This document shows, one piece after another, positions 1-64,000 of a stretch of 64,000 bases of DNA. The stretch comes from Nitrospirota bacterium. GTDB taxonomy: Bacteria; Nitrospirota; Thermodesulfovibrionia; Thermodesulfovibrionales; UBA9159. The notes beneath the pieces are model-generated. The model was not told the DNA's origin. It was given only the letters and a program-made list of their open reading frames with translations, and did not search any database. The position numbers were made by a program, and so were the translations under genes. Positions within the stretch are counted from its first letter, which is position 1. Every line of letters starts with the position of its first letter. Location of the stretch: NCBI GenBank assembly GCA_963699545.1, contig CAVOUE010000004.1, positions 1 to 64,000 of the forward strand, in the 5' to 3' direction.

Positions 1-483
1 TAAAGCCTTCCCCTTCTCTTTGGGGACACCAATCGGTATGACATTCAGGGGAATGATATTTTCAGGGATGTTTAAAATGTTTCTGACGTTCGCGATTCTC
101 TCCTTGTCGACGTACACCGCTGTCCAGACGGCGCCGAGGCCGAGGGCATGACATGCCAAAAGGATATTTTCACTTGCCGCCGAGCAATCCATTATCCAGT
201 ACTCTTTACTGAACACTTCATCTTTGTCGGGGATACCGCAGACGACAATGGCCGCCCCGGCTTTGTCCAGCATTTTGGCATAGGGAAGTCTGGCGCAGAG
301 TTCATCAAGGGTCTTTCTCTTTGTCACAACAACAAAAGCCCAGGGCTGAATGTTCACTGCTGAAGGTGCTGCCATTGCCGCCCTCAGATATGCTTATGCA
401 GGGCTTTCACGTGAGACTGCTTCTCCGGTAAATGACCTTACACTTCTTCGAGAGTAAATAGTATTGAGTGTTTCATTTTCCAT
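1..483 (-). CDS. Nitroreductase family protein (runs off window; in-frame TAA at 394-396, probably from three compensating 1-bp insertion errors)
   Basis: Manual translation MENETLNTIYSRRSVRSFTGE...AAMAAPSAVNIQPWAFVVV...ENILLACHALGLGAVW; RRSxR and APSAxNxQPW nitroreductase motifs. Confidence 0.85.
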
Positions 484-521
484 ATTGTCCTCCTTAGCAG
501 TATTACCTCTGCTTTAAACGC

Positions 522-1082
522 TCACCTACGGCACTTTCCGGCATTCCATGCCTTGCCGACACATTCACCGATTGACCAAAATCTGTTGTCGGGCATAGTC
601 AAGAGAAAGGGATTAATTTTCTTCACATCGGGCTTGCCTTCAGTAAGAAAACGATCCTCCGAGTAGATATCAATAATTTCAGCAATGAAGAAAGTATTGG
701 TCGGCAGATCAACTGTTTGTATTACCTTGCATTCCATAGAAAGAGGACACAGCTTAATCATAGGAGCGGATTTCAGCTGTCCATAAAAAATCTCAAAGAG
801 TCCGGACTTGTCAACATTTTTACCGGAAACAAGCCCCGTATAATCGGTAATATCCACCATATCAACTGAGGGGACATTTACACTGAATTCACCGGAATTG
901 CGAATTGCCTCATTTGAGGCATGCATCCTGTTTACACAAATACCGAGCATGGCTGGTTGAAAGTTTACCCGTGTAAGCCAATCAAGGGCCATAAAGTTGA
1001 CCTTTCCTTCAAAATGGGTACCGAGAATGGTCTGGGTCCAGGGAAGGCAAAAGAGGTCTTTCTTAATTTTTATTTTCTCCAT
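522..1082 (-). CDS. Flavin reductase family protein (flavoredoxin-like)
   Basis: 186 aa; FSVNVPS...SGKNVDK...APMIKLCPLSMEC flavin-reductase pattern. Confidence 0.85.
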   Translation of the reverse strand: MEKIKIKKDLFCLPWTQTILGTHFEGKVNFMALDWLTRVNFQPAMLGICVNRMHASNEAIRNSGEFSVNVPSVDMVDITDYTGLVSGKNVDKSGLFEIFYGQLKSAPMIKLCPLSMECKVIQTVDLPTNTFFIAEIIDIYSEDRFLTEGKPDVKKINPFLLTMPDNRFWSIGECVGKAWNAGKCRR

Positions 1083-1244
1083 CTGTTCACCCCTTATTCA
1101 AGAATAAATTCCATTCCTAATCAAAAGTATTATATCACCTGTCGCGATCGTTTTTTTTGGGAAGAACTATTTGAAACGGGCGGGCCGTGATAACAGGTTC
1201 TCTTGGAGATTCGCGTTCGGATACCTGCCGTGTCGCAGGGAAAG

Positions 1245-1788
1245 CTATTTCATTCTTGAAGGCAACTTGATCACCTCGCCGGCAACCATAAAGGCGCCTC
1301 TTCCGAGATGATGTATCGTCCGCGGGCCTTTTTTCGAGGGGTCGATCCATGCCTTGAGCACTTCGAGAATGAAGAAATTGTATTTCGTCACCATACGTGC
1401 ATCGACGACCTTGCACTCAAGATTGGCGTAGCACTCATCAATGAGGGGGGCCTTGACGCATGAAGCGGCCGCCGGCGTGAGACCAAAGGTTTTGAACTTG
1501 TCGACCTTGCGTCCCGAGGTGTTCCCGCAGCCCACCACTTTTTCCGCGAGTTCTACAGTCGGAATGTTGATCACGCAGTTCTTGGTCTTCCTTTACTATG
1601 CCGAACGTATAGTTGCGGTTGCTTATCACGCAACCGACTATCGGCGGATCAAAATCGAGCATCGTGTGCCAGGACATGGTCATGATATTCATCTTCAGCT
1701 TGCCGGCGGTCGTGACCATAACGACCGGTCCCGGTTCGAGCAGTCCATAGACCTTAGACAACGGAAAAGATCTCTTCGCCATTTCCAT
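1245..1788 (-). CDS. Flavin reductase family protein, frameshifted near 1590
   Basis: N-half LLEPGPVVMVTT (ORF 1438-1788) and C-half INIPTVELAEKVVGCGNTSG...APLIDECYANLEC (ORF 1245-1574) form one protein. Confidence 0.8.
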
Positions 1789-1827
1789 ACCCCGTGAGTG
1801 ACATCAACTGAATACCGGAAGCCGCCT

Positions 1828-2484
1828 TTATTTTTTGGGATATCCTACCGACTGCGCAAGAATGATCTTTTGGTCAGGCCGTAAGTTCATCGCCTTCGCC
1901 AGGGCTTGCCTGTCAATTGACCCACGCACAACAGTCGCCAATCTTTCGGAAGCACAATACAGATAAACGTTTTGGCTGATAAAACCTGTATCCGCAGCCG
2001 AATAGAGTTCCTTGTCCTCTTTAGGCACATCGCCCATCCTTGAGAAATCCGCTACGTAGATGAGATTGGCAAAAGCCTCCTTTACGAAGTCCTGCCGACC
2101 TGTCAAAGCGCGGATGTCATCTGACATAAGGAGGTTCAATGCCTGACTTTTCGCCTCATACAGATAGAGACCATCAGCAGTGGCAATATAGATATCAATT
2201 TCTTGCCGGTTCACTGCAGAGGGCGCAGTACGCTTTCCCGTGTCCGGGCGATTTATTCCGGACGCAGCCCAAAGGAGATTTGAAAGCACCTGCGCAGATA
2301 ACTTTTCTGTGCTAAATGAACGGGAAGAGCTTCTGTCCTTCAGCACCTGCATGAGAGGTCTGCCGCCATCGACCTGCGGATTTGGGAGCAGGACAAGCTT
2401 GATCTCCCCAGCAAAAATTGAGGCCGCACACACTATTGAAATAACCCATGCCACGGCAGTGATCAGAAGTAACGTTCTTTTCAT
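1828..2484 (-). CDS. SagB/ThcOx-like nitroreductase with N-terminal signal peptide
   Basis: RSSSRSF, LLWAASGINR, RTAPSA, SQNVYLYC motifs; SD AAGGAGG before ATG 2484. Confidence 0.8.
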   Translation of the reverse strand: MKRTLLLITAVAWVISIVCAASIFAGEIKLVLLPNPQVDGGRPLMQVLKDRSSSRSFSTEKLSAQVLSNLLWAASGINRPDTGKRTAPSAVNRQEIDIYIATADGLYLYEAKSQALNLLMSDDIRALTGRQDFVKEAFANLIYVADFSRMGDVPKEDKELYSAADTGFISQNVYLYCASERLATVVRGSIDRQALAKAMNLRPDQKIILAQSVGYPKK

Positions 2485-2565
2485 CACACTCCTCCTTCGG
2501 TCTTTAGAAAAGCCTATCAGCATAAGGTATGAAAGCACAGGGCCTTGGCAGCAAGAGATGCCGCC

Positions 2566-3474
2566 TCAGGCCCGATGTTTGATGAACGTACCTTTTTCGT
2601 ACTCCTCAAAAGCGATCTGCAGTTCCTCCTGAGTGTTCATGACAATGGGACCGTACCATGCGACAGGTTCGCCGATCGGCCTGCCCGAGACGAGAAGAAA
2701 GCGTACCGATGTGTCTTCCGTCTTGATCGCCACCTGGTCACCGGCGCGTTCATACAGGACAAGGGTCTCGCTGCTGAATCTGCAGTCTCTCTTAAAGTCG
2801 AAATAATTGATACCGGTCACTTCATGGGCAAATGGGTTGCGCATTTCGTCAAAATACGCGCTTCCCTCGACGACATAGGCAAAAACGGTATGCCCGGAAG
2901 GGACCGGATGCGTGAACGTCGTCCCTGCCGGCACAGACACGTCAAGATATTCCGGATCGGTGACAATGTCCCTGACAGGGCCGCCGACGCCGTCGACGTT
3001 CCCGCAGATAACTCTGATCGTTGCTCCCGAGGCCAGTGTCTTCCCGGGAATCTGAGCACTTTTCACCTCACGGTAGCGTGGATCCATCATCTTGTACTTC
3101 GCCGGCAGATTCGCCCAGAGCTGGAACCCCCAGAGCAGCGTATCCTTTCTCCCCTTTGGCATCTCCTGGTGGATGATGCCGCTTCCCGCCGTCATCCACT
3201 GCACATCTCCGGGAGATATGATCCCGCTGTTTCCCATGCTGTCACCATGTTCGACCGTGCCATGAAGCACGTACGTGATGGTCTCGATTCCCCGGTGGGG
3301 GTGCCAGGGAAAGCCGGCGATATAATGGGCGGGGTTATCGGAATGAAAGTCATCAAGCAGGAGGAAGGGATCGAGTTGAGGGACCTGGTAGTTGCCAAAG
3401 GCACGCTTGAGATGGACGCCGGCCCCTTCGATCGTCGGCGTGCTCTTCCATACCTTTCTTATCTTTCTCACCAT
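2566..3474 (-). CDS. Pirin family protein
   Basis: DPFLLLD, HPHRGIETITY, QWMTAGSGIIHQE, GPIVMNT pirin motifs. Confidence 0.95.
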   Translation of the reverse strand: MVRKIRKVWKSTPTIEGAGVHLKRAFGNYQVPQLDPFLLLDDFHSDNPAHYIAGFPWHPHRGIETITYVLHGTVEHGDSMGNSGIISPGDVQWMTAGSGIIHQEMPKGRKDTLLWGFQLWANLPAKYKMMDPRYREVKSAQIPGKTLASGATIRVICGNVDGVGGPVRDIVTDPEYLDVSVPAGTTFTHPVPSGHTVFAYVVEGSAYFDEMRNPFAHEVTGINYFDFKRDCRFSSETLVLYERAGDQVAIKTEDTSVRFLLVSGRPIGEPVAWYGPIVMNTQEELQIAFEEYEKGTFIKHRA

Positions 3475-3638
3475 GGCGTTGCCCTCCTTAAGAAAATGCC
3501 ACCCTCTTTCCTTATAGTCTATCAGCTTTCACGCCATATCCGAACCTGTCGACCTGCAGGTGCAACGCAGAGAGAGGCATTCAGTGGCGCGGTCAGAAAA
3601 GGAGCATGATGCGGCCAGCTATGAACTTCTCTCCCTGC

Positions 3639-4790
3639 TCAGAAATGTTCATCTTCCTCTTCGGCCGGTCTCTCGGTCCTCTGGAGCCTCTTCCCCCGTT
3701 CCCAGGCACTCGTCTCCCAGTTGTCTCTCCTGGTCGATCCCGGAACCCATGGAGGAACAGCCAGCCGGAAATGGTGAGAGAGGGCATTCACGTAGGGTTC
3801 ATACATCTGGCGAAGTTCAGACAGTTCCTTGTCCGCCTCATCCCCTTCACGCAGGGGCAGGCCGGCTGAAGCCAGGACTGTGCGTAACCCAGTCAGTTCT
3901 TCAGGGGTCAGGCGCTCTCTCTTCGATTTGACAGGGGCGCGTCCAAAAATGAGGGAGATGTCAACGACGGCGTGCCGTGCCATCGCGAAGGTGAGCATCG
4001 CCTGGCGTGCACATGAACCTTCCATATGCGACATGACGAAGGCACTTGTATCGAGGATGGCAGTGATCGCGGCAAGCCACGACTGGTTATCATGGTGAGA
4101 ACGGAAATAGGCGAGCACCGGATACGAGAGATGGCTTTCGAGCAACTCTGCAGCCCAGCGCTCCCACTCGCTGAGATGCTGCAGGAGCGTCTCCATATTG
4201 TCTGCATCATGGCAGCGTCTCCGTAACATCTCGGCAGCGGTGGGCGGCGATCCGGCACGTGCATCGAGAAGGGAGATGTTCACCTCCCGCCTGGAGATAG
4301 ATTGATTGAGGGCAGGAAGATAAGCGACAAGAAGCGCGAGAAAACCAAATCCGAGTCCTGCTTCAACCGCGGTAAACACTCGTGCAAGCGGAGCGACAGG
4401 GGTAACGTCTCCAAGCCCGAGGGTGAAAAAAGTCGTGGCGCTCAGATACAGGTCTGTAGTGAAACCGGCAGTCCCTTCAGGTGTTTTGATCGGAGAGCCG
4501 GATGCCCAGTGCAGAAGCGCAAAACCCACGATCAATCCAAAGGCCCAGATACTGAGCAGGAGGAGCAAAGAAAGTGGTCCGAAATAACTGAGAAAGGTTT
4601 CCTGACGCCCACCCTTGGATATCGAACGGAAAACTGCCGACCAAATTCGCCAGGCGTTTCTGTAGAAGAAACGGGTGAAACGATACTTGCGGGTCACACG
4701 ACGGGGCAGCAATATTACCTCGAACGCTTCCCAGAGAACAAGGAAAATAAGGGCAATACCGGGGATGGACAAGAGAATCGGCATCTTCAC
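3639..4790 (-). CDS. Potassium channel family (Ion_trans_2) membrane protein
   Basis: TM helices flanking pore motif TFFTLGLGD; conserved ESHLSYPVLAYFRS region. Confidence 0.8.
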   Translation of the reverse strand: MKMPILLSIPGIALIFLVLWEAFEVILLPRRVTRKYRFTRFFYRNAWRIWSAVFRSISKGGRQETFLSYFGPLSLLLLLSIWAFGLIVGFALLHWASGSPIKTPEGTAGFTTDLYLSATTFFTLGLGDVTPVAPLARVFTAVEAGLGFGFLALLVAYLPALNQSISRREVNISLLDARAGSPPTAAEMLRRRCHDADNMETLLQHLSEWERWAAELLESHLSYPVLAYFRSHHDNQSWLAAITAILDTSAFVMSHMEGSCARQAMLTFAMARHAVVDISLIFGRAPVKSKRERLTPEELTGLRTVLASAGLPLREGDEADKELSELRQMYEPYVNALSHHFRLAVPPWVPGSTRRDNWETSAWERGKRLQRTERPAEEEDEHF

Positions 4791-4892
4791 CTCATTCAGT
4801 ATTTGATCCGCAGTGTATTCAGTATATCACAGGCCTCAACTGCACGGGGTATGCACAGCGAGAACCGGCCGGAAAAGAACAGTTTTTCCCGG

Positions 4893-5915
4893 TCACCCCG
4901 TGCGGTCGGCGCAGGCAAGGAATTCCTTTACATTGTGCAAAGGGGTGTCGGGAGGCAGGTCGCACGAGGGCATCAGGATGTAGTTGCGGTGGGGGTCGGG
5001 AATCCCGGCAACACACGCGGAAACCGCTTTGCATAGGTGGGCAGGGTCCCCGCCGAAGATCGAGTTGATCACATCCACGTTCCCTGCAATAACGAGCCGG
5101 TCGTGGTAGATCCCGTACACTTCGCCGAGGGACACACTGGCATCGACCGATATGCAGTTAGCACCTGTTTCGGCATAGAGCGCAAGCTGGGAGCGGATAT
5201 CCCCGCATTGGTGGAGGAGGGTTGCAAGGCCGCGCTCTCTGGCCAATTCAAGGAGGTTCCTTTCGCAGGGAAGGACCACCTCACGGTAGAGGTCAACGGG
5301 GATCAGCGTCGCAGCCCCATCAGGTATCGCGATGCCGTCGATGAGTCGCCGTTCGATGAGAGGCTCGAAGAGTGCGATGGAGAGGCGGACGCCAAGCTCG
5401 CATACCTCCCGGATAAATGTCCTGTCCGACACCGTTTTCTCCCGGAGGAGGTTCCAGTCGCAGAGGATCATGGCCCAGGCAAAAGGTCCCCAGGAAGTGG
5501 CGCAGAGAAAGCGGTCGGTAAGACGCTCCCTCATACGGGCGATCATTTCGACCAGCCACAGGGTATGGGGGGAGTGGGAGATATCCACGTTCTCAAGGCA
5601 GCGCGCGTCCTCGGTCTTCTGGATAAGGGGAAAAGAGAGGAGAGGGGCCTGCTCCCCGTCGAAGGCGAGTTCGCCTCCTATTGCCTCGGCCGGAAAGGTG
5701 TTAAGACCCGATCCGGGGAAAACAATATCGGTATCCAGCTCCGCGAAAAAACCTGCAAGGGTCTCCCCAAAGCGGACCGGATCGTGAACGAGGTCCCCGA
5801 TCTTCAGGCCGGTCTGCCGGTATGCCCAGCGCCCCGCCCCGAATAACGCACGGGGGAGACGCTCGCTGCGCTTACCCTGCAAAACCCGCCTGATAGATTC
5901 CCGCCTGTCCATCAA
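4893..5915 (-). CDS. URO-D / MtaA-CmuA family protein
   Basis: GPF motif, LHQCGD, IAGNVD, ILMPSCDLPPDTP; HxC...C Zn ligands. Confidence 0.8.
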   Translation of the reverse strand: MMDRRESIRRVLQGKRSERLPRALFGAGRWAYRQTGLKIGDLVHDPVRFGETLAGFFAELDTDIVFPGSGLNTFPAEAIGGELAFDGEQAPLLSFPLIQKTEDARCLENVDISHSPHTLWLVEMIARMRERLTDRFLCATSWGPFAWAMILCDWNLLREKTVSDRTFIREVCELGVRLSIALFEPLIERRLIDGIAIPDGAATLIPVDLYREVVLPCERNLLELARERGLATLLHQCGDIRSQLALYAETGANCISVDASVSLGEVYGIYHDRLVIAGNVDVINSIFGGDPAHLCKAVSACVAGIPDPHRNYILMPSCDLPPDTPLHNVKEFLACADRTG

Positions 5916-6059
5916 CGCCTCAATTCACCGTGCATACTGAGCACCCGACCGGTTTTTGCTCAGTATACCATAGGAGAGAATGTCAGGCAGCAGGCCCGGG
6001 GGATGACGTGTGTGCCAAAAGGTTAATAATTCTCTGGATAGTATGGTAAAATCTCTATC

Positions 6060-6482
6060 ATGGAGCGGCAGAGGGTGATCCTGAGATGTCTTGACGGAAG
6101 GCTTATCAAGGGTTTTATTGGTGATTTCTCGGTGTCAGACGAAGTCGTCACCCTTGAAGATGAGGTACTGCAGTCGCACACGTTCAGAGTGGATGAGCTC
6201 AAGGCTATTTTTTTTGTAAGGACATTCGAAGGGAACAGGAACCATTCCGAAAGGAAGACCTTCAGCGACCCTGTTTCCCTCGGGAAGAGGGTGTTTGTGA
6301 AATTCAAGGACGGCGAGTCCATGATTGGATATATTGAAGGCGGCGTACCGTGGGAGAAAGGCTTCTTCCTCGAACCAAAGAAGGGCCCGGGGTTCTTCCT
6401 CATCCCCGTTGATGTCGAAAGCAATAATAGTAAAGTGTTTGTTGTGGCTTCCTCTGTCTGGGACGTCACCGTGATGGGATGA
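6060..6482 (+). CDS. Conserved hypothetical protein (DUF6982-like)
   Basis: DGRLIKG, LKAIFFVRTFEGN, VKFKDGE, GFFLIPVD..SNN pattern. Confidence 0.65.
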   Translation: MERQRVILRCLDGRLIKGFIGDFSVSDEVVTLEDEVLQSHTFRVDELKAIFFVRTFEGNRNHSERKTFSDPVSLGKRVFVKFKDGESMIGYIEGGVPWEKGFFLEPKKGPGFFLIPVDVESNNSKVFVVASSVWDVTVMG

Positions 6483-7144
6483 GAAGAAAGCGTTCCTGCT
6501 CAACTTTCTTTCTTGTTGTCATTTCTGTCGCCGCTCTCTTGACGGAAACGCCTGTCAGGGGGGCATCCGGCGCTGACTTTACCGTCGAGACCATCCAGAA
6601 GGCTTACGAGAACATCGAGGACATAAAGGGAAATTTCATCCAGAAAAGCACGATCAAGGACCTCAAGAGGACCGACACATACAAGGGTTCACTTCTGATG
6701 AAGGTTCCTTCGAAGATGAGATGGCAGTATCACGGCGACGATAAACAGGACACAGAGGTGATCATCAATGGTGATGAGATGATCATTTACCAGAAGAGTG
6801 AGAAACAGGCCTTCAGGGGCACGTTCAACCGGGAAAGTTATGGTCATGCCCCCATAGCATTGCTGGGGGGCTTCGGCGACATCGAAGACGAATTCGAGGT
6901 GTCGCCGCAGGAGGGAAAACTCCTGCTTAAGCCAAAGAGAGGCATGGGCGGTGTGGTGTCCATAGAGGTCACGCCCTCGGGTGGAGACTTTCCGATACGT
7001 TCATTGACGATCATAGACAAACGCTCCAACAGGATCGATATTACCTTCAAAGATGTTGTCCTCAACTCCCATATCAAAGACTCTTCATTCAGTTTCTCCG
7101 TCCCGGAAGGGGTAAGCGTTTACGAGTATACCAGGCCGCAGTAA
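6479..7144 (+). CDS. lolA: Outer-membrane lipoprotein carrier protein LolA
   Basis: Signal peptide; F.Q...G.L.MK.P.KMRWQY; C-terminal FSFSVPEGV. Confidence 0.85.
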   Translation: MRRKRSCSTFFLVVISVAALLTETPVRGASGADFTVETIQKAYENIEDIKGNFIQKSTIKDLKRTDTYKGSLLMKVPSKMRWQYHGDDKQDTEVIINGDEMIIYQKSEKQAFRGTFNRESYGHAPIALLGGFGDIEDEFEVSPQEGKLLLKPKRGMGGVVSIEVTPSGGDFPIRSLTIIDKRSNRIDITFKDVVLNSHIKDSSFSFSVPEGVSVYEYTRPQ

Positions 7145-7147
7145 CTC

Positions 7148-8205
7148 ATGCTGATCCTGGGTATCGACACCTCATGCGACGACACCTCAGCCTCCGTGGT
7201 GGAGGACGGGAAGACGGATACTCTCCAACATCGTCTCGAGCCAGGACAGCATTCACAGGAAATACGGCGGGATCGTTCCGGAGCTGGCCTCCCGCAGGCA
7301 TATTGAGATGATATGGCCTGTGGTGGACGAGGCGCTGAAATCAGCGCATGCGAAGCTGGAAGAGCTGGCCGCTGTCGCGGTATGCTACGGACCGGGTCTC
7401 ATCGGTTCTCTCCTGGTGGGATGTTCCTTTGCAAAGTCCGTCTGCTTCTCCAGAGGCATTCCCCTTGTCCCGGTAAACCATCTCGAAGGTCACATTTACT
7501 CCTCTTTTCTTGAGGAAACGGGTCCTCCGGGAGAGACGTCTTTCTCACACGCCCCGGATTTTCCGTTCATCTCCCTCATCGTATCAGGCGGGCACACAAG
7601 TTTGTACCGGGTGGACGGGTTTGGCAGGTACACAGAACTGGGCCGGACACGGGACGACGCGGCAGGGGAGGCATATGACAAAGTATCGAAACTTCTCGGG
7701 TCTTGGGTATCCGGGAGGTCCCGTCATCGACAGGCTTGCTTACGAGGGAAACCCGGTTGCAATCGATTTTCCAAGGGCGTATCTGCCCGATGGGCTTGAT
7801 TTCAGTTTCAGCGGGCTCAAGACAGCCGTATCGAACTTCCTGAGGAGGGGAGCGGGCGCTCAGCAGGCAAAGTCCGAAATCCGGAATCTTGACCCGGGAG
7901 CCGTCAGGGACGTCTGCGCCAGTTTTCAGCAGGCGGTGGTCGATGTCCTCGTAAGGAAGACAGAATGGGCCGTAAGGAAGGAAAACATAAAAAGGGTGGC
8001 GGTATCGGGAGGCGTGGGAGCGAACACTGCTTTGAGGAGGGAGTTGGCCGGGATGGCGGAGAAGGACGGGCTGAAGGTGTTCATCCCGCCCGTGGCTCTC
8101 TGCACCGACAACGCCGCCATGATCGCTGCTGCGGGGTATCACCATCTCATCTCCCGCGATATCGCGACCATGGACCTGAATCCGGCCGCGTATCTTCCGC
8201 TCTAA
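7148..8205 (+). CDS. tsaD: tRNA N6-adenosine threonylcarbamoyltransferase TsaD, frameshifts near 7210 and 7700
   Basis: MLILGIDTSCDDT, YGGIVPELASRRH, VNHLEGH, VSGGHT, DFSFSGLKT, CTDNAAMI spread over three frames. Confidence 0.93.
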
Positions 8206-8229
8206 ACCGAGACAGCAGGGATGACGCAA

Positions 8230-8266
8230 GGAGAGCCAAAGGCTTCTTTGTGGACTTTGGCTCTCC
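8230..8266. terminator. Stem-loop downstream of tsaD
   Basis: 12-bp inverted repeat ggagagccaaag / ctttggctctcc; no clear U-tract. Confidence 0.45.
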
Positions 8267-8320
8267 CCTGTCCGGACAGGAAAGTGTTTTTGGCGGGCCT
8301 TTTTCTGGTATTATAGACCG

Positions 8321-10360
8321 ATGAAAGGGTATGTCATTATCATCGGAATTCTGGTCCTCGTTGTCTCCGCCCTTATCACTCTGAACATCTTTTTCCAGCA
8401 GACCCTGCAGATGGAGATGGCCGAGCAATTCAACAAGCAGCAACTGCTCCTGGCAAGTGCAGAAGCGGCCAATATCCAGTCGTATGTCAACGGCCTCAAG
8501 GACGAGCTGTCGCATATCTCTGTAGTCGTGTCAGGGCTGAAAGTGAGGGAGAAGCGGGATTTCTCCCGTCTCGTGACCGAGTTTTTCAAGGGAAAAGACA
8601 AGATCAAGACCGATATCGCCTTTTTTGACGCCGCGGGGGTCCTTCTTTTCTCCAAAGGCGATGTGGCCCCGGGTAAGTCTCAAGTCGGGGTGATATTGGA
8701 GAAGGCAAAGGGATTATGTCCTGAGAGCATGCTGATCGAACAGGACAGCACAAGGCTCCAGATCGCTGCGCCGGTGTGCCGGGAGAACTCTTTTGAAGGT
8801 GCGGTCATCCTTTCCCTCGGCATCCAGGATGTTGCCCAGGAATTTCTCAGTCCCATCAAATCCGGCTCACGGGGGTATGCGTGGATGATGGACGGCAAGG
8901 GTGACCTCCTCTTCCATCCCACACAGCCCGGCATGGTGGGCAAGAATCTCTATAAAACAGACGCGTCATGTTTTAAGTGCCACATGAGCTTTGACGTGGA
9001 GAAGAAGATCATAGAAGGGAAGGGCGACTATTTCGGAAGGCAGGTCGCTCCATCGGGAGAGGACAAGGTCCTTGCCTTCTCCTCCGCGTCCATCGGGGAT
9101 TCGAGGTGGATCGTGGCGGTATCAGCGCCCTATTCTGAGGTCACCAGGACCATCCAGAGGTCCATGAAGTTCTATTCCTGGCTCATCATATGCATCTTTA
9201 TCACCACAAGCATCGTATCGGTGATGCTGATATTCTTTTACCGGAAGAGGGCCAGGGCCGAGGAACTGGAGAAACACCAGAAGGAACTGGAGAAATATGC
9301 CGAGGACCTGGAGCGGAAGGTGAACAAGAGAACGGAAGAACTCTCGACCGAGAAGGAAAAGCTCAACACGATCGTGAGCGCCATAGGGAGCGGTATCATC
9401 CTCCTTGACATGAGCGGCCGGATACAATGGATAAACCAGACCATGCAGGAGATCGCGGGAAAGGACATTACAGGGATATTCTGTGAAGAGATCTGCGCCG
9501 ACTGCACCGTTGTCGGTTCCTACGCGGTGGACGACATGCAGACCGAGATACTCCAGAACCTTTTTGGCATGAAGGACAAGTATTTCCAGGTGACCACTGC
9601 GCCGGTCCAGGGAACGGACGGCTCGGTACACGGCTATATCAGGCTGGTGCAGGATGTGACGGAACTGAAGAAGATGGAGGAGCAGATGATGCACTCCGAG
9701 AAACTGGCGTCTCTGGGCAGGCTCACCGCCGGCATTACCCATGAGATCGGGAACCCTCTCACGTCCGTCTTCTCATTCGTTCAGATCCTCAAGGAGATGG
9801 AGCAGGATGGGTTCAAGAAAGAGAGCCTCGAGACCATCTATTTCCATATCAGCAGGATCGCCGATATCCTGAAGCAGCTTTCCGGGTTTTCGAAGACGCC
9901 TCCTGTGGAGCTCAAGCCGTGGAAGGTGAACAGTCTCATCGAATCTTCCCTCTCCCTGATCCAGTATGACAAGAGGGCAAAGGACATCACCATTGTAAGG
10001 GACCTCTCGGCGGACATGCCCGAGATCACTACGGACGGGAACCAGCTTTCTCAGGTCATTGTGAACATAATATTAAATGCGGTTGATGCGATGCCTGCCG
10101 GCGGAACATTGACCATCAGGAGCAGGGTAAGGGATAACCACATCATGATGATTTTTGAGGACACGGGCATTGGCATTTCGAAGGAGAACATCAGCCGGAT
10201 ATTCGACCCGTTCTTCACCACCAAGGAAAAGGGAACAGGACTGGGGCTTGCGGTCAGTTACAGCATCATCAAGAAACTGAACGGGAGTCTCGGTGTGGAA
10301 AGCGAAATGAACAAGGGCTCGAAGTTCGTGATAACCCTGCCCATGAATGGAGCGAAATGA
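8321..10360 (+). CDS. Sensor histidine kinase (Cache domain with c-type heme motif, PAS, HisKA, HATPase)
   Basis: Two TMs; CFKCH in periplasmic part; HEIGNPL H-box; DTGIGI, FDPFFTTK, GTGLGL. Confidence 0.92.
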   Translation: MKGYVIIIGILVLVVSALITLNIFFQQTLQMEMAEQFNKQQLLLASAEAANIQSYVNGLKDELSHISVVVSGLKVREKRDFSRLVTEFFKGKDKIKTDIAFFDAAGVLLFSKGDVAPGKSQVGVILEKAKGLCPESMLIEQDSTRLQIAAPVCRENSFEGAVILSLGIQDVAQEFLSPIKSGSRGYAWMMDGKGDLLFHPTQPGMVGKNLYKTDASCFKCHMSFDVEKKIIEGKGDYFGRQVAPSGEDKVLAFSSASIGDSRWIVAVSAPYSEVTRTIQRSMKFYSWLIICIFITTSIVSVMLIFFYRKRARAEELEKHQKELEKYAEDLERKVNKRTEELSTEKEKLNTIVSAIGSGIILLDMSGRIQWINQTMQEIAGKDITGIFCEEICADCTVVGSYAVDDMQTEILQNLFGMKDKYFQVTTAPVQGTDGSVHGYIRLVQDVTELKKMEEQMMHSEKLASLGRLTAGITHEIGNPLTSVFSFVQILKEMEQDGFKKESLETIYFHISRIADILKQLSGFSKTPPVELKPWKVNSLIESSLSLIQYDKRAKDITIVRDLSADMPEITTDGNQLSQVIVNIILNAVDAMPAGGTLTIRSRVRDNHIMMIFEDTGIGISKENISRIFDPFFTTKEKGTGLGLAVSYSIIKKLNGSLGVESEMNKGSKFVITLPMNGAK

Positions 10361-11715
10361 AGCCGAAGATACTGGTAGTCGACGACGAGAAGGACATTTG
10401 CAGGGCCCTGGAGTTTTTCCTCAGGAATGCGGGGTACGCCGTCACCCTTGCACATAGCGGTGAAGAGGCGGTGGAAAAGTTCACAAAGGAGCGCTTCGAC
10501 CTCATCCTCACTGATCTCAAAATGGAAAAGATGGACGGGCTGACGGTGCTCGAGAAGGCCAGGGAGGTGAGTTCCAGTACCCCCGTCCTGATCATGACCG
10601 CGTACGGATCGATAGAATCCGCGATCGATGCCATGAAGAAGGGGGCTGCGGACTACATCCAGAAGCCTTTTCTGAATGAGGATATCAAGCTGAAGATCAG
10701 GAAGGTCCTGGAGCAGAAGCGGCTTGTTGAGGAGAATATTGCCCTGAGGCAGCAGTTGAGCCAGCGCATGGGATGCATGGATTTTGTGGCCAACTCCGAA
10801 GCGATGATCGATGTCATTGCCACGCTCGAAAAGGTCATCCCCACCAGGAGCAACATCCTCATCCTGGGAGAGAGCGGCACCGGGAAGGGTCTTATCGCCG
10901 AGATGGTCCACTGCAACAGCCCGAGGAGGGACAGACCCTTTATCTCCATTAACTGTTCAGCCATACCCGAGGGCCTTCTGGAATCAGAGCTCTTCGGCTA
11001 TAAGAAGGGGGCCTTCACGGGAGCGGTCTCCGACAAATCAGGCCTCATTACTATGGCCGACCAGGGCACACTCTTCCTCGATGAGATCGGAGATATGCCG
11101 TTGAACCTACAGTCAAAGCTTTTGAAGGTCCTCGAATCATCCGAGGTGACCCCCCTGGGAGATACACGGTCAAGGCTTGTGGATATAAGGCTTGTCACGG
11201 CCACGAACCAGGACCTGGAGCAGAGGATAAAAGAAAAGGCCTTCAGAGAAGACCTCTACTACAGGCTCAATGTCATAGAGATCCGGATCCCTCCGCTGCG
11301 GGAGAGGAAAGAGGATATCCTCATGCTCGTCAATCATTTCCTGAAACGGTATACGGAGGAGAATAAGAAGACGGTGAGGGGATGTGACAGCGATGCCCTG
11401 GGCCTCCTCATGAGATATGAATGGCCGGGGAATGTGAGAGAGCTGAGGAATGTCATCGAGAGGGCGGTGGTCCTCTGCCAGGGAGATGTGATCACTGCTG
11501 CCGAGCTTCCGGAAAAGTTGAAGAAGAACGGGAGCACGCCTCCGGGACAGCAGGAGACGTCCTCTCTTAAACTGACCCTTTCGGAATATGAAAAGACCCT
11601 GATACTGAATGTCTATCATGCACAGAGCAGGAACAAGGAAGGTACCGCCAGGTGTCTGGGCATTGACCTTGCCACCCTCTACCGGAAGCTGAAGAAGTAC
11701 GGAATAGAAGATTGA
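10357..11715 (+). CDS. Sigma-54-dependent response regulator (NtrC family)
   Basis: REC domain, GESGTGK, GAFTGA, WPGNVREL, Fis HTH. Confidence 0.95.
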   Translation: MKPKILVVDDEKDICRALEFFLRNAGYAVTLAHSGEEAVEKFTKERFDLILTDLKMEKMDGLTVLEKAREVSSSTPVLIMTAYGSIESAIDAMKKGAADYIQKPFLNEDIKLKIRKVLEQKRLVEENIALRQQLSQRMGCMDFVANSEAMIDVIATLEKVIPTRSNILILGESGTGKGLIAEMVHCNSPRRDRPFISINCSAIPEGLLESELFGYKKGAFTGAVSDKSGLITMADQGTLFLDEIGDMPLNLQSKLLKVLESSEVTPLGDTRSRLVDIRLVTATNQDLEQRIKEKAFREDLYYRLNVIEIRIPPLRERKEDILMLVNHFLKRYTEENKKTVRGCDSDALGLLMRYEWPGNVRELRNVIERAVVLCQGDVITAAELPEKLKKNGSTPPGQQETSSLKLTLSEYEKTLILNVYHAQSRNKEGTARCLGIDLATLYRKLKKYGIED

Positions 11716-12002
11716 AGAAGGGATTCTTCATCGGAGCCATATGCGGAGGTGTGCTGGGTATCATCATCTGCCTCAGCATGGACCTTGTCCTGGGAGGTGC
11801 GCTGGGGGGCGGGTGGAGGGAAGCGGTTGCCCATGATCTTGGAGCCGTCTTCGGCAGGAGGTTCGATAATAACTCTTTTGTTGTGCTCCTGGGAGTTGTC
11901 ATCGTCATCGGATTTGTGGCAGGCTTTGGCGCACTGGTAGGAGGGATGTTCGGCGTCATGGTCACGCGCCTTTTTTCTTTCCTTACAAAGGAAGAGCAGT
12001 GA
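11712..12002 (+). CDS. Small membrane protein
   Basis: Two Gly-rich hydrophobic helices; overlaps the upstream stop. Confidence 0.65.
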   Translation: MKKGFFIGAICGGVLGIIICLSMDLVLGGALGGGWREAVAHDLGAVFGRRFDNNSFVVLLGVVIVIGFVAGFGALVGGMFGVMVTRLFSFLTKEEQ

Positions 12003-12006
12003 CTCC

Positions 12007-13695
12007 ATGCCCAGACCGGACCTGATCCTTCTACATCCTCCCACGGTCTTCAGATTCCGGGAAAGGCCGGGCTTTTACGGTCCCATGAGCGATGTTATCC
12101 CGTCCTCTTCGATCTTTGAGATCTATCCGATCGGTTTTCTTACGATTTCCGAGTACCTTCACCGTCACGGAATAGCAGTGAGGATCATTAACCTCGCCAT
12201 GAAAATGCTCAGGGCCGAGTCTTTCAATCCTGAGAAATTCATAAAAAAGCTCGATACGCTGGCCTTTGGTATCGACCTCCACTGGCTCCCCCACGCTGAC
12301 GGAAGCCTGAGCCTTGCGGAGATGGTAAAGAAGCATCATCCCGGAAAGCCGGTCATCCTCGGGGGCCTGTCCGCCACCTATTATCACCGTGAGATCATGG
12401 CAGACTACCCCTTTATCGATTTCATTGTGCTGGGGGACTCTGCAGAAGAGCCTCTGCGGATGCTCATGGAGGCGATAAGATCCCGAACCGGCTTTGAGCG
12501 TGTTCCCAATCTTGTCTGGAGGAACGGAAATGGGAAGGTGATCGCCAATGAGCTTTCCCACAGGCCGGAAAACCTCGATGACATCAATTTCGATTATCTT
12601 CATCTTCTCAGGATGGCCATACGATACCGTGACCCGTCCGGGTATATCCCTTTCAAGTACTGGCTCAGCTATCCCGTTACCGCGGTGTTCCAGTGCAGGG
12701 GATGCGTCCATAACTGCGCCTCGTGCGCGGGGTCCCTCTCCTCCTTCAAAAGGCTCTGCATGAGGGAAAAACCGTGTTTCAGGTCTCCTGAACTTCTCGC
12801 AGAAGACATCAGAAAGATCTCGGAGTACACGGGTGCGCCGGTCATGGTGATAGGGGACCTGCTGCAGGCCGGGGAGGATTATGCCGGAAGATTTCTGGAT
12901 GCCGTCAAAAGGTACCGGATAAGGAACGAGTTGACAGTGGAGTTCTTTACCCCTCCCCCTGAAGGCTTTATAAAGAAGGTCGCTGACTGCATCGAAAACT
13001 TCAATGTCGAGGTGTCCCCCGAATCACACGATCCAAGGGTCAGAAAGGCCTTCGGGAAACACTATGAAAACAGAGAGTTGGAGCGGATGATGGCAACGCT
13101 CCTTGATGCAGGCTGCAGGAGGATAGACGTATTCTTCATGGTCGGCCTGCCTTACCAGGATTACGACTCGGTCATGGAGACTGTGGGATACTGCGAAGAA
13201 CTCTTGCAGAAATTCGGCAGCACCCGGCGGCTCCTTCCCATGATAGCGCCCCTTGCGCCCTTCATAGACCCCGGCAGCAGCATCTTTGAGGAGCCGGAGA
13301 GATTCGGGTACCGGCTTTTTTACAAGACACTGAAAGAGCACCGGCAGGCCATGCTCATGCCGAGCTGGAAATATACCCTCAATTACGAGACCGAATGGAT
13401 GAAAAGGGAAGATATAGTGAGGGCAACCTATGATGGGGCGCTCAGGCTCGTCGACATAAAAGAAAAATATCAGGTCATCGGGAAAAAGAATGCGGCGATG
13501 ATACGTGAACATATCGAAGAGGCCAAGGTCCTCATCGGGCGTATCGACAGTTCAGGGCTGATAGATGACGCAACAAAGGCAGAGATCGCTCACTTCAATA
13601 ATCTCGATTCCCTCTGCGATAAGCATGAGCTTGACTGGCCCATAAAAGGCTGGAGGCTCAATTTCTTGAACCTTCTCAGGTTGCTGCTAAAGTAA
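12007..13695 (+). CDS. B12-binding domain / radical SAM protein (TIGR04190-like)
   Basis: DLILLHPP, EIYPIGF, GIDLHWLPH, CRGCVHNCASC (CxxxCxxC). Confidence 0.85.
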   Translation: MPRPDLILLHPPTVFRFRERPGFYGPMSDVIPSSSIFEIYPIGFLTISEYLHRHGIAVRIINLAMKMLRAESFNPEKFIKKLDTLAFGIDLHWLPHADGSLSLAEMVKKHHPGKPVILGGLSATYYHREIMADYPFIDFIVLGDSAEEPLRMLMEAIRSRTGFERVPNLVWRNGNGKVIANELSHRPENLDDINFDYLHLLRMAIRYRDPSGYIPFKYWLSYPVTAVFQCRGCVHNCASCAGSLSSFKRLCMREKPCFRSPELLAEDIRKISEYTGAPVMVIGDLLQAGEDYAGRFLDAVKRYRIRNELTVEFFTPPPEGFIKKVADCIENFNVEVSPESHDPRVRKAFGKHYENRELERMMATLLDAGCRRIDVFFMVGLPYQDYDSVMETVGYCEELLQKFGSTRRLLPMIAPLAPFIDPGSSIFEEPERFGYRLFYKTLKEHRQAMLMPSWKYTLNYETEWMKREDIVRATYDGALRLVDIKEKYQVIGKKNAAMIREHIEEAKVLIGRIDSSGLIDDATKAEIAHFNNLDSLCDKHELDWPIKGWRLNFLNLLRLLLK

Positions 13696-13796
13696 CCGTT
13701 CCCTTTGCTCGATCTTAACCCGGGTCACAATGTCTACGGCCTCGTTCATCTCCCGTCGTTGATGAACCTCACAGCGGGCACAGCCGGCGGCGTCCC

Positions 13797-14228
13797 CTAT
13801 CCCCCTTTAACGTATTTCTCGAGCTCGTGGATGGTGAATTCCTGTTCCGAGATGATCCTCTTGACGACATCTCCGAGCGTTATAAGGCCCGTCAACCGGT
13901 CATGATCGAGGACCGGCAAGTGACGGATCTGCTTGGATGTCATCAGCGCCATGCATTCATCGAGGGTATTTTCCGGATTTACGTAAAAGACCGTCTGCGT
14001 CATAAGTTCGCTGACAGCGGTATCCTTGGAGGCCTTTCCCTTGAGGATCACCTTCCGCGCGTAATCACGCTCAGAGAAGATACCCACAAGCTTGCCGTTC
14101 TGGACGACCGGCAGGGCCCCCACATCCTTTTGAGCCATCAGCTCCAGAGCCTGGAATACGGTGGCCAGAGGCGAAATAGTCCAGATCTCGCGCCCCTTGT
14201 TTTTCAATACTTCATTGACCGTTTTCAT
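13797..14228 (-). CDS. CBS domain protein
   Basis: VGIFSERDYARK, IRHLPV, GDVVK. Confidence 0.92.
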   Translation of the reverse strand: MKTVNEVLKNKGREIWTISPLATVFQALELMAQKDVGALPVVQNGKLVGIFSERDYARKVILKGKASKDTAVSELMTQTVFYVNPENTLDECMALMTSKQIRHLPVLDHDRLTGLITLGDVVKRIISEQEFTIHELEKYVKGG

Positions 14229-14348
14229 GGAATTGTCCCTCCGTTCGTTTAACAGCCGCCTTTCCCCTTATTATACTTCTTTATGGCCGATCCGATAACC
14301 ACACAGAGCCCATACACTTCGGGCCGTGCCTGACGGCGGGCGCGACCC

Positions 14349-15005
14349 CTACTCTATCTTGATTATCCCTTTCTGAATGGCGAACTTGATCAGGGCGGCC
14401 CTGCTGCCGATTCCGAGCTTCTCACTGATGTTGGTCTGATGGGCGATGACGGTCTTGGTGCTGATGGTGAGCATGTCGCCTATCTCTTTGTGCGTGTACC
14501 CTTCGGCGACGAGCTTCAGCACCTGCTTCTCCCTGTCGGTGAGTTTCTCGTAGGGGTCTTCCACGGCGGATTCCCTGTCCTTCCCCAGGTACCCTGCCAC
14601 TACCTTTGAAGCGATGGAGGAAAAGAGGTAAAACTCGCCCCTGCTCACCGCCCGAATGGCTGAGACCAGTTCGCTGCCCACAGCCCGTTTCAGGAGGTAT
14701 CCCGAAACCCCGGCCTTGAGAAAACGCGATATGTATTCCTTGTCGTCATACTGGGTGAGGACGAGGATCTTTATGTCGGGCCTTGCATGTTTCAGTTCAA
14801 TGGTCGCCTCGAGGCCGCCCAGTTTCGGCATCGCGATGTCCATCAGGACAACGTCGGGGTTGAACTTCTTCGCCTTTTCGATGGCCTCAAGCCCGTCTGA
14901 GGCCTCGGCCACCACCTCGATGTCATCACAGAGTTTGAGGAAAGCGATGATCCCCTCCCTCACGAGGGCATGGTCATCGGCAATGAGTACCGTTGTCTTA
15001 GACAT
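14349..15005 (-). CDS. NarL/LuxR family response regulator
   Basis: ADDH, DVVLMDIAMP, LTDREKQVLKLVAEG HTH. Confidence 0.95.
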   Translation of the reverse strand: MSKTTVLIADDHALVREGIIAFLKLCDDIEVVAEASDGLEAIEKAKKFNPDVVLMDIAMPKLGGLEATIELKHARPDIKILVLTQYDDKEYISRFLKAGVSGYLLKRAVGSELVSAIRAVSRGEFYLFSSIASKVVAGYLGKDRESAVEDPYEKLTDREKQVLKLVAEGYTHKEIGDMLTISTKTVIAHQTNISEKLGIGSRAALIKFAIQKGIIKIE

Positions 15006-16821
15006 TTGTTTCCTCCAGGGGATTTAATGGAATTCTTAAACTCACCTTGGTGCCGCAGCCGGGTGAGGAACAAACCTGTAATTTTCCGCTGAGAAGGGAA
15101 GCCCTCTCCTTCATTCCGAGAATCCCCAGGCCCCTGCCGCCGTCGGACGTATGGCGCAATACCGAATGGGCATCAAATCCCTCCCCGTCATCCTCTATGT
15201 CAACGACGACCGAATCCCTTTCCGTCTTCAGTATAACAAAAACATTCCCGGCTTCGGAGTGCCGCGCGATGTTGACGATGGACTCCTGCAGTATTCTGAA
15301 CAGCGCGATCTCCACACGGGGGTCGAACCGCTTATTCGGTTCCGCCTTAATGGTCAGGTAATACCGTATCCCCCTTTCCCCCAGATGCTTGTCCAGGAGC
15401 CACTTGATCCCCGCCTCAAGGCCCAGGTCGTCAAGAATGGTCGGCCGCAGGTTCTGGATGACATTGTGTATTCCGTCGATGGTCTTCAGCGCGATCATCC
15501 TCATCTCTTCAATCTTCTCAGTCGTGATCTTCTCGGGGTACATTTTGCATATGTCGAGCTTTATGAGAAAGGCTGAAATATCCTGCAGGATGTCATCGTG
15601 GAGCTCACGGGCGATCCTTTTTCTCTCGTCTTCCTGGGAAGAAAGGAGTTTTTTCAGAAGGCTTTCCACCTTTTGGCGGCTCTGCCGTATCTGCTGGGTC
15701 CTCTCCAGCACACGGTTCTCCAGCTCGATATTGTGCCGGTGAATGCTCTCGAGGGATTCATAGAGCTTTATCCTCATATTATCGAAACTCCTTGCAAGGG
15801 TCCCGATCTCGTCCCTGCTGGACACCCTGACCGGCTCAGAGAGGTTGCCCTTTCCGATTTTCTCGGTCGCATTGATGAGGGATTGCACGGGCCGCACGAT
15901 CCCCCTGCTCAATCCGATCCCCAGGAGCAGTGCGGTCACCACAGAGAGCGCACTGAGAACAAAAAACCCCTTCTTCAGTTTTGTCGAAGGAGCGAAGACG
16001 ATCTCCTGGGGTTCCCTCACTGATATCCCCCAGGGAGCCACGGACAGGGGGACAAATGCGAGCATGTCTTTTGTCCTTACTTTGTCTGAGGTTTCTTCCG
16101 AATGACACCTGTGGCACGTTCCCACCGTGCTCTTCCTAGCTGCAATGAGGTTGCCGAGGAACTTGTCATGATCGCTGGAGGTAAGAATGCGCTTCGGGTC
16201 AGTGGATGCAATGATGGTGCCGTGACTGTCCACCAGTTCTATAGTGGTGCTTGTACCGGAGGGAAAGGACTTGATGATCTGGGTGAACGTATAGTTCGTC
16301 GGATTGATTTCCCCTCCCGCGACACCGATGAGTTTTCCCTCCTTGTTCTTCAGGGGGACTAAGGCGAAAATGACCTTTCTCCCGGTGGAATCGATGGTAT
16401 ACACGTCGGATATTACCGGTTTCCCCTCGGCGATGGTCTTGCTCACATAGGGGATGCTCAGCAGGTTCACCTTCCCCTCCTCCTGATGGGGATACGTCAG
16501 GACCACATTGCCGTACGTGTCCATGAGGAAGATCCTGTCCGTGAAGATCGAGTATTCATAGGCGGCCTTCAGGGCTTTTTTCTCCGGTTCCCAGTCGTTG
16601 TCTTCAAAATCGATCCTTCCCGAAATCGAGATGTCGTAGAGGCGGGTGAGATTGGTCTCCAGGATGTAGTCAAAATATTTGCCGACAATGTTGGCCAGTG
16701 TGAGACGGTTCGCAAGAGAACGCCGAATACTGTCATTAACGCTCAGGTAGCTGACTACGCCGAGACCGATGAGGATGGTGAATATGCCGAGGATAACCGA
16801 GAATGTTATTCTTCTTCGCAT
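14998..16821 (-). CDS. Sensor histidine kinase (Cache with c-type heme motif, HAMP, HisKA_3)
   Basis: CHRCH in periplasmic region; DEIGTLA HAMP; ERKRIARELHDD; DDGEGF. Confidence 0.92.
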   Translation of the reverse strand: MRRRITFSVILGIFTILIGLGVVSYLSVNDSIRRSLANRLTLANIVGKYFDYILETNLTRLYDISISGRIDFEDNDWEPEKKALKAAYEYSIFTDRIFLMDTYGNVVLTYPHQEEGKVNLLSIPYVSKTIAEGKPVISDVYTIDSTGRKVIFALVPLKNKEGKLIGVAGGEINPTNYTFTQIIKSFPSGTSTTIELVDSHGTIIASTDPKRILTSSDHDKFLGNLIAARKSTVGTCHRCHSEETSDKVRTKDMLAFVPLSVAPWGISVREPQEIVFAPSTKLKKGFFVLSALSVVTALLLGIGLSRGIVRPVQSLINATEKIGKGNLSEPVRVSSRDEIGTLARSFDNMRIKLYESLESIHRHNIELENRVLERTQQIRQSRQKVESLLKKLLSSQEDERKRIARELHDDILQDISAFLIKLDICKMYPEKITTEKIEEMRMIALKTIDGIHNVIQNLRPTILDDLGLEAGIKWLLDKHLGERGIRYYLTIKAEPNKRFDPRVEIALFRILQESIVNIARHSEAGNVFVILKTERDSVVVDIEDDGEGFDAHSVLRHTSDGGRGLGILGMKERASLLSGKLQVCSSPGCGTKVSLRIPLNPLEETNV

Positions 16822-16960
16822 GCCTATAACTTACGTTATACCTGTCACCGCTTTCTGTCAAGAGAGGGGCGGGTGAGAATGCCCCCGGGACTATCATCCC
16901 CTGTCGTCTGCAGCGCTCTGAGGGATCTTCGTCTCAAAAGGGAGGTGGAGGGAATACGAA

Positions 16961-17737
16961 TTACCGGGAAGAGACCTGACGCGTTTCCGGTTCGTCGACT
17001 CCTCCCTGCAGATTCATGTCCAGTTCTTCTGCCTCTGAACCTTCCTCGCGCATAAGTTCGAGCGGGTGTTCACGCTTCATCCTCTCTCTCGAAATATACC
17101 CGCTCAGTATGCTTGTATCAAGGGGGAAGACCTCGGGGCTGAATATGGCGTTGTAGATGTGCCAGACGGCGATAAGCAGGACGATCACCAGCGCCTCGTT
17201 GGAATGCAATGCCTTTGCCATGGGGATGAGCTCTCCCGGCAAGACCCTTACAACAAAGGTCGGGAACCAGAGGATAAGGCCCGTCCCGATCATGAGGAGC
17301 CCGCCGGTAAGGATCCCCCAGTACTCAAACTTCTGCTTGTAGCTGTAACGGTCACACCGTGCAGGGGAATTCTCCATGCCGATATAGTACCTGATATCGT
17401 GGACGGCATCAGTGAAATCATTCTTGTTAATGACCATTGAGGGCTGCCATTTTTTCAGAATGACCCCCAGTGCGGCGATGATGATGTGGGACGCCGCCGT
17501 GATCACGAAGACTACCCCTGCATAGCGATGGATGAGCCGTACACTGTCGATCCCCCCCAGCTTCATGATGCACCACCGGGAGATATCGAGGTAAAAGAAC
17601 CTCTGGGAAATGCCGGTGATCAAGAGGGTCAGGAAGGTGACTACGGTAAGCCAGTGCTCAACAATGCGGCCCCGGCCGAACCTTCTTATTCTTTCTTCCG
17701 CGTCGATCTTCATTATGCTCATGGTATCCCTCCTCAT
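16961..17737 (-). CDS. Di-heme cytochrome b (FdnI/CbcL b-domain-like)
   Basis: EHW, LIHR, QKFEYW, LHSNEA, VWHIY. Confidence 0.88.
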   Translation of the reverse strand: MRRDTMSIMKIDAEERIRRFGRGRIVEHWLTVVTFLTLLITGISQRFFYLDISRWCIMKLGGIDSVRLIHRYAGVVFVITAASHIIIAALGVILKKWQPSMVINKNDFTDAVHDIRYYIGMENSPARCDRYSYKQKFEYWGILTGGLLMIGTGLILWFPTFVVRVLPGELIPMAKALHSNEALVIVLLIAVWHIYNAIFSPEVFPLDTSILSGYISRERMKREHPLELMREEGSEAEELDMNLQGGVDEPETRQVSSR

Positions 17738-19185
17738 TATCTGTCCACTGCATAGCGCCATATGTGCAGGAGAATCTGCAGAAAGAGTCCTGTGATCAGA
17801 ATGGGTATAAAGATCTTATATATCAAGTTCACCGCAAAGACCAGCGGCGCACTGGCCAGGGTGGGTTCGTAGTGAGAGAGCCAGGTATCCGGGAAGTTCT
17901 TCGGTGCATCTTTGTGGCACTGCTGGCATCTCTTCACGAGGTTGGCTTTCAGTGTGGCCGCGTCCGTGCCTCTCGTGCTGCTTATTGAGTGGGTGCCGTG
18001 ACAATCGGTGCAGACGGCGATGGGCCGCGCAGGTTTGTACTCGGCTTCCCGCTGCTTTTTGTAGAACCCCAGGGTGACGCCATGAAAATCAGACAGGTAG
18101 GTCTTCACCACGTCTGTGGAAAGACCGTATTTCCCCATGAGGGCTTTGTTGGCGTGACAGGTGCTGCACGTAGCCGGTATCCTCTCCCGATAATCCAGGG
18201 AATGTGCCTGAATGATGTCGTGAGCCCTGTGGCAGTCGATGCAGACCGGCACGTCCTGATTGTGCTCATCGAAGAGGGCCTTTCCGTGGACGCTTTTTGC
18301 ATAGACCTCATATGTCGCCGAATGGCACCCCTGGCATCTCTTGGTCGTCAGGGACCTTTCCCTGCCCCCGCGGGCGATGGAGTGTGACCCGTGGCAGTCC
18401 GTGCATACCGGGGCTTTCAGGTTCCCCTGGCTGAGCATTGCATAATGGATGCTTTCCAGGGTTTTGGAATACTTGTCAAAGTGGCAGCGCCTGCAGCTCT
18501 CGGAAGAAGCGATGGAAAATTCCCTCCTGCTCTTGAACGTCCTGCGGGTGTGCTCCTCGGAGGAGAAGCCGTAGTGGCAGTCCGAACAACTGAGCTTGTC
18601 ATGAACCGAGCCTGCGAGGTGCGATCTGTCCACGGTGAGATCGATGGTTTCACCGTTCCTGAAGGTCGTGGCAAGTTTATACCCGTGACACCTCATGCAG
18701 TATTGCCCTTCAGTGCTGAAGATTTTTCCGCCCCTCACCGGCTTGACCGAATGCGCACTGTGACAGTCCGTGCAGACCGCCGCTGTCCCTCCGCTGTCAC
18801 CCGTAAGCAGTCCGACATGGATCGGGCTCCCTTTTATTTGTTCATCGGTGTGGCAATGCCTGCATTCGCGGGAAGCCTTTATCTGATACTGTTTTTTTGA
18901 CCGGAACCTCCTGTCCGGATGGCTGTCGGCTGAAAAATCACTGTGACAGTTGGAGCACGTCAGGAAACTGTGTACGGAGTTTCTGAATTTTTCTGCGTCC
19001 ACATAGGCGGTCACCGATTCTCCGTTCTGAAACTGCTTTGTGATGCCCTGTTTCCCGTGGCACCCCAGGCATGCTCTGGCTTCGTCAGAGAGGACAATAT
19101 CTTTGGCGCCGACGAGGTCAAGAAATGGCGGGCATGCACATAAAAGCAGAACGGTCAGACAGAAAAAAAGCTTTCTCCCTTTCAT
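17737..19185 (-). CDS. Membrane-anchored multiheme cytochrome c (13 CxxCH)
   Basis: Signal peptide, 13 CxxCH motifs counted, C-terminal TM helix. Confidence 0.92.
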   Translation of the reverse strand: MKGRKLFFCLTVLLLCACPPFLDLVGAKDIVLSDEARACLGCHGKQGITKQFQNGESVTAYVDAEKFRNSVHSFLTCSNCHSDFSADSHPDRRFRSKKQYQIKASRECRHCHTDEQIKGSPIHVGLLTGDSGGTAAVCTDCHSAHSVKPVRGGKIFSTEGQYCMRCHGYKLATTFRNGETIDLTVDRSHLAGSVHDKLSCSDCHYGFSSEEHTRRTFKSRREFSIASSESCRRCHFDKYSKTLESIHYAMLSQGNLKAPVCTDCHGSHSIARGGRERSLTTKRCQGCHSATYEVYAKSVHGKALFDEHNQDVPVCIDCHRAHDIIQAHSLDYRERIPATCSTCHANKALMGKYGLSTDVVKTYLSDFHGVTLGFYKKQREAEYKPARPIAVCTDCHGTHSISSTRGTDAATLKANLVKRCQQCHKDAPKNFPDTWLSHYEPTLASAPLVFAVNLIYKIFIPILITGLFLQILLHIWRYAVDR

Positions 19186-19368
19186 AAACACCCCCCTGGA
19201 AACCGGCAAAGTGTACCCAAAGAGAAGCCTGAAAACATCTGAACAGGTGACCTCCCGCCCACGGCAGCTACCGTTGCGGGGAACCGGGTCCGTGATGATG
19301 AAGGCAGGCGGGTATTCCCCGACGGACGGTGAATACCCGCTTCTGCCGCATTCCGGAAGGCGTTCATG

Positions 19369-20607
19369 TCAATGAGATTCCTCATAGTCCGGTTCTTCTC
19401 TGAGAACGGGCATCCTGTTCAGTATCCAGCGGAATATCAGTATGTGAAGGGTTGCGATCGCCATCACAACGGCCACTTCCTTCCACGGTGGAATGATGTG
19501 GTGGAAATGGTGCGGCAGGTTCCAGTTGAACGTGATGATAGCGATGTTCAGCCTGTTCATGACAATCCCGAACACCGCCAGGAACGCCGCGAGCCGTACC
19601 GTGCCGACACTCCCCTTCTTGACCCCGAGGCTGTATATGACGGCAGGAGCGAGTACCAGCAGGAAGATCTCGACGAGGTACCAGTATCCGTACCCTGTGT
19701 TCAGAAGATGCCAGTTGCTGTCATGGGCCAGCGCGATGACCTTTATCGCAAAATAGACGTATATGGCGATGGCCGCACCCTTTCCGAGTCCCAGCGTCAG
19801 CCTGGGCAGGCTATCGAGAAACTTCTTCCCGCACTTGTCCTTGAGGAAACGGGAAGCGAGTGTGCTTACCACGATCACCATAGAGAGGGCGGCGCATACA
19901 CTTGAACTCAGGAAGAGGACCGGTATGTAGGAAGAATACCAGAGGGGATGGACCTTCCCCGGCGCAAGGAGGAACATCGCGCCAAGTGCGGACTGATGCA
20001 GTGTCGACAGGATGATACCGGCGATCGTCATTCCGATGGTGATCCTGACCGCCCATTTGCGGATCCTCCGAGACTTCAGCCATTCCAGGATGGCAGGGCT
20101 GAATTCAACGAGTTGGACTGTGAGATAGGTGGCCACATGCCACGCGACGAGAAACAGCACAGATGCGGTGCCGAAGGCGACCCCCATGGGATAATAGATG
20201 CGCCAGGGCCTGCCAAGGTCGGTGAGAAGATAGACGACGGCGAAGAAGTAGCCCAGAAGCCCTGTGAGCACGGCAAGCCTCACGATAGGATGGTATTTCT
20301 TGAAGCCGAAAATGTAATAGGCGGTAGCAATCACAAATCCGGTAGCTGAAAGGGGAACGCCGCCGAAGAGTCCCCAACCGAGGAACAGTCCCCAAGGATA
20401 TTCGTTGGAACTATGCGTAACAAGGGATAGGCCGATGTAGAACCTGAGGGCCATAATGGGCAGTCCAACACTGAGGATGATCGCCGCAATGACGTTGAAG
20501 GGGGTAATGAGGGTCTTCATGTATTCAGGCCAGGTCATCCCCATCAGGAGCTTGTCCATGAACCAGGCTCGAAAGTTGTCTGTTTTTACTGCGTATCCGT
20601 TGCCCAT
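19369..20607 (-). CDS. NrfD/HybB/HmcC-type quinone-interacting membrane subunit
   Basis: YPWGL, DLGRPWR, LSTLHQSALG, HPLWYS, NRLN. Confidence 0.9.
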   Translation of the reverse strand: MGNGYAVKTDNFRAWFMDKLLMGMTWPEYMKTLITPFNVIAAIILSVGLPIMALRFYIGLSLVTHSSNEYPWGLFLGWGLFGGVPLSATGFVIATAYYIFGFKKYHPIVRLAVLTGLLGYFFAVVYLLTDLGRPWRIYYPMGVAFGTASVLFLVAWHVATYLTVQLVEFSPAILEWLKSRRIRKWAVRITIGMTIAGIILSTLHQSALGAMFLLAPGKVHPLWYSSYIPVLFLSSSVCAALSMVIVVSTLASRFLKDKCGKKFLDSLPRLTLGLGKGAAIAIYVYFAIKVIALAHDSNWHLLNTGYGYWYLVEIFLLVLAPAVIYSLGVKKGSVGTVRLAAFLAVFGIVMNRLNIAIITFNWNLPHHFHHIIPPWKEVAVVMAIATLHILIFRWILNRMPVLREEPDYEESH

Positions 20608-21614
20608 TATTTTACCTCCTCATTCTTCTTGGATTTGGCCGTTTCCTCATCAGCTTCATCCCTGTGGCGCAGCGCTGCGTAGCACATCCCGAAGAGGGCG
20701 GGCCAGACGGTCAGGACGAGAGGAACTGCCCCGAGGAAACCCTTCGTCTCTTCCACGAGGGGCCTGTTCGGTATATTCGTCGGGAATCCCAGGGAGTCGA
20801 AGGGAACTCCGGAAATGTACATCCAGCTCGTACCTCCTGCTTCCTTCTCACCGTAGATGTGATCGATATACCTGCCCGGGTTCTTTGAGATCTTTTCCCT
20901 GGCGATCTTGAGGATTTCATCCCTTTTGCCGAAGGTGATGACTCCCATAGGACAGGCCTCTGCGCATGCGGGGATACCCCCCGTCTTTACCCTGCCGTAA
21001 CACATGGTGCATTTCACGATTTTCGGCTCGAGTGCGCTGTCGTAATCGTACGCAGGGACATAGAAGGGGCAGGCGGTCATGCAGTACCTGCACCCGAAGC
21101 AGAGATCCTCGTTATACGTCACAGGACCTTCGGGCGTCTTGTTGTATGCGTGTATCGGGCAGGCGGTCGCGCATCCCGGCTCATTGCAGTGGTTACACTG
21201 CATCTTGCGGTAGACGAACTTGTTCTTGTCTTTTGGGTCTGCATACCGGTTCACCACAGTGTATGCCTTTGCGTCAGGTCTCCTTGTCTCGTTGAAGACG
21301 GATACGTCGTCAAAAGGAGTTGAAGGCTTGGGAAGGTTGTTCGCCTCATTGCACGCCTTCTCACAACTGCGGCAGCCCACGCATGCGGTGAGGTCGGTGA
21401 GCAAGCCGAAGCGGTTCGGCCAGCCCGTAAATTCCCCTGCCGCATTCAGGCGGGAAGGGCTGCCGATGACTGCAGAGGCGCCCACCGCGGTCACGGTCCC
21501 TAAGAAGAATCTTCGGGAAATCCCTTTTGCGGCGGCCGTCTGAGTGTGATCCGCATCACCTTTTGCTGTGGCATTTTTTTCAGCTGCAAAAGGTTTGTCA
21601 GGTTTTTTTGCCAT
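20607..21614 (-). CDS. HybA/HmcB-type 4x[4Fe-4S] periplasmic subunit
   Basis: Tat motif SRRFFL; CVGCRSC, CNHCNEPGC, CFGCRYC, KCTMC; EAGGTSW; C-terminal TM. Confidence 0.92.
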   Translation of the reverse strand: MAKKPDKPFAAEKNATAKGDADHTQTAAAKGISRRFFLGTVTAVGASAVIGSPSRLNAAGEFTGWPNRFGLLTDLTACVGCRSCEKACNEANNLPKPSTPFDDVSVFNETRRPDAKAYTVVNRYADPKDKNKFVYRKMQCNHCNEPGCATACPIHAYNKTPEGPVTYNEDLCFGCRYCMTACPFYVPAYDYDSALEPKIVKCTMCYGRVKTGGIPACAEACPMGVITFGKRDEILKIAREKISKNPGRYIDHIYGEKEAGGTSWMYISGVPFDSLGFPTNIPNRPLVEETKGFLGAVPLVLTVWPALFGMCYAALRHRDEADEETAKSKKNEEVK

Positions 21615-21637
21615 AAATAGCCTCCTTTAGAATATGG

Positions 21638-22105
21638 TTACTTCAGTTTCTTGCTTAGTGTCACTTCTTTCTGCGCATGGCACAGCTCTGCACATCCTTT
21701 CGGGTCTTTCCCCACATTGCCCATCCCACGGTGGCACTGCAGGCACTGGGTGTGGTATGCCGCCTTGAGCCCGGGGATGTTCGGAGATGCGGGGGAATAC
21801 GCACCATGGCAGCTCTTGCACGCCGTGAAATTGTGGGTCACGGAGTTCTTGAACGCCGATGCGTCAAGGGAATGGCAGCTCTTGCAGGGAAGGGTGCCGC
21901 TGTTGCCGTGCTCATGATGACAGGTGCCGCAATTGCCTGCGAAAGCGGTATGCCGCTCGTGAGTGAAGAACACCGGTTGATATTTATCGGACAAGCTGTC
22001 GAGAGTTATGATATCAGGGGCCTTCGCAGCGCTCCCCGCATAGAGTGTTGCTGCAAAGGAAGCAAGGGCTATGGCGGTAAGGACCAAGAGTGTCATTTTT
22101 TTCAT
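21638..22105 (-). CDS. Class III (c3-like) cytochrome c, 4 CxxCH plus 1 CxxxCH
   Basis: Signal peptide; FTHERH, CGTCHH, CKSCH x2, LKAAYH..CLQCH, CAELCH. Confidence 0.88.
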   Translation of the reverse strand: MKKMTLLVLTAIALASFAATLYAGSAAKAPDIITLDSLSDKYQPVFFTHERHTAFAGNCGTCHHEHGNSGTLPCKSCHSLDASAFKNSVTHNFTACKSCHGAYSPASPNIPGLKAAYHTQCLQCHRGMGNVGKDPKGCAELCHAQKEVTLSKKLK

Positions 22106-22200
22106 ATATCGTGTCTCCTTTTCAGCAATTCCCGTGAGTTATGCATGCCGGTCCGGCAGCCACTCCCGGGAATTGCCGGGCAGTTTTGCAGCTTTCCTGG

Positions 22201-22596
22201 TTATTTCTCCTCATCCTGTTTCTTCTCTTCTTTCTTTTTCTTTTTACCGGCAAGATAAGCCTCTGTGGGCCTCCAACCGAAAGATGCACTTCTGCCGACC
22301 AGTCCCATTACACCGCTGAGCGCTGCTGTGCCGACGGCAAAGGCAAAGGCAAAGGGAAGCATCGCCACGTATCCCAGACCGATAAACGGTGCGGCTGCGA
22401 TCTTCTTGATGGTCGCAAAGGTGGAGGGTTTGTTATTCCTGAGAAATTCCAGGTCTTCTCTCCCCGATTCCCTCAGGACCTTGAAGGGTTTCGGCTTTAA
22501 GACCTCTGCAAAGAGTATGTATCCGGCGATGAACAGGATAGAGATGATGTACTCAACGCCCTTCACATGGGTTAAATAGTCATACAGTGTATTCAT
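22201..22596 (-). CDS. Small membrane protein with HmcD-like N-terminus
   Basis: MNTLYDYLTHVKGVEYII resembles HmcD; SD GGAGG; two hydrophobic segments. Confidence 0.7.
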   Translation of the reverse strand: MNTLYDYLTHVKGVEYIISILFIAGYILFAEVLKPKPFKVLRESGREDLEFLRNNKPSTFATIKKIAAAPFIGLGYVAMLPFAFAFAVGTAALSGVMGLVGRSASFGWRPTEAYLAGKKKKKEEKKQDEEK

Positions 22597-22638
22597 CGTA
22601 TCCTCCTTTCTCGAGGGCTGTCCCCAGCCCCTTTTTTA

Positions 22639-22989
22639 TTATTTTGGTGCTCTCTTCTTCCCTTTCTTTTTCCCGGTCAGATGCGCCTCGCTCGGTCTCC
22701 AGCCGAATGACACGAGACTTCCGAGGAGACTCGCCAGACCGCCCAGGATCTTTCTGCCCGCCAGGGTCACAATGGTCCCGACCGCGATGAACGGCATGGC
22801 GATGACGTAGAACAGTCCGATTATGGGACCTGCAAGGAGCACAACACCGGGAGGAAATCTTGTGTATGTTGCTTTGCTGTCTCCCGGAAGCATTCCTTCA
22901 TCTGCAATATCGACCCTGTTTCCGTCGGCGATGTTCCAGTATGTCCCCTTTCCTACCTTATGTCCTCCTTTGAATCCAAACATTTTCAT
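22639..22989 (-). CDS. Small membrane protein, paralogous C-terminus to 22201-22596
   Basis: Shares GL.Y...PF and SFGWRP.EA.L.GKKK with its neighbour. Confidence 0.7.
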   Translation of the reverse strand: MKMFGFKGGHKVGKGTYWNIADGNRVDIADEGMLPGDSKATYTRFPPGVVLLAGPIIGLFYVIAMPFIAVGTIVTLAGRKILGGLASLLGSLVSFGWRPSEAHLTGKKKGKKRAPK

Positions 22990-23507
22990 TCACCCCCTTT
23001 CGTTTCTTTTTCTCTCTTCCTGGTTTATTTATAGCACATGCCGGGAAGGAAGATAATTGGAAGAAACTCCTATTTTGGGGGGTAAAATGTCCTAGGGGGA
23101 AGGGGGAGGAAAATCCCAAGCCTGTTGCGTTGAACTGGTGGAGTTGTAATGTCTTACGCGCGATCTTTCTCAGTGCGGTCCGTTATGAAACCATCGCTGT
23201 TTTTCCCTGAAATATCGTGAAGTTGCAGGCCGTGCTCCCGTACGGTCTTCATGAGTGAACCCGCATTTTGAAATTCCGGGCAGTCGTTTCGGAATAGTTC
23301 GGGTAGCTGACCGGCTTGCATATTGTGGTCACTTTTTTTGACCTGACAGATGATGTCAATCAACTTCCTGGCTGTGGAGTACACCCGACACCCAGTTTCG
23401 AGGAAATGAAACTCTTCTCGTTCTCCTTCCTGAAAAGTTGCGTCTACGATGAGCTAAGCCATTTGAGTATTTCAAGCTGACCTTCCCCCGAAAAAGTGGA
23501 CACCCAG

Positions 23508-24365
23508 TTAAGTTTCATCAAGGAGCCGTTCATATTGCTCCGGACTCCTATACCCTAATGCCGAGTGTTTCCTCTGACGATTATAGAACACTTCCACGTA
23601 CTCAAATATGCTGAGCCTTGCCTCCAGCCTTGAACGGTACTTCTCACCGTGGACCAATTCCGTTTTGAGGGTACCGAAGAACGACTCGGCATAGGCATTA
23701 TCATAGCAATTGCCACTTCTGCTCATGCTCGGGGTAATGTCGTATTCTCTGAGAAGCTCCTGATATGCATAGCTCGCGTACTGTCTGCCTCGATCAGAAT
23801 GGTGGATGAGCCCCTCGGAAGGGGTTTGCCTGCTTGCTGCCGCCTTCAGCGCATCAGAGGCGAGTTCCTGAGAGAGCTTGGCGCTCATGGACAGCCCGAT
23901 AATCCTCCTGCTTCTGACATTCATCACTGCCGCCACATACAGCCAGCCCTCGGAAGTGGGAACAAATGTTATATCTGATGCCCATACCCCCTCTGTCTGT
24001 CTCTTTTCAATCAGCAGGTTTGCCGCCAGGGCATAATCATGCCGTGAATCGGTAGTCCGCCTGAATCTCCTCTTTTTCACTTCCCCACATATTGCATGGT
24101 CCTTCATGATCCTGGCTACCCGGTTCTTCCCGCATTTGACACCCTGTTCATTGAGCTCAACGGTGATCCGGGGACTACCGTACAGCTTTCTGCTTTGAGT
24201 GTGGACCTCCCGTATGTGCCCCAGCAGCTCACGATTGTCTTTTACCCTCGTGCTGACCGGACGACTGCGCCACGCATAATACCCGCTCCTGGATACCTTC
24301 AACACCTCACACATGCTTCTCACCTTGTACTTCTCCCGGTGCTCTTCCATAAACCCATACTTCAT
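23508..24365 (-). CDS. IS3 transposase OrfB (rve/DDE)
   Basis: WASDIT, HSDRGRQY, GNCYDNA.AESFF, HSALGY. Confidence 0.95.
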   Translation of the reverse strand: MKYGFMEEHREKYKVRSMCEVLKVSRSGYYAWRSRPVSTRVKDNRELLGHIREVHTQSRKLYGSPRITVELNEQGVKCGKNRVARIMKDHAICGEVKKRRFRRTTDSRHDYALAANLLIEKRQTEGVWASDITFVPTSEGWLYVAAVMNVRSRRIIGLSMSAKLSQELASDALKAAASRQTPSEGLIHHSDRGRQYASYAYQELLREYDITPSMSRSGNCYDNAYAESFFGTLKTELVHGEKYRSRLEARLSIFEYVEVFYNRQRKHSALGYRSPEQYERLLDET

Positions 24366-24670
24366 CTGCTTTGTTTGGAGAATACGGCCAAGGCTTTTTT
24401 TAAAATATCCCTCTCTTCCTTCACCTCTTCTAATTCCTTACGGAGCTGCTTTATCTCCGCTCCCTCAGGACTTGAATGCCCTTTGCCCACAAAGGCCTTC
24501 TCACCATCTTTCAGCAATCTCCTTCTCCACAGATGAAGCAAATTTGGATGAATATCAAGCTCCCGCGCTACCCTACCTACTGGCATCCCCTTTTCCGTGA
24601 CCAGTTGCACTGCATTCCTCTTGAACTCACCGGTGAAATGCCGCCGTTTATCCTCTTTCCCCATACACAC
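24362..24670 (-). CDS. IS3 transposase OrfA (HTH) with A7G -1 frameshift motif
   Basis: EFKRNAV...ERDILKKA; TTA AAA AAA G, where a -1 slip enters the OrfB frame. Confidence 0.93.
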   Translation of the reverse strand: MCMGKEDKRRHFTGEFKRNAVQLVTEKGMPVGRVARELDIHPNLLHLWRRRLLKDGEKAFVGKGHSSPEGAEIKQLRKELEEVKEERDILKKALAVFSKQSR

Positions 24671-24941
24671 ACCTCCTCTTCCATCTTACAAATCTTTAGG
24701 TGTGTCCATCAATTCGGGGAAAGGTCAAGCTGTAATGTTCACGACTTAACTCGTGTATGTACCTTATTGCAGGAACGAGCGATGAACTTCTCAAACCCGT
24801 TTCAATAGTGTAAAATTTAATGAAAATCATTATTGTATTGCTTGATAGGTTTCCGACATTGTCACATCGGGATAAAAACTGAAAGACTACCGCCAAAATT
24901 AAAGAACAGTTCTCTATCGTTCTCATGAGAAGGGGTGTCAG

Positions 24942-25277
24942 ATGGGGTTGGGACATAAAGTCTTACAGTTCATAATTCTTGTTATCAGTGTCCTGGGCGC
25001 AGTGGTCGTCGTTTGGGACATTCTTGAAGCCATGGTTGAATTTTTTGGCATGAAGATAGCGCGTGCGAGGAAAAAAGTCATCATCGAGAGCGAGGCTATT
25101 CGCCTGCGATTGGATACACACATCTTGCTTGGCTTTGAGGTATTCATCGCTGCAAGTATCATCAGTTTGTTTGCCAGCCCAACATGGGAGATGATGGGTA
25201 GACTTGCATCCCTTGTGGCAATATGGGCTGTGCTAAGCTACTTCCTGCGGTTCGAGCTGAAACATTTTAATAAATGA
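24942..25277 (+). CDS. DUF1622-like membrane protein
   Basis: IRLRL...LLGFEVFIAASII...PTW...LSYFL..E. Confidence 0.75.
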   Translation: MGLGHKVLQFIILVISVLGAVVVVWDILEAMVEFFGMKIARARKKVIIESEAIRLRLDTHILLGFEVFIAASIISLFASPTWEMMGRLASLVAIWAVLSYFLRFELKHFNK

Positions 25278-25340
25278 GAGAGATATGATGTCAGGAGTTA
25301 TTCTTGAAAAATGAGTGGGAGGGTGTAAAAATAGTTCCTG

Positions 25341-27209
<1,869 letters not shown>

Positions 27210-27225
27210 CTTCACCTTCCCGCCG

Positions 27226-28147
27226 CTATGCCATCTCCCCGGGTGTCTCTTGACCTCTTCAACGACCTTGGATGCAAAGAGAACACTGAGCAGGTCGATG
27301 GTGATGGACTCCCGCCGCAGCCTGTTGTGCATGCACCCGGCATTCGCCACAGCGTTTTGTTCGCCCGTTCCGTGGCCTCCTCCATCGTGATCATCCGCGC
27401 CCCGTGCTCGCTCGCGAAGAGACTCCAGGAGGACATCATACAATTGGACACGCAAATAGATCGCCAGGAGTTCGTCGACAATTTCCCGGAATGAAGGCTC
27501 GTAGTACCACTTGTCGATCGCTTCGCTTCGTTGCCCGTGTCAGTTCCAATGTGATCGGCAGCAGTCTTTTGATCTGCGTCAGACGCCGGAGGGGCGAGTA
27601 GAACTGGGTGTACACCGCATAGACCTCATCGATGGATCCGTTCAGAAGAGATCCAGGAGCAGCGAGAGGAATTTCTCGACCTCTTCCGCCAGAACTCCTT
27701 CGCGACGCCAGCCCGCGGAATACAGGATCGCGGCACCGCGTTTCCGGAAGTACCGCTCGCCTTTCCTTCCTTTCACCAGGAACACGGCTGATCTGAGCGG
27801 CCTTTTTTCTCTTCTCCCAGAAGTTCATGGCCAGACGGCAGGCCGCCAGATTATAGTTGCCGCACATCCCCCGGTCGGCCGTAATGACCAGCACGGCGAC
27901 CGTGTGCACGACATCCCGTTCCGTGAGCAGCGGCGTAGAGCGATCCGATGCTCACGCCTTTGCCCTCCAGATACTCCTGTTGGTCAAAGAGTATCTCCTG
28001 CATCTTCCGGGTATACTCCCGCAGGCCGGCGGCCCTGCGTCGCGATCGGGAAAGCTTGGCAGCCGAGACCGTCGCAAGCGTCCGGGTGATTGTTTGGATA
28101 TTTTGGACCGACTTGATTCTCTGCTTCAGCTCGAGTAATTTCAGCAC
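27226..28147 (-). CDS. atpG: ATP synthase gamma subunit, multiply frameshifted (3' end approximate)
   Basis: LKQRIKSVQNIQTITR, VITADRGMCGNYN, ASEHGARMITMEEAT, NRLRRESIT in different frames. Confidence 0.85.
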
Positions 28148-28157
28148 AGTGTCTGCC

Positions 28158-30024
28158 TCATACGACAGGCGTTACGGCGCCGGAACCGGTGGTTTTCTCG
28201 AGAAAGTCACGGGTAAGCCGGAGAACTGCCTCTCTCAGGACCGTCTCTGTTTCCTCGGATAGATCCTTCAGTTCGCGAATGCTTCGCAAAACGTCCGGAT
28301 AGTGAGCCTCCAGGAAAGTGAAGAACCTCTCTTCATAGGCCTTCACCTGCTCCACAGGGACCGCATCGAGACCTCCGTTCACAGCGGCGTAGAGGATGAC
28401 GACCTGCTGCTCCAGCGAAAGCGGGGTATGCTGGTCCTGTTTGAGCAGTTCCCGCTCACGCTCACCCCGGGTCAGCTGGTCCAGCGTCGCCCGGTCGACT
28501 TCCGCTCCGAACTTGACGAACTGGGCCATCTCATGATACTGGGCAAGGTCAATGCGCAAATGACCGGCCACTTTTTTCATCGCCCGTGTCTGTGCCATGC
28601 CGCCGACCCGCGAAACCGACAGACCCAGCGTCCATGGCCGGTCTGAACCCTTCGTTAAAGAGGCGCATATCGAGAAAGATCTGGCCGTCACAGATGGAAA
28701 TGACGTTGGTCGGGATGAAGGCGGAAATATCTCCTGCCAAGGTCTCAACGATCGGGAGCGCCGTAAGAGAACCGCCGCCGAGGTCGTCCCGGAGCCGGGC
28801 TGCCCGTTCAAGCAGGCGGGAATGGATGTAGAAGATATCCCCGGGATACGCCTCGCGCCCGATGGGCCTCTTAAGCAGCGCCGAGATCTCCCGGTACGTG
28901 ACGGCATGCTTGCTCAGGTCATCGTAGACAACCAGGGCATGACCGCCCTTCTCCATGAATTCCTCACCCATGGCACAGGCCGTATACGGAACCAGATAGC
29001 GGAATGCCGGCTCCTCGTTCGAGAAAGCCACGACAACGATGGTGTAGTCCATCGCCCCTCGCTGCTGCAAGGTACTGACAACGCGGGCTACTGACGACGC
29101 CTTCTGGCCTATCGCCGCATAGATGCAGATGACGCCCGAATCTTTCTGGCTTAAAATGGTGTCAATGGCGATCGTCGTCTTGCCGATCTTCCGGTCACCG
29201 AGAATCATCTCGCGCTGGCCCCGTCCGAGGGGAACGAGCGCATCAATGATCTTGATCCCGGTGTGGAGCGGTTCGATCACCGGATGGCGCTTGACGACGC
29301 CTGGCGCAATTCGTTCCGCCGGCCTGGATCGCACGGTCTGAAGCGGTCCTTTGCCATCAATCGGCTGACCAAGGGCATTCACAATCCGTCCGACAAGTGT
29401 CTCACCCACCGGAATCTGCAATAGGCGGCCGGTCCTCTCGACGACGCTGCCCGCTTCGATTTCTTCCTCGGGGCCGAGCAAGAGGCACCCCACCGTGTCC
29501 CGCAGTAAATTAAAGGCGATGCCGTACACGCCGCGCGGGAAGCAGACAACCTCCTGGGAACCGACACCTCTCAGGCCCGAGACGATGGCGACGCCGTCGC
29601 CGACCTGCAGGACCCTGCCGATGTCGGTCAGCTCTTCGATGCGGAGCCGCGGCTCTGTTTTCTCGATGATCCTCGCCAGATGAGCAGCCGTCTCTTCGAC
29701 AGTCGTGAACCCTTCTCTCTTCTTCGCAATGAATTGTGTTTCGAGCTCTTCCAGCAGCCTCCGCCTGAGATCGAGGTCGATTCTTCTCTCGCCGAGAATC
29801 AGTCTGGCCCCGATATCTAGGCGGGGGACGACCTTCATATCAATCTCGATTGCTCTTCCGGCAGCAGTGGACAGGCTTTCCTTGAGTTCCTCGATTACCG
29901 TGCGGTCGAGGGGGATCTGTGTTTCCAGGATCACAACAGGCTCGCTCAGGCACTTTAAGAGACGGACGAGATCCGTAGCTTTGGGATTATGTGTGAACTT
30001 TTCCATTTTGGTATCTGCACTCAT
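28158..30024 (-). CDS. atpA: ATP synthase alpha subunit with N-terminal delta(C-domain)-like fusion; frameshift near 28625
   Basis: [30 protein letters not shown]; about 100-aa N-terminal extension resembling the OSCP/delta C-domain. Confidence 0.92.
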
Positions 30025-30045
30025 CGCTCAGTCTCGGAGCGCTGC

Positions 30046-30585
30046 TCATTCCTGAGACACAATGCCCTCCATCTCCTTCAGGCGGGTGAGAATGAGTTTC
30101 TGTGTCAAAGCCCGGCGCTCACTTTCCGTCAGCGCTTCGTCAATGAAACGGCGAGTGACGAGCGTTACGAGATCGGCCAGATGTTCAGAAGTCTCTCGGA
30201 CGACTCTGTCCTTTTCGGTCTTGATGGTCTTTTGAGCCTCGAGAATGATGGCGTTCGCCTCGTGTTCAGCCTCTTCCAGTCCGGTCCGCCGCCTTTCGTC
30301 AGCCGCTGCCTGTGCCGCTCCAACGATCCTCTGCGCTTCGGCATGTGCTTCTGCCACAATTGAAGCAGCCTGTTTCTGGGCTTCAGCATATTCCTTGTCC
30401 GCCCTGTTCGCTTTTTCCATCTCAACAGCTATCATCTCCCGTCTTTCCTTCAGAGTCTTCCCCACGGTCCGGAGAAGGAGAAACCGGATCATCACAACAA
30501 GCAGGAGGAATTGGACGACCTCAGCCGCAAAAATCAACGGTTGCCCTGTGATCTCGTGGATCGCGTCTTTGAACAGTTCTTCCAT
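30046..30585 (-). CDS. atpF: ATP synthase subunit b
   Basis: N-terminal TM then Ala/Glu-rich coiled coil (LKERR..I). Confidence 0.85.
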   Translation of the reverse strand: MEELFKDAIHEITGQPLIFAAEVVQFLLLVVMIRFLLLRTVGKTLKERREMIAVEMEKANRADKEYAEAQKQAASIVAEAHAEAQRIVGAAQAAADERRRTGLEEAEHEANAIILEAQKTIKTEKDRVVRETSEHLADLVTLVTRRFIDEALTESERRALTQKLILTRLKEMEGIVSQE

Positions 30586-30587
30586 GC

Positions 30588-31088
30588 TTACTTTGCCGCT
30601 CCCCGGGTCGTCACGACCCGGTCCACCATGAACCGGAGCATATCCTCGTCAACCTCGCCGATCAGTTTGACCAGGGCCTGCCTGCTGCAGGTCAAGAAAT
30701 GTGATACCAGTTTGGTCTGTTCCTCCTCCGCGAGCCTGAGAACCTCTCCCCTGCCCATGGCAAGAATTTTCTCCGCCTCGGTAGAGGCCAGCGCACACCT
30801 CTCTGCCCGTATCCTCATGAGTTCTTCCTCTCCCGCTCCCGATAGACGCCTTGCCTGATCCGCTGCTTCCGTCAGAATTCTCTCCGCCTCTCCTTGCGCT
30901 TTCCGGAGCAGCGCGCTCGCTTCTTGCTCTACGAGGCGGCAGCACTCCAGCCTTCGCTCCCTCTTCTCCATCACCGCGATGAGGGGGAGAAATACCACTT
31001 TTCTCAAAAGAAAGAAGGTCACGAGGAATATGGCGGCCATCGCCGCCATCGCAATCAGGTTCAGCTGCTCCAGGGGATTGAGTGTCAT
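30588..31088 (-). CDS. ATP synthase subunit b'
   Basis: TM, FLPLIAVMEKRE, coiled coil. Confidence 0.82.
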   Translation of the reverse strand: MTLNPLEQLNLIAMAAMAAIFLVTFFLLRKVVFLPLIAVMEKRERRLECCRLVEQEASALLRKAQGEAERILTEAADQARRLSGAGEEELMRIRAERCALASTEAEKILAMGRGEVLRLAEEEQTKLVSHFLTCSRQALVKLIGEVDEDMLRFMVDRVVTTRGAAK

Positions 31089-31114
31089 ATGCTGCTCCCT
31101 GTCTCCTCAGACCA

Positions 31115-31342
31115 CTAAATCTTCGCCGCCAACATGAGAGCAATAACCAGGCAGTAGATTACCAGCGCTTCTACCAGGGCCATCGCGACGATCATGGCAG
31201 TAAACAACTGCGGTGCTGCTTCCGGTTGCCTGGTCATCCCCTCGATCGCCGTATAGGAGATCTTTCGCATCGCGAAGGCGGCAGCAATGGCGGTTGGTAC
31301 AATGGTCAATGTGGGAACAAGGACTAGGAAGATTTCTTTCAT
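31115..31342 (-). CDS. atpE: ATP synthase subunit c
   Basis: Hairpin with RQPE loop and ion-binding Glu (LVEALVIY). Confidence 0.92.
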   Translation of the reverse strand: MKEIFLVLVPTLTIVPTAIAAAFAMRKISYTAIEGMTRQPEAAPQLFTAMIVAMALVEALVIYCLVIALMLAAKI

Positions 31343-31362
31343 CGGTATCTCTCCTTTCTAAA

Positions 31363-32070
31363 TTATTTACTCCTTTTCCTTTCTGCAACGGCAGAGAACG
31401 GAGGCGAGGTCTGAGTATCAACCTCAGCCTTTTTTTTGTCCGTATGGACGGCTTCAGCCAAAAAGTTCGATGTCAGCAGGGTAAAGACCAACGGTTGAAT
31501 GAAGGCCGGAATCAGGCCCAGAGTGTGAATAACCAGCGGGATCCCGTAAGGTGCTGCTTTGACGACGAGTAACACGACAAGAAATTCACCGCCGATATTG
31601 CCGAATAGCCTGAGGGAGAGAGAGAGGATATCGCTGATCTTGGTGACCAACTGGAGCGGATTGGGCCAGAATAGATGTTTGATGGCTCCAAGTGCACCCA
31701 CAAACTTTACGCTTATGAAGGTGGTCCCGAACACGGCAATCAGGGCGAGCGTCAGCGTCCCGCCGTAGTACGAGGTCGGTGGTATCCTGATGATCGGAAA
31801 AGACACGGCGGCCAGGAGATTCGAGAAGAGAATAAACAGGAACAGACTGGCAAGAAACGGTGCGATCACCGTCACTCCGTCAGGATGTATTGCCCTGGCT
31901 CGCCGGACAAACCACTCAAGGGCAAATTCAGCAACGTTCTGGATCGGGTCAGGCACCTCCTCAAGCTTCCGGTGGGTCGCTACGATTCCCAGGACAATGA
32001 GAACCACCGCGACAAGCGTAAAATTGAAGATGATGATATAAGGCAGATAGTGTTGCATAATCTCAGACAC
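31363..32070 (-). CDS. atpB: ATP synthase subunit a
   Basis: QNVAE, LFLFILFSNL, PPT, SLSLRLFGNI, IQPLVFTLL. Confidence 0.92.
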   Translation of the reverse strand: MSEIMQHYLPYIIIFNFTLVAVVLIVLGIVATHRKLEEVPDPIQNVAEFALEWFVRRARAIHPDGVTVIAPFLASLFLFILFSNLLAAVSFPIIRIPPTSYYGGTLTLALIAVFGTTFISVKFVGALGAIKHLFWPNPLQLVTKISDILSLSLRLFGNIGGEFLVVLLVVKAAPYGIPLVIHTLGLIPAFIQPLVFTLLTSNFLAEAVHTDKKKAEVDTQTSPPFSAVAERKRSK

Positions 32071-32085
32071 GGGGTCCCCCCACGG

Positions 32086-32292
32086 CTATCGATGCCATTC
32101 CTGCTTAAGCCGCAGCATGTCACGAACAGCCAGGCAAAAGCCGACCAACAGGCCGATACCGGTAATGTATGGAAATGTTTTCAGCCATCTGTCCAGACCA
32201 TACCCGATTGCACCGCCGGCCAACAGGTAACTGGGTATCAACGACCATACGGCGATGACTTTCAGAAGTTTTGCTGAGAGCAGATCCTTCAT
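32086..32292 (-). CDS. AtpZ/AtpI-family small membrane protein
   Basis: GGAIGYGLDRWLKTFP...GLLVG pattern; directly before atpB. Confidence 0.8.
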   Translation of the reverse strand: MKDLLSAKLLKVIAVWSLIPSYLLAGGAIGYGLDRWLKTFPYITGIGLLVGFCLAVRDMLRLKQEWHR

Positions 32293-32317
32293 GGCTTTTG
32301 CACTCCTTCCCTCTTTG

Positions 32318-32783
32318 TCACATGCTGGAACTCTCTTTGTCCAGTGTTTCTTTCTGGTTCATGACCGGCATTTTCTGCCAGATCCTCACTATGATCAGGC
32401 CACCGACGACCGCAGCCAGCGCATGCACCACAAACGGCGTCAGGGCTTCGCTCGAAGCCTCAAGAGCCTGAACACTGCTCGCGGCCATGAGGGTTAGGAA
32501 GATGGCGAAGCCAGGGAGCGTGAGCACACCCAACAGAAGCGTGATCAACGCTCTGCTTTGGGGCGAGGACAGAAGTCCTGGAGCGATGGAGAATCCGGTC
32601 AGCAGACCCGAGCAGACAGGAGAGATATAACCGCCCCCAGCCGAGAACGATCGTCAGGGGCACAAGAACACCGAGGAGCGCGACAATCGTCAAGGAGGTC
32701 CAGAATGCCCTCAGGAAGATAGCCGAAAGATACCGTGATCTGGCCTCTTCGCTTGCCTCATTTTCGAAAAAATGTTCTTTCAA
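32318..32783 (-). CDS. Multi-TM membrane protein heading the atp operon, frameshifted near 32600
   Basis: Two overlapping hydrophobic ORFs (32460-32783, 32318-32548) that join into one of about 155 aa; purine-rich SD upstream. Confidence 0.6.
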
Positions 32784-32835
32784 TTGTCTTCCCCCCTCAT
32801 CCCTTCCTGAGTGAAAAATATTGATTCTTAATTAA

Positions 32836-32864
32836 ATTGTCCCAGAAGAATCACTGTGTGTCAA
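32836..32864 (-). promoter_or_regulatory. Sigma-70 promoter of the atp operon
   Basis: TTGACA-N17-GACAAT on the minus strand. Confidence 0.6.
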
Positions 32865-33120
32865 CTAAACGACATATTGATGATTTGGGAGTATTGTATT
32901 CAATGATTTCCAGAGGATGTTTTCTGGGGCGATTAGGATAGCTGTTAGGATTCACTTAATCTACTCTTGAGAAACACTTGGTATGAGCATAAGGATCTGT
33001 CCCTTGCTGGCAATATCTCACCAAACACTTATGGATATAATGTTCAACACCTTTTTATGTATGTCATGCTGGGAATGAGAGACTTGTGGAAAACAATAGA
33101 CTTATAGTAATTTAAGAGCA

Positions 33121-33672
33121 ATGCATATGTTGACAAACGGGCACACAGAAGAGGCTACCCTGGTGGTACACCCCAAGAGCAAGAGATCCGGGGTATATAT
33201 CATTAAGACCTATATATGGTATGTGGAGAGGCTTGTGTGGGTCATAGCCGGAATGTTCATGCTCATGGGTTCCCTTCTTTCCGCATTGCATAACCATAAC
33301 TGGGCATTTCTTATTCTCGTCGTTGGTATGAGTTCGGTTTTCGTATCACTCACTGGCTTTTGTGTCGTCGGTAATATTCTTTACAGGCTTGGGGTGAAAC
33401 CTCTCCTAGAGAAATCTCTCAAATCAGGGGGAAAGAGTGCATTCTATTTGATGCAGACCGACAGGTGGTATCTCGAAAGATATATATATCTTATTGTTGG
33501 GATTAACCTCTCGTGGACAGCCCTTTTCGCCCGATTCCACAGTCCTTACTGGCTGTGGTTTCCGGTCTTTGTGGGTGCTGCTACGATCGTCTTTGCCTTC
33601 ACGGGATTTTGCATACTCGCCAATCTGCTGTACAGGCTCGGCGCTGAACCACGGCTTTGCAGAAATTTATGA
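33121..33672 (+). CDS. Tandem DUF2892 (YgaP-like TM) protein
   Basis: Two repeats of WY.ER.....G...TGFC...N.LYRLG. Confidence 0.8.
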   Translation: MHMLTNGHTEEATLVVHPKSKRSGVYIIKTYIWYVERLVWVIAGMFMLMGSLLSALHNHNWAFLILVVGMSSVFVSLTGFCVVGNILYRLGVKPLLEKSLKSGGKSAFYLMQTDRWYLERYIYLIVGINLSWTALFARFHSPYWLWFPVFVGAATIVFAFTGFCILANLLYRLGAEPRLCRNL

Positions 33673-33779
33673 GAGACGGCTTGATCGTTTTCTGAAACCA
33701 CGGCTGTACAGTTGAGCTAACCGAGATCATATTCTCTCACGTTACATCCTGACCTTCCCCCGAAAAAGTGGACACCCAG

Positions 33780-34637
33780 TTAAGTTTCATCAAGGAGCCG
33801 TTCATATTGCTCCGGACTCCTATACCCTAATGCCGAGTGTCTCCTCTGACGATTATAGAACACTTCCACGTACTCAAATATGCTGAGCCTTGCCTCCAGC
33901 CTTGAACGGTACTTCTCACCGTGGACCAATTCCGTTTTGAGGGTACCGAAGAACGACTCGGCATAGGCATTATCATAGCAATTGCCACTTCTGCTCATGC
34001 TCGGGGTAATGTCGTATTCTCTGAGAAGCTCCTGATATGCATAGCTCGCGTACTGTCTGCCTCGATCAGAATGGTGGATGAGCCCCTCGGAAGGGGTTTG
34101 CCTGCTTGCTGCCGCCTTCAGCGCATCAGAGGCGAGTTCCTGAGAGAGCTTGGCGCTCATGGACAGCCCGATAATCCTCCTGCTTCTGACATTCATCACT
34201 GCCGCCACATACAGCCAGCCCTCGGAAGTGGGAACAAATGTTATATCTGATGCCCATACCCCCTCTGTCTGTCTCTTTTCAATCAGCAGGTTTGCCGCCA
34301 GGGCATAATCATGCCGTGAATCGGTAGTCCGCCTGAATCTCCTCTTTTTCACTTCCCCACATATTGCATGGTCCTTCATGATCCTGGCTACCCGGTTCTT
34401 CCCGCATTTGACACCCTGTTCATTGAGCTCAACGGTGATCCGGGGACTACCGTACAGCTTTCTGCTTTGAGTGTGGACCTCCCGTATGTGCCCCAGCAGC
34501 TCACGATTGTCTTTTACCCTCGTGCTGACCGGACGACTGCGCCACGCATAATACCCGCTCCTGGATACCTTCAACACCTCACACATGCTTCTCACCTTGT
34601 ACTTCTCCCGGTGCTCTTCCATAAACCCATACTTCAT
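33780..34637 (-). CDS. IS3 transposase OrfB
   Basis: Identical to copy 1 except RQRR versus RQRK. Confidence 0.95.
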   Translation of the reverse strand: MKYGFMEEHREKYKVRSMCEVLKVSRSGYYAWRSRPVSTRVKDNRELLGHIREVHTQSRKLYGSPRITVELNEQGVKCGKNRVARIMKDHAICGEVKKRRFRRTTDSRHDYALAANLLIEKRQTEGVWASDITFVPTSEGWLYVAAVMNVRSRRIIGLSMSAKLSQELASDALKAAASRQTPSEGLIHHSDRGRQYASYAYQELLREYDITPSMSRSGNCYDNAYAESFFGTLKTELVHGEKYRSRLEARLSIFEYVEVFYNRQRRHSALGYRSPEQYERLLDET

Positions 34638-34942
34638 CTGCTTTGTTTGGAGAATACGGCCAAGGCTTTTTTTAAAATATCCCTCTCTTCCTTCACCTTT
34701 TCTAATTCCTTACGGAGCTGCTTTATCTCCGCTCCCTCAGGACTTGAATGCCCTTTGCCCACAAAGGCCTTCTCACCATCTTTCAGCAATCTCCTTCTCC
34801 ACAGATGAAGCAAATTTGGATGAATATCAAGCTCCCGCGCTACCCTACCTACTGGCATCCCCTTTTCCGTGACCAGTTGCACTGCATTCCTCTTGAACTC
34901 ACCGGTGAAATGCCGCCGTTTATCCTCTTTCCCCATACACAC
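34634..34942 (-). CDS. IS3 transposase OrfA
   Basis: Identical to copy 1 except ELEK versus ELEE. Confidence 0.93.
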   Translation of the reverse strand: MCMGKEDKRRHFTGEFKRNAVQLVTEKGMPVGRVARELDIHPNLLHLWRRRLLKDGEKAFVGKGHSSPEGAEIKQLRKELEKVKEERDILKKALAVFSKQSR

Positions 34943-35298
34943 ACCTCCTCTTCCATCTTACAAATCTTTAGGTGTGTCCATCAATTCGGGGAAAGGTCAT
35001 CCCCTAATCTTTAAGGGTTCACAAGATTGAAACAGCGGACTCGTAGGTGTACACAGCAACCCGAAGGCGAAGGGTTGCGCGTTTGTTTCAGAGGAAGGAG
35101 CTGACACTGCGGAGTTCCGCGGGGATAGGGTCTACGCCGTTGCGGCGATGTCCGAAGTAAAACAGAACACCTGCTCAAACTGGTCGGAATATCCAGGCAT
35201 TCTGAGCGAGAGAAATTACTGCGGCTGGATCTTCGTCTTGAGAAAGGTCCCCAACGCTTTATCAATTCTACGTATATGACTGAGCAACCACTCCATGA

Positions 35299-35826
35299 TC
35301 AGTGGATCATACTGTCCGCGATCTTCAGGAGATCGAAGGGAGGGGCCTTCATGGTCAGGGTCATCCGGTATTTCCCCTCATCCCAGGAGATCCTGCTGCA
35401 GGGCAGATCGTCCTTGCATGTTCCCACCTCCAGGAGCGCAGTCCTTCCCTTGAGAGGGGAGGTTGCCCTTTCTTTGATCTGCGTCAGCACCAGCTTCTCT
35501 TCCGGGATGGGGCCACCGCCCCCAACCTGGGATATAACAAGACCCGTGTCGGAGGTCTCGCCGATGCTGAATTCCATGAGCACAGCAAAGTACGGCCTGG
35601 ACTGGGCCAGTATCCTCGAAGGCGGCCATTTGACATTCTGGGGGATGTAGGAGGGGAGATAGATATCTCTCACATTCAATTTTGATCTCACTTCATCAAC
35701 GCTGCTGTACTTCTTCATCATCCCTTCCTGGAACACCGTCGGCAGCCAGTTGGTGACTTTCAGGATCACAAGGAGGATCGTGACGGTGGCTGCAAAATAG
35801 AAAAAACCGAGAACCTTCTTACGCAC
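35299..35826 (-). CDS. Hypothetical membrane-anchored protein
   Basis: N-terminal TM; SD GGAGG before GTG; follows the M56 gene. Confidence 0.7.
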   Translation of the reverse strand: MRKKVLGFFYFAATVTILLVILKVTNWLPTVFQEGMMKKYSSVDEVRSKLNVRDIYLPSYIPQNVKWPPSRILAQSRPYFAVLMEFSIGETSDTGLVISQVGGGGPIPEEKLVLTQIKERATSPLKGRTALLEVGTCKDDLPCSRISWDEGKYRMTLTMKAPPFDLLKIADSMIH

Positions 35827-35843
35827 TGTTCACCTCCATTCCG

Positions 35844-36835
35844 TCATACGACATAATAATTGATGATACCGACCGCCGCGAGGGTGAGGAGAAATTTCAG
35901 CCATGCACCCCCGGGCTGGTGCTCCAGCCCTTCTTCAAGTCTCCTGATCCTGCCCTCAAGGTGGACGTTATGGCTGTAATCCTCAAGGGCAACGCTGAGG
36001 GTCGAGAGCTTTTTCATTTTCCCAAGGGTGAGGTCTTCTCCCCTGTAATTGAATTTCCGGAGGATCTTCGCCACGCACCGGGCCTCTGCGTCAGTGCAAC
36101 GGCCACATCGTCACATATCTTCTCTTCTTCCTGTACCATCCTTCTGAACTCCACAAGGATCACCGGATTAAAGAACATAAGCATCCGTATCAGGTATACC
36201 ACCACAAGGAGCGGACGTCTGTTCCTCTCGATATGGGCGACCTCATGGGCAATGGCCGCCTGCAGTTGCTCCCCGTCCATTCCCGCAACAAGCCCTGAGG
36301 ATAAATAGACCGTAGGCTCATTCCGGGTGGTGGAGAACAATAAGAGCTCATCGTCGTCGATCACCGAAATGCGGGGCCTCTCCCCGGGAAAATTCTCCAG
36401 TGCGTCATTGATAGCAGGGTGATCAATGGCCTCTTCCTCTTCGGATGAAGACCGTCTCGATTCAATGGTATGCATCAGGATCGGGACCATCTCCTGGACA
36501 AGAAAGACCAGAGTAGTGACAGAAAGCATGGCAATGAACAGCAGGTTTACAGGGATGATCCCCCATAGTTCCAGGTTCAGCCACCGGTTGATATCAAAAA
36601 GGGTCTCCAGTCTGAAGGAAACCGACCCCCTCCCCGGGTTTATGTACTGGTAGACGGGAAAGGAGACTATGGGGAAGAGCATGACGATCAGGCTGAAGCG
36701 CTGGCGTATCAGCGGATTGGTGATGTCCCATGCCTGGATGGCCCTGTCCACGATCAGGGCAGCGATGAGGGAATGGCAGAACGCCTGGGCAATGTACATG
36801 CCGACATACGAACTAAAAAAAGTTGCGATATTCAT
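35844..36835 (-). CDS. M56 (BlaR1-like) membrane metallopeptidase, frameshift near 36070
   Basis: HEVAH zinc motif; FFNPV..., EEKICDD; continuation LAKILRK...RIRRL. Confidence 0.8.
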
Positions 36836-37057
36836 TCCCTATATACCTGTATACCAAAAAAAGCTTCTTTATGATAGCAAATTTATGCTGCCGGTCAAGA
36901 AATCTCCCGAAATAGATTAGCGGAAACCTTTTTGACCTCACAGTACTTTCGCATAGTTCTTCCCGGCATGATTGGATAAGACATTATAGAATGGACAGCT
37001 CTTGATTGCAGGAATTACAAAAAGACCTGCAAGTGTGCCTCGGAGGCCTGCAGGAGG

Positions 37058-37537
37058 TTACGCCTTTTCGGCCGCAAGAAGCATGATTTCCGCGCCGATC
37101 TGCATGTCATCAACGATTCCGAAATAGTGCTTTCGGATAAAACCTTTCTTATCGATGAGGATCAAGGTGGGTGTTCCCCGGCACCGATAATCCCTCATCG
37201 TTAACGGGACAGCTGAACCGGAGGGATCGGGAGCATCAACACCGACAGGAAAGGTATACTTGAACTCGTACAGGAATGACTTTAACGCCGAAGGCGTCAT
37301 CGCTTCATGATGTTCAAATACGGTATGCACACCGATGACGATAACGCCGGCCTTCGAAAATAAATCGAAGATCCTCTGGGTCTGCGGCAACCCGTGAAGA
37401 ACGCAGGCCGGGCAGAGCATCTGGAACGTATGCACAACGATCACCTTGCCCCGGCAGTCCTCGATCTTTATTTCCCTCTCCGTATTTAACCAGAGAGTGG
37501 TTTTCAGTTCCGGGGCGGGGTCATTGTCCTTGTGCAT
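37058..37537 (-). CDS. Redoxin / TlpA-like thioredoxin-fold protein
   Basis: APEL...WLN, FQMLCPAC, HTVFEHH, GTPTLILIDKKG. Confidence 0.85.
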   Translation of the reverse strand: MHKDNDPAPELKTTLWLNTEREIKIEDCRGKVIVVHTFQMLCPACVLHGLPQTQRIFDLFSKAGVIVIGVHTVFEHHEAMTPSALKSFLYEFKYTFPVGVDAPDPSGSAVPLTMRDYRCRGTPTLILIDKKGFIRKHYFGIVDDMQIGAEIMLLAAEKA

Positions 37538-37569
37538 ATCTACCGCCATTTGGGGAGCAACCGGCACGC

Positions 37570-37740
37570 ACCTTCGATGTCGCCATCACTATATCGTTGA
37601 ACACATGACCACGGGGAATTCCCGCCAGAATGAGAAGATCCGCTTCCGTAATGATCCCGATGACGTGGCCCTCACCGTCCACAGCCGGCATTCCGCTTAT
37701 CTTGTACCGTATCAATGATCTTCCGCCTTGTGAATGTCCC
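37570..37740 (-). pseudogene. CBS-domain gene remnant
   Basis: KISGMPAVDGEGHVIGIITEADLL is a single CBS motif with no convincing start and no second CBS domain. Confidence 0.55.
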
Positions 37741-37745
37741 TCTCT

Positions 37746-38246
37746 TTATTTGCGATAAGAGCTGAAAACATAATCCGTCTTTTTCTGCGGTTCGTGGCAG
37801 TTGAAGCACGCGCCCTTTGGGTCAGTCACCGCTCTTTCCCTGGTGTCAGCCTTGAATCCTTCGAACCCCCATCCGCCCGTCTGCGCAAATCTTTTGGAAT
37901 CTTTCTCCATCACGCCGATGATTTTCCTGGGGCCTTCAACAACGGCGCTATTCTCGCTCTTTCCTTCCAGCAGGTCAAAAACCAGGACCGCTCCATCGGG
38001 ATAGGGTTTCCCTCTTTTCATAGCTTCCAGGGCCTTTTTGTTGGCATAGATGTGGTGAATTCCCCCGAAAGACTCAAAGAGAGGATGACCCTGTTGAATC
38101 ACCATTGACTTCACATGGGTCCACTGCCGATACCCTTCGGGATACTTAACGGATTGTTTGCTCCCCCCTCCGGAAAATACCGGTACAGCAAGGAAGAGAC
38201 CGAGGATGAAAACGATGGTGGCCGTAATGATGGGTTGGTTCTTCAT
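37746..38246 (-). CDS. Cytochrome P460-family protein, c'-beta type
   Basis: Signal peptide; YPEGYRQW, YAN, YPDGAVLVFD, GGWGF, C-terminal CFNCH. Confidence 0.85.
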   Translation of the reverse strand: MKNQPIITATIVFILGLFLAVPVFSGGGSKQSVKYPEGYRQWTHVKSMVIQQGHPLFESFGGIHHIYANKKALEAMKRGKPYPDGAVLVFDLLEGKSENSAVVEGPRKIIGVMEKDSKRFAQTGGWGFEGFKADTRERAVTDPKGACFNCHEPQKKTDYVFSSYRK

Positions 38247-38369
38247 AACGCCTTTACCTCCTTTTGTGGAGTTCCGGCCCATGCCGCTCTCCTTTTCATT
38301 GTTGAATGGCTCTCACTCTGCCCAGGGACTAACATTCTACGGGTTTCGGCAATCGTCCTTTCCGCACCT

Positions 38370-39425
38370 TTACCAACCAAACCTGAGATCCGATCTCGCG
38401 AATTCATTCCCGTAGATGTAACCGTCCACATCCTTCAGATTGACGATAATGCCGGCCTTTCTGAAGAACCTGTCCCAGCCGATCCTGTTTATCCATTCTT
38501 TTATTCTTTCGTCAGGTTCGGCACTCCTTTTCCACGCATCCATTATCTGGATAACCGCCTTTACGGCTTCCTCCCACTTTGGAGGGTTATTGGGCAAGTA
38601 GGGGATGACGATCCTTCCGAGGTCAGGACCGCTGCCGGTATTGGATGCCTTGCCTCCAACCGACACGGCAAAGCCATCGAGTTTCGGATCGCCCGTCAGG
38701 ATCGCTTCGCATGCCATGGTGCAAGCCCCGCAGTGTATGCATTTTTCAGCGCTTATCTGGATACCGATTTCACCTTTCGGCTTTATCGCACCTGTAGGGC
38801 AACAGGCGACAACCGTGGGACGTTCGCACAACCTGAACTGATCCTCAAGCACTATAGGCAAATCCCTGTGGACTCCTATTATTCCTATGTCCGCCATCAA
38901 CGCCTCTTCGATATTCGCACAGCCGCCTATGTTTATCTTCAACCATGAAGGCAGTCTCTGGTTTCTGAATTCATCGATCAGGGCATCGCCAAGGGCCTTT
39001 GCGATCCCCGGTGAGTCAGTTGCAGGAAGATTACAGTGGATCCAGCTCGGACACGCCATGATATTGTGCACGGAGTTCTTTGTCCCTCCCACCGGAAACC
39101 CTTCGGCCTCGACCTTTTCGATGAGTTCCTCTATCTTTTGAGGGTTCGCATCCACAAACTCAAAGGAGTTCCTCAAAGTGATCCTGAAGTATCCTCCTGA
39201 GTATTCATCGGCGAGGTCGCAGAGGTCCAGCATCGAGGCGACACTGATCCTCGACGGCGGCATTGCGGTCCTGACCGTATAGCAGACATCCCCTGACTCG
39301 GCGATATGCTTTATAACACCGGGTCTCGGTATCTCATGCCGGTCCCACTTCCCGTAGTTCTTTACTATTACAGGCGGGACATTCTCCTCTATCCTGGGTA
39401 CCCCGATTCCACCGATCTTACTCAT
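38370..39425 (-). CDS. dsrB: Dissimilatory sulfite reductase beta-like subunit (divergent)
   Basis: NYGKW.HE..RPGV.KH.AESGD..YTVR, FPVGGT, WIHC..PATD, CPTGAIKP, CIHCGAC, GGKASN, WINRIGW. Confidence 0.85.
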   Translation of the reverse strand: MSKIGGIGVPRIEENVPPVIVKNYGKWDRHEIPRPGVIKHIAESGDVCYTVRTAMPPSRISVASMLDLCDLADEYSGGYFRITLRNSFEFVDANPQKIEELIEKVEAEGFPVGGTKNSVHNIMACPSWIHCNLPATDSPGIAKALGDALIDEFRNQRLPSWLKINIGGCANIEEALMADIGIIGVHRDLPIVLEDQFRLCERPTVVACCPTGAIKPKGEIGIQISAEKCIHCGACTMACEAILTGDPKLDGFAVSVGGKASNTGSGPDLGRIVIPYLPNNPPKWEEAVKAVIQIMDAWKRSAEPDERIKEWINRIGWDRFFRKAGIIVNLKDVDGYIYGNEFARSDLRFGW

Positions 39426-40647
39426 TGTGACCTCCTACTTCACCCTCGTCCCAGTGATAGAAGGTGTTTCTCCTCGGTGTTGAAAAATGCATCGTCGAGA
39501 TCTCGACCTCGCACCACTGAAGGAATTTGTCAAAACCAACCCTCTGGGCCATATCCCCTATCCGTTCCTTTTTTCTTCCGTGTTCGTCATAGACATCGCA
39601 TATCTTGTTGAATGCCTTGACCAGATCCGCGTAATCGGGCGGTGTCGCCTTAATGAAGGGAAAGATGACCTTTCCTTTCATAGGTCCGAATTTCCCTTTC
39701 ATCTTGCCGCCGGCAGTTATCGCAACGCCCCTGTCATCCCCGGGTTTTATGGCAGGCACGCGGTTGATACAGTACATGCACCGTATGCATCTGTCACCGT
39801 CAATTTCGAGCTTGTCCCCGTCCCAGGGCATTGCATCGGTCGGGCAGTGATCACAGACCCAACGAATATTGCCGCCTTCTTTGACCCACTCCCTCAGCCT
39901 GTCGTTATTCACCTTCGGCAGGTCCTTGAATACGCCTACGATGCCGATGTCTCCATGGAGGAGCGCCTTGCCGCATTCGTTGGGGCAGCCCGACATCTTT
40001 GTCTTTATCTTGAAGGGAAACCTCGGGTACTGTATGTCGTCGATGTAATGGGTCGTCATGAAATGCTTGATTCCCGGGGTGTCCATTACCGCATGTTCAC
40101 AGAGTGCCGGACCCATACAGTCGGGGATGTTCCTGATCGCATCACCTGCGGAGCCTACGTCGTTGCCGACCGCATTGAGTTCGCGCGTCACGGCAGCCAT
40201 AGCATTGTCGTTCATTATCCCGCAGATCTCGATATTGTAATTCGTCGTCAGCATATGGAGGGATCCGTCACCGTGCCTGTCTGCTGTCTCGCATATCTTT
40301 CTGAAGGTTGACGTCTTGAAGAAATTTCCGGGATTGCCGAGAACCCGTATGAGGTGGGAATGACTGATGATATCAGGCCTCCTCGATTTCCTGGCGATGG
40401 CCCCGGAGCCCAGTCCGGGTACAGAGGACATTCCTCCATGTCCCCATTGGGTCAGCCTTAACCTCATGGCCTCTTCATACATCATAACAGGGTAGCGCGT
40501 TTTCTTGAGTTCCTTTGCATGGCTCGGCCACGGTCCTTTTGAGAGCTCATCCATGAGGGGTGTTTCTGTTGTTTTACCGCCCGGTTCTTCTGCGATCTTC
40601 TCCTTCGGTGCTGCATGAATGGGAGATTCCGGCATATATGCCTCCAT
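39418..40647 (-). CDS. dsrA: Dissimilatory sulfite reductase alpha-like subunit (divergent)
   Basis: TPLMDEL.KGPWPS, W.HGG, CMGPALC...FPFKIK.K.SGCPNEC, CPT, CIRCMYCIN, ERIGD. Confidence 0.88.
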   Translation of the reverse strand: MEAYMPESPIHAAPKEKIAEEPGGKTTETPLMDELSKGPWPSHAKELKKTRYPVMMYEEAMRLRLTQWGHGGMSSVPGLGSGAIARKSRRPDIISHSHLIRVLGNPGNFFKTSTFRKICETADRHGDGSLHMLTTNYNIEICGIMNDNAMAAVTRELNAVGNDVGSAGDAIRNIPDCMGPALCEHAVMDTPGIKHFMTTHYIDDIQYPRFPFKIKTKMSGCPNECGKALLHGDIGIVGVFKDLPKVNNDRLREWVKEGGNIRWVCDHCPTDAMPWDGDKLEIDGDRCIRCMYCINRVPAIKPGDDRGVAITAGGKMKGKFGPMKGKVIFPFIKATPPDYADLVKAFNKICDVYDEHGRKKERIGDMAQRVGFDKFLQWCEVEISTMHFSTPRRNTFYHWDEGEVGGHNE

Positions 40648-40719
40648 TCTTCCTATTAAAGAATCAGTTCTCCTTTTCTACCCTATAACTTATCTTTAGC
40701 GTATCCATAAACAAGATGC

Positions 40720-40735
40720 TATGATTTAAATCATA
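40720..40735. promoter_or_regulatory. Crp/Fnr-type box upstream of the dsrA-like gene
   Basis: Perfect palindrome TATGATTTAAATCATA. Confidence 0.7.
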
Positions 40736-41004
40736 AGGGAACGGTAGGGGGCTCGCCGTTTTCCCCGACCTTTTTCATGCGCTTATCAGGCACCACGCGT
40801 TTTACAGCCGGCAGACCGGACACATAAAACGGGATTTGAAACCGCGATCCAGTCCCATGTATCTGAATTCCATGTGATACCTGCATATCGTGCTTCTGCA
40901 CCCAGGACCGATAAAATCTGCGGTATCCCTGCGAGGGAACCCGTTGCTATTCCAAGTGGTTCCCTCGCGTCTTCTTTTTACTCGCTCACACGAGGCTTTG
41001 TCCG

Positions 41005-42087
41005 CTATGAGTAGACACCGTATTTCTTTGCGGCCTCTACCATCCTCTTCGCATTGCGGAGGGGTGCGTTCGGCCCGAATTCGCAGCCGGTGGCGAGGAC
41101 GTACCCTCCGCCCTTCGCAAAGATTTCTATCTCGGCCTTGCATTCTTCCTCGATCTCCTCGGGGGTCCCGAGCATCGCTACCGGTCCCGGGGGCACCCAG
41201 CCGATGGTGACGATCTTGTTTCCCCACTTCGCCTTATGATCTTCCCAGCTGTCCACGTCGTCGGCGACATACGCGTGAGAGACCGCATGGGGTTTGCCCC
41301 ATTTGTCGATCATGTCGAAGTAGATCCCGTTTCCGCAGTTGTGATGGCTCACCAGCGCTCCGGCGTTCCTGATCGTATCGCATACCAGCTTGAGAGATTC
41401 TCCTTCGAACTGCTCCCACAGTTCCTTGCTCAGGATGGACTGGGAAGCGTAGAGGTTGTCATAGCAGACAGAATGGGCACCTGCCTCGACCTGGGCAAGA
41501 GCATACTCGTTAAGCACTTCGTCCATGATCTTCAGAGCGCCCATCACTTCATCGGGGTATTCGATGAGGTCCTGGAAGAAGTTCTCCGGACCGCGCATCA
41601 TGCTCAATGTTCCGAGGGAACCATAGACAAAGCCCACGATCGCATGGGTCTTGCCGATCTCTTTCGCCAGGCCGGCGGTCAGGTCTATCACGGCCTTCAT
41701 CCTCTGCGTCTTCCTTGGGTTGATCTTCTGGATCTTCTTGTAGTCCTCCTTCGGATTCTTAATAAAATTGTTGTCATAATTAGGATGCGCCGTGTCAAAC
41801 TCAGGGAAGATAACCTCGCAGCCAAAAGCCTGGGCTTCTACCGAAAGGTCGAGCAGCATTACGACGCCGTCATGTCCGATCATGTCCAGGGCGTCTACAT
41901 GTCCTTTGACCATTGCGTCGATGTTCGTCCCCTGAGACCATTCCCCGTAGGTTATGCCGGCAAGCCTGTGGCTTGCGCCGCATACAAGGGGAGCGGCAGG
42001 TACCCTGTCAGGCTCCTTGAACTGAAAGGTCGTCCCTACTCTCTCAAGACCTGTCATCTGCTCTGTCTTGGTACTTATCTGTGCCAT
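41005..42087 (-). CDS. MtaA/CmuA (URO-D fold) methylcobamide:thiol methyltransferase-like protein
   Basis: PDRVP, DLSVEAQAFG, HNCGNG, GGYVLATGCE; HxC...C Zn ligands. Confidence 0.82.
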   Translation of the reverse strand: MAQISTKTEQMTGLERVGTTFQFKEPDRVPAAPLVCGASHRLAGITYGEWSQGTNIDAMVKGHVDALDMIGHDGVVMLLDLSVEAQAFGCEVIFPEFDTAHPNYDNNFIKNPKEDYKKIQKINPRKTQRMKAVIDLTAGLAKEIGKTHAIVGFVYGSLGTLSMMRGPENFFQDLIEYPDEVMGALKIMDEVLNEYALAQVEAGAHSVCYDNLYASQSILSKELWEQFEGESLKLVCDTIRNAGALVSHHNCGNGIYFDMIDKWGKPHAVSHAYVADDVDSWEDHKAKWGNKIVTIGWVPPGPVAMLGTPEEIEEECKAEIEIFAKGGGYVLATGCEFGPNAPLRNAKRMVEAAKKYGVYS

Positions 42088-42305
42088 TGCGTTACCTCCT
42101 CACGATAGTTTTACAATTGATGAAATCTGCCTTCAGTGACCTAAAAGGCCAATGTTCCTCCCTCTGATAGATCTCTAAGCAGTACCACCACCTCCTTTTC
42201 TTTCGTCCACACTGAAAATCCGGCCGAACTACGGCTGCAGATTTCTCTGCATAAGGCTGGATTTTTCATCTTGTTTTCATTTTAGAGGTGAACTAAGAAA
42301 AGAAA

Positions 42306-42321
42306 TATGACTCTTGACACG
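42306..42321. promoter_or_regulatory. Degenerate Crp/Fnr-type box upstream of the mtaA-like gene
   Basis: TATGACTCTTGACACG with -10 TAAAAT (minus strand, 42279-42284) at the shared spacing. Confidence 0.55.
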
Positions 42322-42439
42322 TTTGAAACTTTTTTCCCCTGCAGTCTTTTACCGGCGCCTTCCGGCGTAAGTCCGGTCGGGATGGGTAAATGCTCCCGAG
42401 ACCGATCCGAAACGTCAGGAGTGAATTAAAGGGGGAGGG

Positions 42440-42823
42440 TTATCTGCGGCCGACCGCCTGAGCGAGTATGTCACGATTCTCGTAGATGTTTCCTATGACC
42501 TCGCAATCGCTCTCTTTCCAGAGATTGCAGGCAAAACCGAAGTCTTCTCCGAATCCGAAGACGGAAGAGATAATGTAGTATTTCCTGTTCCGGACTCCGA
42601 AGGATGAGACATCAACGATATCTCCGACATAGATCTCGGTGTCCCATTTATCCCTCATTCCGGTATACTGTTGACTCTTTCTTTCGACGACATCGGCGTA
42701 GTCCCCGCAGTCACAGGGAGGAGGGACGAACTGGTCATCAAAAAAACCCCAGAAATGAAATTTGCCCTGGTGCCACACTCTGAATCTGATCTTCTTCCTT
42801 ATTTCACGGGTGAGCATCTTCAT
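42440..42823 (-). CDS. YopX-family protein
   Basis: IRFRVW, QYTG.RDK...EIY.GDIV, EVIGNIYEN. Confidence 0.85.
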   Translation of the reverse strand: MKMLTREIRKKIRFRVWHQGKFHFWGFFDDQFVPPPCDCGDYADVVERKSQQYTGMRDKWDTEIYVGDIVDVSSFGVRNRKYYIISSVFGFGEDFGFACNLWKESDCEVIGNIYENRDILAQAVGRR

Positions 42824-42906
42824 CCTCCTATTGGTTCGAAGGGTTTTCTTTTACACAAGCGTCCTTTGACACCGTTAACAGAATACTATAAAGGGCGTCA
42901 AGATTT

Positions 42907-42922
42907 TATGATACAGATCATA
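42907..42922. promoter_or_regulatory. Crp/Fnr-type box upstream of the Cys-rich ORF and regulator
   Basis: TATGATACAGATCATA; -10 TAGACT at 42944-42949. Confidence 0.7.
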
Positions 42923-42979
42923 ACCATTGTCCCGACAGAAGGCTAGACTAAAAGCATCCAGCCGATGAGGAGGTAATGT

Positions 42980-43189
42980 ATGTTTTGCTGCTTCGTCTGC
43001 ATCGAATGCGGCCATTACGGAGACCCTGACATGTCGCGGTGGAAGAAGACAGACGGCCGGGACAGAAGGTGCCATCAGTGCATTGTAGAGAGTGGTGATG
43101 CTACAGAAGAAGAGATAAGGCTCTGGAAAGATACTCTCCGTTTTCAGAAAGCGCCCGATGACCTTCCGAAGGGTGAGCTTGTTATGTGA
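42980..43189 (+). CDS. Small Cys-rich (metal-binding) protein
   Basis: SD GAGGAGG 6 nt upstream; CCxxCxxC and CxxC. Confidence 0.6.
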   Translation: MFCCFVCIECGHYGDPDMSRWKKTDGRDRRCHQCIVESGDATEEEIRLWKDTLRFQKAPDDLPKGELVM

Positions 43190-43233
43190 TATGTGTCCCG
43201 TCATGTTCATGTCATCACGTCTTCCAAAAGCAG

Positions 43234-43249
43234 TGTGACATTTATCACA
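43234..43249. promoter_or_regulatory. Consensus CRP/HcpR-like box abutting the regulator start (likely autoregulation)
   Basis: TGTGACATTTATCACA. Confidence 0.7.
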
Positions 43250-43256
43250 TCTAAAA

Positions 43257-44042
43257 TTGGCAGCGATGTACTATTTTGAAAAAAAGAAGGATTGCGAGAC
43301 CCTTTCATCCATCCCTTTTTTCAGGGAGATGGGTGAAGAGATAACCTGTTTCATCCTCGAATACGCTTCACATAAATACCTTCCCAAGGGGCAATATCTC
43401 TTTATGGCCGACGAAGTCTGCACGAACCTTTACATAGTCGAGGAGGGGCTTGTAGAAATCTCTCAGTTGAGCGAAGAAGGGAAAAAGATTGTTTTGCACC
43501 ATGCTACGAGGGGCGCTTTTTTGGGAGACACGATTCTTTTTAATGTGGGCAGATATGGAGCATATGCGCATTCCCTCGAAGATTCGGAGTTGTTATCCAT
43601 AGACAAGAAGAGTTTTGAAGGGATCATTCATGCTTATCCCGAGATCGGGATAAAGATGCTCGCTGATTTTGGAGAAAGAATCGAGAGGCTGAAATCACTG
43701 GTGGCGGAAGTAGCGCTCAACGATGTCAGGAAGAGGATCGTCAGGCTGCTCGTTGAACTCATCGAAGGCGAAAAGGAGAACTGTGTCTCGCGGGCAGGAG
43801 TCGATTACAGAAACAGCGTAATTCTCAGGAATGTCCCGACCCAGGACCAGATGGCTCACAGGATAGGGACCGTGAGAGAGGTCTTATGCAAGGGGCTGCA
43901 CAAGCTCGAAAGAGACCGCGTTATCAGGGTGAAAAGAGGGCAGATTGAGATAAACGACGTGCGGCGGTTGCGGGAGATGGTCTTTGAAAACAAGGGGGAC
44001 AGGCTCTTCCCCATCATGCTTCCGGCGAAAAGGAAAGCGTAG
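43257..44042 (+). CDS. Crp/Fnr family transcriptional regulator
   Basis: cNMP-binding fold (LYIVEEG.V, G..LG), HTH TQDQMAHRIGTVREVL. Confidence 0.92.
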   Translation: MAAMYYFEKKKDCETLSSIPFFREMGEEITCFILEYASHKYLPKGQYLFMADEVCTNLYIVEEGLVEISQLSEEGKKIVLHHATRGAFLGDTILFNVGRYGAYAHSLEDSELLSIDKKSFEGIIHAYPEIGIKMLADFGERIERLKSLVAEVALNDVRKRIVRLLVELIEGEKENCVSRAGVDYRNSVILRNVPTQDQMAHRIGTVREVLCKGLHKLERDRVIRVKRGQIEINDVRRLREMVFENKGDRLFPIMLPAKRKA

Positions 44043-44410
44043 GACAAGAGAGAGCTCATTATCACCTTCCAGGATGCAACTCGGCATCATCTTTACAACT
44101 TCCAGCCGACTCGCTAAAATTACTCGTATGGTTGCTCGTAAAGCTCCGATATTTGTCATTGCGGCTTATACCCCTTCAACTTCAGGCGGATCCGCCGGGA
44201 CTGACGATCCCTTTTAAGGGAAAGATTCCCGGGGAGCGGGAATGACATATCACTTGACGCGTACGATGGATTCGTGAAGCGTGCGGGTTTTGGAGGTACC
44301 GTTTCTTCCATTGACACGAAGGGTTTCAAAGATTTATCGTACTTCAATTCCGACTCAGGAGGGACAGAACGAAGAACCACGGAGACCTGACACTGCTGGT
44401 CGAGGAGGCG

Positions 44411-44977
44411 GTGAGGGATCATAGAAAGCTCAGGAACATCATATCTCTCCTTTACGATGAGGATATGGGTCAACGCCTCATCGCGGCAAAGGCGCTCGGG
44501 GAAATAGCACGACGAGAGCCTGAGCTTATGAAACAGAGGTGGGAACGTCTCTTCAGGGCCTTTGATGACACCATGAGCTGCTGGGGCGTTGCAGAGGCAC
44601 TGGGAGAGATAGCAAGAAACTTGCCGGAGCACAGAAGGAAGATCGTTTTGTTCCTGAAAGTGTTCAGGAAGGACGAGTGTAGCTGCCAGGGGTATCTATG
44701 GGGGATGTGCAGGATCTGCCAGGTTGACAGGGACATGATCAAAGACTTCATTCCTGAACTGACGGGTTTTTTGAATTCACCCAACGTCTGTATGACCGGG
44801 CAGGCCATATGGGTCGTCGGTGAATTGGGCATAAAGGAAGCAACGGTAGAGATAAAGGGTTTTCTGGATGATGCAAGGGAGACCTGGATTTTTGAGAATG
44901 ATTCGGTCTGTATAAAAAGCATCCGCTGGATTGCAAAGGAAGCTCTCAGCAAACTGGAATGTCGAGAGAGTCTCTAA
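44411..44977 (+). CDS. HEAT-repeat protein (DVU0298-like)
   Basis: LLYDED, AAKALG, WGVAEALGEI, AIWVVGEL; SD GAGGAGG. Confidence 0.7.
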   Translation: MRDHRKLRNIISLLYDEDMGQRLIAAKALGEIARREPELMKQRWERLFRAFDDTMSCWGVAEALGEIARNLPEHRRKIVLFLKVFRKDECSCQGYLWGMCRICQVDRDMIKDFIPELTGFLNSPNVCMTGQAIWVVGELGIKEATVEIKGFLDDARETWIFENDSVCIKSIRWIAKEALSKLECRESL

Positions 44978-45011
44978 TAGTAAAAAAGTTCTTCTCTCCG
45001 TAAAGTGTTGT

Positions 45012-45737
45012 TCAGGGGATGTCTGCTTTCAAAGGTTTCAGGGTTCTTAATCTCGCGATCTCCTCATGATATCCGTAGATGTGGGCCCCGGCGCTGTATA
45101 CGTACATCGGTCCGTTGGTCAGCTTTGTCTCGCTTGCCACCAGCTTCTTCAGGAGTTCTATCCCGCCAAGGTTGGTGGGAAATCCCGCCCAGAGGTCCCA
45201 CGAGCGAAAATAGCAGCTCACGGTGAGCACCAGATCATCACCTGAGGGGATCGCCTTAAAGTCGAGAAGCCTCAGACACGGCGGGTCCAGTTTTCCGTCG
45301 TTGCCGAAGCAGATGTCGTGATCCTCGGGAGTGCCGACCTCAACGACCGCCTGGTTTGTGAGGGGCGTTTTTTTGAGCAGCTCCATCACCCGCTCGAGCT
45401 GCGTTCCCCCCTTTGGCATGGGATGATGTATCCTGCTTGCGTACTTGTACGTCTCGTTCTCAGCCAGGGTGGGGTCCATGAGGTAGTGCACAAAATAGTC
45501 TTCGATATAGTCCATGGTGGTCGGGGCAGGGATCCCCGAAGCAGGGGGCATCACCGGGATCATATCTTCACCGGGATATTCGATGAAGACCGCTATACCG
45601 GGATACTGCAGACGGTATTGCTCATTCTCAAATGAGCCGTGCTGTATGTTTTGGGTATAGGCATGATCGAACAGGTTGTAAATCAGCTGGAACCACGCAT
45701 CGGAAATAGTCTTTGCCTTCACAAAAAATGGAACCAT
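45012..45737 (-). CDS. thyA: Thymidylate synthase (short, archaeal-like ThyA)
   Basis: PPCLR, YFRSWDL..GFPTN, AHIY. Confidence 0.85.
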   Translation of the reverse strand: MVPFFVKAKTISDAWFQLIYNLFDHAYTQNIQHGSFENEQYRLQYPGIAVFIEYPGEDMIPVMPPASGIPAPTTMDYIEDYFVHYLMDPTLAENETYKYASRIHHPMPKGGTQLERVMELLKKTPLTNQAVVEVGTPEDHDICFGNDGKLDPPCLRLLDFKAIPSGDDLVLTVSCYFRSWDLWAGFPTNLGGIELLKKLVASETKLTNGPMYVYSAGAHIYGYHEEIARLRTLKPLKADIP

Positions 45738-45970
45738 CGGTATTCCCCTTTCTCCGTCAGTGAGCTCCGGCAACAAATTATCATATCACAATCAGGGGGG
45801 GAAATTGCGGGCGAACATTGCGGAAACAACACGAGACCTGCAACGAGATGGGGTTATGCGTTGCTTCCGTGAGAACGTCTTTTCGACGGTGCTCCAATGA
45901 AGCGAGCACGCTGCGGCTGACCAATGGCAGGGAAGCCAGAGCCATTAGTCAGCCCTTATTTACGGGATGG

Positions 45971-46288
45971 TCAGCATTCAACGGGTTTCGGCAATCCGGC
46001 CAGCTTGTATGCAGTCCTGTACCCTAAGGAGGGAAAGAGTCTGTACATGTCGGCCTTCGTAAAGCCTGCTTCAATGAGAATGTCGCGGCACACGGGGGAT
46101 ACTCTGTTCCTCTCATAATGGAGCCTGATCGCTGTAATGAGCTTCCAGTGTTCACCGGTGAGCGCTCCGACGCCTTCCATCCCCGCGAGTTGCTCTGCAA
46201 CGCGCACATCCCAGGTATCAATGTCCCTGAGATACCCGTCTTCATCCAGTTCCAGTCTTTTTTCGCTGCTTTCTACGGCTGTTGTCAT
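45971..46288 (-). CDS. TusE/DsrC family sulfur-carrier-like protein (terminal Cys only)
   Basis: LDEDGYL...W, LT.EHW, LFP, AGLPKPVEC. Confidence 0.88.
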   Translation of the reverse strand: MTTAVESSEKRLELDEDGYLRDIDTWDVRVAEQLAGMEGVGALTGEHWKLITAIRLHYERNRVSPVCRDILIEAGFTKADMYRLFPSLGYRTAYKLAGLPKPVEC

Positions 46289-46374
46289 GAGTGCACCTCC
46301 TTGGTTTGTAAGAACATCCCTATCCCTCGTCTCTTACGTCCACTTTAATGGTATATCCTTTCTGTCAATAAACC

Positions 46375-46390
46375 TATGATATATGTCATA
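46375..46390. promoter_or_regulatory. Crp/Fnr-type box upstream of the tusE/dsrC-like gene
   Basis: TATGATATATGTCATA; -10 TACCAT (minus strand, 46348-46353). Confidence 0.7.
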
Positions 46391-46408
46391 TCCCGTGCTC
46401 AAAGGCCC

Positions 46409-46437
46409 TTGACACAAAACACCAAAACTTTTATTCT
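46409..46437 (+). promoter_or_regulatory. Sigma-70 promoter of argH (leaderless geometry)
   Basis: TTGACA-N17-TATTCT, then 6 nt, then ATG. Confidence 0.6.
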
Positions 46438-46443
46438 TAGGCC

Positions 46444-47827
46444 ATGAAGAAACTCTGGGGAGGAAGCTTCAGGGAGAGGACATCCGGGGTCGTGGAGTCT
46501 TTCACGGAATCTATCTCCTTTGACAGGCGCCTCTGGAGATACGACATCGAGGGAAGCGTGGCCCATGCGGAGATGCTCGGCAGGCAGGGGATAATCACGA
46601 ACAGCGATTCAGACAGGATAATTCACGGACTGAAAACGCTGGCCGGCGAGATCGAGTCCGGAAAGTTCCGGTTCAGGGAAGACCTTGAAGACATCCATAT
46701 GAACATTGAGGCCGCCCTCATCAAAAAGATCGGTCCTGCCGGGAAGAAGCTTCACACGGCAAGATCCAGAAATGATCAGGTCGCCCTTGACCTCAGGCTT
46801 TACCTGAGGGACGAGACAGGGCTGATCATCTCGGCGCTCAGAGGACTTCAGGAAGCGCTCGTGGAGAGTGCAGAAAAAAATGTGGCCTGCATTATGCCCG
46901 GATACACGCATCTCCAGAGGGCACAGCCGGTGCTTCTCGCTCATCATCTCCTCGCCTATGCCGAAATGCTTGAGAGGGATAAGGGAAGGTTTCGCGATGC
47001 CCTGAAAAGGATCAATGTCCTCCCCCTGGGCGCATGCGCCCTTGCCGGTACATCATTGCCGATTGACAGGGAATATGTGGCGAAGGTCCTCGGCTTTGAC
47101 TCTGTCTCGGACAACAGTATGGATGCGGTATCGGACAGGGATTTTGCCCTTGAGTTCCTGTCTGATGCGGCGATCCTTGCGGTGCATCTGTCCAGGATGG
47201 CAGAGGAGTTGGTCCTCTGGTCCACCGAGGAGTTCTCCTTTGTGGAGCTGCCCGACTCCTTCACCACAGGATCGAGCATCATGCCCCAGAAGAAGAATCC
47301 CGACGTTGCTGAGCTTGTGCGGGGGAAGACCGGAAGGGTCTTCGGGTCGCTCATCGCCCTGTTGACGACCATGAAAGGCCTGCCTCTTGCCTATAACAGG
47401 GACATGCAGGAAGACAAGATGCCTGTCTTTGACGGAGTGGATACGGCAAAGGCGTCCCTTTCCGTCATGAGCGCCATGATCCGACATATCACATTCAACA
47501 AGGAGAGGATGGCGGAGACCCTCGTCAGGGGCCTATTCCACAGCCACTGATATAGCGGAGTATCTCGTCCGGAGGGGCATGCCTTTCCGTGAGGCCCACG
47601 AAGTGACGGGTCGCATCGTCATCCACTGCGTGAGAAAGAAAAAGAGCCTCAGCGATCTGAAGATCGGTGAATTGAAGAAATTTTCCGGATTGATAGGCCA
47701 GGATATTTATCCCCTTCTCACGGCCGAAGGGTCCGTGGCTGCGAAAAGGTCCAGGGGAGGCACTTCACCGGGTGAGGTGAAGAGGCAGATAGCAAGGCTC
47801 AAGAAGGCGATTGCAGACAAAAAGTGA
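46444..47827 (+). CDS. argH: Argininosuccinate lyase, frameshift near 47520
   Basis: [35 protein letters not shown]. Confidence 0.95.
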
Positions 47828-48860
47828 TACGTCCATACATGAAGCATTCCCGATACTCTTTCGTATGATGCGCTACGCTGCCGTTCGCCCGCTGCGATTT
47901 TCTGGTAAGCGTTTTCTTGCTGATATAAAGACCGTTGCCCGCTTGTTGCTTCTTGCCTCTTTTGCTGTGTCTTCAGTGCTTGCGATCTCCTGCGGCAAGA
48001 AAGGTCCGCCAACAATAAAAGCGTACGAGAAACCTCAGGCGCCGTCAGGCCTGACCGCATATCACAGGGAAGACAGGATGGTTCTCTCCTGGTCGTTTCC
48101 CGACAACCTCAGGTCATCGTTGACAGGGTTCCAGATCCTGAGGTCGGATAAGGACGGATTCGAAAGAATAGGGGCGGTGACCGGCAGCAAAAGCTCTTTC
48201 GCGGACGAGACATTCAAGGTGGATGTGCCCTGTTCCTATAAGGTGGTGGCGGAGAATCTGAAAGGGGTCGTAAGCAGCGACTCAAACGTAATCACTGTGA
48301 CCCCGAAACCCGTCCCTGCGGCTCCGGCGGATATCCGCTTCTCTGTCAAGCCGGACAGCGTTGTCATTTCCTGGACAAGTTCAGGGGAAGGCGCCTGCTA
48401 TAACATCTATAAGACCGGCGAAAAAGGGAAATATGGGAACAGCGCGCTGAATAAGGCGCGTGTGTGCGCAACGTCCTTCACGGATGCAGCGGTGAGCCCT
48501 GAGAAGTCCGCCTATTACGAGGTCAGGGCATTATGGATGACCGATATCGGGGACGAGGGATCTGCATCCGAAGAACGGGAAGTGAACCCTACCCATTTTG
48601 TCCCCTCAGCTCCTTCCGACCTCAGGGTGGTAAAGGATGACAAAACATATCTTATGTGGAAGGAGAGTCCTGAACCCTGGGTGAGGGGCTACCGCGTGTA
48701 CCGCAGGATTGACGGAGAGCAGGAATTCACTCTTCTCAACGAGGTGAAGCTGCCGACGTTTACCGACACGGAAAAGATCGATAAGAAGGTCTGGTACATG
48801 ATAAAGGCCGTGGGACCTGCAATGGAGAGCGAACCACTGGTCGGCGAGGTGGCAAACTAA
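47811..48860 (+). CDS. Fibronectin type III lipoprotein (start uncertain)
   Basis: Lipobox ISCGKKGPP; three FN3-like repeats. Confidence 0.75.
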   Translation: MQTKSDTSIHEAFPILFRMMRYAAVRPLRFSGKRFLADIKTVARLLLLASFAVSSVLAISCGKKGPPTIKAYEKPQAPSGLTAYHREDRMVLSWSFPDNLRSSLTGFQILRSDKDGFERIGAVTGSKSSFADETFKVDVPCSYKVVAENLKGVVSSDSNVITVTPKPVPAAPADIRFSVKPDSVVISWTSSGEGACYNIYKTGEKGKYGNSALNKARVCATSFTDAAVSPEKSAYYEVRALWMTDIGDEGSASEEREVNPTHFVPSAPSDLRVVKDDKTYLMWKESPEPWVRGYRVYRRIDGEQEFTLLNEVKLPTFTDTEKIDKKVWYMIKAVGPAMESEPLVGEVAN

Positions 48861-48990
48861 AGGGTCGGAGGACCCTCTCAATCAAGGTCTGGTGCGGTTT
48901 TCCGTCTATTGACAATGAAAGAGCTCATGTATTACTCTAATCAAAACCCTGTTCACTCTGAAAGCGGGGAGAACCTTGTTCGAATAGAGA

Positions 48991-49584
48991 ATGGCCTGGA
49001 TGAAAGACAAGATAATCAAAGCCTTCGAAGAAAGCATAACCGTCAAAGACAAGTTCGTTAAGGAAAACGTTGACATGATCGTGGGGGCTTCGAAGCTCAT
49101 CGCCGATGCCTTCAATGACGGCAAGAAACTCTTCCTCTTCGGCAACGGCGGAAGCGCGACGGATGCCTCGCACATTGCCGCGGAATTCGTGAACCGGTTC
49201 AAACGCGACCGGCCGGGGCTTCCCGCCATTGCCCTCAACACCGATGTGGCGGTGCTCACCTCCATCGCCAATGATTATGACTTTTCCGAGATCTTTGCGC
49301 GACAGCTCAAATCTCTGTCTGAAGAAGGGGATGTGGTCCTCGCCATTAGCACCAGCGGCAATTCAGGCAACGTGCTTAAGGCCATGGATGTGGCAAAGAG
49401 GAAAAAGCTCAGGACCATAATCTTTACAGGAGCAAAGGGGGAGAAGTTCGCTGCCAAGGCGGAGTTCGGCTTTGTCGTTCCGTCCGAGAACACCCCGAGG
49501 GTGCAGGAGACCCACATTACGTTGGGACATGTCCTCTGCCAGATGGTGGAGGAGATACTCTTTGAGACACCGAGAAAGAGGTAG
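48991..49584 (+). CDS. gmhA: D-sedoheptulose 7-phosphate isomerase
   Basis: GNGGSA.DA.H, ANDY, ISTSGNS, RVQETH. Confidence 0.93.
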   Translation: MAWMKDKIIKAFEESITVKDKFVKENVDMIVGASKLIADAFNDGKKLFLFGNGGSATDASHIAAEFVNRFKRDRPGLPAIALNTDVAVLTSIANDYDFSEIFARQLKSLSEEGDVVLAISTSGNSGNVLKAMDVAKRKKLRTIIFTGAKGEKFAAKAEFGFVVPSENTPRVQETHITLGHVLCQMVEEILFETPRKR

Positions 49585-49620
49585 CGGGATCGTACGCGTT
49601 GACCCGGACACGGGTCGTGG

Positions 49621-50115
49621 ATGGGGAGCATGATCATCCTTGGTTTGGACCCCGGCCTGGCAAGCACCGGTTTTGGTGCCATCAGTTGTACAAGAGACTC
49701 CTCTTCCCTGCTGAAGTGCGGGTATATAAAGACCTCTCCTAAGGAACATATCTCCGACAGACTTTTCCATATCCATTCGGACATCAATCACCTGATCCGC
49801 GCCCTCCATCCTGACCTGATCGCCATAGAGAATGTATTCTCTCTCGTAAGATACCCCAAGGCCGGTATATTATTGGGAGGGGTTTTGGGTATCATATATC
49901 TGTCTGTTTTCCAGAATAATGTGTCGATGGTGGAAATTACGGCGAAAGAGGTGAAGAATGCCCTGGTGGGATATGGCGGGGCGGACAAGCGTCAGGTGAA
50001 CGAGACGATAAAGGATCTGCTGAACCTTTCTGAACTCAGGTCGTTTCACGCCTCTGATGCACTGGCGGTGGCCCTGACCGCGTTTTACCGGAACTCCGGC
50101 GGGAGGAAACGGTGA
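49621..50115 (+). CDS. ruvC: Holliday junction resolvase
   Basis: ILGLDPG, AIE.VF, GYGGADK.QV, DALAVA. Confidence 0.92.
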   Translation: MGSMIILGLDPGLASTGFGAISCTRDSSSLLKCGYIKTSPKEHISDRLFHIHSDINHLIRALHPDLIAIENVFSLVRYPKAGILLGGVLGIIYLSVFQNNVSMVEITAKEVKNALVGYGGADKRQVNETIKDLLNLSELRSFHASDALAVALTAFYRNSGGRKR

Positions 50116-50732
50116 TCTCTTATCTCAAAGGGGAGCTCCGGATGAACCGCGCCCATGACGACAGGGTCACCCTCGTCGTGAACGGGATAGGCTATGATGT
50201 CCTGATCCCCGCGTTTGTGATGAAGAGGGTCAGGGCGGACAAGAAAGAGGGAGACGAGTTGGAACTCTATGTCTCATACAACCAGACAGAGCGGCAGCCG
50301 AAACCGGTCCTCGTGGGGTTTGAATCTCCCCTGGACAAAGAGTTCTTTGAGCTCTTCATCTCTGTGGAAGATATAGGGCCTTCAGCGGCGGTAAAGGCCC
50401 TGGTAAAGCCGGTAAGGGAGATCGCCCGTTCCATTGAGGGGAAGGATACCAGGGCGTTGAAGGAGTTGAAGGGCATTGGCGAGAGAAAGGCCGAAAAGAT
50501 CATCGCCACTCTCAAGGGGAAGGTGGCGAAGTATGCGCTGATGCCTGAGATCGCAGCGCCGGTCGAGATCGTGGAGGACTTCAGAAAGGAAGTGGAAGAC
50601 GTCCTGATAAGTCAGCTGGGGCATAAGCTCCTGGAGGCCCGGCAGTTGATCGAGGCTGCCATGAAGCGGAATCCCCGCATCGGGTCATCGGAAGAGTTGT
50701 TCGAGGAAGTCTATCGGGGGGAGAGGCAGTGA
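50112..50732 (+). CDS. ruvA: Holliday junction branch migration protein
   Basis: MISYLKG, NGIGY, IGP, GIG.RKAEKII. Confidence 0.9.
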
Positions 50733-51799
50733 TCTACGAAGAAGAGAACAATATCCCTGATGTCCTCCCCGACATCTTGAAGGATAAGAGCCCTCTCGAT
50801 GAAGAGAACAACCTGAACCTGAGGCCGAAAAGGCTTTTCGAGTATATCGGTCAGGAAAAGATCGTGGAAACGCTGAAGATTGCCATTGAAGCGGCCTTGC
50901 AGAGGAAGGAGCCGTTGGACCATGTTCTGTTCAACGGGCCGCCGGGGCTGGGGAAAACAACCCTGGCTCACATCATCGCCAGCGAGATGGGTACCAAGAT
51001 CATCACGTCGTCAGGCCCCGCGCTCGAAAAGGGCGGCGACCTGATGGGCATCCTGACCCATATTGAAAAAGGGGATGTCTTTTTCATCGATGAGATACAC
51101 AGGATACCGAAGGTGGTGGAGGAATTCCTCTATCCCGCGATGGAAGACTTTGCCGTGGATTTCATATTCGACAAGGGCGTCCATGCGCGGACGCATCGTT
51201 ACCGGCTTGAGCCCTTTACTCTTATCGGCGCCACCACAAGGGCGGGTCTCCTTTCTTCTCCTTTGAGGGAACGGTTCGGTATCACGCGGGATCTGGACTT
51301 CTACAATGAAAATGATCTGGTCCGGATCGTGAGACGCTCATCCGAGATCCTGGAAGTAACCACTGAAGAGGAGGGCGCATACGAGATAGCGAGGAGGGCG
51401 CGGGGGACACCGAGGGTCGCAAACAGGCTGTTGAAGCGCGTCAGGGATTATGCCCAGGTGAGGGCAGAGGGAAAGATTACGAAGGAAGTGGCGATGGAGG
51501 CCTTGACGCTGGAAGGGATCGATGAACACGGCCTGGGGGAGACGGACCGGAAACTGCTCAAGACAGTCATTCTGAATTACAAAGGGGGACCCGTCGGCAT
51601 CGAAGCGATTGCCTCGACCCTCCAGGTCGAGTCGGACGTCCTGCTGGATGTGGTCGAGCCGTATCTGCTGAAGTCAGGCTTTATCATCAGGACATCGCAG
51701 GGGAGAAAGGCCTCTGAAAAGGCCTACGCCCACCTGAATCTCTCTCATAAGGGTGAGCCGGGACTCTTTGACGATACCAAACGCAAGAGAAGTTCATAG
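50729..51799 (+). CDS. ruvB: Holliday junction DNA helicase
   Basis: [31 protein letters not shown]. Confidence 0.96.
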
Positions 51800-51807
51800 G
51801 GCCTTGT

Positions 51808-52647
51808 ATGGACGTTCGGGAGTATTTTAAACCCCTCTCAGTCCTGACTGCCGAGGAGGTCCGCCGGTTCCTCAAAGAAAAACACCATGATGAATACTGT
51901 CTCCTTGACGTGCGCAGGCCGGCCGAGTATCAGGCCGCCCACCTGCCGGGAGCGCGCCTGATCCCCATTGATGAACTTCCCGACCGCCTGGGAGAACTCG
52001 ACCCCGCACAACCTGTTATAACCTACTGTGCCTCCGGTATGCGCAGCAGGGCTGCCGCGGCATTCCTTCTCAACGCGGATTTTAAAGTGGTCCATACTCT
52101 TGACGGCGGAATAGAGGCATGGCACGGTCTTGTGGCGCAGGGTGCCCCTGAGGCCGGCATGGCCTATTTTTCTCCAGCGAGCGGGACTGAGGAACTCATC
52201 GCCCTGGCATGGCTTCTGGAGGAAGGCTCCCGGAAGTTCTACAGCGCTCTCTCTGCCGCGATGAGGGATGAAGAGGCAGCCTCCATGTTCAGCGCATTGG
52301 CCGTCGCAGAGGAACACCACAAGTCCCCGCTGTTTCAGCTGTACAGGAAGTATTCGGGGAAAGAATCGGATCCCGGATTCCCTGATGCGGTCCTCCGGCG
52401 CCGGCCCGCCGGAGATGTCATGGAGGGCGGGATTCTCGTGAGTGAGGCGTTGCAGTGGGCAGGAGGCAGGGATGTCAGGGATGTACTGGAGCTCTCCATC
52501 TCTCTGGAGACGAATTCTTTTGACCTCTATCTGAAGATGGAGCGGGCCATGAAAGACGCTCGCTCGGCAGAGGTTTTCAGGACCCTCGCGGACGAAGAAA
52601 AGGTCCATCTCGACCGTCTCACCGGGCTCTTTGAAAGAAGACTGTAA
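51808..52647 (+). CDS. Rhodanese plus rubrerythrin/ferritin-like fusion
   Basis: LDVR, HLPGA, YCASGMRS; E..H pairs (EEHH, EEKVH). Confidence 0.82.
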   Translation: MDVREYFKPLSVLTAEEVRRFLKEKHHDEYCLLDVRRPAEYQAAHLPGARLIPIDELPDRLGELDPAQPVITYCASGMRSRAAAAFLLNADFKVVHTLDGGIEAWHGLVAQGAPEAGMAYFSPASGTEELIALAWLLEEGSRKFYSALSAAMRDEEAASMFSALAVAEEHHKSPLFQLYRKYSGKESDPGFPDAVLRRRPAGDVMEGGILVSEALQWAGGRDVRDVLELSISLETNSFDLYLKMERAMKDARSAEVFRTLADEEKVHLDRLTGLFERRL

Positions 52648-52650
52648 GGG

Positions 52651-53001
52651 TCAAATCTTGAACCTGAGGCTACCGAAGCCGTTCAGGATCAGAAGAGCGA
52701 TAACGACCTGCAGGAGAAGTCCGACGATCAGTGAGAAAATAAAGTGCGTTTTTGGAGCGAGGAAGATCACGGAGAGGATAAAGACCATCCAGGGGACGAT
52801 CATGATGATCAGGCCCTTTGCATAGGCCAGCACCGCAGCCTGGCCCGCATTAAAATATATCAGGAGAAAGGTACTGATGGTAATGACCGGCAGCGTCCCG
52901 ATAAAGGCTGCAAATAGCCCCCGGGAAGTGTTCGCAAAATACGTCACCGCGCTGGTAATGACCCCGCCGAAGAGAAAATACAGAAAGTATTTAAATCCCA
53001 T
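52651..53001 (-). CDS. Small 4-TM membrane protein (DUF3147/GlpM-like)
   Basis: FLFGG, G..AAF..TLP pattern. Confidence 0.6.
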   Translation of the reverse strand: MGFKYFLYFLFGGVITSAVTYFANTSRGLFAAFIGTLPVITISTFLLIYFNAGQAAVLAYAKGLIIMIVPWMVFILSVIFLAPKTHFIFSLIVGLLLQVVIALLILNGFGSLRFKI

Positions 53002-53099
53002 GACATGCTCCTCATTTTTTATTATAGCGCATCTGGCGAAAACTCGTCCTTATTCGTTTACTATTTGTCCCTGCTGGTTTTATAATGCAGGGGGCAATC

Positions 53100-53883
53100 A
53101 TGGATTCTGAGACGATCAAGGCGATGGTCCTGGGTGTCGTGCAGGGGATCACCGAGTTCTTCCCTGTGAGCAGCACGGCGCACCTTATTCTCTTCCCGTG
53201 GTTCTTTCACTGGGGCGGGGAACTCAATACCCTTGTGTTTGATGTTGCCCTCCACGCGGGAACCCTCGCTGCCCTGATGCTCTGCTTTTACCGTGACTGG
53301 CTCGATATGCTCGCCAGGGACAGGAAGACGCTCTTCTTCATCATCGCTGCGACAATTCCCGCAGGCGCTGCAGGTGTGCTGTTCCATCACGCTGTCGAGA
53401 ATGCATTAAGGAGCCCGCTGCTCATCGCTCTTTTCGACGGTGCTCTTCGGCATCCTTATGCTTGTCGCAGAACGCTACGGCAGGAAGAGCGGCGAGAGGG
53501 CATCTCTGCGGGACGCACTTATCATCGGAGCCGCCCAGGCCGTTGCCCTGATACCCGGAGTCTCGCGGTCGGGGGTGACGATGACCGCGGGCCTGTTCCG
53601 GAACCTGACAAGGGAATCAGCCGCAAGGTTCTCTTTTCTTCTTTCGACGCCGGTGATCGGCGGCGCAACCCTCCTTGAGGGGAGAAAGCTCCTGAAGAGC
53701 CCCGAGCGCTATCATCTTGATATCTTTGCCGTTGGTTTCTTTGCCGCCTTCATTTCCGGGTTCTTCGCGATACAGTTCCTCCTCCGGTTTCTCAGGAAGT
53801 ATCCCCTGGATGTCTTTGCCTACTACCGCTTCCTCCTGGCTGCAGTGATTCTCTTCACGTGGGCAAGGGCGGGTGGTGTGTGA
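53100..53883 (+). CDS. uppP: Undecaprenyl-diphosphate phosphatase, frameshift near 53432
   Basis: QGITEFFPVSSTAH, HAGT, PGVSRSG.T, AARFSFLL, FAYYR. Confidence 0.93.
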
Positions 53884-53887
53884 GAGT

Positions 53888-55354
53888 CTAATCCCAGTCA
53901 AGGAGCCTCTGTTCGCCTTCAAGCTTTCTGATATCGGTGACGTCCTGGGTCATTTCAAGGGTTCCCCTGTATTTCCCTTGCAGATCCCTTACCGCAAAAT
54001 ACCTGATATGAATGAACCTGCCCTTCATCTGTATCCAGAAATCGGCCACATCCCTCTTGCCGGCCCTGAACTCATCAAGGATCTTCTGGACCATATAGAA
54101 GCTCTTGGGCGGGTGGCATTTCTGTACCTTCCTGCCGATGACGCCGGGACTTCTCGGGAAGAGCCTTTCCTTTGTTGCAGAATAGTAGGCCACCTCGTCA
54201 TTTTCATCCACAAAGGAGATGTCCACCGGCAGATGCGTGAGGAGCAGGTTTATCTGTTCAAGGTTCAAACGGCCCGTTTTCATGCTCAGGGCCCCGGCTT
54301 CTGCGGGTATTGCCTCGGCGGGAAGGGCCTTCGCTCCCGGCACCCATCCCTCTTCCGGCTCGACCCATGCGTACCCTATCTCTTCTTCCCCCCTCTTCAC
54401 CTTTCCCCAGTCGGCATCGGTGAGCATCTCCAAAGACATGGGGAAGAGTATATGCTCTTCCTTGTAGATCATATCGAGGACGCTCTGGAGGAGGTACTTG
54501 AGTGTGCCGTACACAAGGGGGACCTGTAATTCCGAGACTTGGGACCGGGCATACTTGAGCGTCTGTCGTATATCGTCATGAATGGCCCACATCACTTCGG
54601 AGGGACCGGAAATCCCGTGGAGTTCAAGGACGGGGAAGAGCTGGTTCTCTTTCCTGAGATAGTGCAGGTTGACCGCGGATAACCGCTCGATGAGCGCCAG
54701 GAGGTCCCTTTTGTGCTGTCTGAAAAGTTCCTTGTCAGGAGTATCGCAGAGCGTCTCGAGGATGCCCTTGATCTCCCCGACGATCTCTTCCGCAGCCCTG
54801 TTCTCCTTCATGAAGGTGTGGAGGGGATGTCCCGGAGGGGCCGTCGGCGTCTCCTGTTCGCCCAGCGCTTCCTTAAATACCTCAACATGCACATCGCAGA
54901 GGCGCTTTATCTCGCTCTCGGGCATCCCTTCTTCCATGAGCTTCTGCTCCATCTTGGCTATCTCTGTGGCGTCGATGTCCTTAATTAGGTCGTAGAACCG
55001 CTGCTTCAGGATTGCCATGTCCACTCCCTTGTGGAGGTCTCTGATGATATCCTTCAGGATCTCCTGACGTGCTTCGGAGTCCTCCACGGGTCCGGACGGT
55101 CCTGTCTCCTTTGATATGTCCACTTCCTCTCCCGTTTTTACCTTTATTTCCACTGCGATTTCGAAAAGGAGCAGATCAAGGTCGATGCCTCCGATGTGGG
55201 CCACGTGCGACAAAGGCGCCACCTTTCCGACAGTTTTTCTCATAACAGTGCTCTGGAGCATTTTGAACTTGGGAGAGCGGTTCACAAAAAAGTCCATCAG
55301 AAAAGGATATGTCTTCAGCAGCTCATCAATCTTTGTCTTCCCACTCAGATCCAT
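53888..55354 (-). CDS. DUF1858/DUF438 plus hemerythrin-like plus PAS protein
   Basis: LCDVH, GHPLHTF..EN, HY.RKENQLFP, MW..HD, KEEHILFP, CHPPKS. Confidence 0.88.
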   Translation of the reverse strand: MDLSGKTKIDELLKTYPFLMDFFVNRSPKFKMLQSTVMRKTVGKVAPLSHVAHIGGIDLDLLLFEIAVEIKVKTGEEVDISKETGPSGPVEDSEARQEILKDIIRDLHKGVDMAILKQRFYDLIKDIDATEIAKMEQKLMEEGMPESEIKRLCDVHVEVFKEALGEQETPTAPPGHPLHTFMKENRAAEEIVGEIKGILETLCDTPDKELFRQHKRDLLALIERLSAVNLHYLRKENQLFPVLELHGISGPSEVMWAIHDDIRQTLKYARSQVSELQVPLVYGTLKYLLQSVLDMIYKEEHILFPMSLEMLTDADWGKVKRGEEEIGYAWVEPEEGWVPGAKALPAEAIPAEAGALSMKTGRLNLEQINLLLTHLPVDISFVDENDEVAYYSATKERLFPRSPGVIGRKVQKCHPPKSFYMVQKILDEFRAGKRDVADFWIQMKGRFIHIRYFAVRDLQGKYRGTLEMTQDVTDIRKLEGEQRLLDWD

Positions 55355-55423
55355 TGTGTTCCTCCTGAAAATAATTATGAAAAAGTCCTTAGTCTCATTG
55401 TATCAGGAAAGCCGTGCCGCTGC

Positions 55424-55439
55424 ATTGACATATATCATA
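55424..55439. promoter_or_regulatory. Crp/Fnr-type box upstream of the DUF438 gene
   Basis: ATTGACATATATCATA; -10 TACAAT (minus strand, 55397-55402). Confidence 0.65.
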
Positions 55440-55472
55440 GAGGAGGAGTCCGGGGAATGGACGCAGGGAGCG

Positions 55473-56144
55473 TCAGGGGGAGAGAGGAGAGCTGTCTGCG
55501 AAGATATTCCCCTCTTTCATCACCAGCAGGAAATCGGCAAGTCGTTCAGCCTGTGCACGGTCGTGGGTGGTAATGACCACAATCGCTTTAGCATTCTGTT
55601 TCATTTCCGAAATGATGTGTTCAATAATCCCGGTATTCCTCAGGTCGACAGATGCCGTGGGTTCGTCCAGGAAAATGATCTCGGGCTCAATGACCAGAGC
55701 CCGGGCAATACCGAGCCTCTGGGTCTCCCCGCTCGAAAGGGTAAGCGCATTCTGCCCCTTCTTGTGGCTTAGCCCGACAAACTCAAGCGCCCCGTTCACT
55801 TTCTTTTCCGACTCGTCACGATTCATCCCTCTTATGCTCAACCCGTACGCGACATTCTTAAAGACCGTGGTGTTAAAGACTCCGACCCTGGGGAGCACCA
55901 AGGTTATCCTGCGTTTCAGCTCAAGGTCTTTCTCCAGACCGTGCCCATCAGAGAAATAAGCGATTTCACCGCTGTCAGGGGGTTCGATGAGGGCACAGAT
56001 CCTGAGGAACGTGGATTTACCGCAGCCGTTCGGTCCTGTCAAAACATATACGCCGGGCTCATTGAATGCGAAGGAGCAGTCTCGTAGCACCTGATCGCCG
56101 TTATATACCTTCTCTATATTTGAGGCTATAAGTCTCAGGGTCAT
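55473..56144 (-). CDS. tupC: Tungstate ABC transporter ATPase
   Basis: GPNGCGKST, LSSGE, LDEPT; follows tupB. Confidence 0.75.
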   Translation of the reverse strand: MTLRLIASNIEKVYNGDQVLRDCSFAFNEPGVYVLTGPNGCGKSTFLRICALIEPPDSGEIAYFSDGHGLEKDLELKRRITLVLPRVGVFNTTVFKNVAYGLSIRGMNRDESEKKVNGALEFVGLSHKKGQNALTLSSGETQRLGIARALVIEPEIIFLDEPTASVDLRNTGIIEHIISEMKQNAKAIVVITTHDRAQAERLADFLLVMKEGNIFADSSPLSP

Positions 56145-56848
56145 TTCTTTGCTCCAATCACACCTTTTTTCTGAATAATATGGAGGGCTGAATTTATCAC
56201 TAGTGAAATGGTTAAAAGGATAATCCCAAGCGCAAGAGCAAGTTCGAAGTTCCCCTTATCCGTTTCCAAGGCTATAGTAGTTGTCATCACTCTTGTAAAC
56301 CCGGCGATATTCCCCCCAACAATGAGTATTGCACCCACTTCCGCCATCACCCTGCCAAAGGCTGCGATGATCCCTGCCATTATTCCATAACGGGCTTCTC
56401 TTATTATTGTCAGTGAGCTCTGGAAAGGTGTCGCCCCAAGCGTCATGGAAGCCTGTTTTATGATGGGGTCTACGCTCACGATTGCTGAATGGCAGAGAGA
56501 CGACACTATCGGAAATGCAAGGATGCTTTGGGCGATGATCATCGCTATGGGTGTGTAGAGTAATGCTATGAAGCCGAGGGGACCGCTTCTTGACAGCAGA
56601 AGATACACAAAGAGCCCGACGACTACCGGCGGAAGACCCATGAAGGTATTGAGGATGCTGATGATGAGCCCTTTCAGGGGAAACTTTCTGAATCCAAGAA
56701 ACGCACTGAAGGGAAGACCGATAAGGGTGGCAACAAGAAGTGCAGTTCCTGAGACCCTGAGGGAGAGGATGATGATCCCCAGCAACTCTGCATTGAGGTG
56801 CAGAATGAGAGAAAAGGCCTTACCGAACCCTTCCAGTATTGAATTCAT
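56141..56848 (-). CDS. tupB: Tungstate ABC transporter permease
   Basis: MGLPPVVVGL, FGR..AEVGA..IVGGNI. Confidence 0.88.
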   Translation of the reverse strand: MNSILEGFGKAFSLILHLNAELLGIIILSLRVSGTALLVATLIGLPFSAFLGFRKFPLKGLIISILNTFMGLPPVVVGLFVYLLLSRSGPLGFIALLYTPIAMIIAQSILAFPIVSSLCHSAIVSVDPIIKQASMTLGATPFQSSLTIIREARYGIMAGIIAAFGRVMAEVGAILIVGGNIAGFTRVMTTTIALETDKGNFELALALGIILLTISLVINSALHIIQKKGVIGAKK

Positions 56849-57567
56849 AAGGGTAAGGCCTCTCTACTGACGAGAAGCTCCACATCGGGACTTGAAGGAT
56901 TATTAAATACTTCCTTCGGTGAGCCTCTTTGTGCCACTCTCCCTTTGGAATATACAATCAATGTATCAGCCATTGTGAACGCTTCAGTGACATCATGCGT
57001 AACAAGAACGATCGGGATGTTGAACTTATTCCTTATGTCTTTCAAAAATTGCCTCATCTCAAGACGAAGGGGATTATCCAGCGCCGAGAACGGTTCATCC
57101 AGCAAAAGCACCTGTGGCTGTCGGATCAGTGCCCTGGCAAGTGCCACCCTCTGTTTCTGACCACCTGATATCTCATGGGGGTATCTGCCCTCAAGCCCCG
57201 GGAGTTTGAATTCACGGATCATCTCCCGCGCACGGTCCATTTTCTCAGGCTTCGGCACTGCCGGTGCGCCATAAAAAATATTGCCGGTGACGGTCATATG
57301 TGGAAAGAGTGCCAGGTCCTGAAAGACATAGCCGAAGGGTCGGTCCTGCGGCGGGATGTCAGTCCTCGTCGAACTGTCATAGTATACCGCGTCATCGAGA
57401 CTCACCCGTCCTTTGTCGGGCTTCATGAGGCCGGCGATCAACTGGAGGGTCATGGACTTGCCCGCGCCAGAGAAGCCAAAGAGAACAGTCAGCTCATTGC
57501 CGATCTCCCATCCGATATCAAGCCCGAAGCCGTTGAGCGTTTTCTTAAGGCTCACCTGTAGTCCCAT
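56845..57567 (-). CDS. modC: Molybdate ABC transporter ATPase
   Basis: GFSGAGKS, FQD.ALFPH, SGGQ, LDEPFSALD. Confidence 0.85.
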   Translation of the reverse strand: MGLQVSLKKTLNGFGLDIGWEIGNELTVLFGFSGAGKSMTLQLIAGLMKPDKGRVSLDDAVYYDSSTRTDIPPQDRPFGYVFQDLALFPHMTVTGNIFYGAPAVPKPEKMDRAREMIREFKLPGLEGRYPHEISGGQKQRVALARALIRQPQVLLLDEPFSALDNPLRLEMRQFLKDIRNKFNIPIVLVTHDVTEAFTMADTLIVYSKGRVAQRGSPKEVFNNPSSPDVELLVSREALPL

Positions 57568-58232
57568 CAGATGATCCTTTTCGAGTACCTGTTTGCGATA
57601 TACAGTAAGATGCCTGACAGCATGGTCAAAAGGAGAACCATGACATGGGCCTGCGACCATTCGCCACTCCCCGCATGGCTGTAAATTGCTAGGGGCATTG
57701 TGTTTGTTTTCCCCGGAAGATTTCCCGCGAGCATGAGCGTTGCCCCAAATTCTCCCATAGCACGGGCAAAGGACAACACCGTTCCGGCGACAATACCCCT
57801 TTTGGCGAGTGGCAGGATGACTTTCAGCGCCGTGTCGAGTTCAGAATGGCCAAGCGTGTATGAGGCATTGATGAGACTCTTGTTCACAGATTCTATGGCT
57901 GCACGCGCGATCTTTATCAAGAGGGGCAGGGCCACTACATAAGAAGCAAGGACAGCCGCATACCATGTAAACATAATGCTCCATCCGGTCAATACATAGA
58001 CGTATTTTCCGATGAAGCCATTTCTTCCAAAGAGGATAATCAGATAATACCCAGTGACTGTTGGAGGAAGCACCAGCGGGATTGTGCAGATCACATCCAG
58101 CAGTTCCCTGCCCCTGAAGTCCTTTCGCGCAAGAAAATACGCGACGGGTAGTCCGGTCAGGACAATAAGCGCCGTCGACACAGCGGCCACCTGCAGAGAG
58201 AGGCGTATTGAAAAAAGAACTGCTTCGTCCAT
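57567..58232 (-). CDS. modB: Molybdate ABC transporter permease
   Basis: PLVLPPTV.G, FARAMGEFGAT. Confidence 0.92.
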   Translation of the reverse strand: MDEAVLFSIRLSLQVAAVSTALIVLTGLPVAYFLARKDFRGRELLDVICTIPLVLPPTVTGYYLIILFGRNGFIGKYVYVLTGWSIMFTWYAAVLASYVVALPLLIKIARAAIESVNKSLINASYTLGHSELDTALKVILPLAKRGIVAGTVLSFARAMGEFGATLMLAGNLPGKTNTMPLAIYSHAGSGEWSQAHVMVLLLTMLSGILLYIANRYSKRII

Positions 58233-58239
58233 TTACGGC

Positions 58240-59010
58240 CTATTTTACCGTATTAAAGCCGTATTTCTGAAGTATCTTCCGGCCTTCGGGAGACAGAACC
58301 AGTGAGATGAAGGCTTTGGCCAAAGTCTCGCTCGTCGCCCCCTTGACCACAGCAATAGGATAAATTGCCGGTTTATGGCTTGTCTCAGGTGCGACCGCAA
58401 CTATTTTCGTTTCCTTTGTCCTTGCAGCGGCATCGGTTGCATATACGACGCCGGCATCAACTTCGCCGCGCGCAACGTAATCGAGCACCTGCCTCACGTT
58501 TTCAGTGAAAACGCATCTGTCCTTAATTGCGGGCAGAAGTTTGTAGTAATTGAAGACCTCTTCAGCATACCGGCCAGCAGGAACGGTCTTCGGATTGCCG
58601 ATCGCTATTTTCTTCATATCCGCTGCGACCAGCCCTTCAAAGGATTTAGGCGATGTCTTTGCCCCCGCAGGAACGATCAGTACGATACTGTTTGCGGCAA
58701 TATCGGCGCGCGTAGCAGAAACAAGAAGACCCTGCTTGTCCGCATCATCCATATCCTTTTGTGCTGCCGATGCAAAGACATCCACGGGCGCTCCACCAGC
58801 GATCTGCTTCATAAGGTCACCCGATGCGCCGAAATTGAAGGTCACTTTCGCGCCTTGCTTTGCCTCGAACAGCCTGCCTATTTCCTCAAATGCGTTCTTG
58901 AGACTTATGGCAGCTGATACAGTGATAGCCGACGTTTCAGCGTGAGAAAGACCTGTTGAGATCCAGAGACATACCGCTGTAACTACCGTAATAATAAATT
59001 TTCTTAACAT
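58240..59010 (-). CDS. modA: Molybdate-binding protein
   Basis: AAISL, FGASG, GAP.DVF.SA, VPAGRYA, VYATD. Confidence 0.93.
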   Translation of the reverse strand: MLRKFIITVVTAVCLWISTGLSHAETSAITVSAAISLKNAFEEIGRLFEAKQGAKVTFNFGASGDLMKQIAGGAPVDVFASAAQKDMDDADKQGLLVSATRADIAANSIVLIVPAGAKTSPKSFEGLVAADMKKIAIGNPKTVPAGRYAEEVFNYYKLLPAIKDRCVFTENVRQVLDYVARGEVDAGVVYATDAAARTKETKIVAVAPETSHKPAIYPIAVVKGATSETLAKAFISLVLSPEGRKILQKYGFNTVK

Positions 59011-59065
59011 TGTTTCATCCCTTGGTTTTATGCCCCCAAATCTTCGCCAACTGATTTCATCCCTA

Positions 59066-59350
59066 TCAATTCACCATGCCCATTATTCTGAAATGTGCAA
59101 GAATTTCATCGATCTCGGTCTGTCCATACCATTGAAGCAATGATTGGAGGCTCCTCATCAGTCTGCGGGCCCTCGTGTCGTCAGCGAGGAGGAAATCGAC
59201 CATTTCCCAATCCTTTACCAGTTCAAACCACTGGAGCGCGTCCCATGAAGTCAGGCAGGGGGCGCGGTACGAGTCCGTCGGATCCTCTTCGTAATATGCC
59301 TGGGCACTCTTCACCGCGTAATCCCTGATGGCATCGATCAGTTTGCTCAT
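59066..59350 (-). CDS. Hypothetical protein inside the Mo/W operon
   Basis: Co-oriented 94-aa ORF between tupA and modA. Confidence 0.5.
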   Translation of the reverse strand: MSKLIDAIRDYAVKSAQAYYEEDPTDSYRAPCLTSWDALQWFELVKDWEMVDFLLADDTRARRLMRSLQSLLQWYGQTEIDEILAHFRIMGMVN

Positions 59351-59378
59351 ATTCCCTACCCCTGGCAATGGTATATGG

Positions 59379-60191
59379 CTATTTTGCATTGGGAATGAAA
59401 AGGGCATTACCGAGACTGTCCTTGAAAGAGGCGATCGCCTGCTGGCCTTCCTTTGAAATCACCCAGTTCACAAACTCCATCGCTTCCTTGTATTTCACAT
59501 GCTTGTGTTTTTCAGGGTTCACCGCCATGACACCGTACTGGTTGAATAGTATGGGATCACCCTCAAGCACGATCACCATTTCAAGTTTGTCCTTATCCTT
59601 CGTTGCCAGCCACGTTCCCCTGTCAGTCAGGGTGTACGCCCGCTTTTCATTGGCGATCCTCTGGGTCTTTTCCATGCCCTGGCCTACCTCGAGATACCAC
59701 TTCTGGCCCCTCGGTTCTATCCCTGTTTTTTTCCAGATGGAGAGTTCCTTGGTATTGGTGCCCGAATTGTCGCCGCGCGATACAAAGGTGGCAGAGCCCG
59801 ATATCTTCTTGAGCGCGTCCGCAGCCGATTTCATCCCCATTATCTTCGATGGATCATCGGGGGGGCCTATGATCACAAAATCGTTGTACATGACATCATG
59901 CCGGTTCACAAAGAAACCTTCTTCGACAGCCTTCATTTCCTGCTCTTTCGCATGGACAAAGGCCACATCGGCATCCCCTCGCTTGCCCATTTCAATTGCA
60001 GCGCCCGTGCCACGCGCGACAACCTTTACTTTTATTCCCGTCTTCTTCTCGAACATGGGCAGGATATACGCAAACAATCCCGAGTTCTCTGTGCTTGTGG
60101 TGGATGAGCAGATGATCTCACTCTGTGCGAACGCACCGCCTGCAACAGACACAATCAAAAGGGAAGTCAGCAGCAATACAATCTTTTTCAT
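59379..60191 (-). CDS. tupA: Tungstate-binding protein (paralog 1)
   Basis: Signal peptide; STTSTENSG, GTG.A, MYNDF, SRGDNSGT. Confidence 0.9.
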   Translation of the reverse strand: MKKIVLLLTSLLIVSVAGGAFAQSEIICSSTTSTENSGLFAYILPMFEKKTGIKVKVVARGTGAAIEMGKRGDADVAFVHAKEQEMKAVEEGFFVNRHDVMYNDFVIIGPPDDPSKIMGMKSAADALKKISGSATFVSRGDNSGTNTKELSIWKKTGIEPRGQKWYLEVGQGMEKTQRIANEKRAYTLTDRGTWLATKDKDKLEMVIVLEGDPILFNQYGVMAVNPEKHKHVKYKEAMEFVNWVISKEGQQAIASFKDSLGNALFIPNAK

Positions 60192-60216
60192 TTTGCAACC
60201 TCCGATCTCATGATGT

Positions 60217-61086
60217 TTATAGTTTCTTTCCTTCCGGTGAGTTAGCGAAAAAAAGCGGCTCACCGTATTTATCCTTGCCGAAATCCCTGATAATGATCTG
60301 GGCCTCTTTCCCCTGCAGCCATTCAATGAACTGAAGAGCACCTTCATGGTTCACCTGAGGGAACTTTGCAGGATTGACCGGTATCAGCGTCATATGGTTC
60401 AGAAGCACTTCATCCCGTTCAACAAGGATCTGAAGCGTTATCTTCGGCTTCATGGTGATATAGGTCGCCCTGTCCATAATGGTATAGGCCTGCTTCTCAT
60501 TCGCATGAGCCAGGGTGGGAGCATTCCCTTTCGCGCCTCCTTCAAAAACGCTGTACCATGCCCCCCGAGGCTCTATCCCCGCTTTCTTCCAGACTTCCAG
60601 TTCCTTGACATGTGTGCCTGACTTGTCCCCTCTCGTCACGAAAGCGGACTGGGCTTGAGCGATCTTACGGAGCGCACTCGCCGCATTGCTTTCGCCCCGA
60701 ATGCCCGCCGGATCATTTGCTGGCCCTAAAATCACAAAATCGTTGTACATAAGGTCGTAGCGTTCCGTTCCATAACCGTCGGCCACAAATTTCTCTTCCA
60801 GTGCTCGTGCGTGAACCAGCACGAGGTCGTACTTCCCTGTTTCTGCCATTTTCAAAGCCTGGCCGGTCCCTGCCCCCGTATGTTCCACTGTGATCCCGGT
60901 CCTTTTCTTGAACGCATCCTCCAAGGCCCCGACAATACCGGCATCAATGGGACCGATCGTGCTGGCGAGCATGATCTTCCGCGGTTGTTCTGCAGGGTCG
61001 GCGCCGAAGGCCGGCATGCTGCAGATACACATTGCTGTAAAGAGAGAGGACAGGAGAAGCGTGGTGGCGGTTTTTGTTATGAGCAT
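60217..61086 (-). CDS. TupA-like binding protein (paralog 2, variant STIGP motif)
   Basis: Signal peptide; GTGQA, MYNDF, TRGDKSGTH. Confidence 0.85.
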   Translation of the reverse strand: MLITKTATTLLLSSLFTAMCICSMPAFGADPAEQPRKIMLASTIGPIDAGIVGALEDAFKKRTGITVEHTGAGTGQALKMAETGKYDLVLVHARALEEKFVADGYGTERYDLMYNDFVILGPANDPAGIRGESNAASALRKIAQAQSAFVTRGDKSGTHVKELEVWKKAGIEPRGAWYSVFEGGAKGNAPTLAHANEKQAYTIMDRATYITMKPKITLQILVERDEVLLNHMTLIPVNPAKFPQVNHEGALQFIEWLQGKEAQIIIRDFGKDKYGEPLFFANSPEGKKL

Positions 61087-61087
61087 A

Positions 61088-61878
61088 CTATCTTCCTTTC
61101 TTTTTTCCCTCCGACACTGGAATTGCATCCGGATAAAAGAGATTAGCGCCATGCTTGACGTATGATGCAATAATTTTCTGCCCCTCATGCGACGTAACGA
61201 AGGCGATGAAATCCATTGCTTCGCGATAGCTGACAGAGGGGAATTTTGCCGGACTCACCGCCATGACACTATACTGGTTCTTCAGGAGGGGATCGCTCTC
61301 AACCATAATTTTCAGTCGAATCCTTGACTCATAATTCAGGAATGTGCCTCGGTCCGAGAGCACATAGGCCTTTTTCCGGTCTGCGAGGAGGATAGTGTCT
61401 CCCATCTTGGCGCCGGCCTCAATGTACCACTTCTGGCCTTTCGGTAGTACACCGGCGTCGTCCCAGATATCCAGTTCTTTCACATTCGTGCCGGAATCAT
61501 CGCCCCGCGAAACAAAGGCTGCCTCTTTTTCCGCAATCAACTCAAAAGCGTCAATTGCACTCTTCAATCCCCTTGATGTGCGCCGGATCGCTTTTTGGCC
61601 CCAGAATCACGAAATCGTTATGCATCACCAATCTTCGGTTCACTCCGTATCCCTCGGCCAGGAACTTCTCTTCCCTGAAGGGATCATGGACAAAAAGCAC
61701 ATCTGCCTCCCCCTTCTTTGCAATTCGCAATGCCTTGCCGGTTCCCACCGCAATGACTTCGACCGACAACGTTATACCGTGTGGATTTCTCATAGGCCGG
61801 GATCAAAATGTCAAAGAGTCCGGAATTCTGCGTACTCGTTGTTGACGCAATAATCAGCTTTGATTTCTCTTGTTTCAT
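61088..61878 (-). CDS. TupA-like protein (paralog 3, no signal peptide), frameshifts near 61770 and 61565
   Basis: ASTTSTQNSG, GTGKA, MHNDF, SRGDDSGT across three frames; SD AGGAGG before ATG 61878. Confidence 0.8.
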
Positions 61879-61937
61879 GTTAAGCCTCCTTTCTCATTGC
61901 CGAAGTGTTATTTTTCATTCGATGACGGCCAACTGGC

Positions 61938-62355
61938 TTATGATTCATCTTTATTGGTCTTATGTTTCGACCGATCGAAAAACCTAACTTTCGCTTCTTC
62001 TTTCTCCAGGAAGTCCTGAAAGTCCTTATAGAACTTCCAGAAAAGGCTGATGGCTTGCTCTCCCGCTTCAGTCAGCTCTGTGCACCGCCTCCATTCTTGC
62101 CTCCCGTAGCTGTCTCAACAAGAGGTTCCGGGGCCTGTCTGTTCATCGAGTCCACGAGTTCCCAGGCGTGCCGGTACGACATCATCCATTGACTTTGGCC
62201 GCCTTTGTTATAGAGCCATGTTCCCGTATTCGTTCGAGGAGGACTATCCGGCCATACCCCAGGAAGGTCCCCTCTTTGCCATCGATCCAGATACGTCCCC
62301 TGCAGTGGTAAGACGGTTTGTTGACTCTGGATTTGCGAATAGGTTCCCCTGTCAT
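61938..62355 (-). CDS. ModE-like winged-helix regulator, frameshift near 62190
   Basis: G.GR..LL..I...GSITKAAK, MSYRHAWELVDSMN, GGKNGGGA.LT; no TOBE domain. Confidence 0.82.
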
Positions 62356-62358
62356 AAG

Positions 62359-62382
62359 CGTAATATACAACAGGGAATAACG
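62359..62382. promoter_or_regulatory. ModE-type operator overlapping the promoter
   Basis: Imperfect palindrome CGTAATATACAACAGGGAATAACG just upstream of the ModE-like gene. Confidence 0.55.
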
Positions 62383-62504
62383 AAAAGACAAGACGGTGAC
62401 AGGTGTTCAGATGAGATGGTCGTGTACGAATGGACGGCAGTACCCACCATGGCCGACCGGCAGGAATGCCTGGGACTATGAATTCATATCAATACGATGG
62501 AACG

Positions 62505-63866
62505 TCAAAGGACGGCAACCCTGTCCCTTCCCTGCTCCTTGGCCAGATAGAGTGCATCATCAGCGCGGGAAAAAAGAACGTCGATATTCGGGTCATCGGA
62601 TTTCAGCATGGTCACCCCGGCGCTTATGGTGATGCTGACACTGGTGTTCTCGTCCCCAATGGGTTGCCCTTTTATCACATCACGCACCCTTTCAGCAATC
62701 GCGACCGTTTCTTCCCTGGCGGAGCCAGGAGAGACGATAAGGAATTCCTCTCCGCCTATTCTCCCCAGGAGGTCATACTCCCTCATGCCTGATTTCATCC
62801 TCAAAGCCACTGTCGCAAGGACGATGTCGCCAAAGCTGTGGCCATACGTATCGTTCAGGTGCTTGAAAAAGTCCAGGTCAAGCACAACCAGGCCCAGGGG
62901 ATGCCCCGCACGCCTGGCTCTCAGGAATTCTTCTCTCAATCGTTCCATGATATAGCGCCTGTTCCTCAGGTCGGTCAGTTCGTCGGTAATCGACATATGT
63001 GCAAGCTGCCGCTGGGACTCGCGAAGTCTCGAGACGAGCTTCCTCACCATGATGTAAACAACGAAAATAAGAAGGGCGATGATCAGGAGCGAGAGGACAA
63101 TGATCATCGCCCTGTTGGTTGTCATAGCATGCTCCAGCCCGGCAAGGGGAATGCTCACGCTGATTCCGCCCCTGACCTCTCCTTCCCTGTACCCTTCCTG
63201 TTGATGGCAGGGGATGCAGGCGCGCTCCACGAGGAGAGGCGCCATATAACGGTAGACAGGCAATGCAGCGTCCCTGTCGAAACGCCAGACCTCTTTAACC
63301 CCTTTTTCAAACTGCTGAAGGGCCTTCTGTTCAAAGGGGTCCGGCGCGTTCTCGGGGTTTAGGGGTTTGAGGCTGGTGATATGAAACTTCACGCCGCTTT
63401 TTTTCCCTGTGATCAGAGATATCTCCCTTGTCATCAGGGCAGGGTTTCTCATGGTGAACCTCCTGTTGCCCTCGCATGTCACATCAGGTTCGATCCCGAT
63501 CTGCCTCAGGTAAGGGTTCGACTCTACCCCTGTTCTTTTTTCCACATAGACGCTGCCGTATTGAGCATTCCATAGCCGTGTCTCGACGATCAGTGCAAAA
63601 TATGACCTCGCCTGTTCCCTGACCGTATCAAGCAAAAGCCCATTGCTTCTCAGGTAAATGCCGAGGAAGATAGCGGAAATAAAGAGCGATATGATCACGC
63701 TGAGACTGACCAGGAATACCGTGACCTCTTCAAAGCCCTTGAACGGTTTCGGCCATATGCGTAATGAGATGACGCACCCCCTTCGTCCTTTCGGGAGAGT
63801 AGACTCTTCCATTATACAACAGATGATGTTTAAGAGCGGGGAATCCGTCGTGCTGCCGCTTTTCAT
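62505..63866 (-). CDS. Diguanylate cyclase with periplasmic c-heme (DUF3365-like) domain; true start probably downstream
   Basis: NPALMTRE, SLKPLNP.N.PD, CIPCH, GGEEF. Confidence 0.88.
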   Translation of the reverse strand: MKSGSTTDSPLLNIICCIMEESTLPKGRRGCVISLRIWPKPFKGFEEVTVFLVSLSVIISLFISAIFLGIYLRSNGLLLDTVREQARSYFALIVETRLWNAQYGSVYVEKRTGVESNPYLRQIGIEPDVTCEGNRRFTMRNPALMTREISLITGKKSGVKFHITSLKPLNPENAPDPFEQKALQQFEKGVKEVWRFDRDAALPVYRYMAPLLVERACIPCHQQEGYREGEVRGGISVSIPLAGLEHAMTTNRAMIIVLSLLIIALLIFVVYIMVRKLVSRLRESQRQLAHMSITDELTDLRNRRYIMERLREEFLRARRAGHPLGLVVLDLDFFKHLNDTYGHSFGDIVLATVALRMKSGMREYDLLGRIGGEEFLIVSPGSAREETVAIAERVRDVIKGQPIGDENTSVSITISAGVTMLKSDDPNIDVLFSRADDALYLAKEQGRDRVAVL

Positions 63867-63905
63867 CGCCTTTACAAATAGGGGCTCTTCCTTTATTATT
63901 TATGC

Positions 63906-64000
63906 ATGAAGACACTGAGGCTCGCCCTTGCCCAGATTGACCTCACGGTGGGGGATTTGGAGGGCAATACCGAAAAAATCATCGCCTCTATCAGGAATGC
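63906..64000 (+). CDS. nadE: Glutamine-dependent NAD+ synthetase, 5' end
   Basis: MKTLRLALAQIDLTVGDLEGN nitrilase-type N-terminus; only 31 codons visible. Confidence 0.7.
   Translation, partial: MKTLRLALAQIDLTVGDLEGNTEKIIASIRN

What the first reader, a model, noticed from the sequence alone, without database searches (positions are those of the whole stretch)
37058..46390. Candidate undescribed system: divergent DsrAB-like siroheme enzyme with methyltransferase, cytochrome c'-beta, one-Cys DsrC/TusE and a Crp/Fnr regulator
Seen: adjacent dsrA-like and dsrB-like genes. No dsrD, dsrN, dsrL, dsrEFH, dsrT or dsrMKJOP is in the window. Neighbours are an MtaA/CmuA protein upstream, a cytochrome c'-beta and a redoxin downstream, and nearby a Crp/Fnr regulator, a HEAT protein and a TusE/DsrC. 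The DsrA N-terminus is short (PWPSHAKELKKTRYP...QWGHGGMSSVPG) and departs from canonical bacterial THWKHGGIVGV. The basic substrate-binding residues (ARK, IRV, IRN, FKIK) appear retained. Known: canonical DsrAB works with a two-Cys DsrC, and siroheme enzymes can also reduce nitrite and hydroxylamine. Inference: an early-diverging or archaeal-like DsrAB repurposed for nitrogen-oxide or sulfite detoxification, or for methyl-sulfur metabolism, rather than sulfate respiration.
Basis: partly seen in the sequence, partly recalled or inferred. Interest (0 to 1): 0.88.

Follow-up and report, generated by a model that had tools for sequence, protein, structure and literature searches.

The report
Altered second DsrAB copy with own regulon
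A sulfate-reducing bacterium carries, besides its normal sulfite reductase, a second early-branching copy whose key active-site cysteine is gone and which belongs to its own small set of co-regulated genes, so it probably does some other, still unknown job.

Summary
The dsrA-like and dsrB-like pair (39418-40647, 38370-39425, minus strand) is a second copy. The same genome has a full canonical dsrAB-dsrN-dsrC-dsrMKJO locus on another contig.

In paralog-rooted trees the pair falls outside the reductive bacterial type. It lies in a tight subclade (G1) nested among the published "basal type II / earliest evolved" DsrAB of Verrucomicrobiota, Planctomycetota and Chloroflexota.

G1 differs from those relatives in three linked ways:
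- DsrB has lost the last Cys of C-x3-C, which is recalled to be the siroheme-bridging ligand.
- The partner DsrC has lost CysB.
- dsrMK is not in the locus.

dN/dS is about 0.03, so the pair is under strong constraint.

The proposed "system" holds only in part. The MtaA-like, cytochrome c'-beta and redoxin genes are absent from every other G1 locus examined. The one-Cys DsrC, the Crp regulator and the HEAT (DVU0298-family) protein recur, as does a CBS protein, of which the window keeps a 50-residue remnant.

A palindrome, TATGAT-N4-ATCATA, precedes dsrA' in most G1 loci. In this genome it also precedes the unlinked dsrC', CBS, AF_0155-like/DUF2249, NapH-like and cooS genes.

Function is unknown. 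The most likely reading is a regulated, non-respiratory redox module. It is a new variant of a known kind.

The parts
39418..40647 (-). dsrA' (DsrA-like, 409 aa as called; homologs suggest a start about 25 codons in)
   Evidence: TIGR02064 scores 316.7 bits, below the 392.85 cut-off. The best solved relative is 3mm5_A. The C-x5-C...C-x3-C motif and R/R/K/K are kept. Relatives are 64-89% identical in Nitrospirota MAGs.
38370..39425 (-). dsrB' (DsrB-like, 351 aa); cluster motif reads CPSWIHC ... GGCAN-IEE, so the fourth Cys is missing
   Evidence: TIGR02066 scores 384.7 bits, above 341.5. Motif tables are. dN/dS is 0.03-0.04.
45971..46288 (-). dsrC' (one-Cys DsrC/TusE-family protein), unlinked here but directly downstream of dsrB' in most relatives
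   Evidence: PF04358 E-value 1.1e-24 and TIGR03342 75.2 bits, above 53.5.
43257..44042 (+). Crp/Fnr-family regulator, divergent from dsrA'
   Evidence: PF00027 and PF13545 match. A 51% ortholog lies divergent from dsrA' in L051/L056.
44411..44977 (+). HEAT-repeat protein of the DVU0298 family, with invariant Cys
   Evidence: NF045662 scores 83.2 bits, above 75. Orthologs lie next to dsrA' in L042 and L051/L056. Invariant C57, C92 and C127 are seen.
40720..40735 (.). operator TATGATTTAAATCATA, 73 nt upstream of the dsrA' start
42907..42922 (.). operator TATGATACAGATCATA, 84 nt upstream of the YopX-like gene and 335 nt upstream of crp
   Evidence: Its 14-nt core is identical to the box upstream of dsrA' in L042.
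46375..46390 (.). operator with one mismatch, TATGATATATGTCATA, 87 nt upstream of dsrC'
   Evidence: The same arrangement precedes the unlinked dsrC' of G376.
43234..43249 (.). TGTGA-N6-TCACA palindrome just before the crp start
   Evidence: Read directly. That this is the CRP consensus is recalled. Not tested further.
37581..37730 (-). remnant (50 residues, 64% identity to residues 72-121) of the CBS-pair gene that follows dsrC' in other loci
37746..38282 (-). cytochrome c'-beta-like protein (P460 family, signal-peptide-like N-terminus); a neighbour, not a conserved member
   Evidence: It is absent from the other G1 loci.
37058..37567 (-). ResA/TlpA-like redoxin; a neighbour, not a conserved member
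41005..42087 (-). URO-D superfamily, MtaA/CmuA-like protein below the family cut-offs; a neighbour, not a conserved member
42440..42823 (-). YopX-like (phage-type) gene between crp and the MtaA-like gene
   Evidence: PF09643 E-value 3.2e-10.
45012..45776 (-). divergent thymidylate-synthase-like gene between the HEAT gene and dsrC'
   Evidence: PF00303 E-value 2.9e-11; TIGR03283 scores 64.8 bits, below 174.55.

Best explanation
**What it is (shown).** The window holds a second, divergent dsrAB pair (dsrA'B') in a bacterium that also has a complete canonical Dsr pathway. Names on the closest relatives place the host in the Nitrospirota. The pair belongs to a tight subclade, G1, that arose inside the early-branching "basal type II" DsrAB. 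Those relatives are organised as dsrABC-MK and have a two-Cys DsrC.

**How G1 differs (shown).**
- DsrB' has lost the last Cys of its C-x3-C motif. It reads C-x-N-[IV]-E-E, with a one-residue deletion.
- The partner DsrC' keeps only the C-terminal Cys.
- dsrMK is gone from the locus.
- A G1-specific palindromic operator, TATGAT-N4-ATCATA, precedes dsrA'.

**The regulon in this genome (shown).** The ancestral cluster (HEAT, crp, dsrA'B'C', CBS, AF_0155-like gene) has been broken up by insertions and rearrangement. The same operator still marks dsrA', dsrC', the crp region, the CBS homolog, the AF_0155-like/DUF2249 pair, two NapH-like iron-sulfur membrane protein genes and cooS.

**How it most likely works (inferred).**
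- DsrA'B' is not a respiratory sulfite reductase. It is a Crp-family-controlled accessory redox module.
- The anion pocket lined by DsrA' Arg/Arg/Lys/Lys is kept.
- The neighbouring DsrB' cluster has three Cys, possibly with a Glu as fourth ligand, so the classical Cys-bridged siroheme-[4Fe-4S] unit cannot form.
- DsrC' docks its C-terminal Cys as a one-sulfur (persulfide-type) carrier and does not form a trisulfide.
- Electrons may come through the co-regulated NapH-like and ferredoxin-like proteins, with no role for DsrMK.
- The substrate (sulfite or sulfane sulfur, or a nitrogen oxide) is not determined.
For: **Second copy.**
- Canonical dsrA (530 bits) and dsrB (474 bits) lie on contig C3.
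- dsrN, two-Cys dsrC and dsrMKJO lie beside them.

**Placement.**
- In the 78-sequence tree of DsrA plus DsrB, G1 is monophyletic (SH-like support 0.998 and 0.999).
- G1 is sister to the Verrucomicrobiota group (0.893 and 0.978).
- Both lie outside the clade of Ca. Pyrohabitans plus 24 reductive bacterial pairs, which includes this genome's own canonical pair (0.997).
- In a tree of 119 DsrB, the 30 G1 sequences form a clade (0.993) nested among the 48 G2 sequences.

**Cys loss.**
- All 30 DsrB that are at least 57% identical to the window's lack the fourth Cys.
- All 89 that are at most 53% identical have it.
- In the DsrA/DsrB column table the counts are 9 of 9 lacking against 30 of 30 having.
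- The affected segment is the one next to the active siroheme. A. fulgidus N180B, in C-C-A-N-M-C, is described as proximal to the active siroheme (passage read).
- The pair is constrained: dN is about 0.1, dS is saturated, and dN/dS is 0.028-0.038.

**DsrC.**
- The window's DsrC' and all 8 G1-linked copies have only the terminal Cys.
- The 5 G2 copies read GACKLAGLPKPTGC[VI] and are followed by dsrMK.

**Synteny.**
- dsrC' is directly downstream of dsrB' in 7 of 10 distinct G1 loci that have downstream sequence.
- CBS, the AF_0155-like gene, DUF2249, Crp and HEAT recur.

**Operator.**
- The exact ATGAT-N4-ATCAT is present in 12 of 18 G1 dsrA' upstream regions. Each region matched in 0-6 of 2000 shuffles.
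- It is present in 0 of 60 non-G1 dsrA upstream regions.
- This genome has 19 sites at up to 1 mismatch. Twenty-five permuted palindromes gave a mean of 3.6 and a maximum of 10.
- The sites lie upstream of dsrA', dsrC', the AF_0155-like/DUF2249 pair, the CBS homolog, the NapH-like genes and cooS.
- In G376 the second of two sites lies upstream of an unlinked dsrC'.
Against: - No biochemical or expression data exist. No RNA run was found.
- The role of the missing Cys as the siroheme-bridging ligand is recalled from E. coli SiRHP and the Dsr structures. It was not measured here. No model with cofactors could be built, so a substitute ligand cannot be excluded.
- The DsrA' basic residues that line the affected site are strictly conserved, which would also fit an enzyme that still turns over an oxyanion.
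- The trees are FastTree only. The IQ-TREE run timed out.
- The trees hold no oxidative-type, reductive-archaeal or Moorella second-copy references. Assignment to the published "basal type II" therefore rests on the shared host phyla, not on shared reference sequences.
- Which Crp-family protein binds the operator is not shown. The crp gene lies beside dsrA' in only 3 distinct loci.
- The operator also occurs in a sister genome without dsrA'B', so the regulon is older and wider than this enzyme.
- Near-identical contigs (L042/L045, L049/L050, L051/L056, L047/L058) inflate the raw counts.
Confidence: 0.6

Rival explanations
1. Nitrogen-oxide or nitrosative-stress reductase. DsrA'B' would reduce nitrite, hydroxylamine or NO under a Crp/Fnr-type (HcpR/Dnr-like) regulator, and in this genome the periplasmic NO-binding cytochrome c'-beta would act alongside it.
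For: - A cytochrome c'-beta-like gene lies directly downstream of dsrB' here.
- A hemerythrin-HHE protein lies next to dsrB' in L042/L045, and DUF2249 lies next to dsrA'B' in L041 and L051. That these families are typical of NO-responsive gene sets is recalled.
- The regulator is of the Crp/Fnr family.
- Siroheme sulfite reductases can reduce nitrite and hydroxylamine (established knowledge, recalled).
Against: - The cytochrome is found next to dsrA'B' in 0 of 17 other G1 loci, and here it occupies the slot of the displaced dsrC' and CBS genes.
- It has a signal-peptide-like N-terminus, whereas DsrA'B' has none, so the two would sit in different compartments.
- The most constant partner is a DsrC-family sulfur carrier.
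- No hcp, nor or nir gene was found under the operator. The prismane-family gene under it is cooS (TIGR01702, 545.8 bits), not hcp (29 bits).
Confidence: 0.15
2. An ordinary alternative dissimilatory sulfite reductase isoenzyme. DsrA'B' would reduce sulfite for energy conservation, borrowing the canonical two-Cys DsrC and DsrMKJOP encoded elsewhere in the genome.
For: - DsrB' passes the TIGR02066 cut-off.
- All DsrA' cofactor and substrate residues are kept.
- The canonical DsrC and DsrMKJO exist in the same genome.
- The nearest relatives (G2) have a full dsrABCMK set.
Against: - The fourth Cys of the DsrB cluster motif is lost throughout G1.
- G1's own DsrC' lacks CysB.
- dsrMK is never adjacent in G1 loci.
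- G1 has a separate operator that is absent from all 60 other dsrA promoters examined, including this genome's canonical one.
Confidence: 0.12
3. A catalytically dead scaffold or sensor. DsrA'B' would only bind an oxyanion or DsrC', for example for signalling or for sulfur hand-over without redox chemistry. DsrC' would then act as a carrier or regulator.
For: - The cluster ligand recalled to couple the siroheme electronically is lost.
- One half-site of canonical DsrAB is already non-catalytic (recalled; passages on the structural siroheme read).
- CBS-pair and Crp proteins, both typical ligand sensors, accompany it.
Against: - All other cluster Cys, the ferredoxin-domain Cys and the R/R/K/K pocket are strictly kept under strong purifying selection.
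- Iron-sulfur proteins (NapH-like, AF_0155-like) are co-regulated with it, which points to electron flow.
Confidence: 0.1

Closest known systems
"Basal type II" / "earliest evolved" DsrAB of Verrucomicrobiota, Planctomycetota, Chloroflexota, Methylomirabilota and one Hydrothermarchaeota genome (PMC12948486 and PMC6018805, passages read; PMC10504309)
   Same: - 45-53% identical.
- The QWGxGG...PG motif in DsrA and C-x5-C in DsrB are shared.
- G1 is sister to, or nested within, this group in my trees.
- The papers state that its function is unknown.
   Different: - G1 lacks the last Cys of the DsrB C-x3-C motif, has a one-Cys DsrC and has no adjacent dsrMK. The relatives have all three.
- G1 has its own operator.
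- In all 5 Nitrospirota genomes examined that carry it, G1 is a second copy beside a canonical pair.
- Nitrospirota are not listed among basal-type hosts in the passages I read. The supplements could not be seen.
Canonical DsrAB-DsrC dissimilatory sulfite reductase (solved: A. fulgidus 3mm5, D. vulgaris 2v4j)
   Same: - Two paralogous subunits with inserted ferredoxin domains.
- DsrA keeps its Cys motif and the Arg/Arg/Lys/Lys pocket.
- The best solved matches are 3mm5_A (238 bits) and 3mm5_B (314 bits).
   Different: - Only 33-38% identical to Nitrospirota DsrA.
- DsrA scores below the TIGR02064 cut-off.
- The DsrB cluster motif is C-x5-C...C-x-N-I-E-E where canonical DsrB has T-x5-C...C-C-x-N-M-C.
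- The DsrC partner has no CysB.
- There is no dsrD, dsrN or dsrMK in the locus.
Second dsrAB copy of Moorella ("basal type I")
   Same: A divergent second dsrAB in a genome that also holds a canonical dsr cluster, and of unknown function (passages).
   Different: - In the papers it is a separate, deeper branch whose hosts are Firmicutes and Chloroflexota.
- It is said to lie near dsrC and dsrN.
- No Moorella sequence was available to me, so the relation was not tested.
TusE / one-Cys DsrC-family sulfur carriers
   Same: DsrC' passes TIGR03342 (75.2 bits, above 53.5) and keeps only the Cys at the tip of the C-terminal arm.
   Different: It scores far below the TusE equivalog cut-off (52.9 bits, below 191). 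It travels with dsrA'B', not with tusBCD-like genes.

Membership tests
DsrAB dissimilatory sulfite reductase (NCBIfam equivalogs) | DsrA scores above the TIGR02064 cut-off | tested here: not met
   316.7 bits against a cut-off of 392.85. The genome's canonical copy scores 530.4.
DsrAB dissimilatory sulfite reductase (NCBIfam equivalogs) | DsrB scores above the TIGR02066 cut-off | tested here: met
   384.7 bits against a cut-off of 341.5.
DsrAB dissimilatory sulfite reductase | Four Cys ligands for the [4Fe-4S] cluster on DsrB next to the active siroheme, including the last Cys of C-x3-C (recalled to be the bridging ligand) | tested here: not met
   The window reads GGCAN-IEE. The fourth Cys is absent in 30 of 30 sequences that are at least 57% identical, and present in 89 of 89 more distant DsrB.
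DsrAB dissimilatory sulfite reductase | DsrA C-x5-C...C-x3-C motif and the substrate-pocket residues Arg, Arg, Lys, Lys | tested here: met
   CMGPALC...CPNEC is present. R/R/K/K is kept in 39 of 39 DsrA aligned.
DsrAB dissimilatory sulfite reductase | Works with a two-Cys DsrC and a DsrMK(JOP) module | tested here: not met
   The linked DsrC' has one Cys in 9 of 9 copies. There is no dsrM or dsrK in the window or in G1 loci. Whether it uses the canonical set in trans cannot be tested here.
Basal type II DsrAB (PMC12948486) | Branches with the DsrAB of Verrucomicrobiota, Planctomycetota and Chloroflexota, outside the archaeal and bacterial reductive types | tested here: inconclusive
   G1 groups with named Verrucomicrobiota and Opitutaceae MAG sequences (SH-like 0.89-0.98). 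The paper's own reference sequences, and archaeal, oxidative and Moorella references, were not in my trees.
Basal type II DsrAB (PMC12948486) | Accompanied by DsrC, DsrN and DsrM of the same deep type (the paper's inferred minimum set) | tested here: not met
   G2 loci carry dsrC-dsrM-dsrK. G1 loci carry a one-Cys dsrC' and no dsrM, dsrK or dsrN.
TusE/DsrC/DsvC family | Score above the TIGR03342 cut-off, with a Cys in the C-terminal arm | tested here: met
   75.2 bits against a cut-off of 53.5. The protein ends ...AGLPKPVEC.
MtaA/CmuA methylcobamide methyltransferases | Score above the TIGR01463 or NF004889 cut-off | tested here: not met
   114.7 bits against 235.4, and 121.6 bits against 244. 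Only URO-D superfamily membership is shown (PF01208, 182 bits).
DVU0298 family (HEAT-repeat protein) | Score above the NF045662 cut-off | tested here: met
   83.2 bits against a cut-off of 75.
Cytochrome c'-beta (P460 fold without P460 chemistry) | Closer to the solved c'-beta chains than to true cytochromes P460 | tested here: met
   6hih_A scores 184 bits, and 7ead_A (labelled "Cytochrome_P460 domain-containing protein") 164 bits, whereas the chains named Cytochrome P460 score 46 bits or less. The naming of 6hih as c'-beta is recalled. The Lys cross-link position was not examined.

The most novel reading that the evidence does not exclude
G1 DsrA'B'C' would be a new kind of siroheme-family enzyme. 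Loss of the bridging Cys would leave a three-Cys (plus Glu) [4Fe-4S] cluster with an open iron site beside a still-intact anion pocket. The chemistry would then differ from six-electron sulfite reduction. It would act on a DsrC'-bound sulfur or on another small molecule. Electrons would come from NapH-like quinol-linked proteins, and a Crp-family sensor would switch it on together with CO dehydrogenase.
Probability: 0.22. Interest if true: 0.82.

Novelty: new variant of a known kind. Interest (0 to 1): 0.62.

Why it matters
dsrAB is the standard marker gene used to infer sulfate or sulfite respiration from genomes and metagenomes. The papers cited here use the basal DsrAB lineages to date and reconstruct the origin of that metabolism.

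This finding shows a widespread, strongly conserved offshoot of the basal lineage that passes the DsrB family model. It lacks three things the textbook mechanism needs: the cluster Cys next to the active siroheme, the second Cys of DsrC, and DsrMK. It also sits as a second copy in ordinary sulfate reducers.

Counting such genes as sulfite reductases would mislead marker-gene surveys and ancestral reconstructions.

The conserved operator and the dispersed regulon (dsrC', CBS, AF_0155-like, DUF2249, NapH-like, cooS) give a concrete and testable handle on what the "function unknown" basal-type enzymes do.

Tried and rejected
- **IQ-TREE.** The run with ultrafast bootstraps on the 78-sequence alignment hit the 300 s limit. 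FastTree was used in its place.
- **Search of cluster representatives with DsrB'.** The best hit was only 42% identical and most hits were fragments, so the result was not used for trees.
- **Complex prediction, HEAT protein against DsrA'+DsrB'.** No support (scores 0.03 and 0.01, mark 0.32). This is no verdict either way.
- **The look-up of sequencing runs.** No RNA holder was listed, and the DNA holders held only small shares.
- **Promoter and terminator scan.** Counts did not exceed shuffles, so it was uninformative.
- **FNR consensus TTGAT-N4-ATCAA in the window.** 36 matches against 33.7 expected, so no signal. It did lead me to the ATGAT-N4-ATCAT variant.
- **The search of earlier findings by place, sequence and words.** Nothing was held.
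- **The listing of cluster members.** It gave few organism names. One archaeal-like DsrB cluster is labelled Bathyarchaeia.
- **DVU0298 in the literature.** The only paper uses the tag for a CO dehydrogenase locus in a table, which tells nothing about the HEAT family.
- **CooA-like identity for the Crp protein.** I compared its sequence by eye with the CooA haem-ligand positions as I recall them, and no His or Cys lies at the recalled ligand positions. I dropped the idea. No alignment was made.
- **The active site moved to the DsrA'-coupled siroheme.** I considered this idea. The DsrB' residues at the equivalent pocket positions are H/R, H, W, K in G1 and H, H, K, K in G2, so the pocket is no more basic. 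The idea is not supported.
- **Literature.** Searches, and passages read, mention neither a basal-type second copy in Nitrospirota nor the DsrB Cys loss. Supplementary tables were closed and may list such genomes.

Full report
**1. Observation.**

- The DsrA-like protein (39418-40647, minus) scores 316.7 bits on TIGR02064, below the 392.85 cut-off.
- The DsrB-like protein (38370-39425, minus) scores 384.7 bits on TIGR02066, above the 341.5 cut-off.
- Upstream lies a URO-D superfamily protein that resembles MtaA/CmuA but scores far below those cut-offs.
- Downstream lie a P460-family cytochrome and a ResA-like redoxin. The cytochrome's closest solved relative is 6hih (184 bits), which I recall to be a cytochrome c'-beta.
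- Nearby are a Crp/Fnr regulator, a HEAT protein that passes the NCBIfam DVU0298-family model, and a DsrC/TusE protein ending ...AGLPKPVEC with no second Cys.

No homolog of this genome's DsrN, DsrM or DsrK lies in the window. No DsrD-family or DsrE-family match lies on this contig.

**2. It is a second copy.**

The window's genome has 13 contigs and is 87% complete. Contig C3 holds a canonical dsrA (530 bits) and dsrB (474 bits). These are followed by a weak DsrD-like ORF, dsrN, a DVU0298-family fragment, a two-Cys dsrC and dsrMKJO.

I searched 401 genomes sampled from the same phylum. Of these, 208 have a DsrA match, but only 5 carry a copy at least 79% identical to the window's DsrA'. The 5 include this genome and fall in four families. 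All 5 also carry a canonical DsrA that is 33-35% identical. The distribution is patchy and the sequences are very similar across classes.

**3. Where it sits in the family.**

Database relatives fall into steps:
- 57-90% identical: MAGs labelled Nitrospirota or Thermodesulfovibrionales, plus one labelled Hydrothermarchaeota. I call this group G1.
- 45-53% identical: Verrucomicrobia, Planctomycetes, Anaerolineae/Chloroflexota and NC10. I call this group G2.
- Then the canonical types.

In a paralog-rooted FastTree of 39 DsrA plus 39 DsrB:
- G1 is monophyletic (SH-like 0.998 and 0.999).
- G1 is sister to G2 (0.893 and 0.978).
- Both lie outside the clade of Ca. Pyrohabitans plus 24 reductive bacterial pairs, which includes this genome's own canonical pair (0.997).

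In a larger tree of 119 DsrB with 4 DsrA as outgroup, the 30 G1 sequences form a clade (0.993) nested among the 48 G2 sequences.

The literature already describes the wider group:
- Anantharaman et al. [quoted passage not shown]
- PMC12948486 (passages) names "basal type II DsrAB" and says basal types have no validated function.

The passages I read do not list Nitrospirota as hosts. I could not include Moorella second-copy, reductive-archaeal or oxidative references, and IQ-TREE timed out.

**4. What is different about G1.**

*(a) The DsrB cluster motif.*
- Canonical DsrB reads T-x5-C ... C-C-x-N-M-C.
- G2 reads C-x5-C ... C-x-N-[NQ]-C.
- G1 reads C-P-x-W-x-H-C ... C-x-N-[IV]-E-E, with a one-residue deletion and no fourth Cys.
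- This holds for all 30 sequences at least 57% identical to the window's DsrB'. It holds for none of the 89 more distant ones. In the joint table the counts are 9 of 9 against 0 of 30.
- The segment lies beside the active siroheme. A preprint passage places A. fulgidus N180B, in C-C-A-N-M-C, next to the active siroheme and a cluster.
- That the last Cys of C-x3-C is the ligand bridging cluster and siroheme is recalled from E. coli sulfite reductase and the Dsr structures.

*(b) DsrA' is unchanged.* It keeps its own full Cys motif and the Arg/Arg/Lys/Lys pocket (39 of 39 DsrA).

*(c) The DsrC partner.* The G1-linked DsrC' proteins (the window's plus 8) have Tyr in place of CysB. They end in ...KPxEC or ...KPSGCN. 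The five G2 DsrC read GACKLAGLPKPTGC[VI].

*(d) dsrMK.* G2 loci continue with dsrM and dsrK, and G1 loci never do.

*(e) Selection.* dsrB' is under strong purifying selection (dN about 0.1, dS saturated, ratio 0.03-0.04). This is an altered working protein, not a decaying gene.

**5. The neighbourhood.**

I compared 4 loci from related genomes, 15 metagenome contigs and 2 named MAG contigs.

Not conserved:
- The MtaA-like, cytochrome and redoxin genes were found next to dsrA'B' in none of them.
- The MtaA-like gene has an 84% ortholog in G175. That genome is in the same family but lacks dsrA'B', and the gene's neighbours there are unrelated.

Conserved:
- dsrC' is directly after dsrB' in 7 of 10 distinct loci with downstream sequence.
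- Further recurrent neighbours are a CBS-pair protein, a 150-residue Cys-rich protein (AF_0155-like by the protein atlas, score 0.95), DUF2249, a divergent Crp gene and the DVU0298-family HEAT gene.
- The fullest order, seen in L056 and L043, is HEAT, crp(-), dsrA', dsrB', dsrC', CBS, AF_0155-like, SIS, ruvC, ruvA, ruvB.

The window's arrangement is a rearranged version of this:
- SIS, ruvC and ruvB lie at 48991-51799.
- dsrC' lies 5.3 kb from the dsrA' start, on the far side of crp and the HEAT gene.
- A 50-residue remnant of the CBS gene lies between the cytochrome and the redoxin (37581-37730).
- A YopX-like gene and a thymidylate-synthase-like gene are interspersed.
- An IS3 element lies 2 kb away, with a second copy 10 kb further on.

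The cytochrome and redoxin look like later arrivals. The cytochrome has a signal-peptide-like N-terminus and the redoxin is ResA-like (below cut-off), so they may form a periplasmic pair of their own. That last point is inference.

**6. A shared operator.**

A palindrome, TATGAT-N4-ATCATA, lies 64-111 nt upstream of dsrA'.
- The exact core is present in 12 of 18 G1 upstream regions. Merging near-identical contigs and dropping one truncated gene gives 9 of 14.
- Each region matched in only 0-6 of 2000 shuffles.
- The core is present in 0 of 60 dsrA upstream regions of G2, Ca. Pyrohabitans and canonical loci, and it is absent upstream of this genome's canonical dsrA.

In the window it occurs three times:
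- before dsrA' (40720);
- between the YopX-like gene and crp (42907);
- with one mismatch, before dsrC' (46375).

Genome-wide there are 19 sites at up to one mismatch. Twenty-five palindromes with permuted half-sites gave a mean of 3.6 and a maximum of 10. Thirteen of the 19 lie within 350 nt upstream of an ORF start. Among the genes they precede are:
- the AF_0155-like/DUF2249 pair (two sites);
- two NapH-like Fer4_5 genes;
- cooS (TIGR01702, 545.8 bits, above 478).

A further site lies about 105 nt before the start of the homologous part of the CBS homolog. There my ORF caller extended the reading frame over the site.

So the genes that are clustered with dsrA'B' elsewhere are scattered here but carry the same box.

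Other genomes agree:
- In G376 the only other exact site lies 61-76 nt before an unlinked dsrC' (75% identical).
- In G302 it precedes a CBS paralog next to a Crp gene.
- In G175, which has no dsrA'B', sites precede a CBS-like gene and the NapH-like ortholog.

The regulon is therefore older than the enzyme's arrival. Which Crp-family protein binds the box is inferred from adjacency in 3 distinct loci.

**7. How it most likely works.**

Shown:
- identity and placement;
- the loss of the Cys;
- the one-Cys partner;
- the lack of dsrMK;
- the operator.

Inferred:
- The classical route cannot run on this set. That route is a Cys-bridged siroheme-cluster unit that forms a DsrC trisulfide, which DsrMK then reduces.
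- The retained anion pocket, the retained CysA arm of DsrC' and the co-regulated iron-sulfur proteins point to a regulated, non-respiratory redox module. In it DsrC' would carry a single sulfur, and NapH-like proteins may feed electrons.

I put 0.6 on this overall reading. Most of that weight rests on the shown parts.

Rivals:
- a nitrogen-oxide stress enzyme (0.15);
- an ordinary isoenzyme using the canonical DsrC and DsrMK in trans (0.12);
- a non-catalytic scaffold or sensor (0.1).

**8. Verdict.**

The "early-diverging, not for sulfate respiration" reading is supported. The proposed membership of the system is largely wrong, and a different, testable module takes its place. This is a new variant of a known kind (basal-type DsrAB).

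Noticed in passing
window 23477-24727 and 33749-34999: Two copies, 99.8% identical over 1251 nt, of an IS3-family element (HTH_Tnp_1 plus rve ORFs). They flank a 9 kb segment that holds part of an ATP synthase operon (28549-32070). The nearer copy lies 2 kb from the redoxin gene.
   Followed up: partly
L155 (G000:C3:828448-830208, minus): A cooS-type CO dehydrogenase (TIGR01702, 545.8 bits) has the TATGAT-N4-ATCATA box 181 nt upstream. It is followed by a 195-residue fragment of another URO-D/MtaA-like gene.
   Followed up: partly
L154 (G000:C3:240276-242200): A heme-copper oxidase subunit I-like gene (PF00115) is split over several overlapping frames behind a cbb3 subunit II-like cytochrome c. 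It is either a frameshifted pseudogene or an assembly error. One-mismatch boxes lie at C3:239927 and C3:243838, and an exact box at C3:243729.
   Followed up: no
G000:C5:352995-353270 (minus): A third DsrC-family gene whose C-terminal arm reads ...AGLPKPNPQVL..., so neither of the two functional Cys is present.
   Followed up: no
window 4893-5915 and 14349-16821: Another URO-D/MtaA-like ORF, and ORFs with homologs (43% and 32% identical) about 7 kb upstream of the MtaA-like ortholog of G175. The genome has several paralogs of this family. They were not annotated further.
   Followed up: no
window 44411-44977 and alignment A3: The DVU0298-family HEAT protein has invariant Cys at positions 57, 92 and 127 across 32 sequences. 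A 113-residue fragment of the same family lies between dsrN and dsrC in the canonical locus on C3. This is a recurrent dsr-associated protein of unknown role.
   Followed up: partly
L042/L045 (G376:C73): Next to dsrB' lie a hemerythrin-HHE protein, a Tat-signal molybdopterin oxidoreductase, a 4Fe-4S dicluster protein and a Fer4_5 (NapH-like) protein.
   Followed up: no
window 42440-42823 and 45012-45776: A YopX-like phage gene and a divergent thymidylate-synthase-like gene lie inside the broken-up dsr' locus. The YopX-like gene has the operator 84 nt upstream.
   Followed up: no
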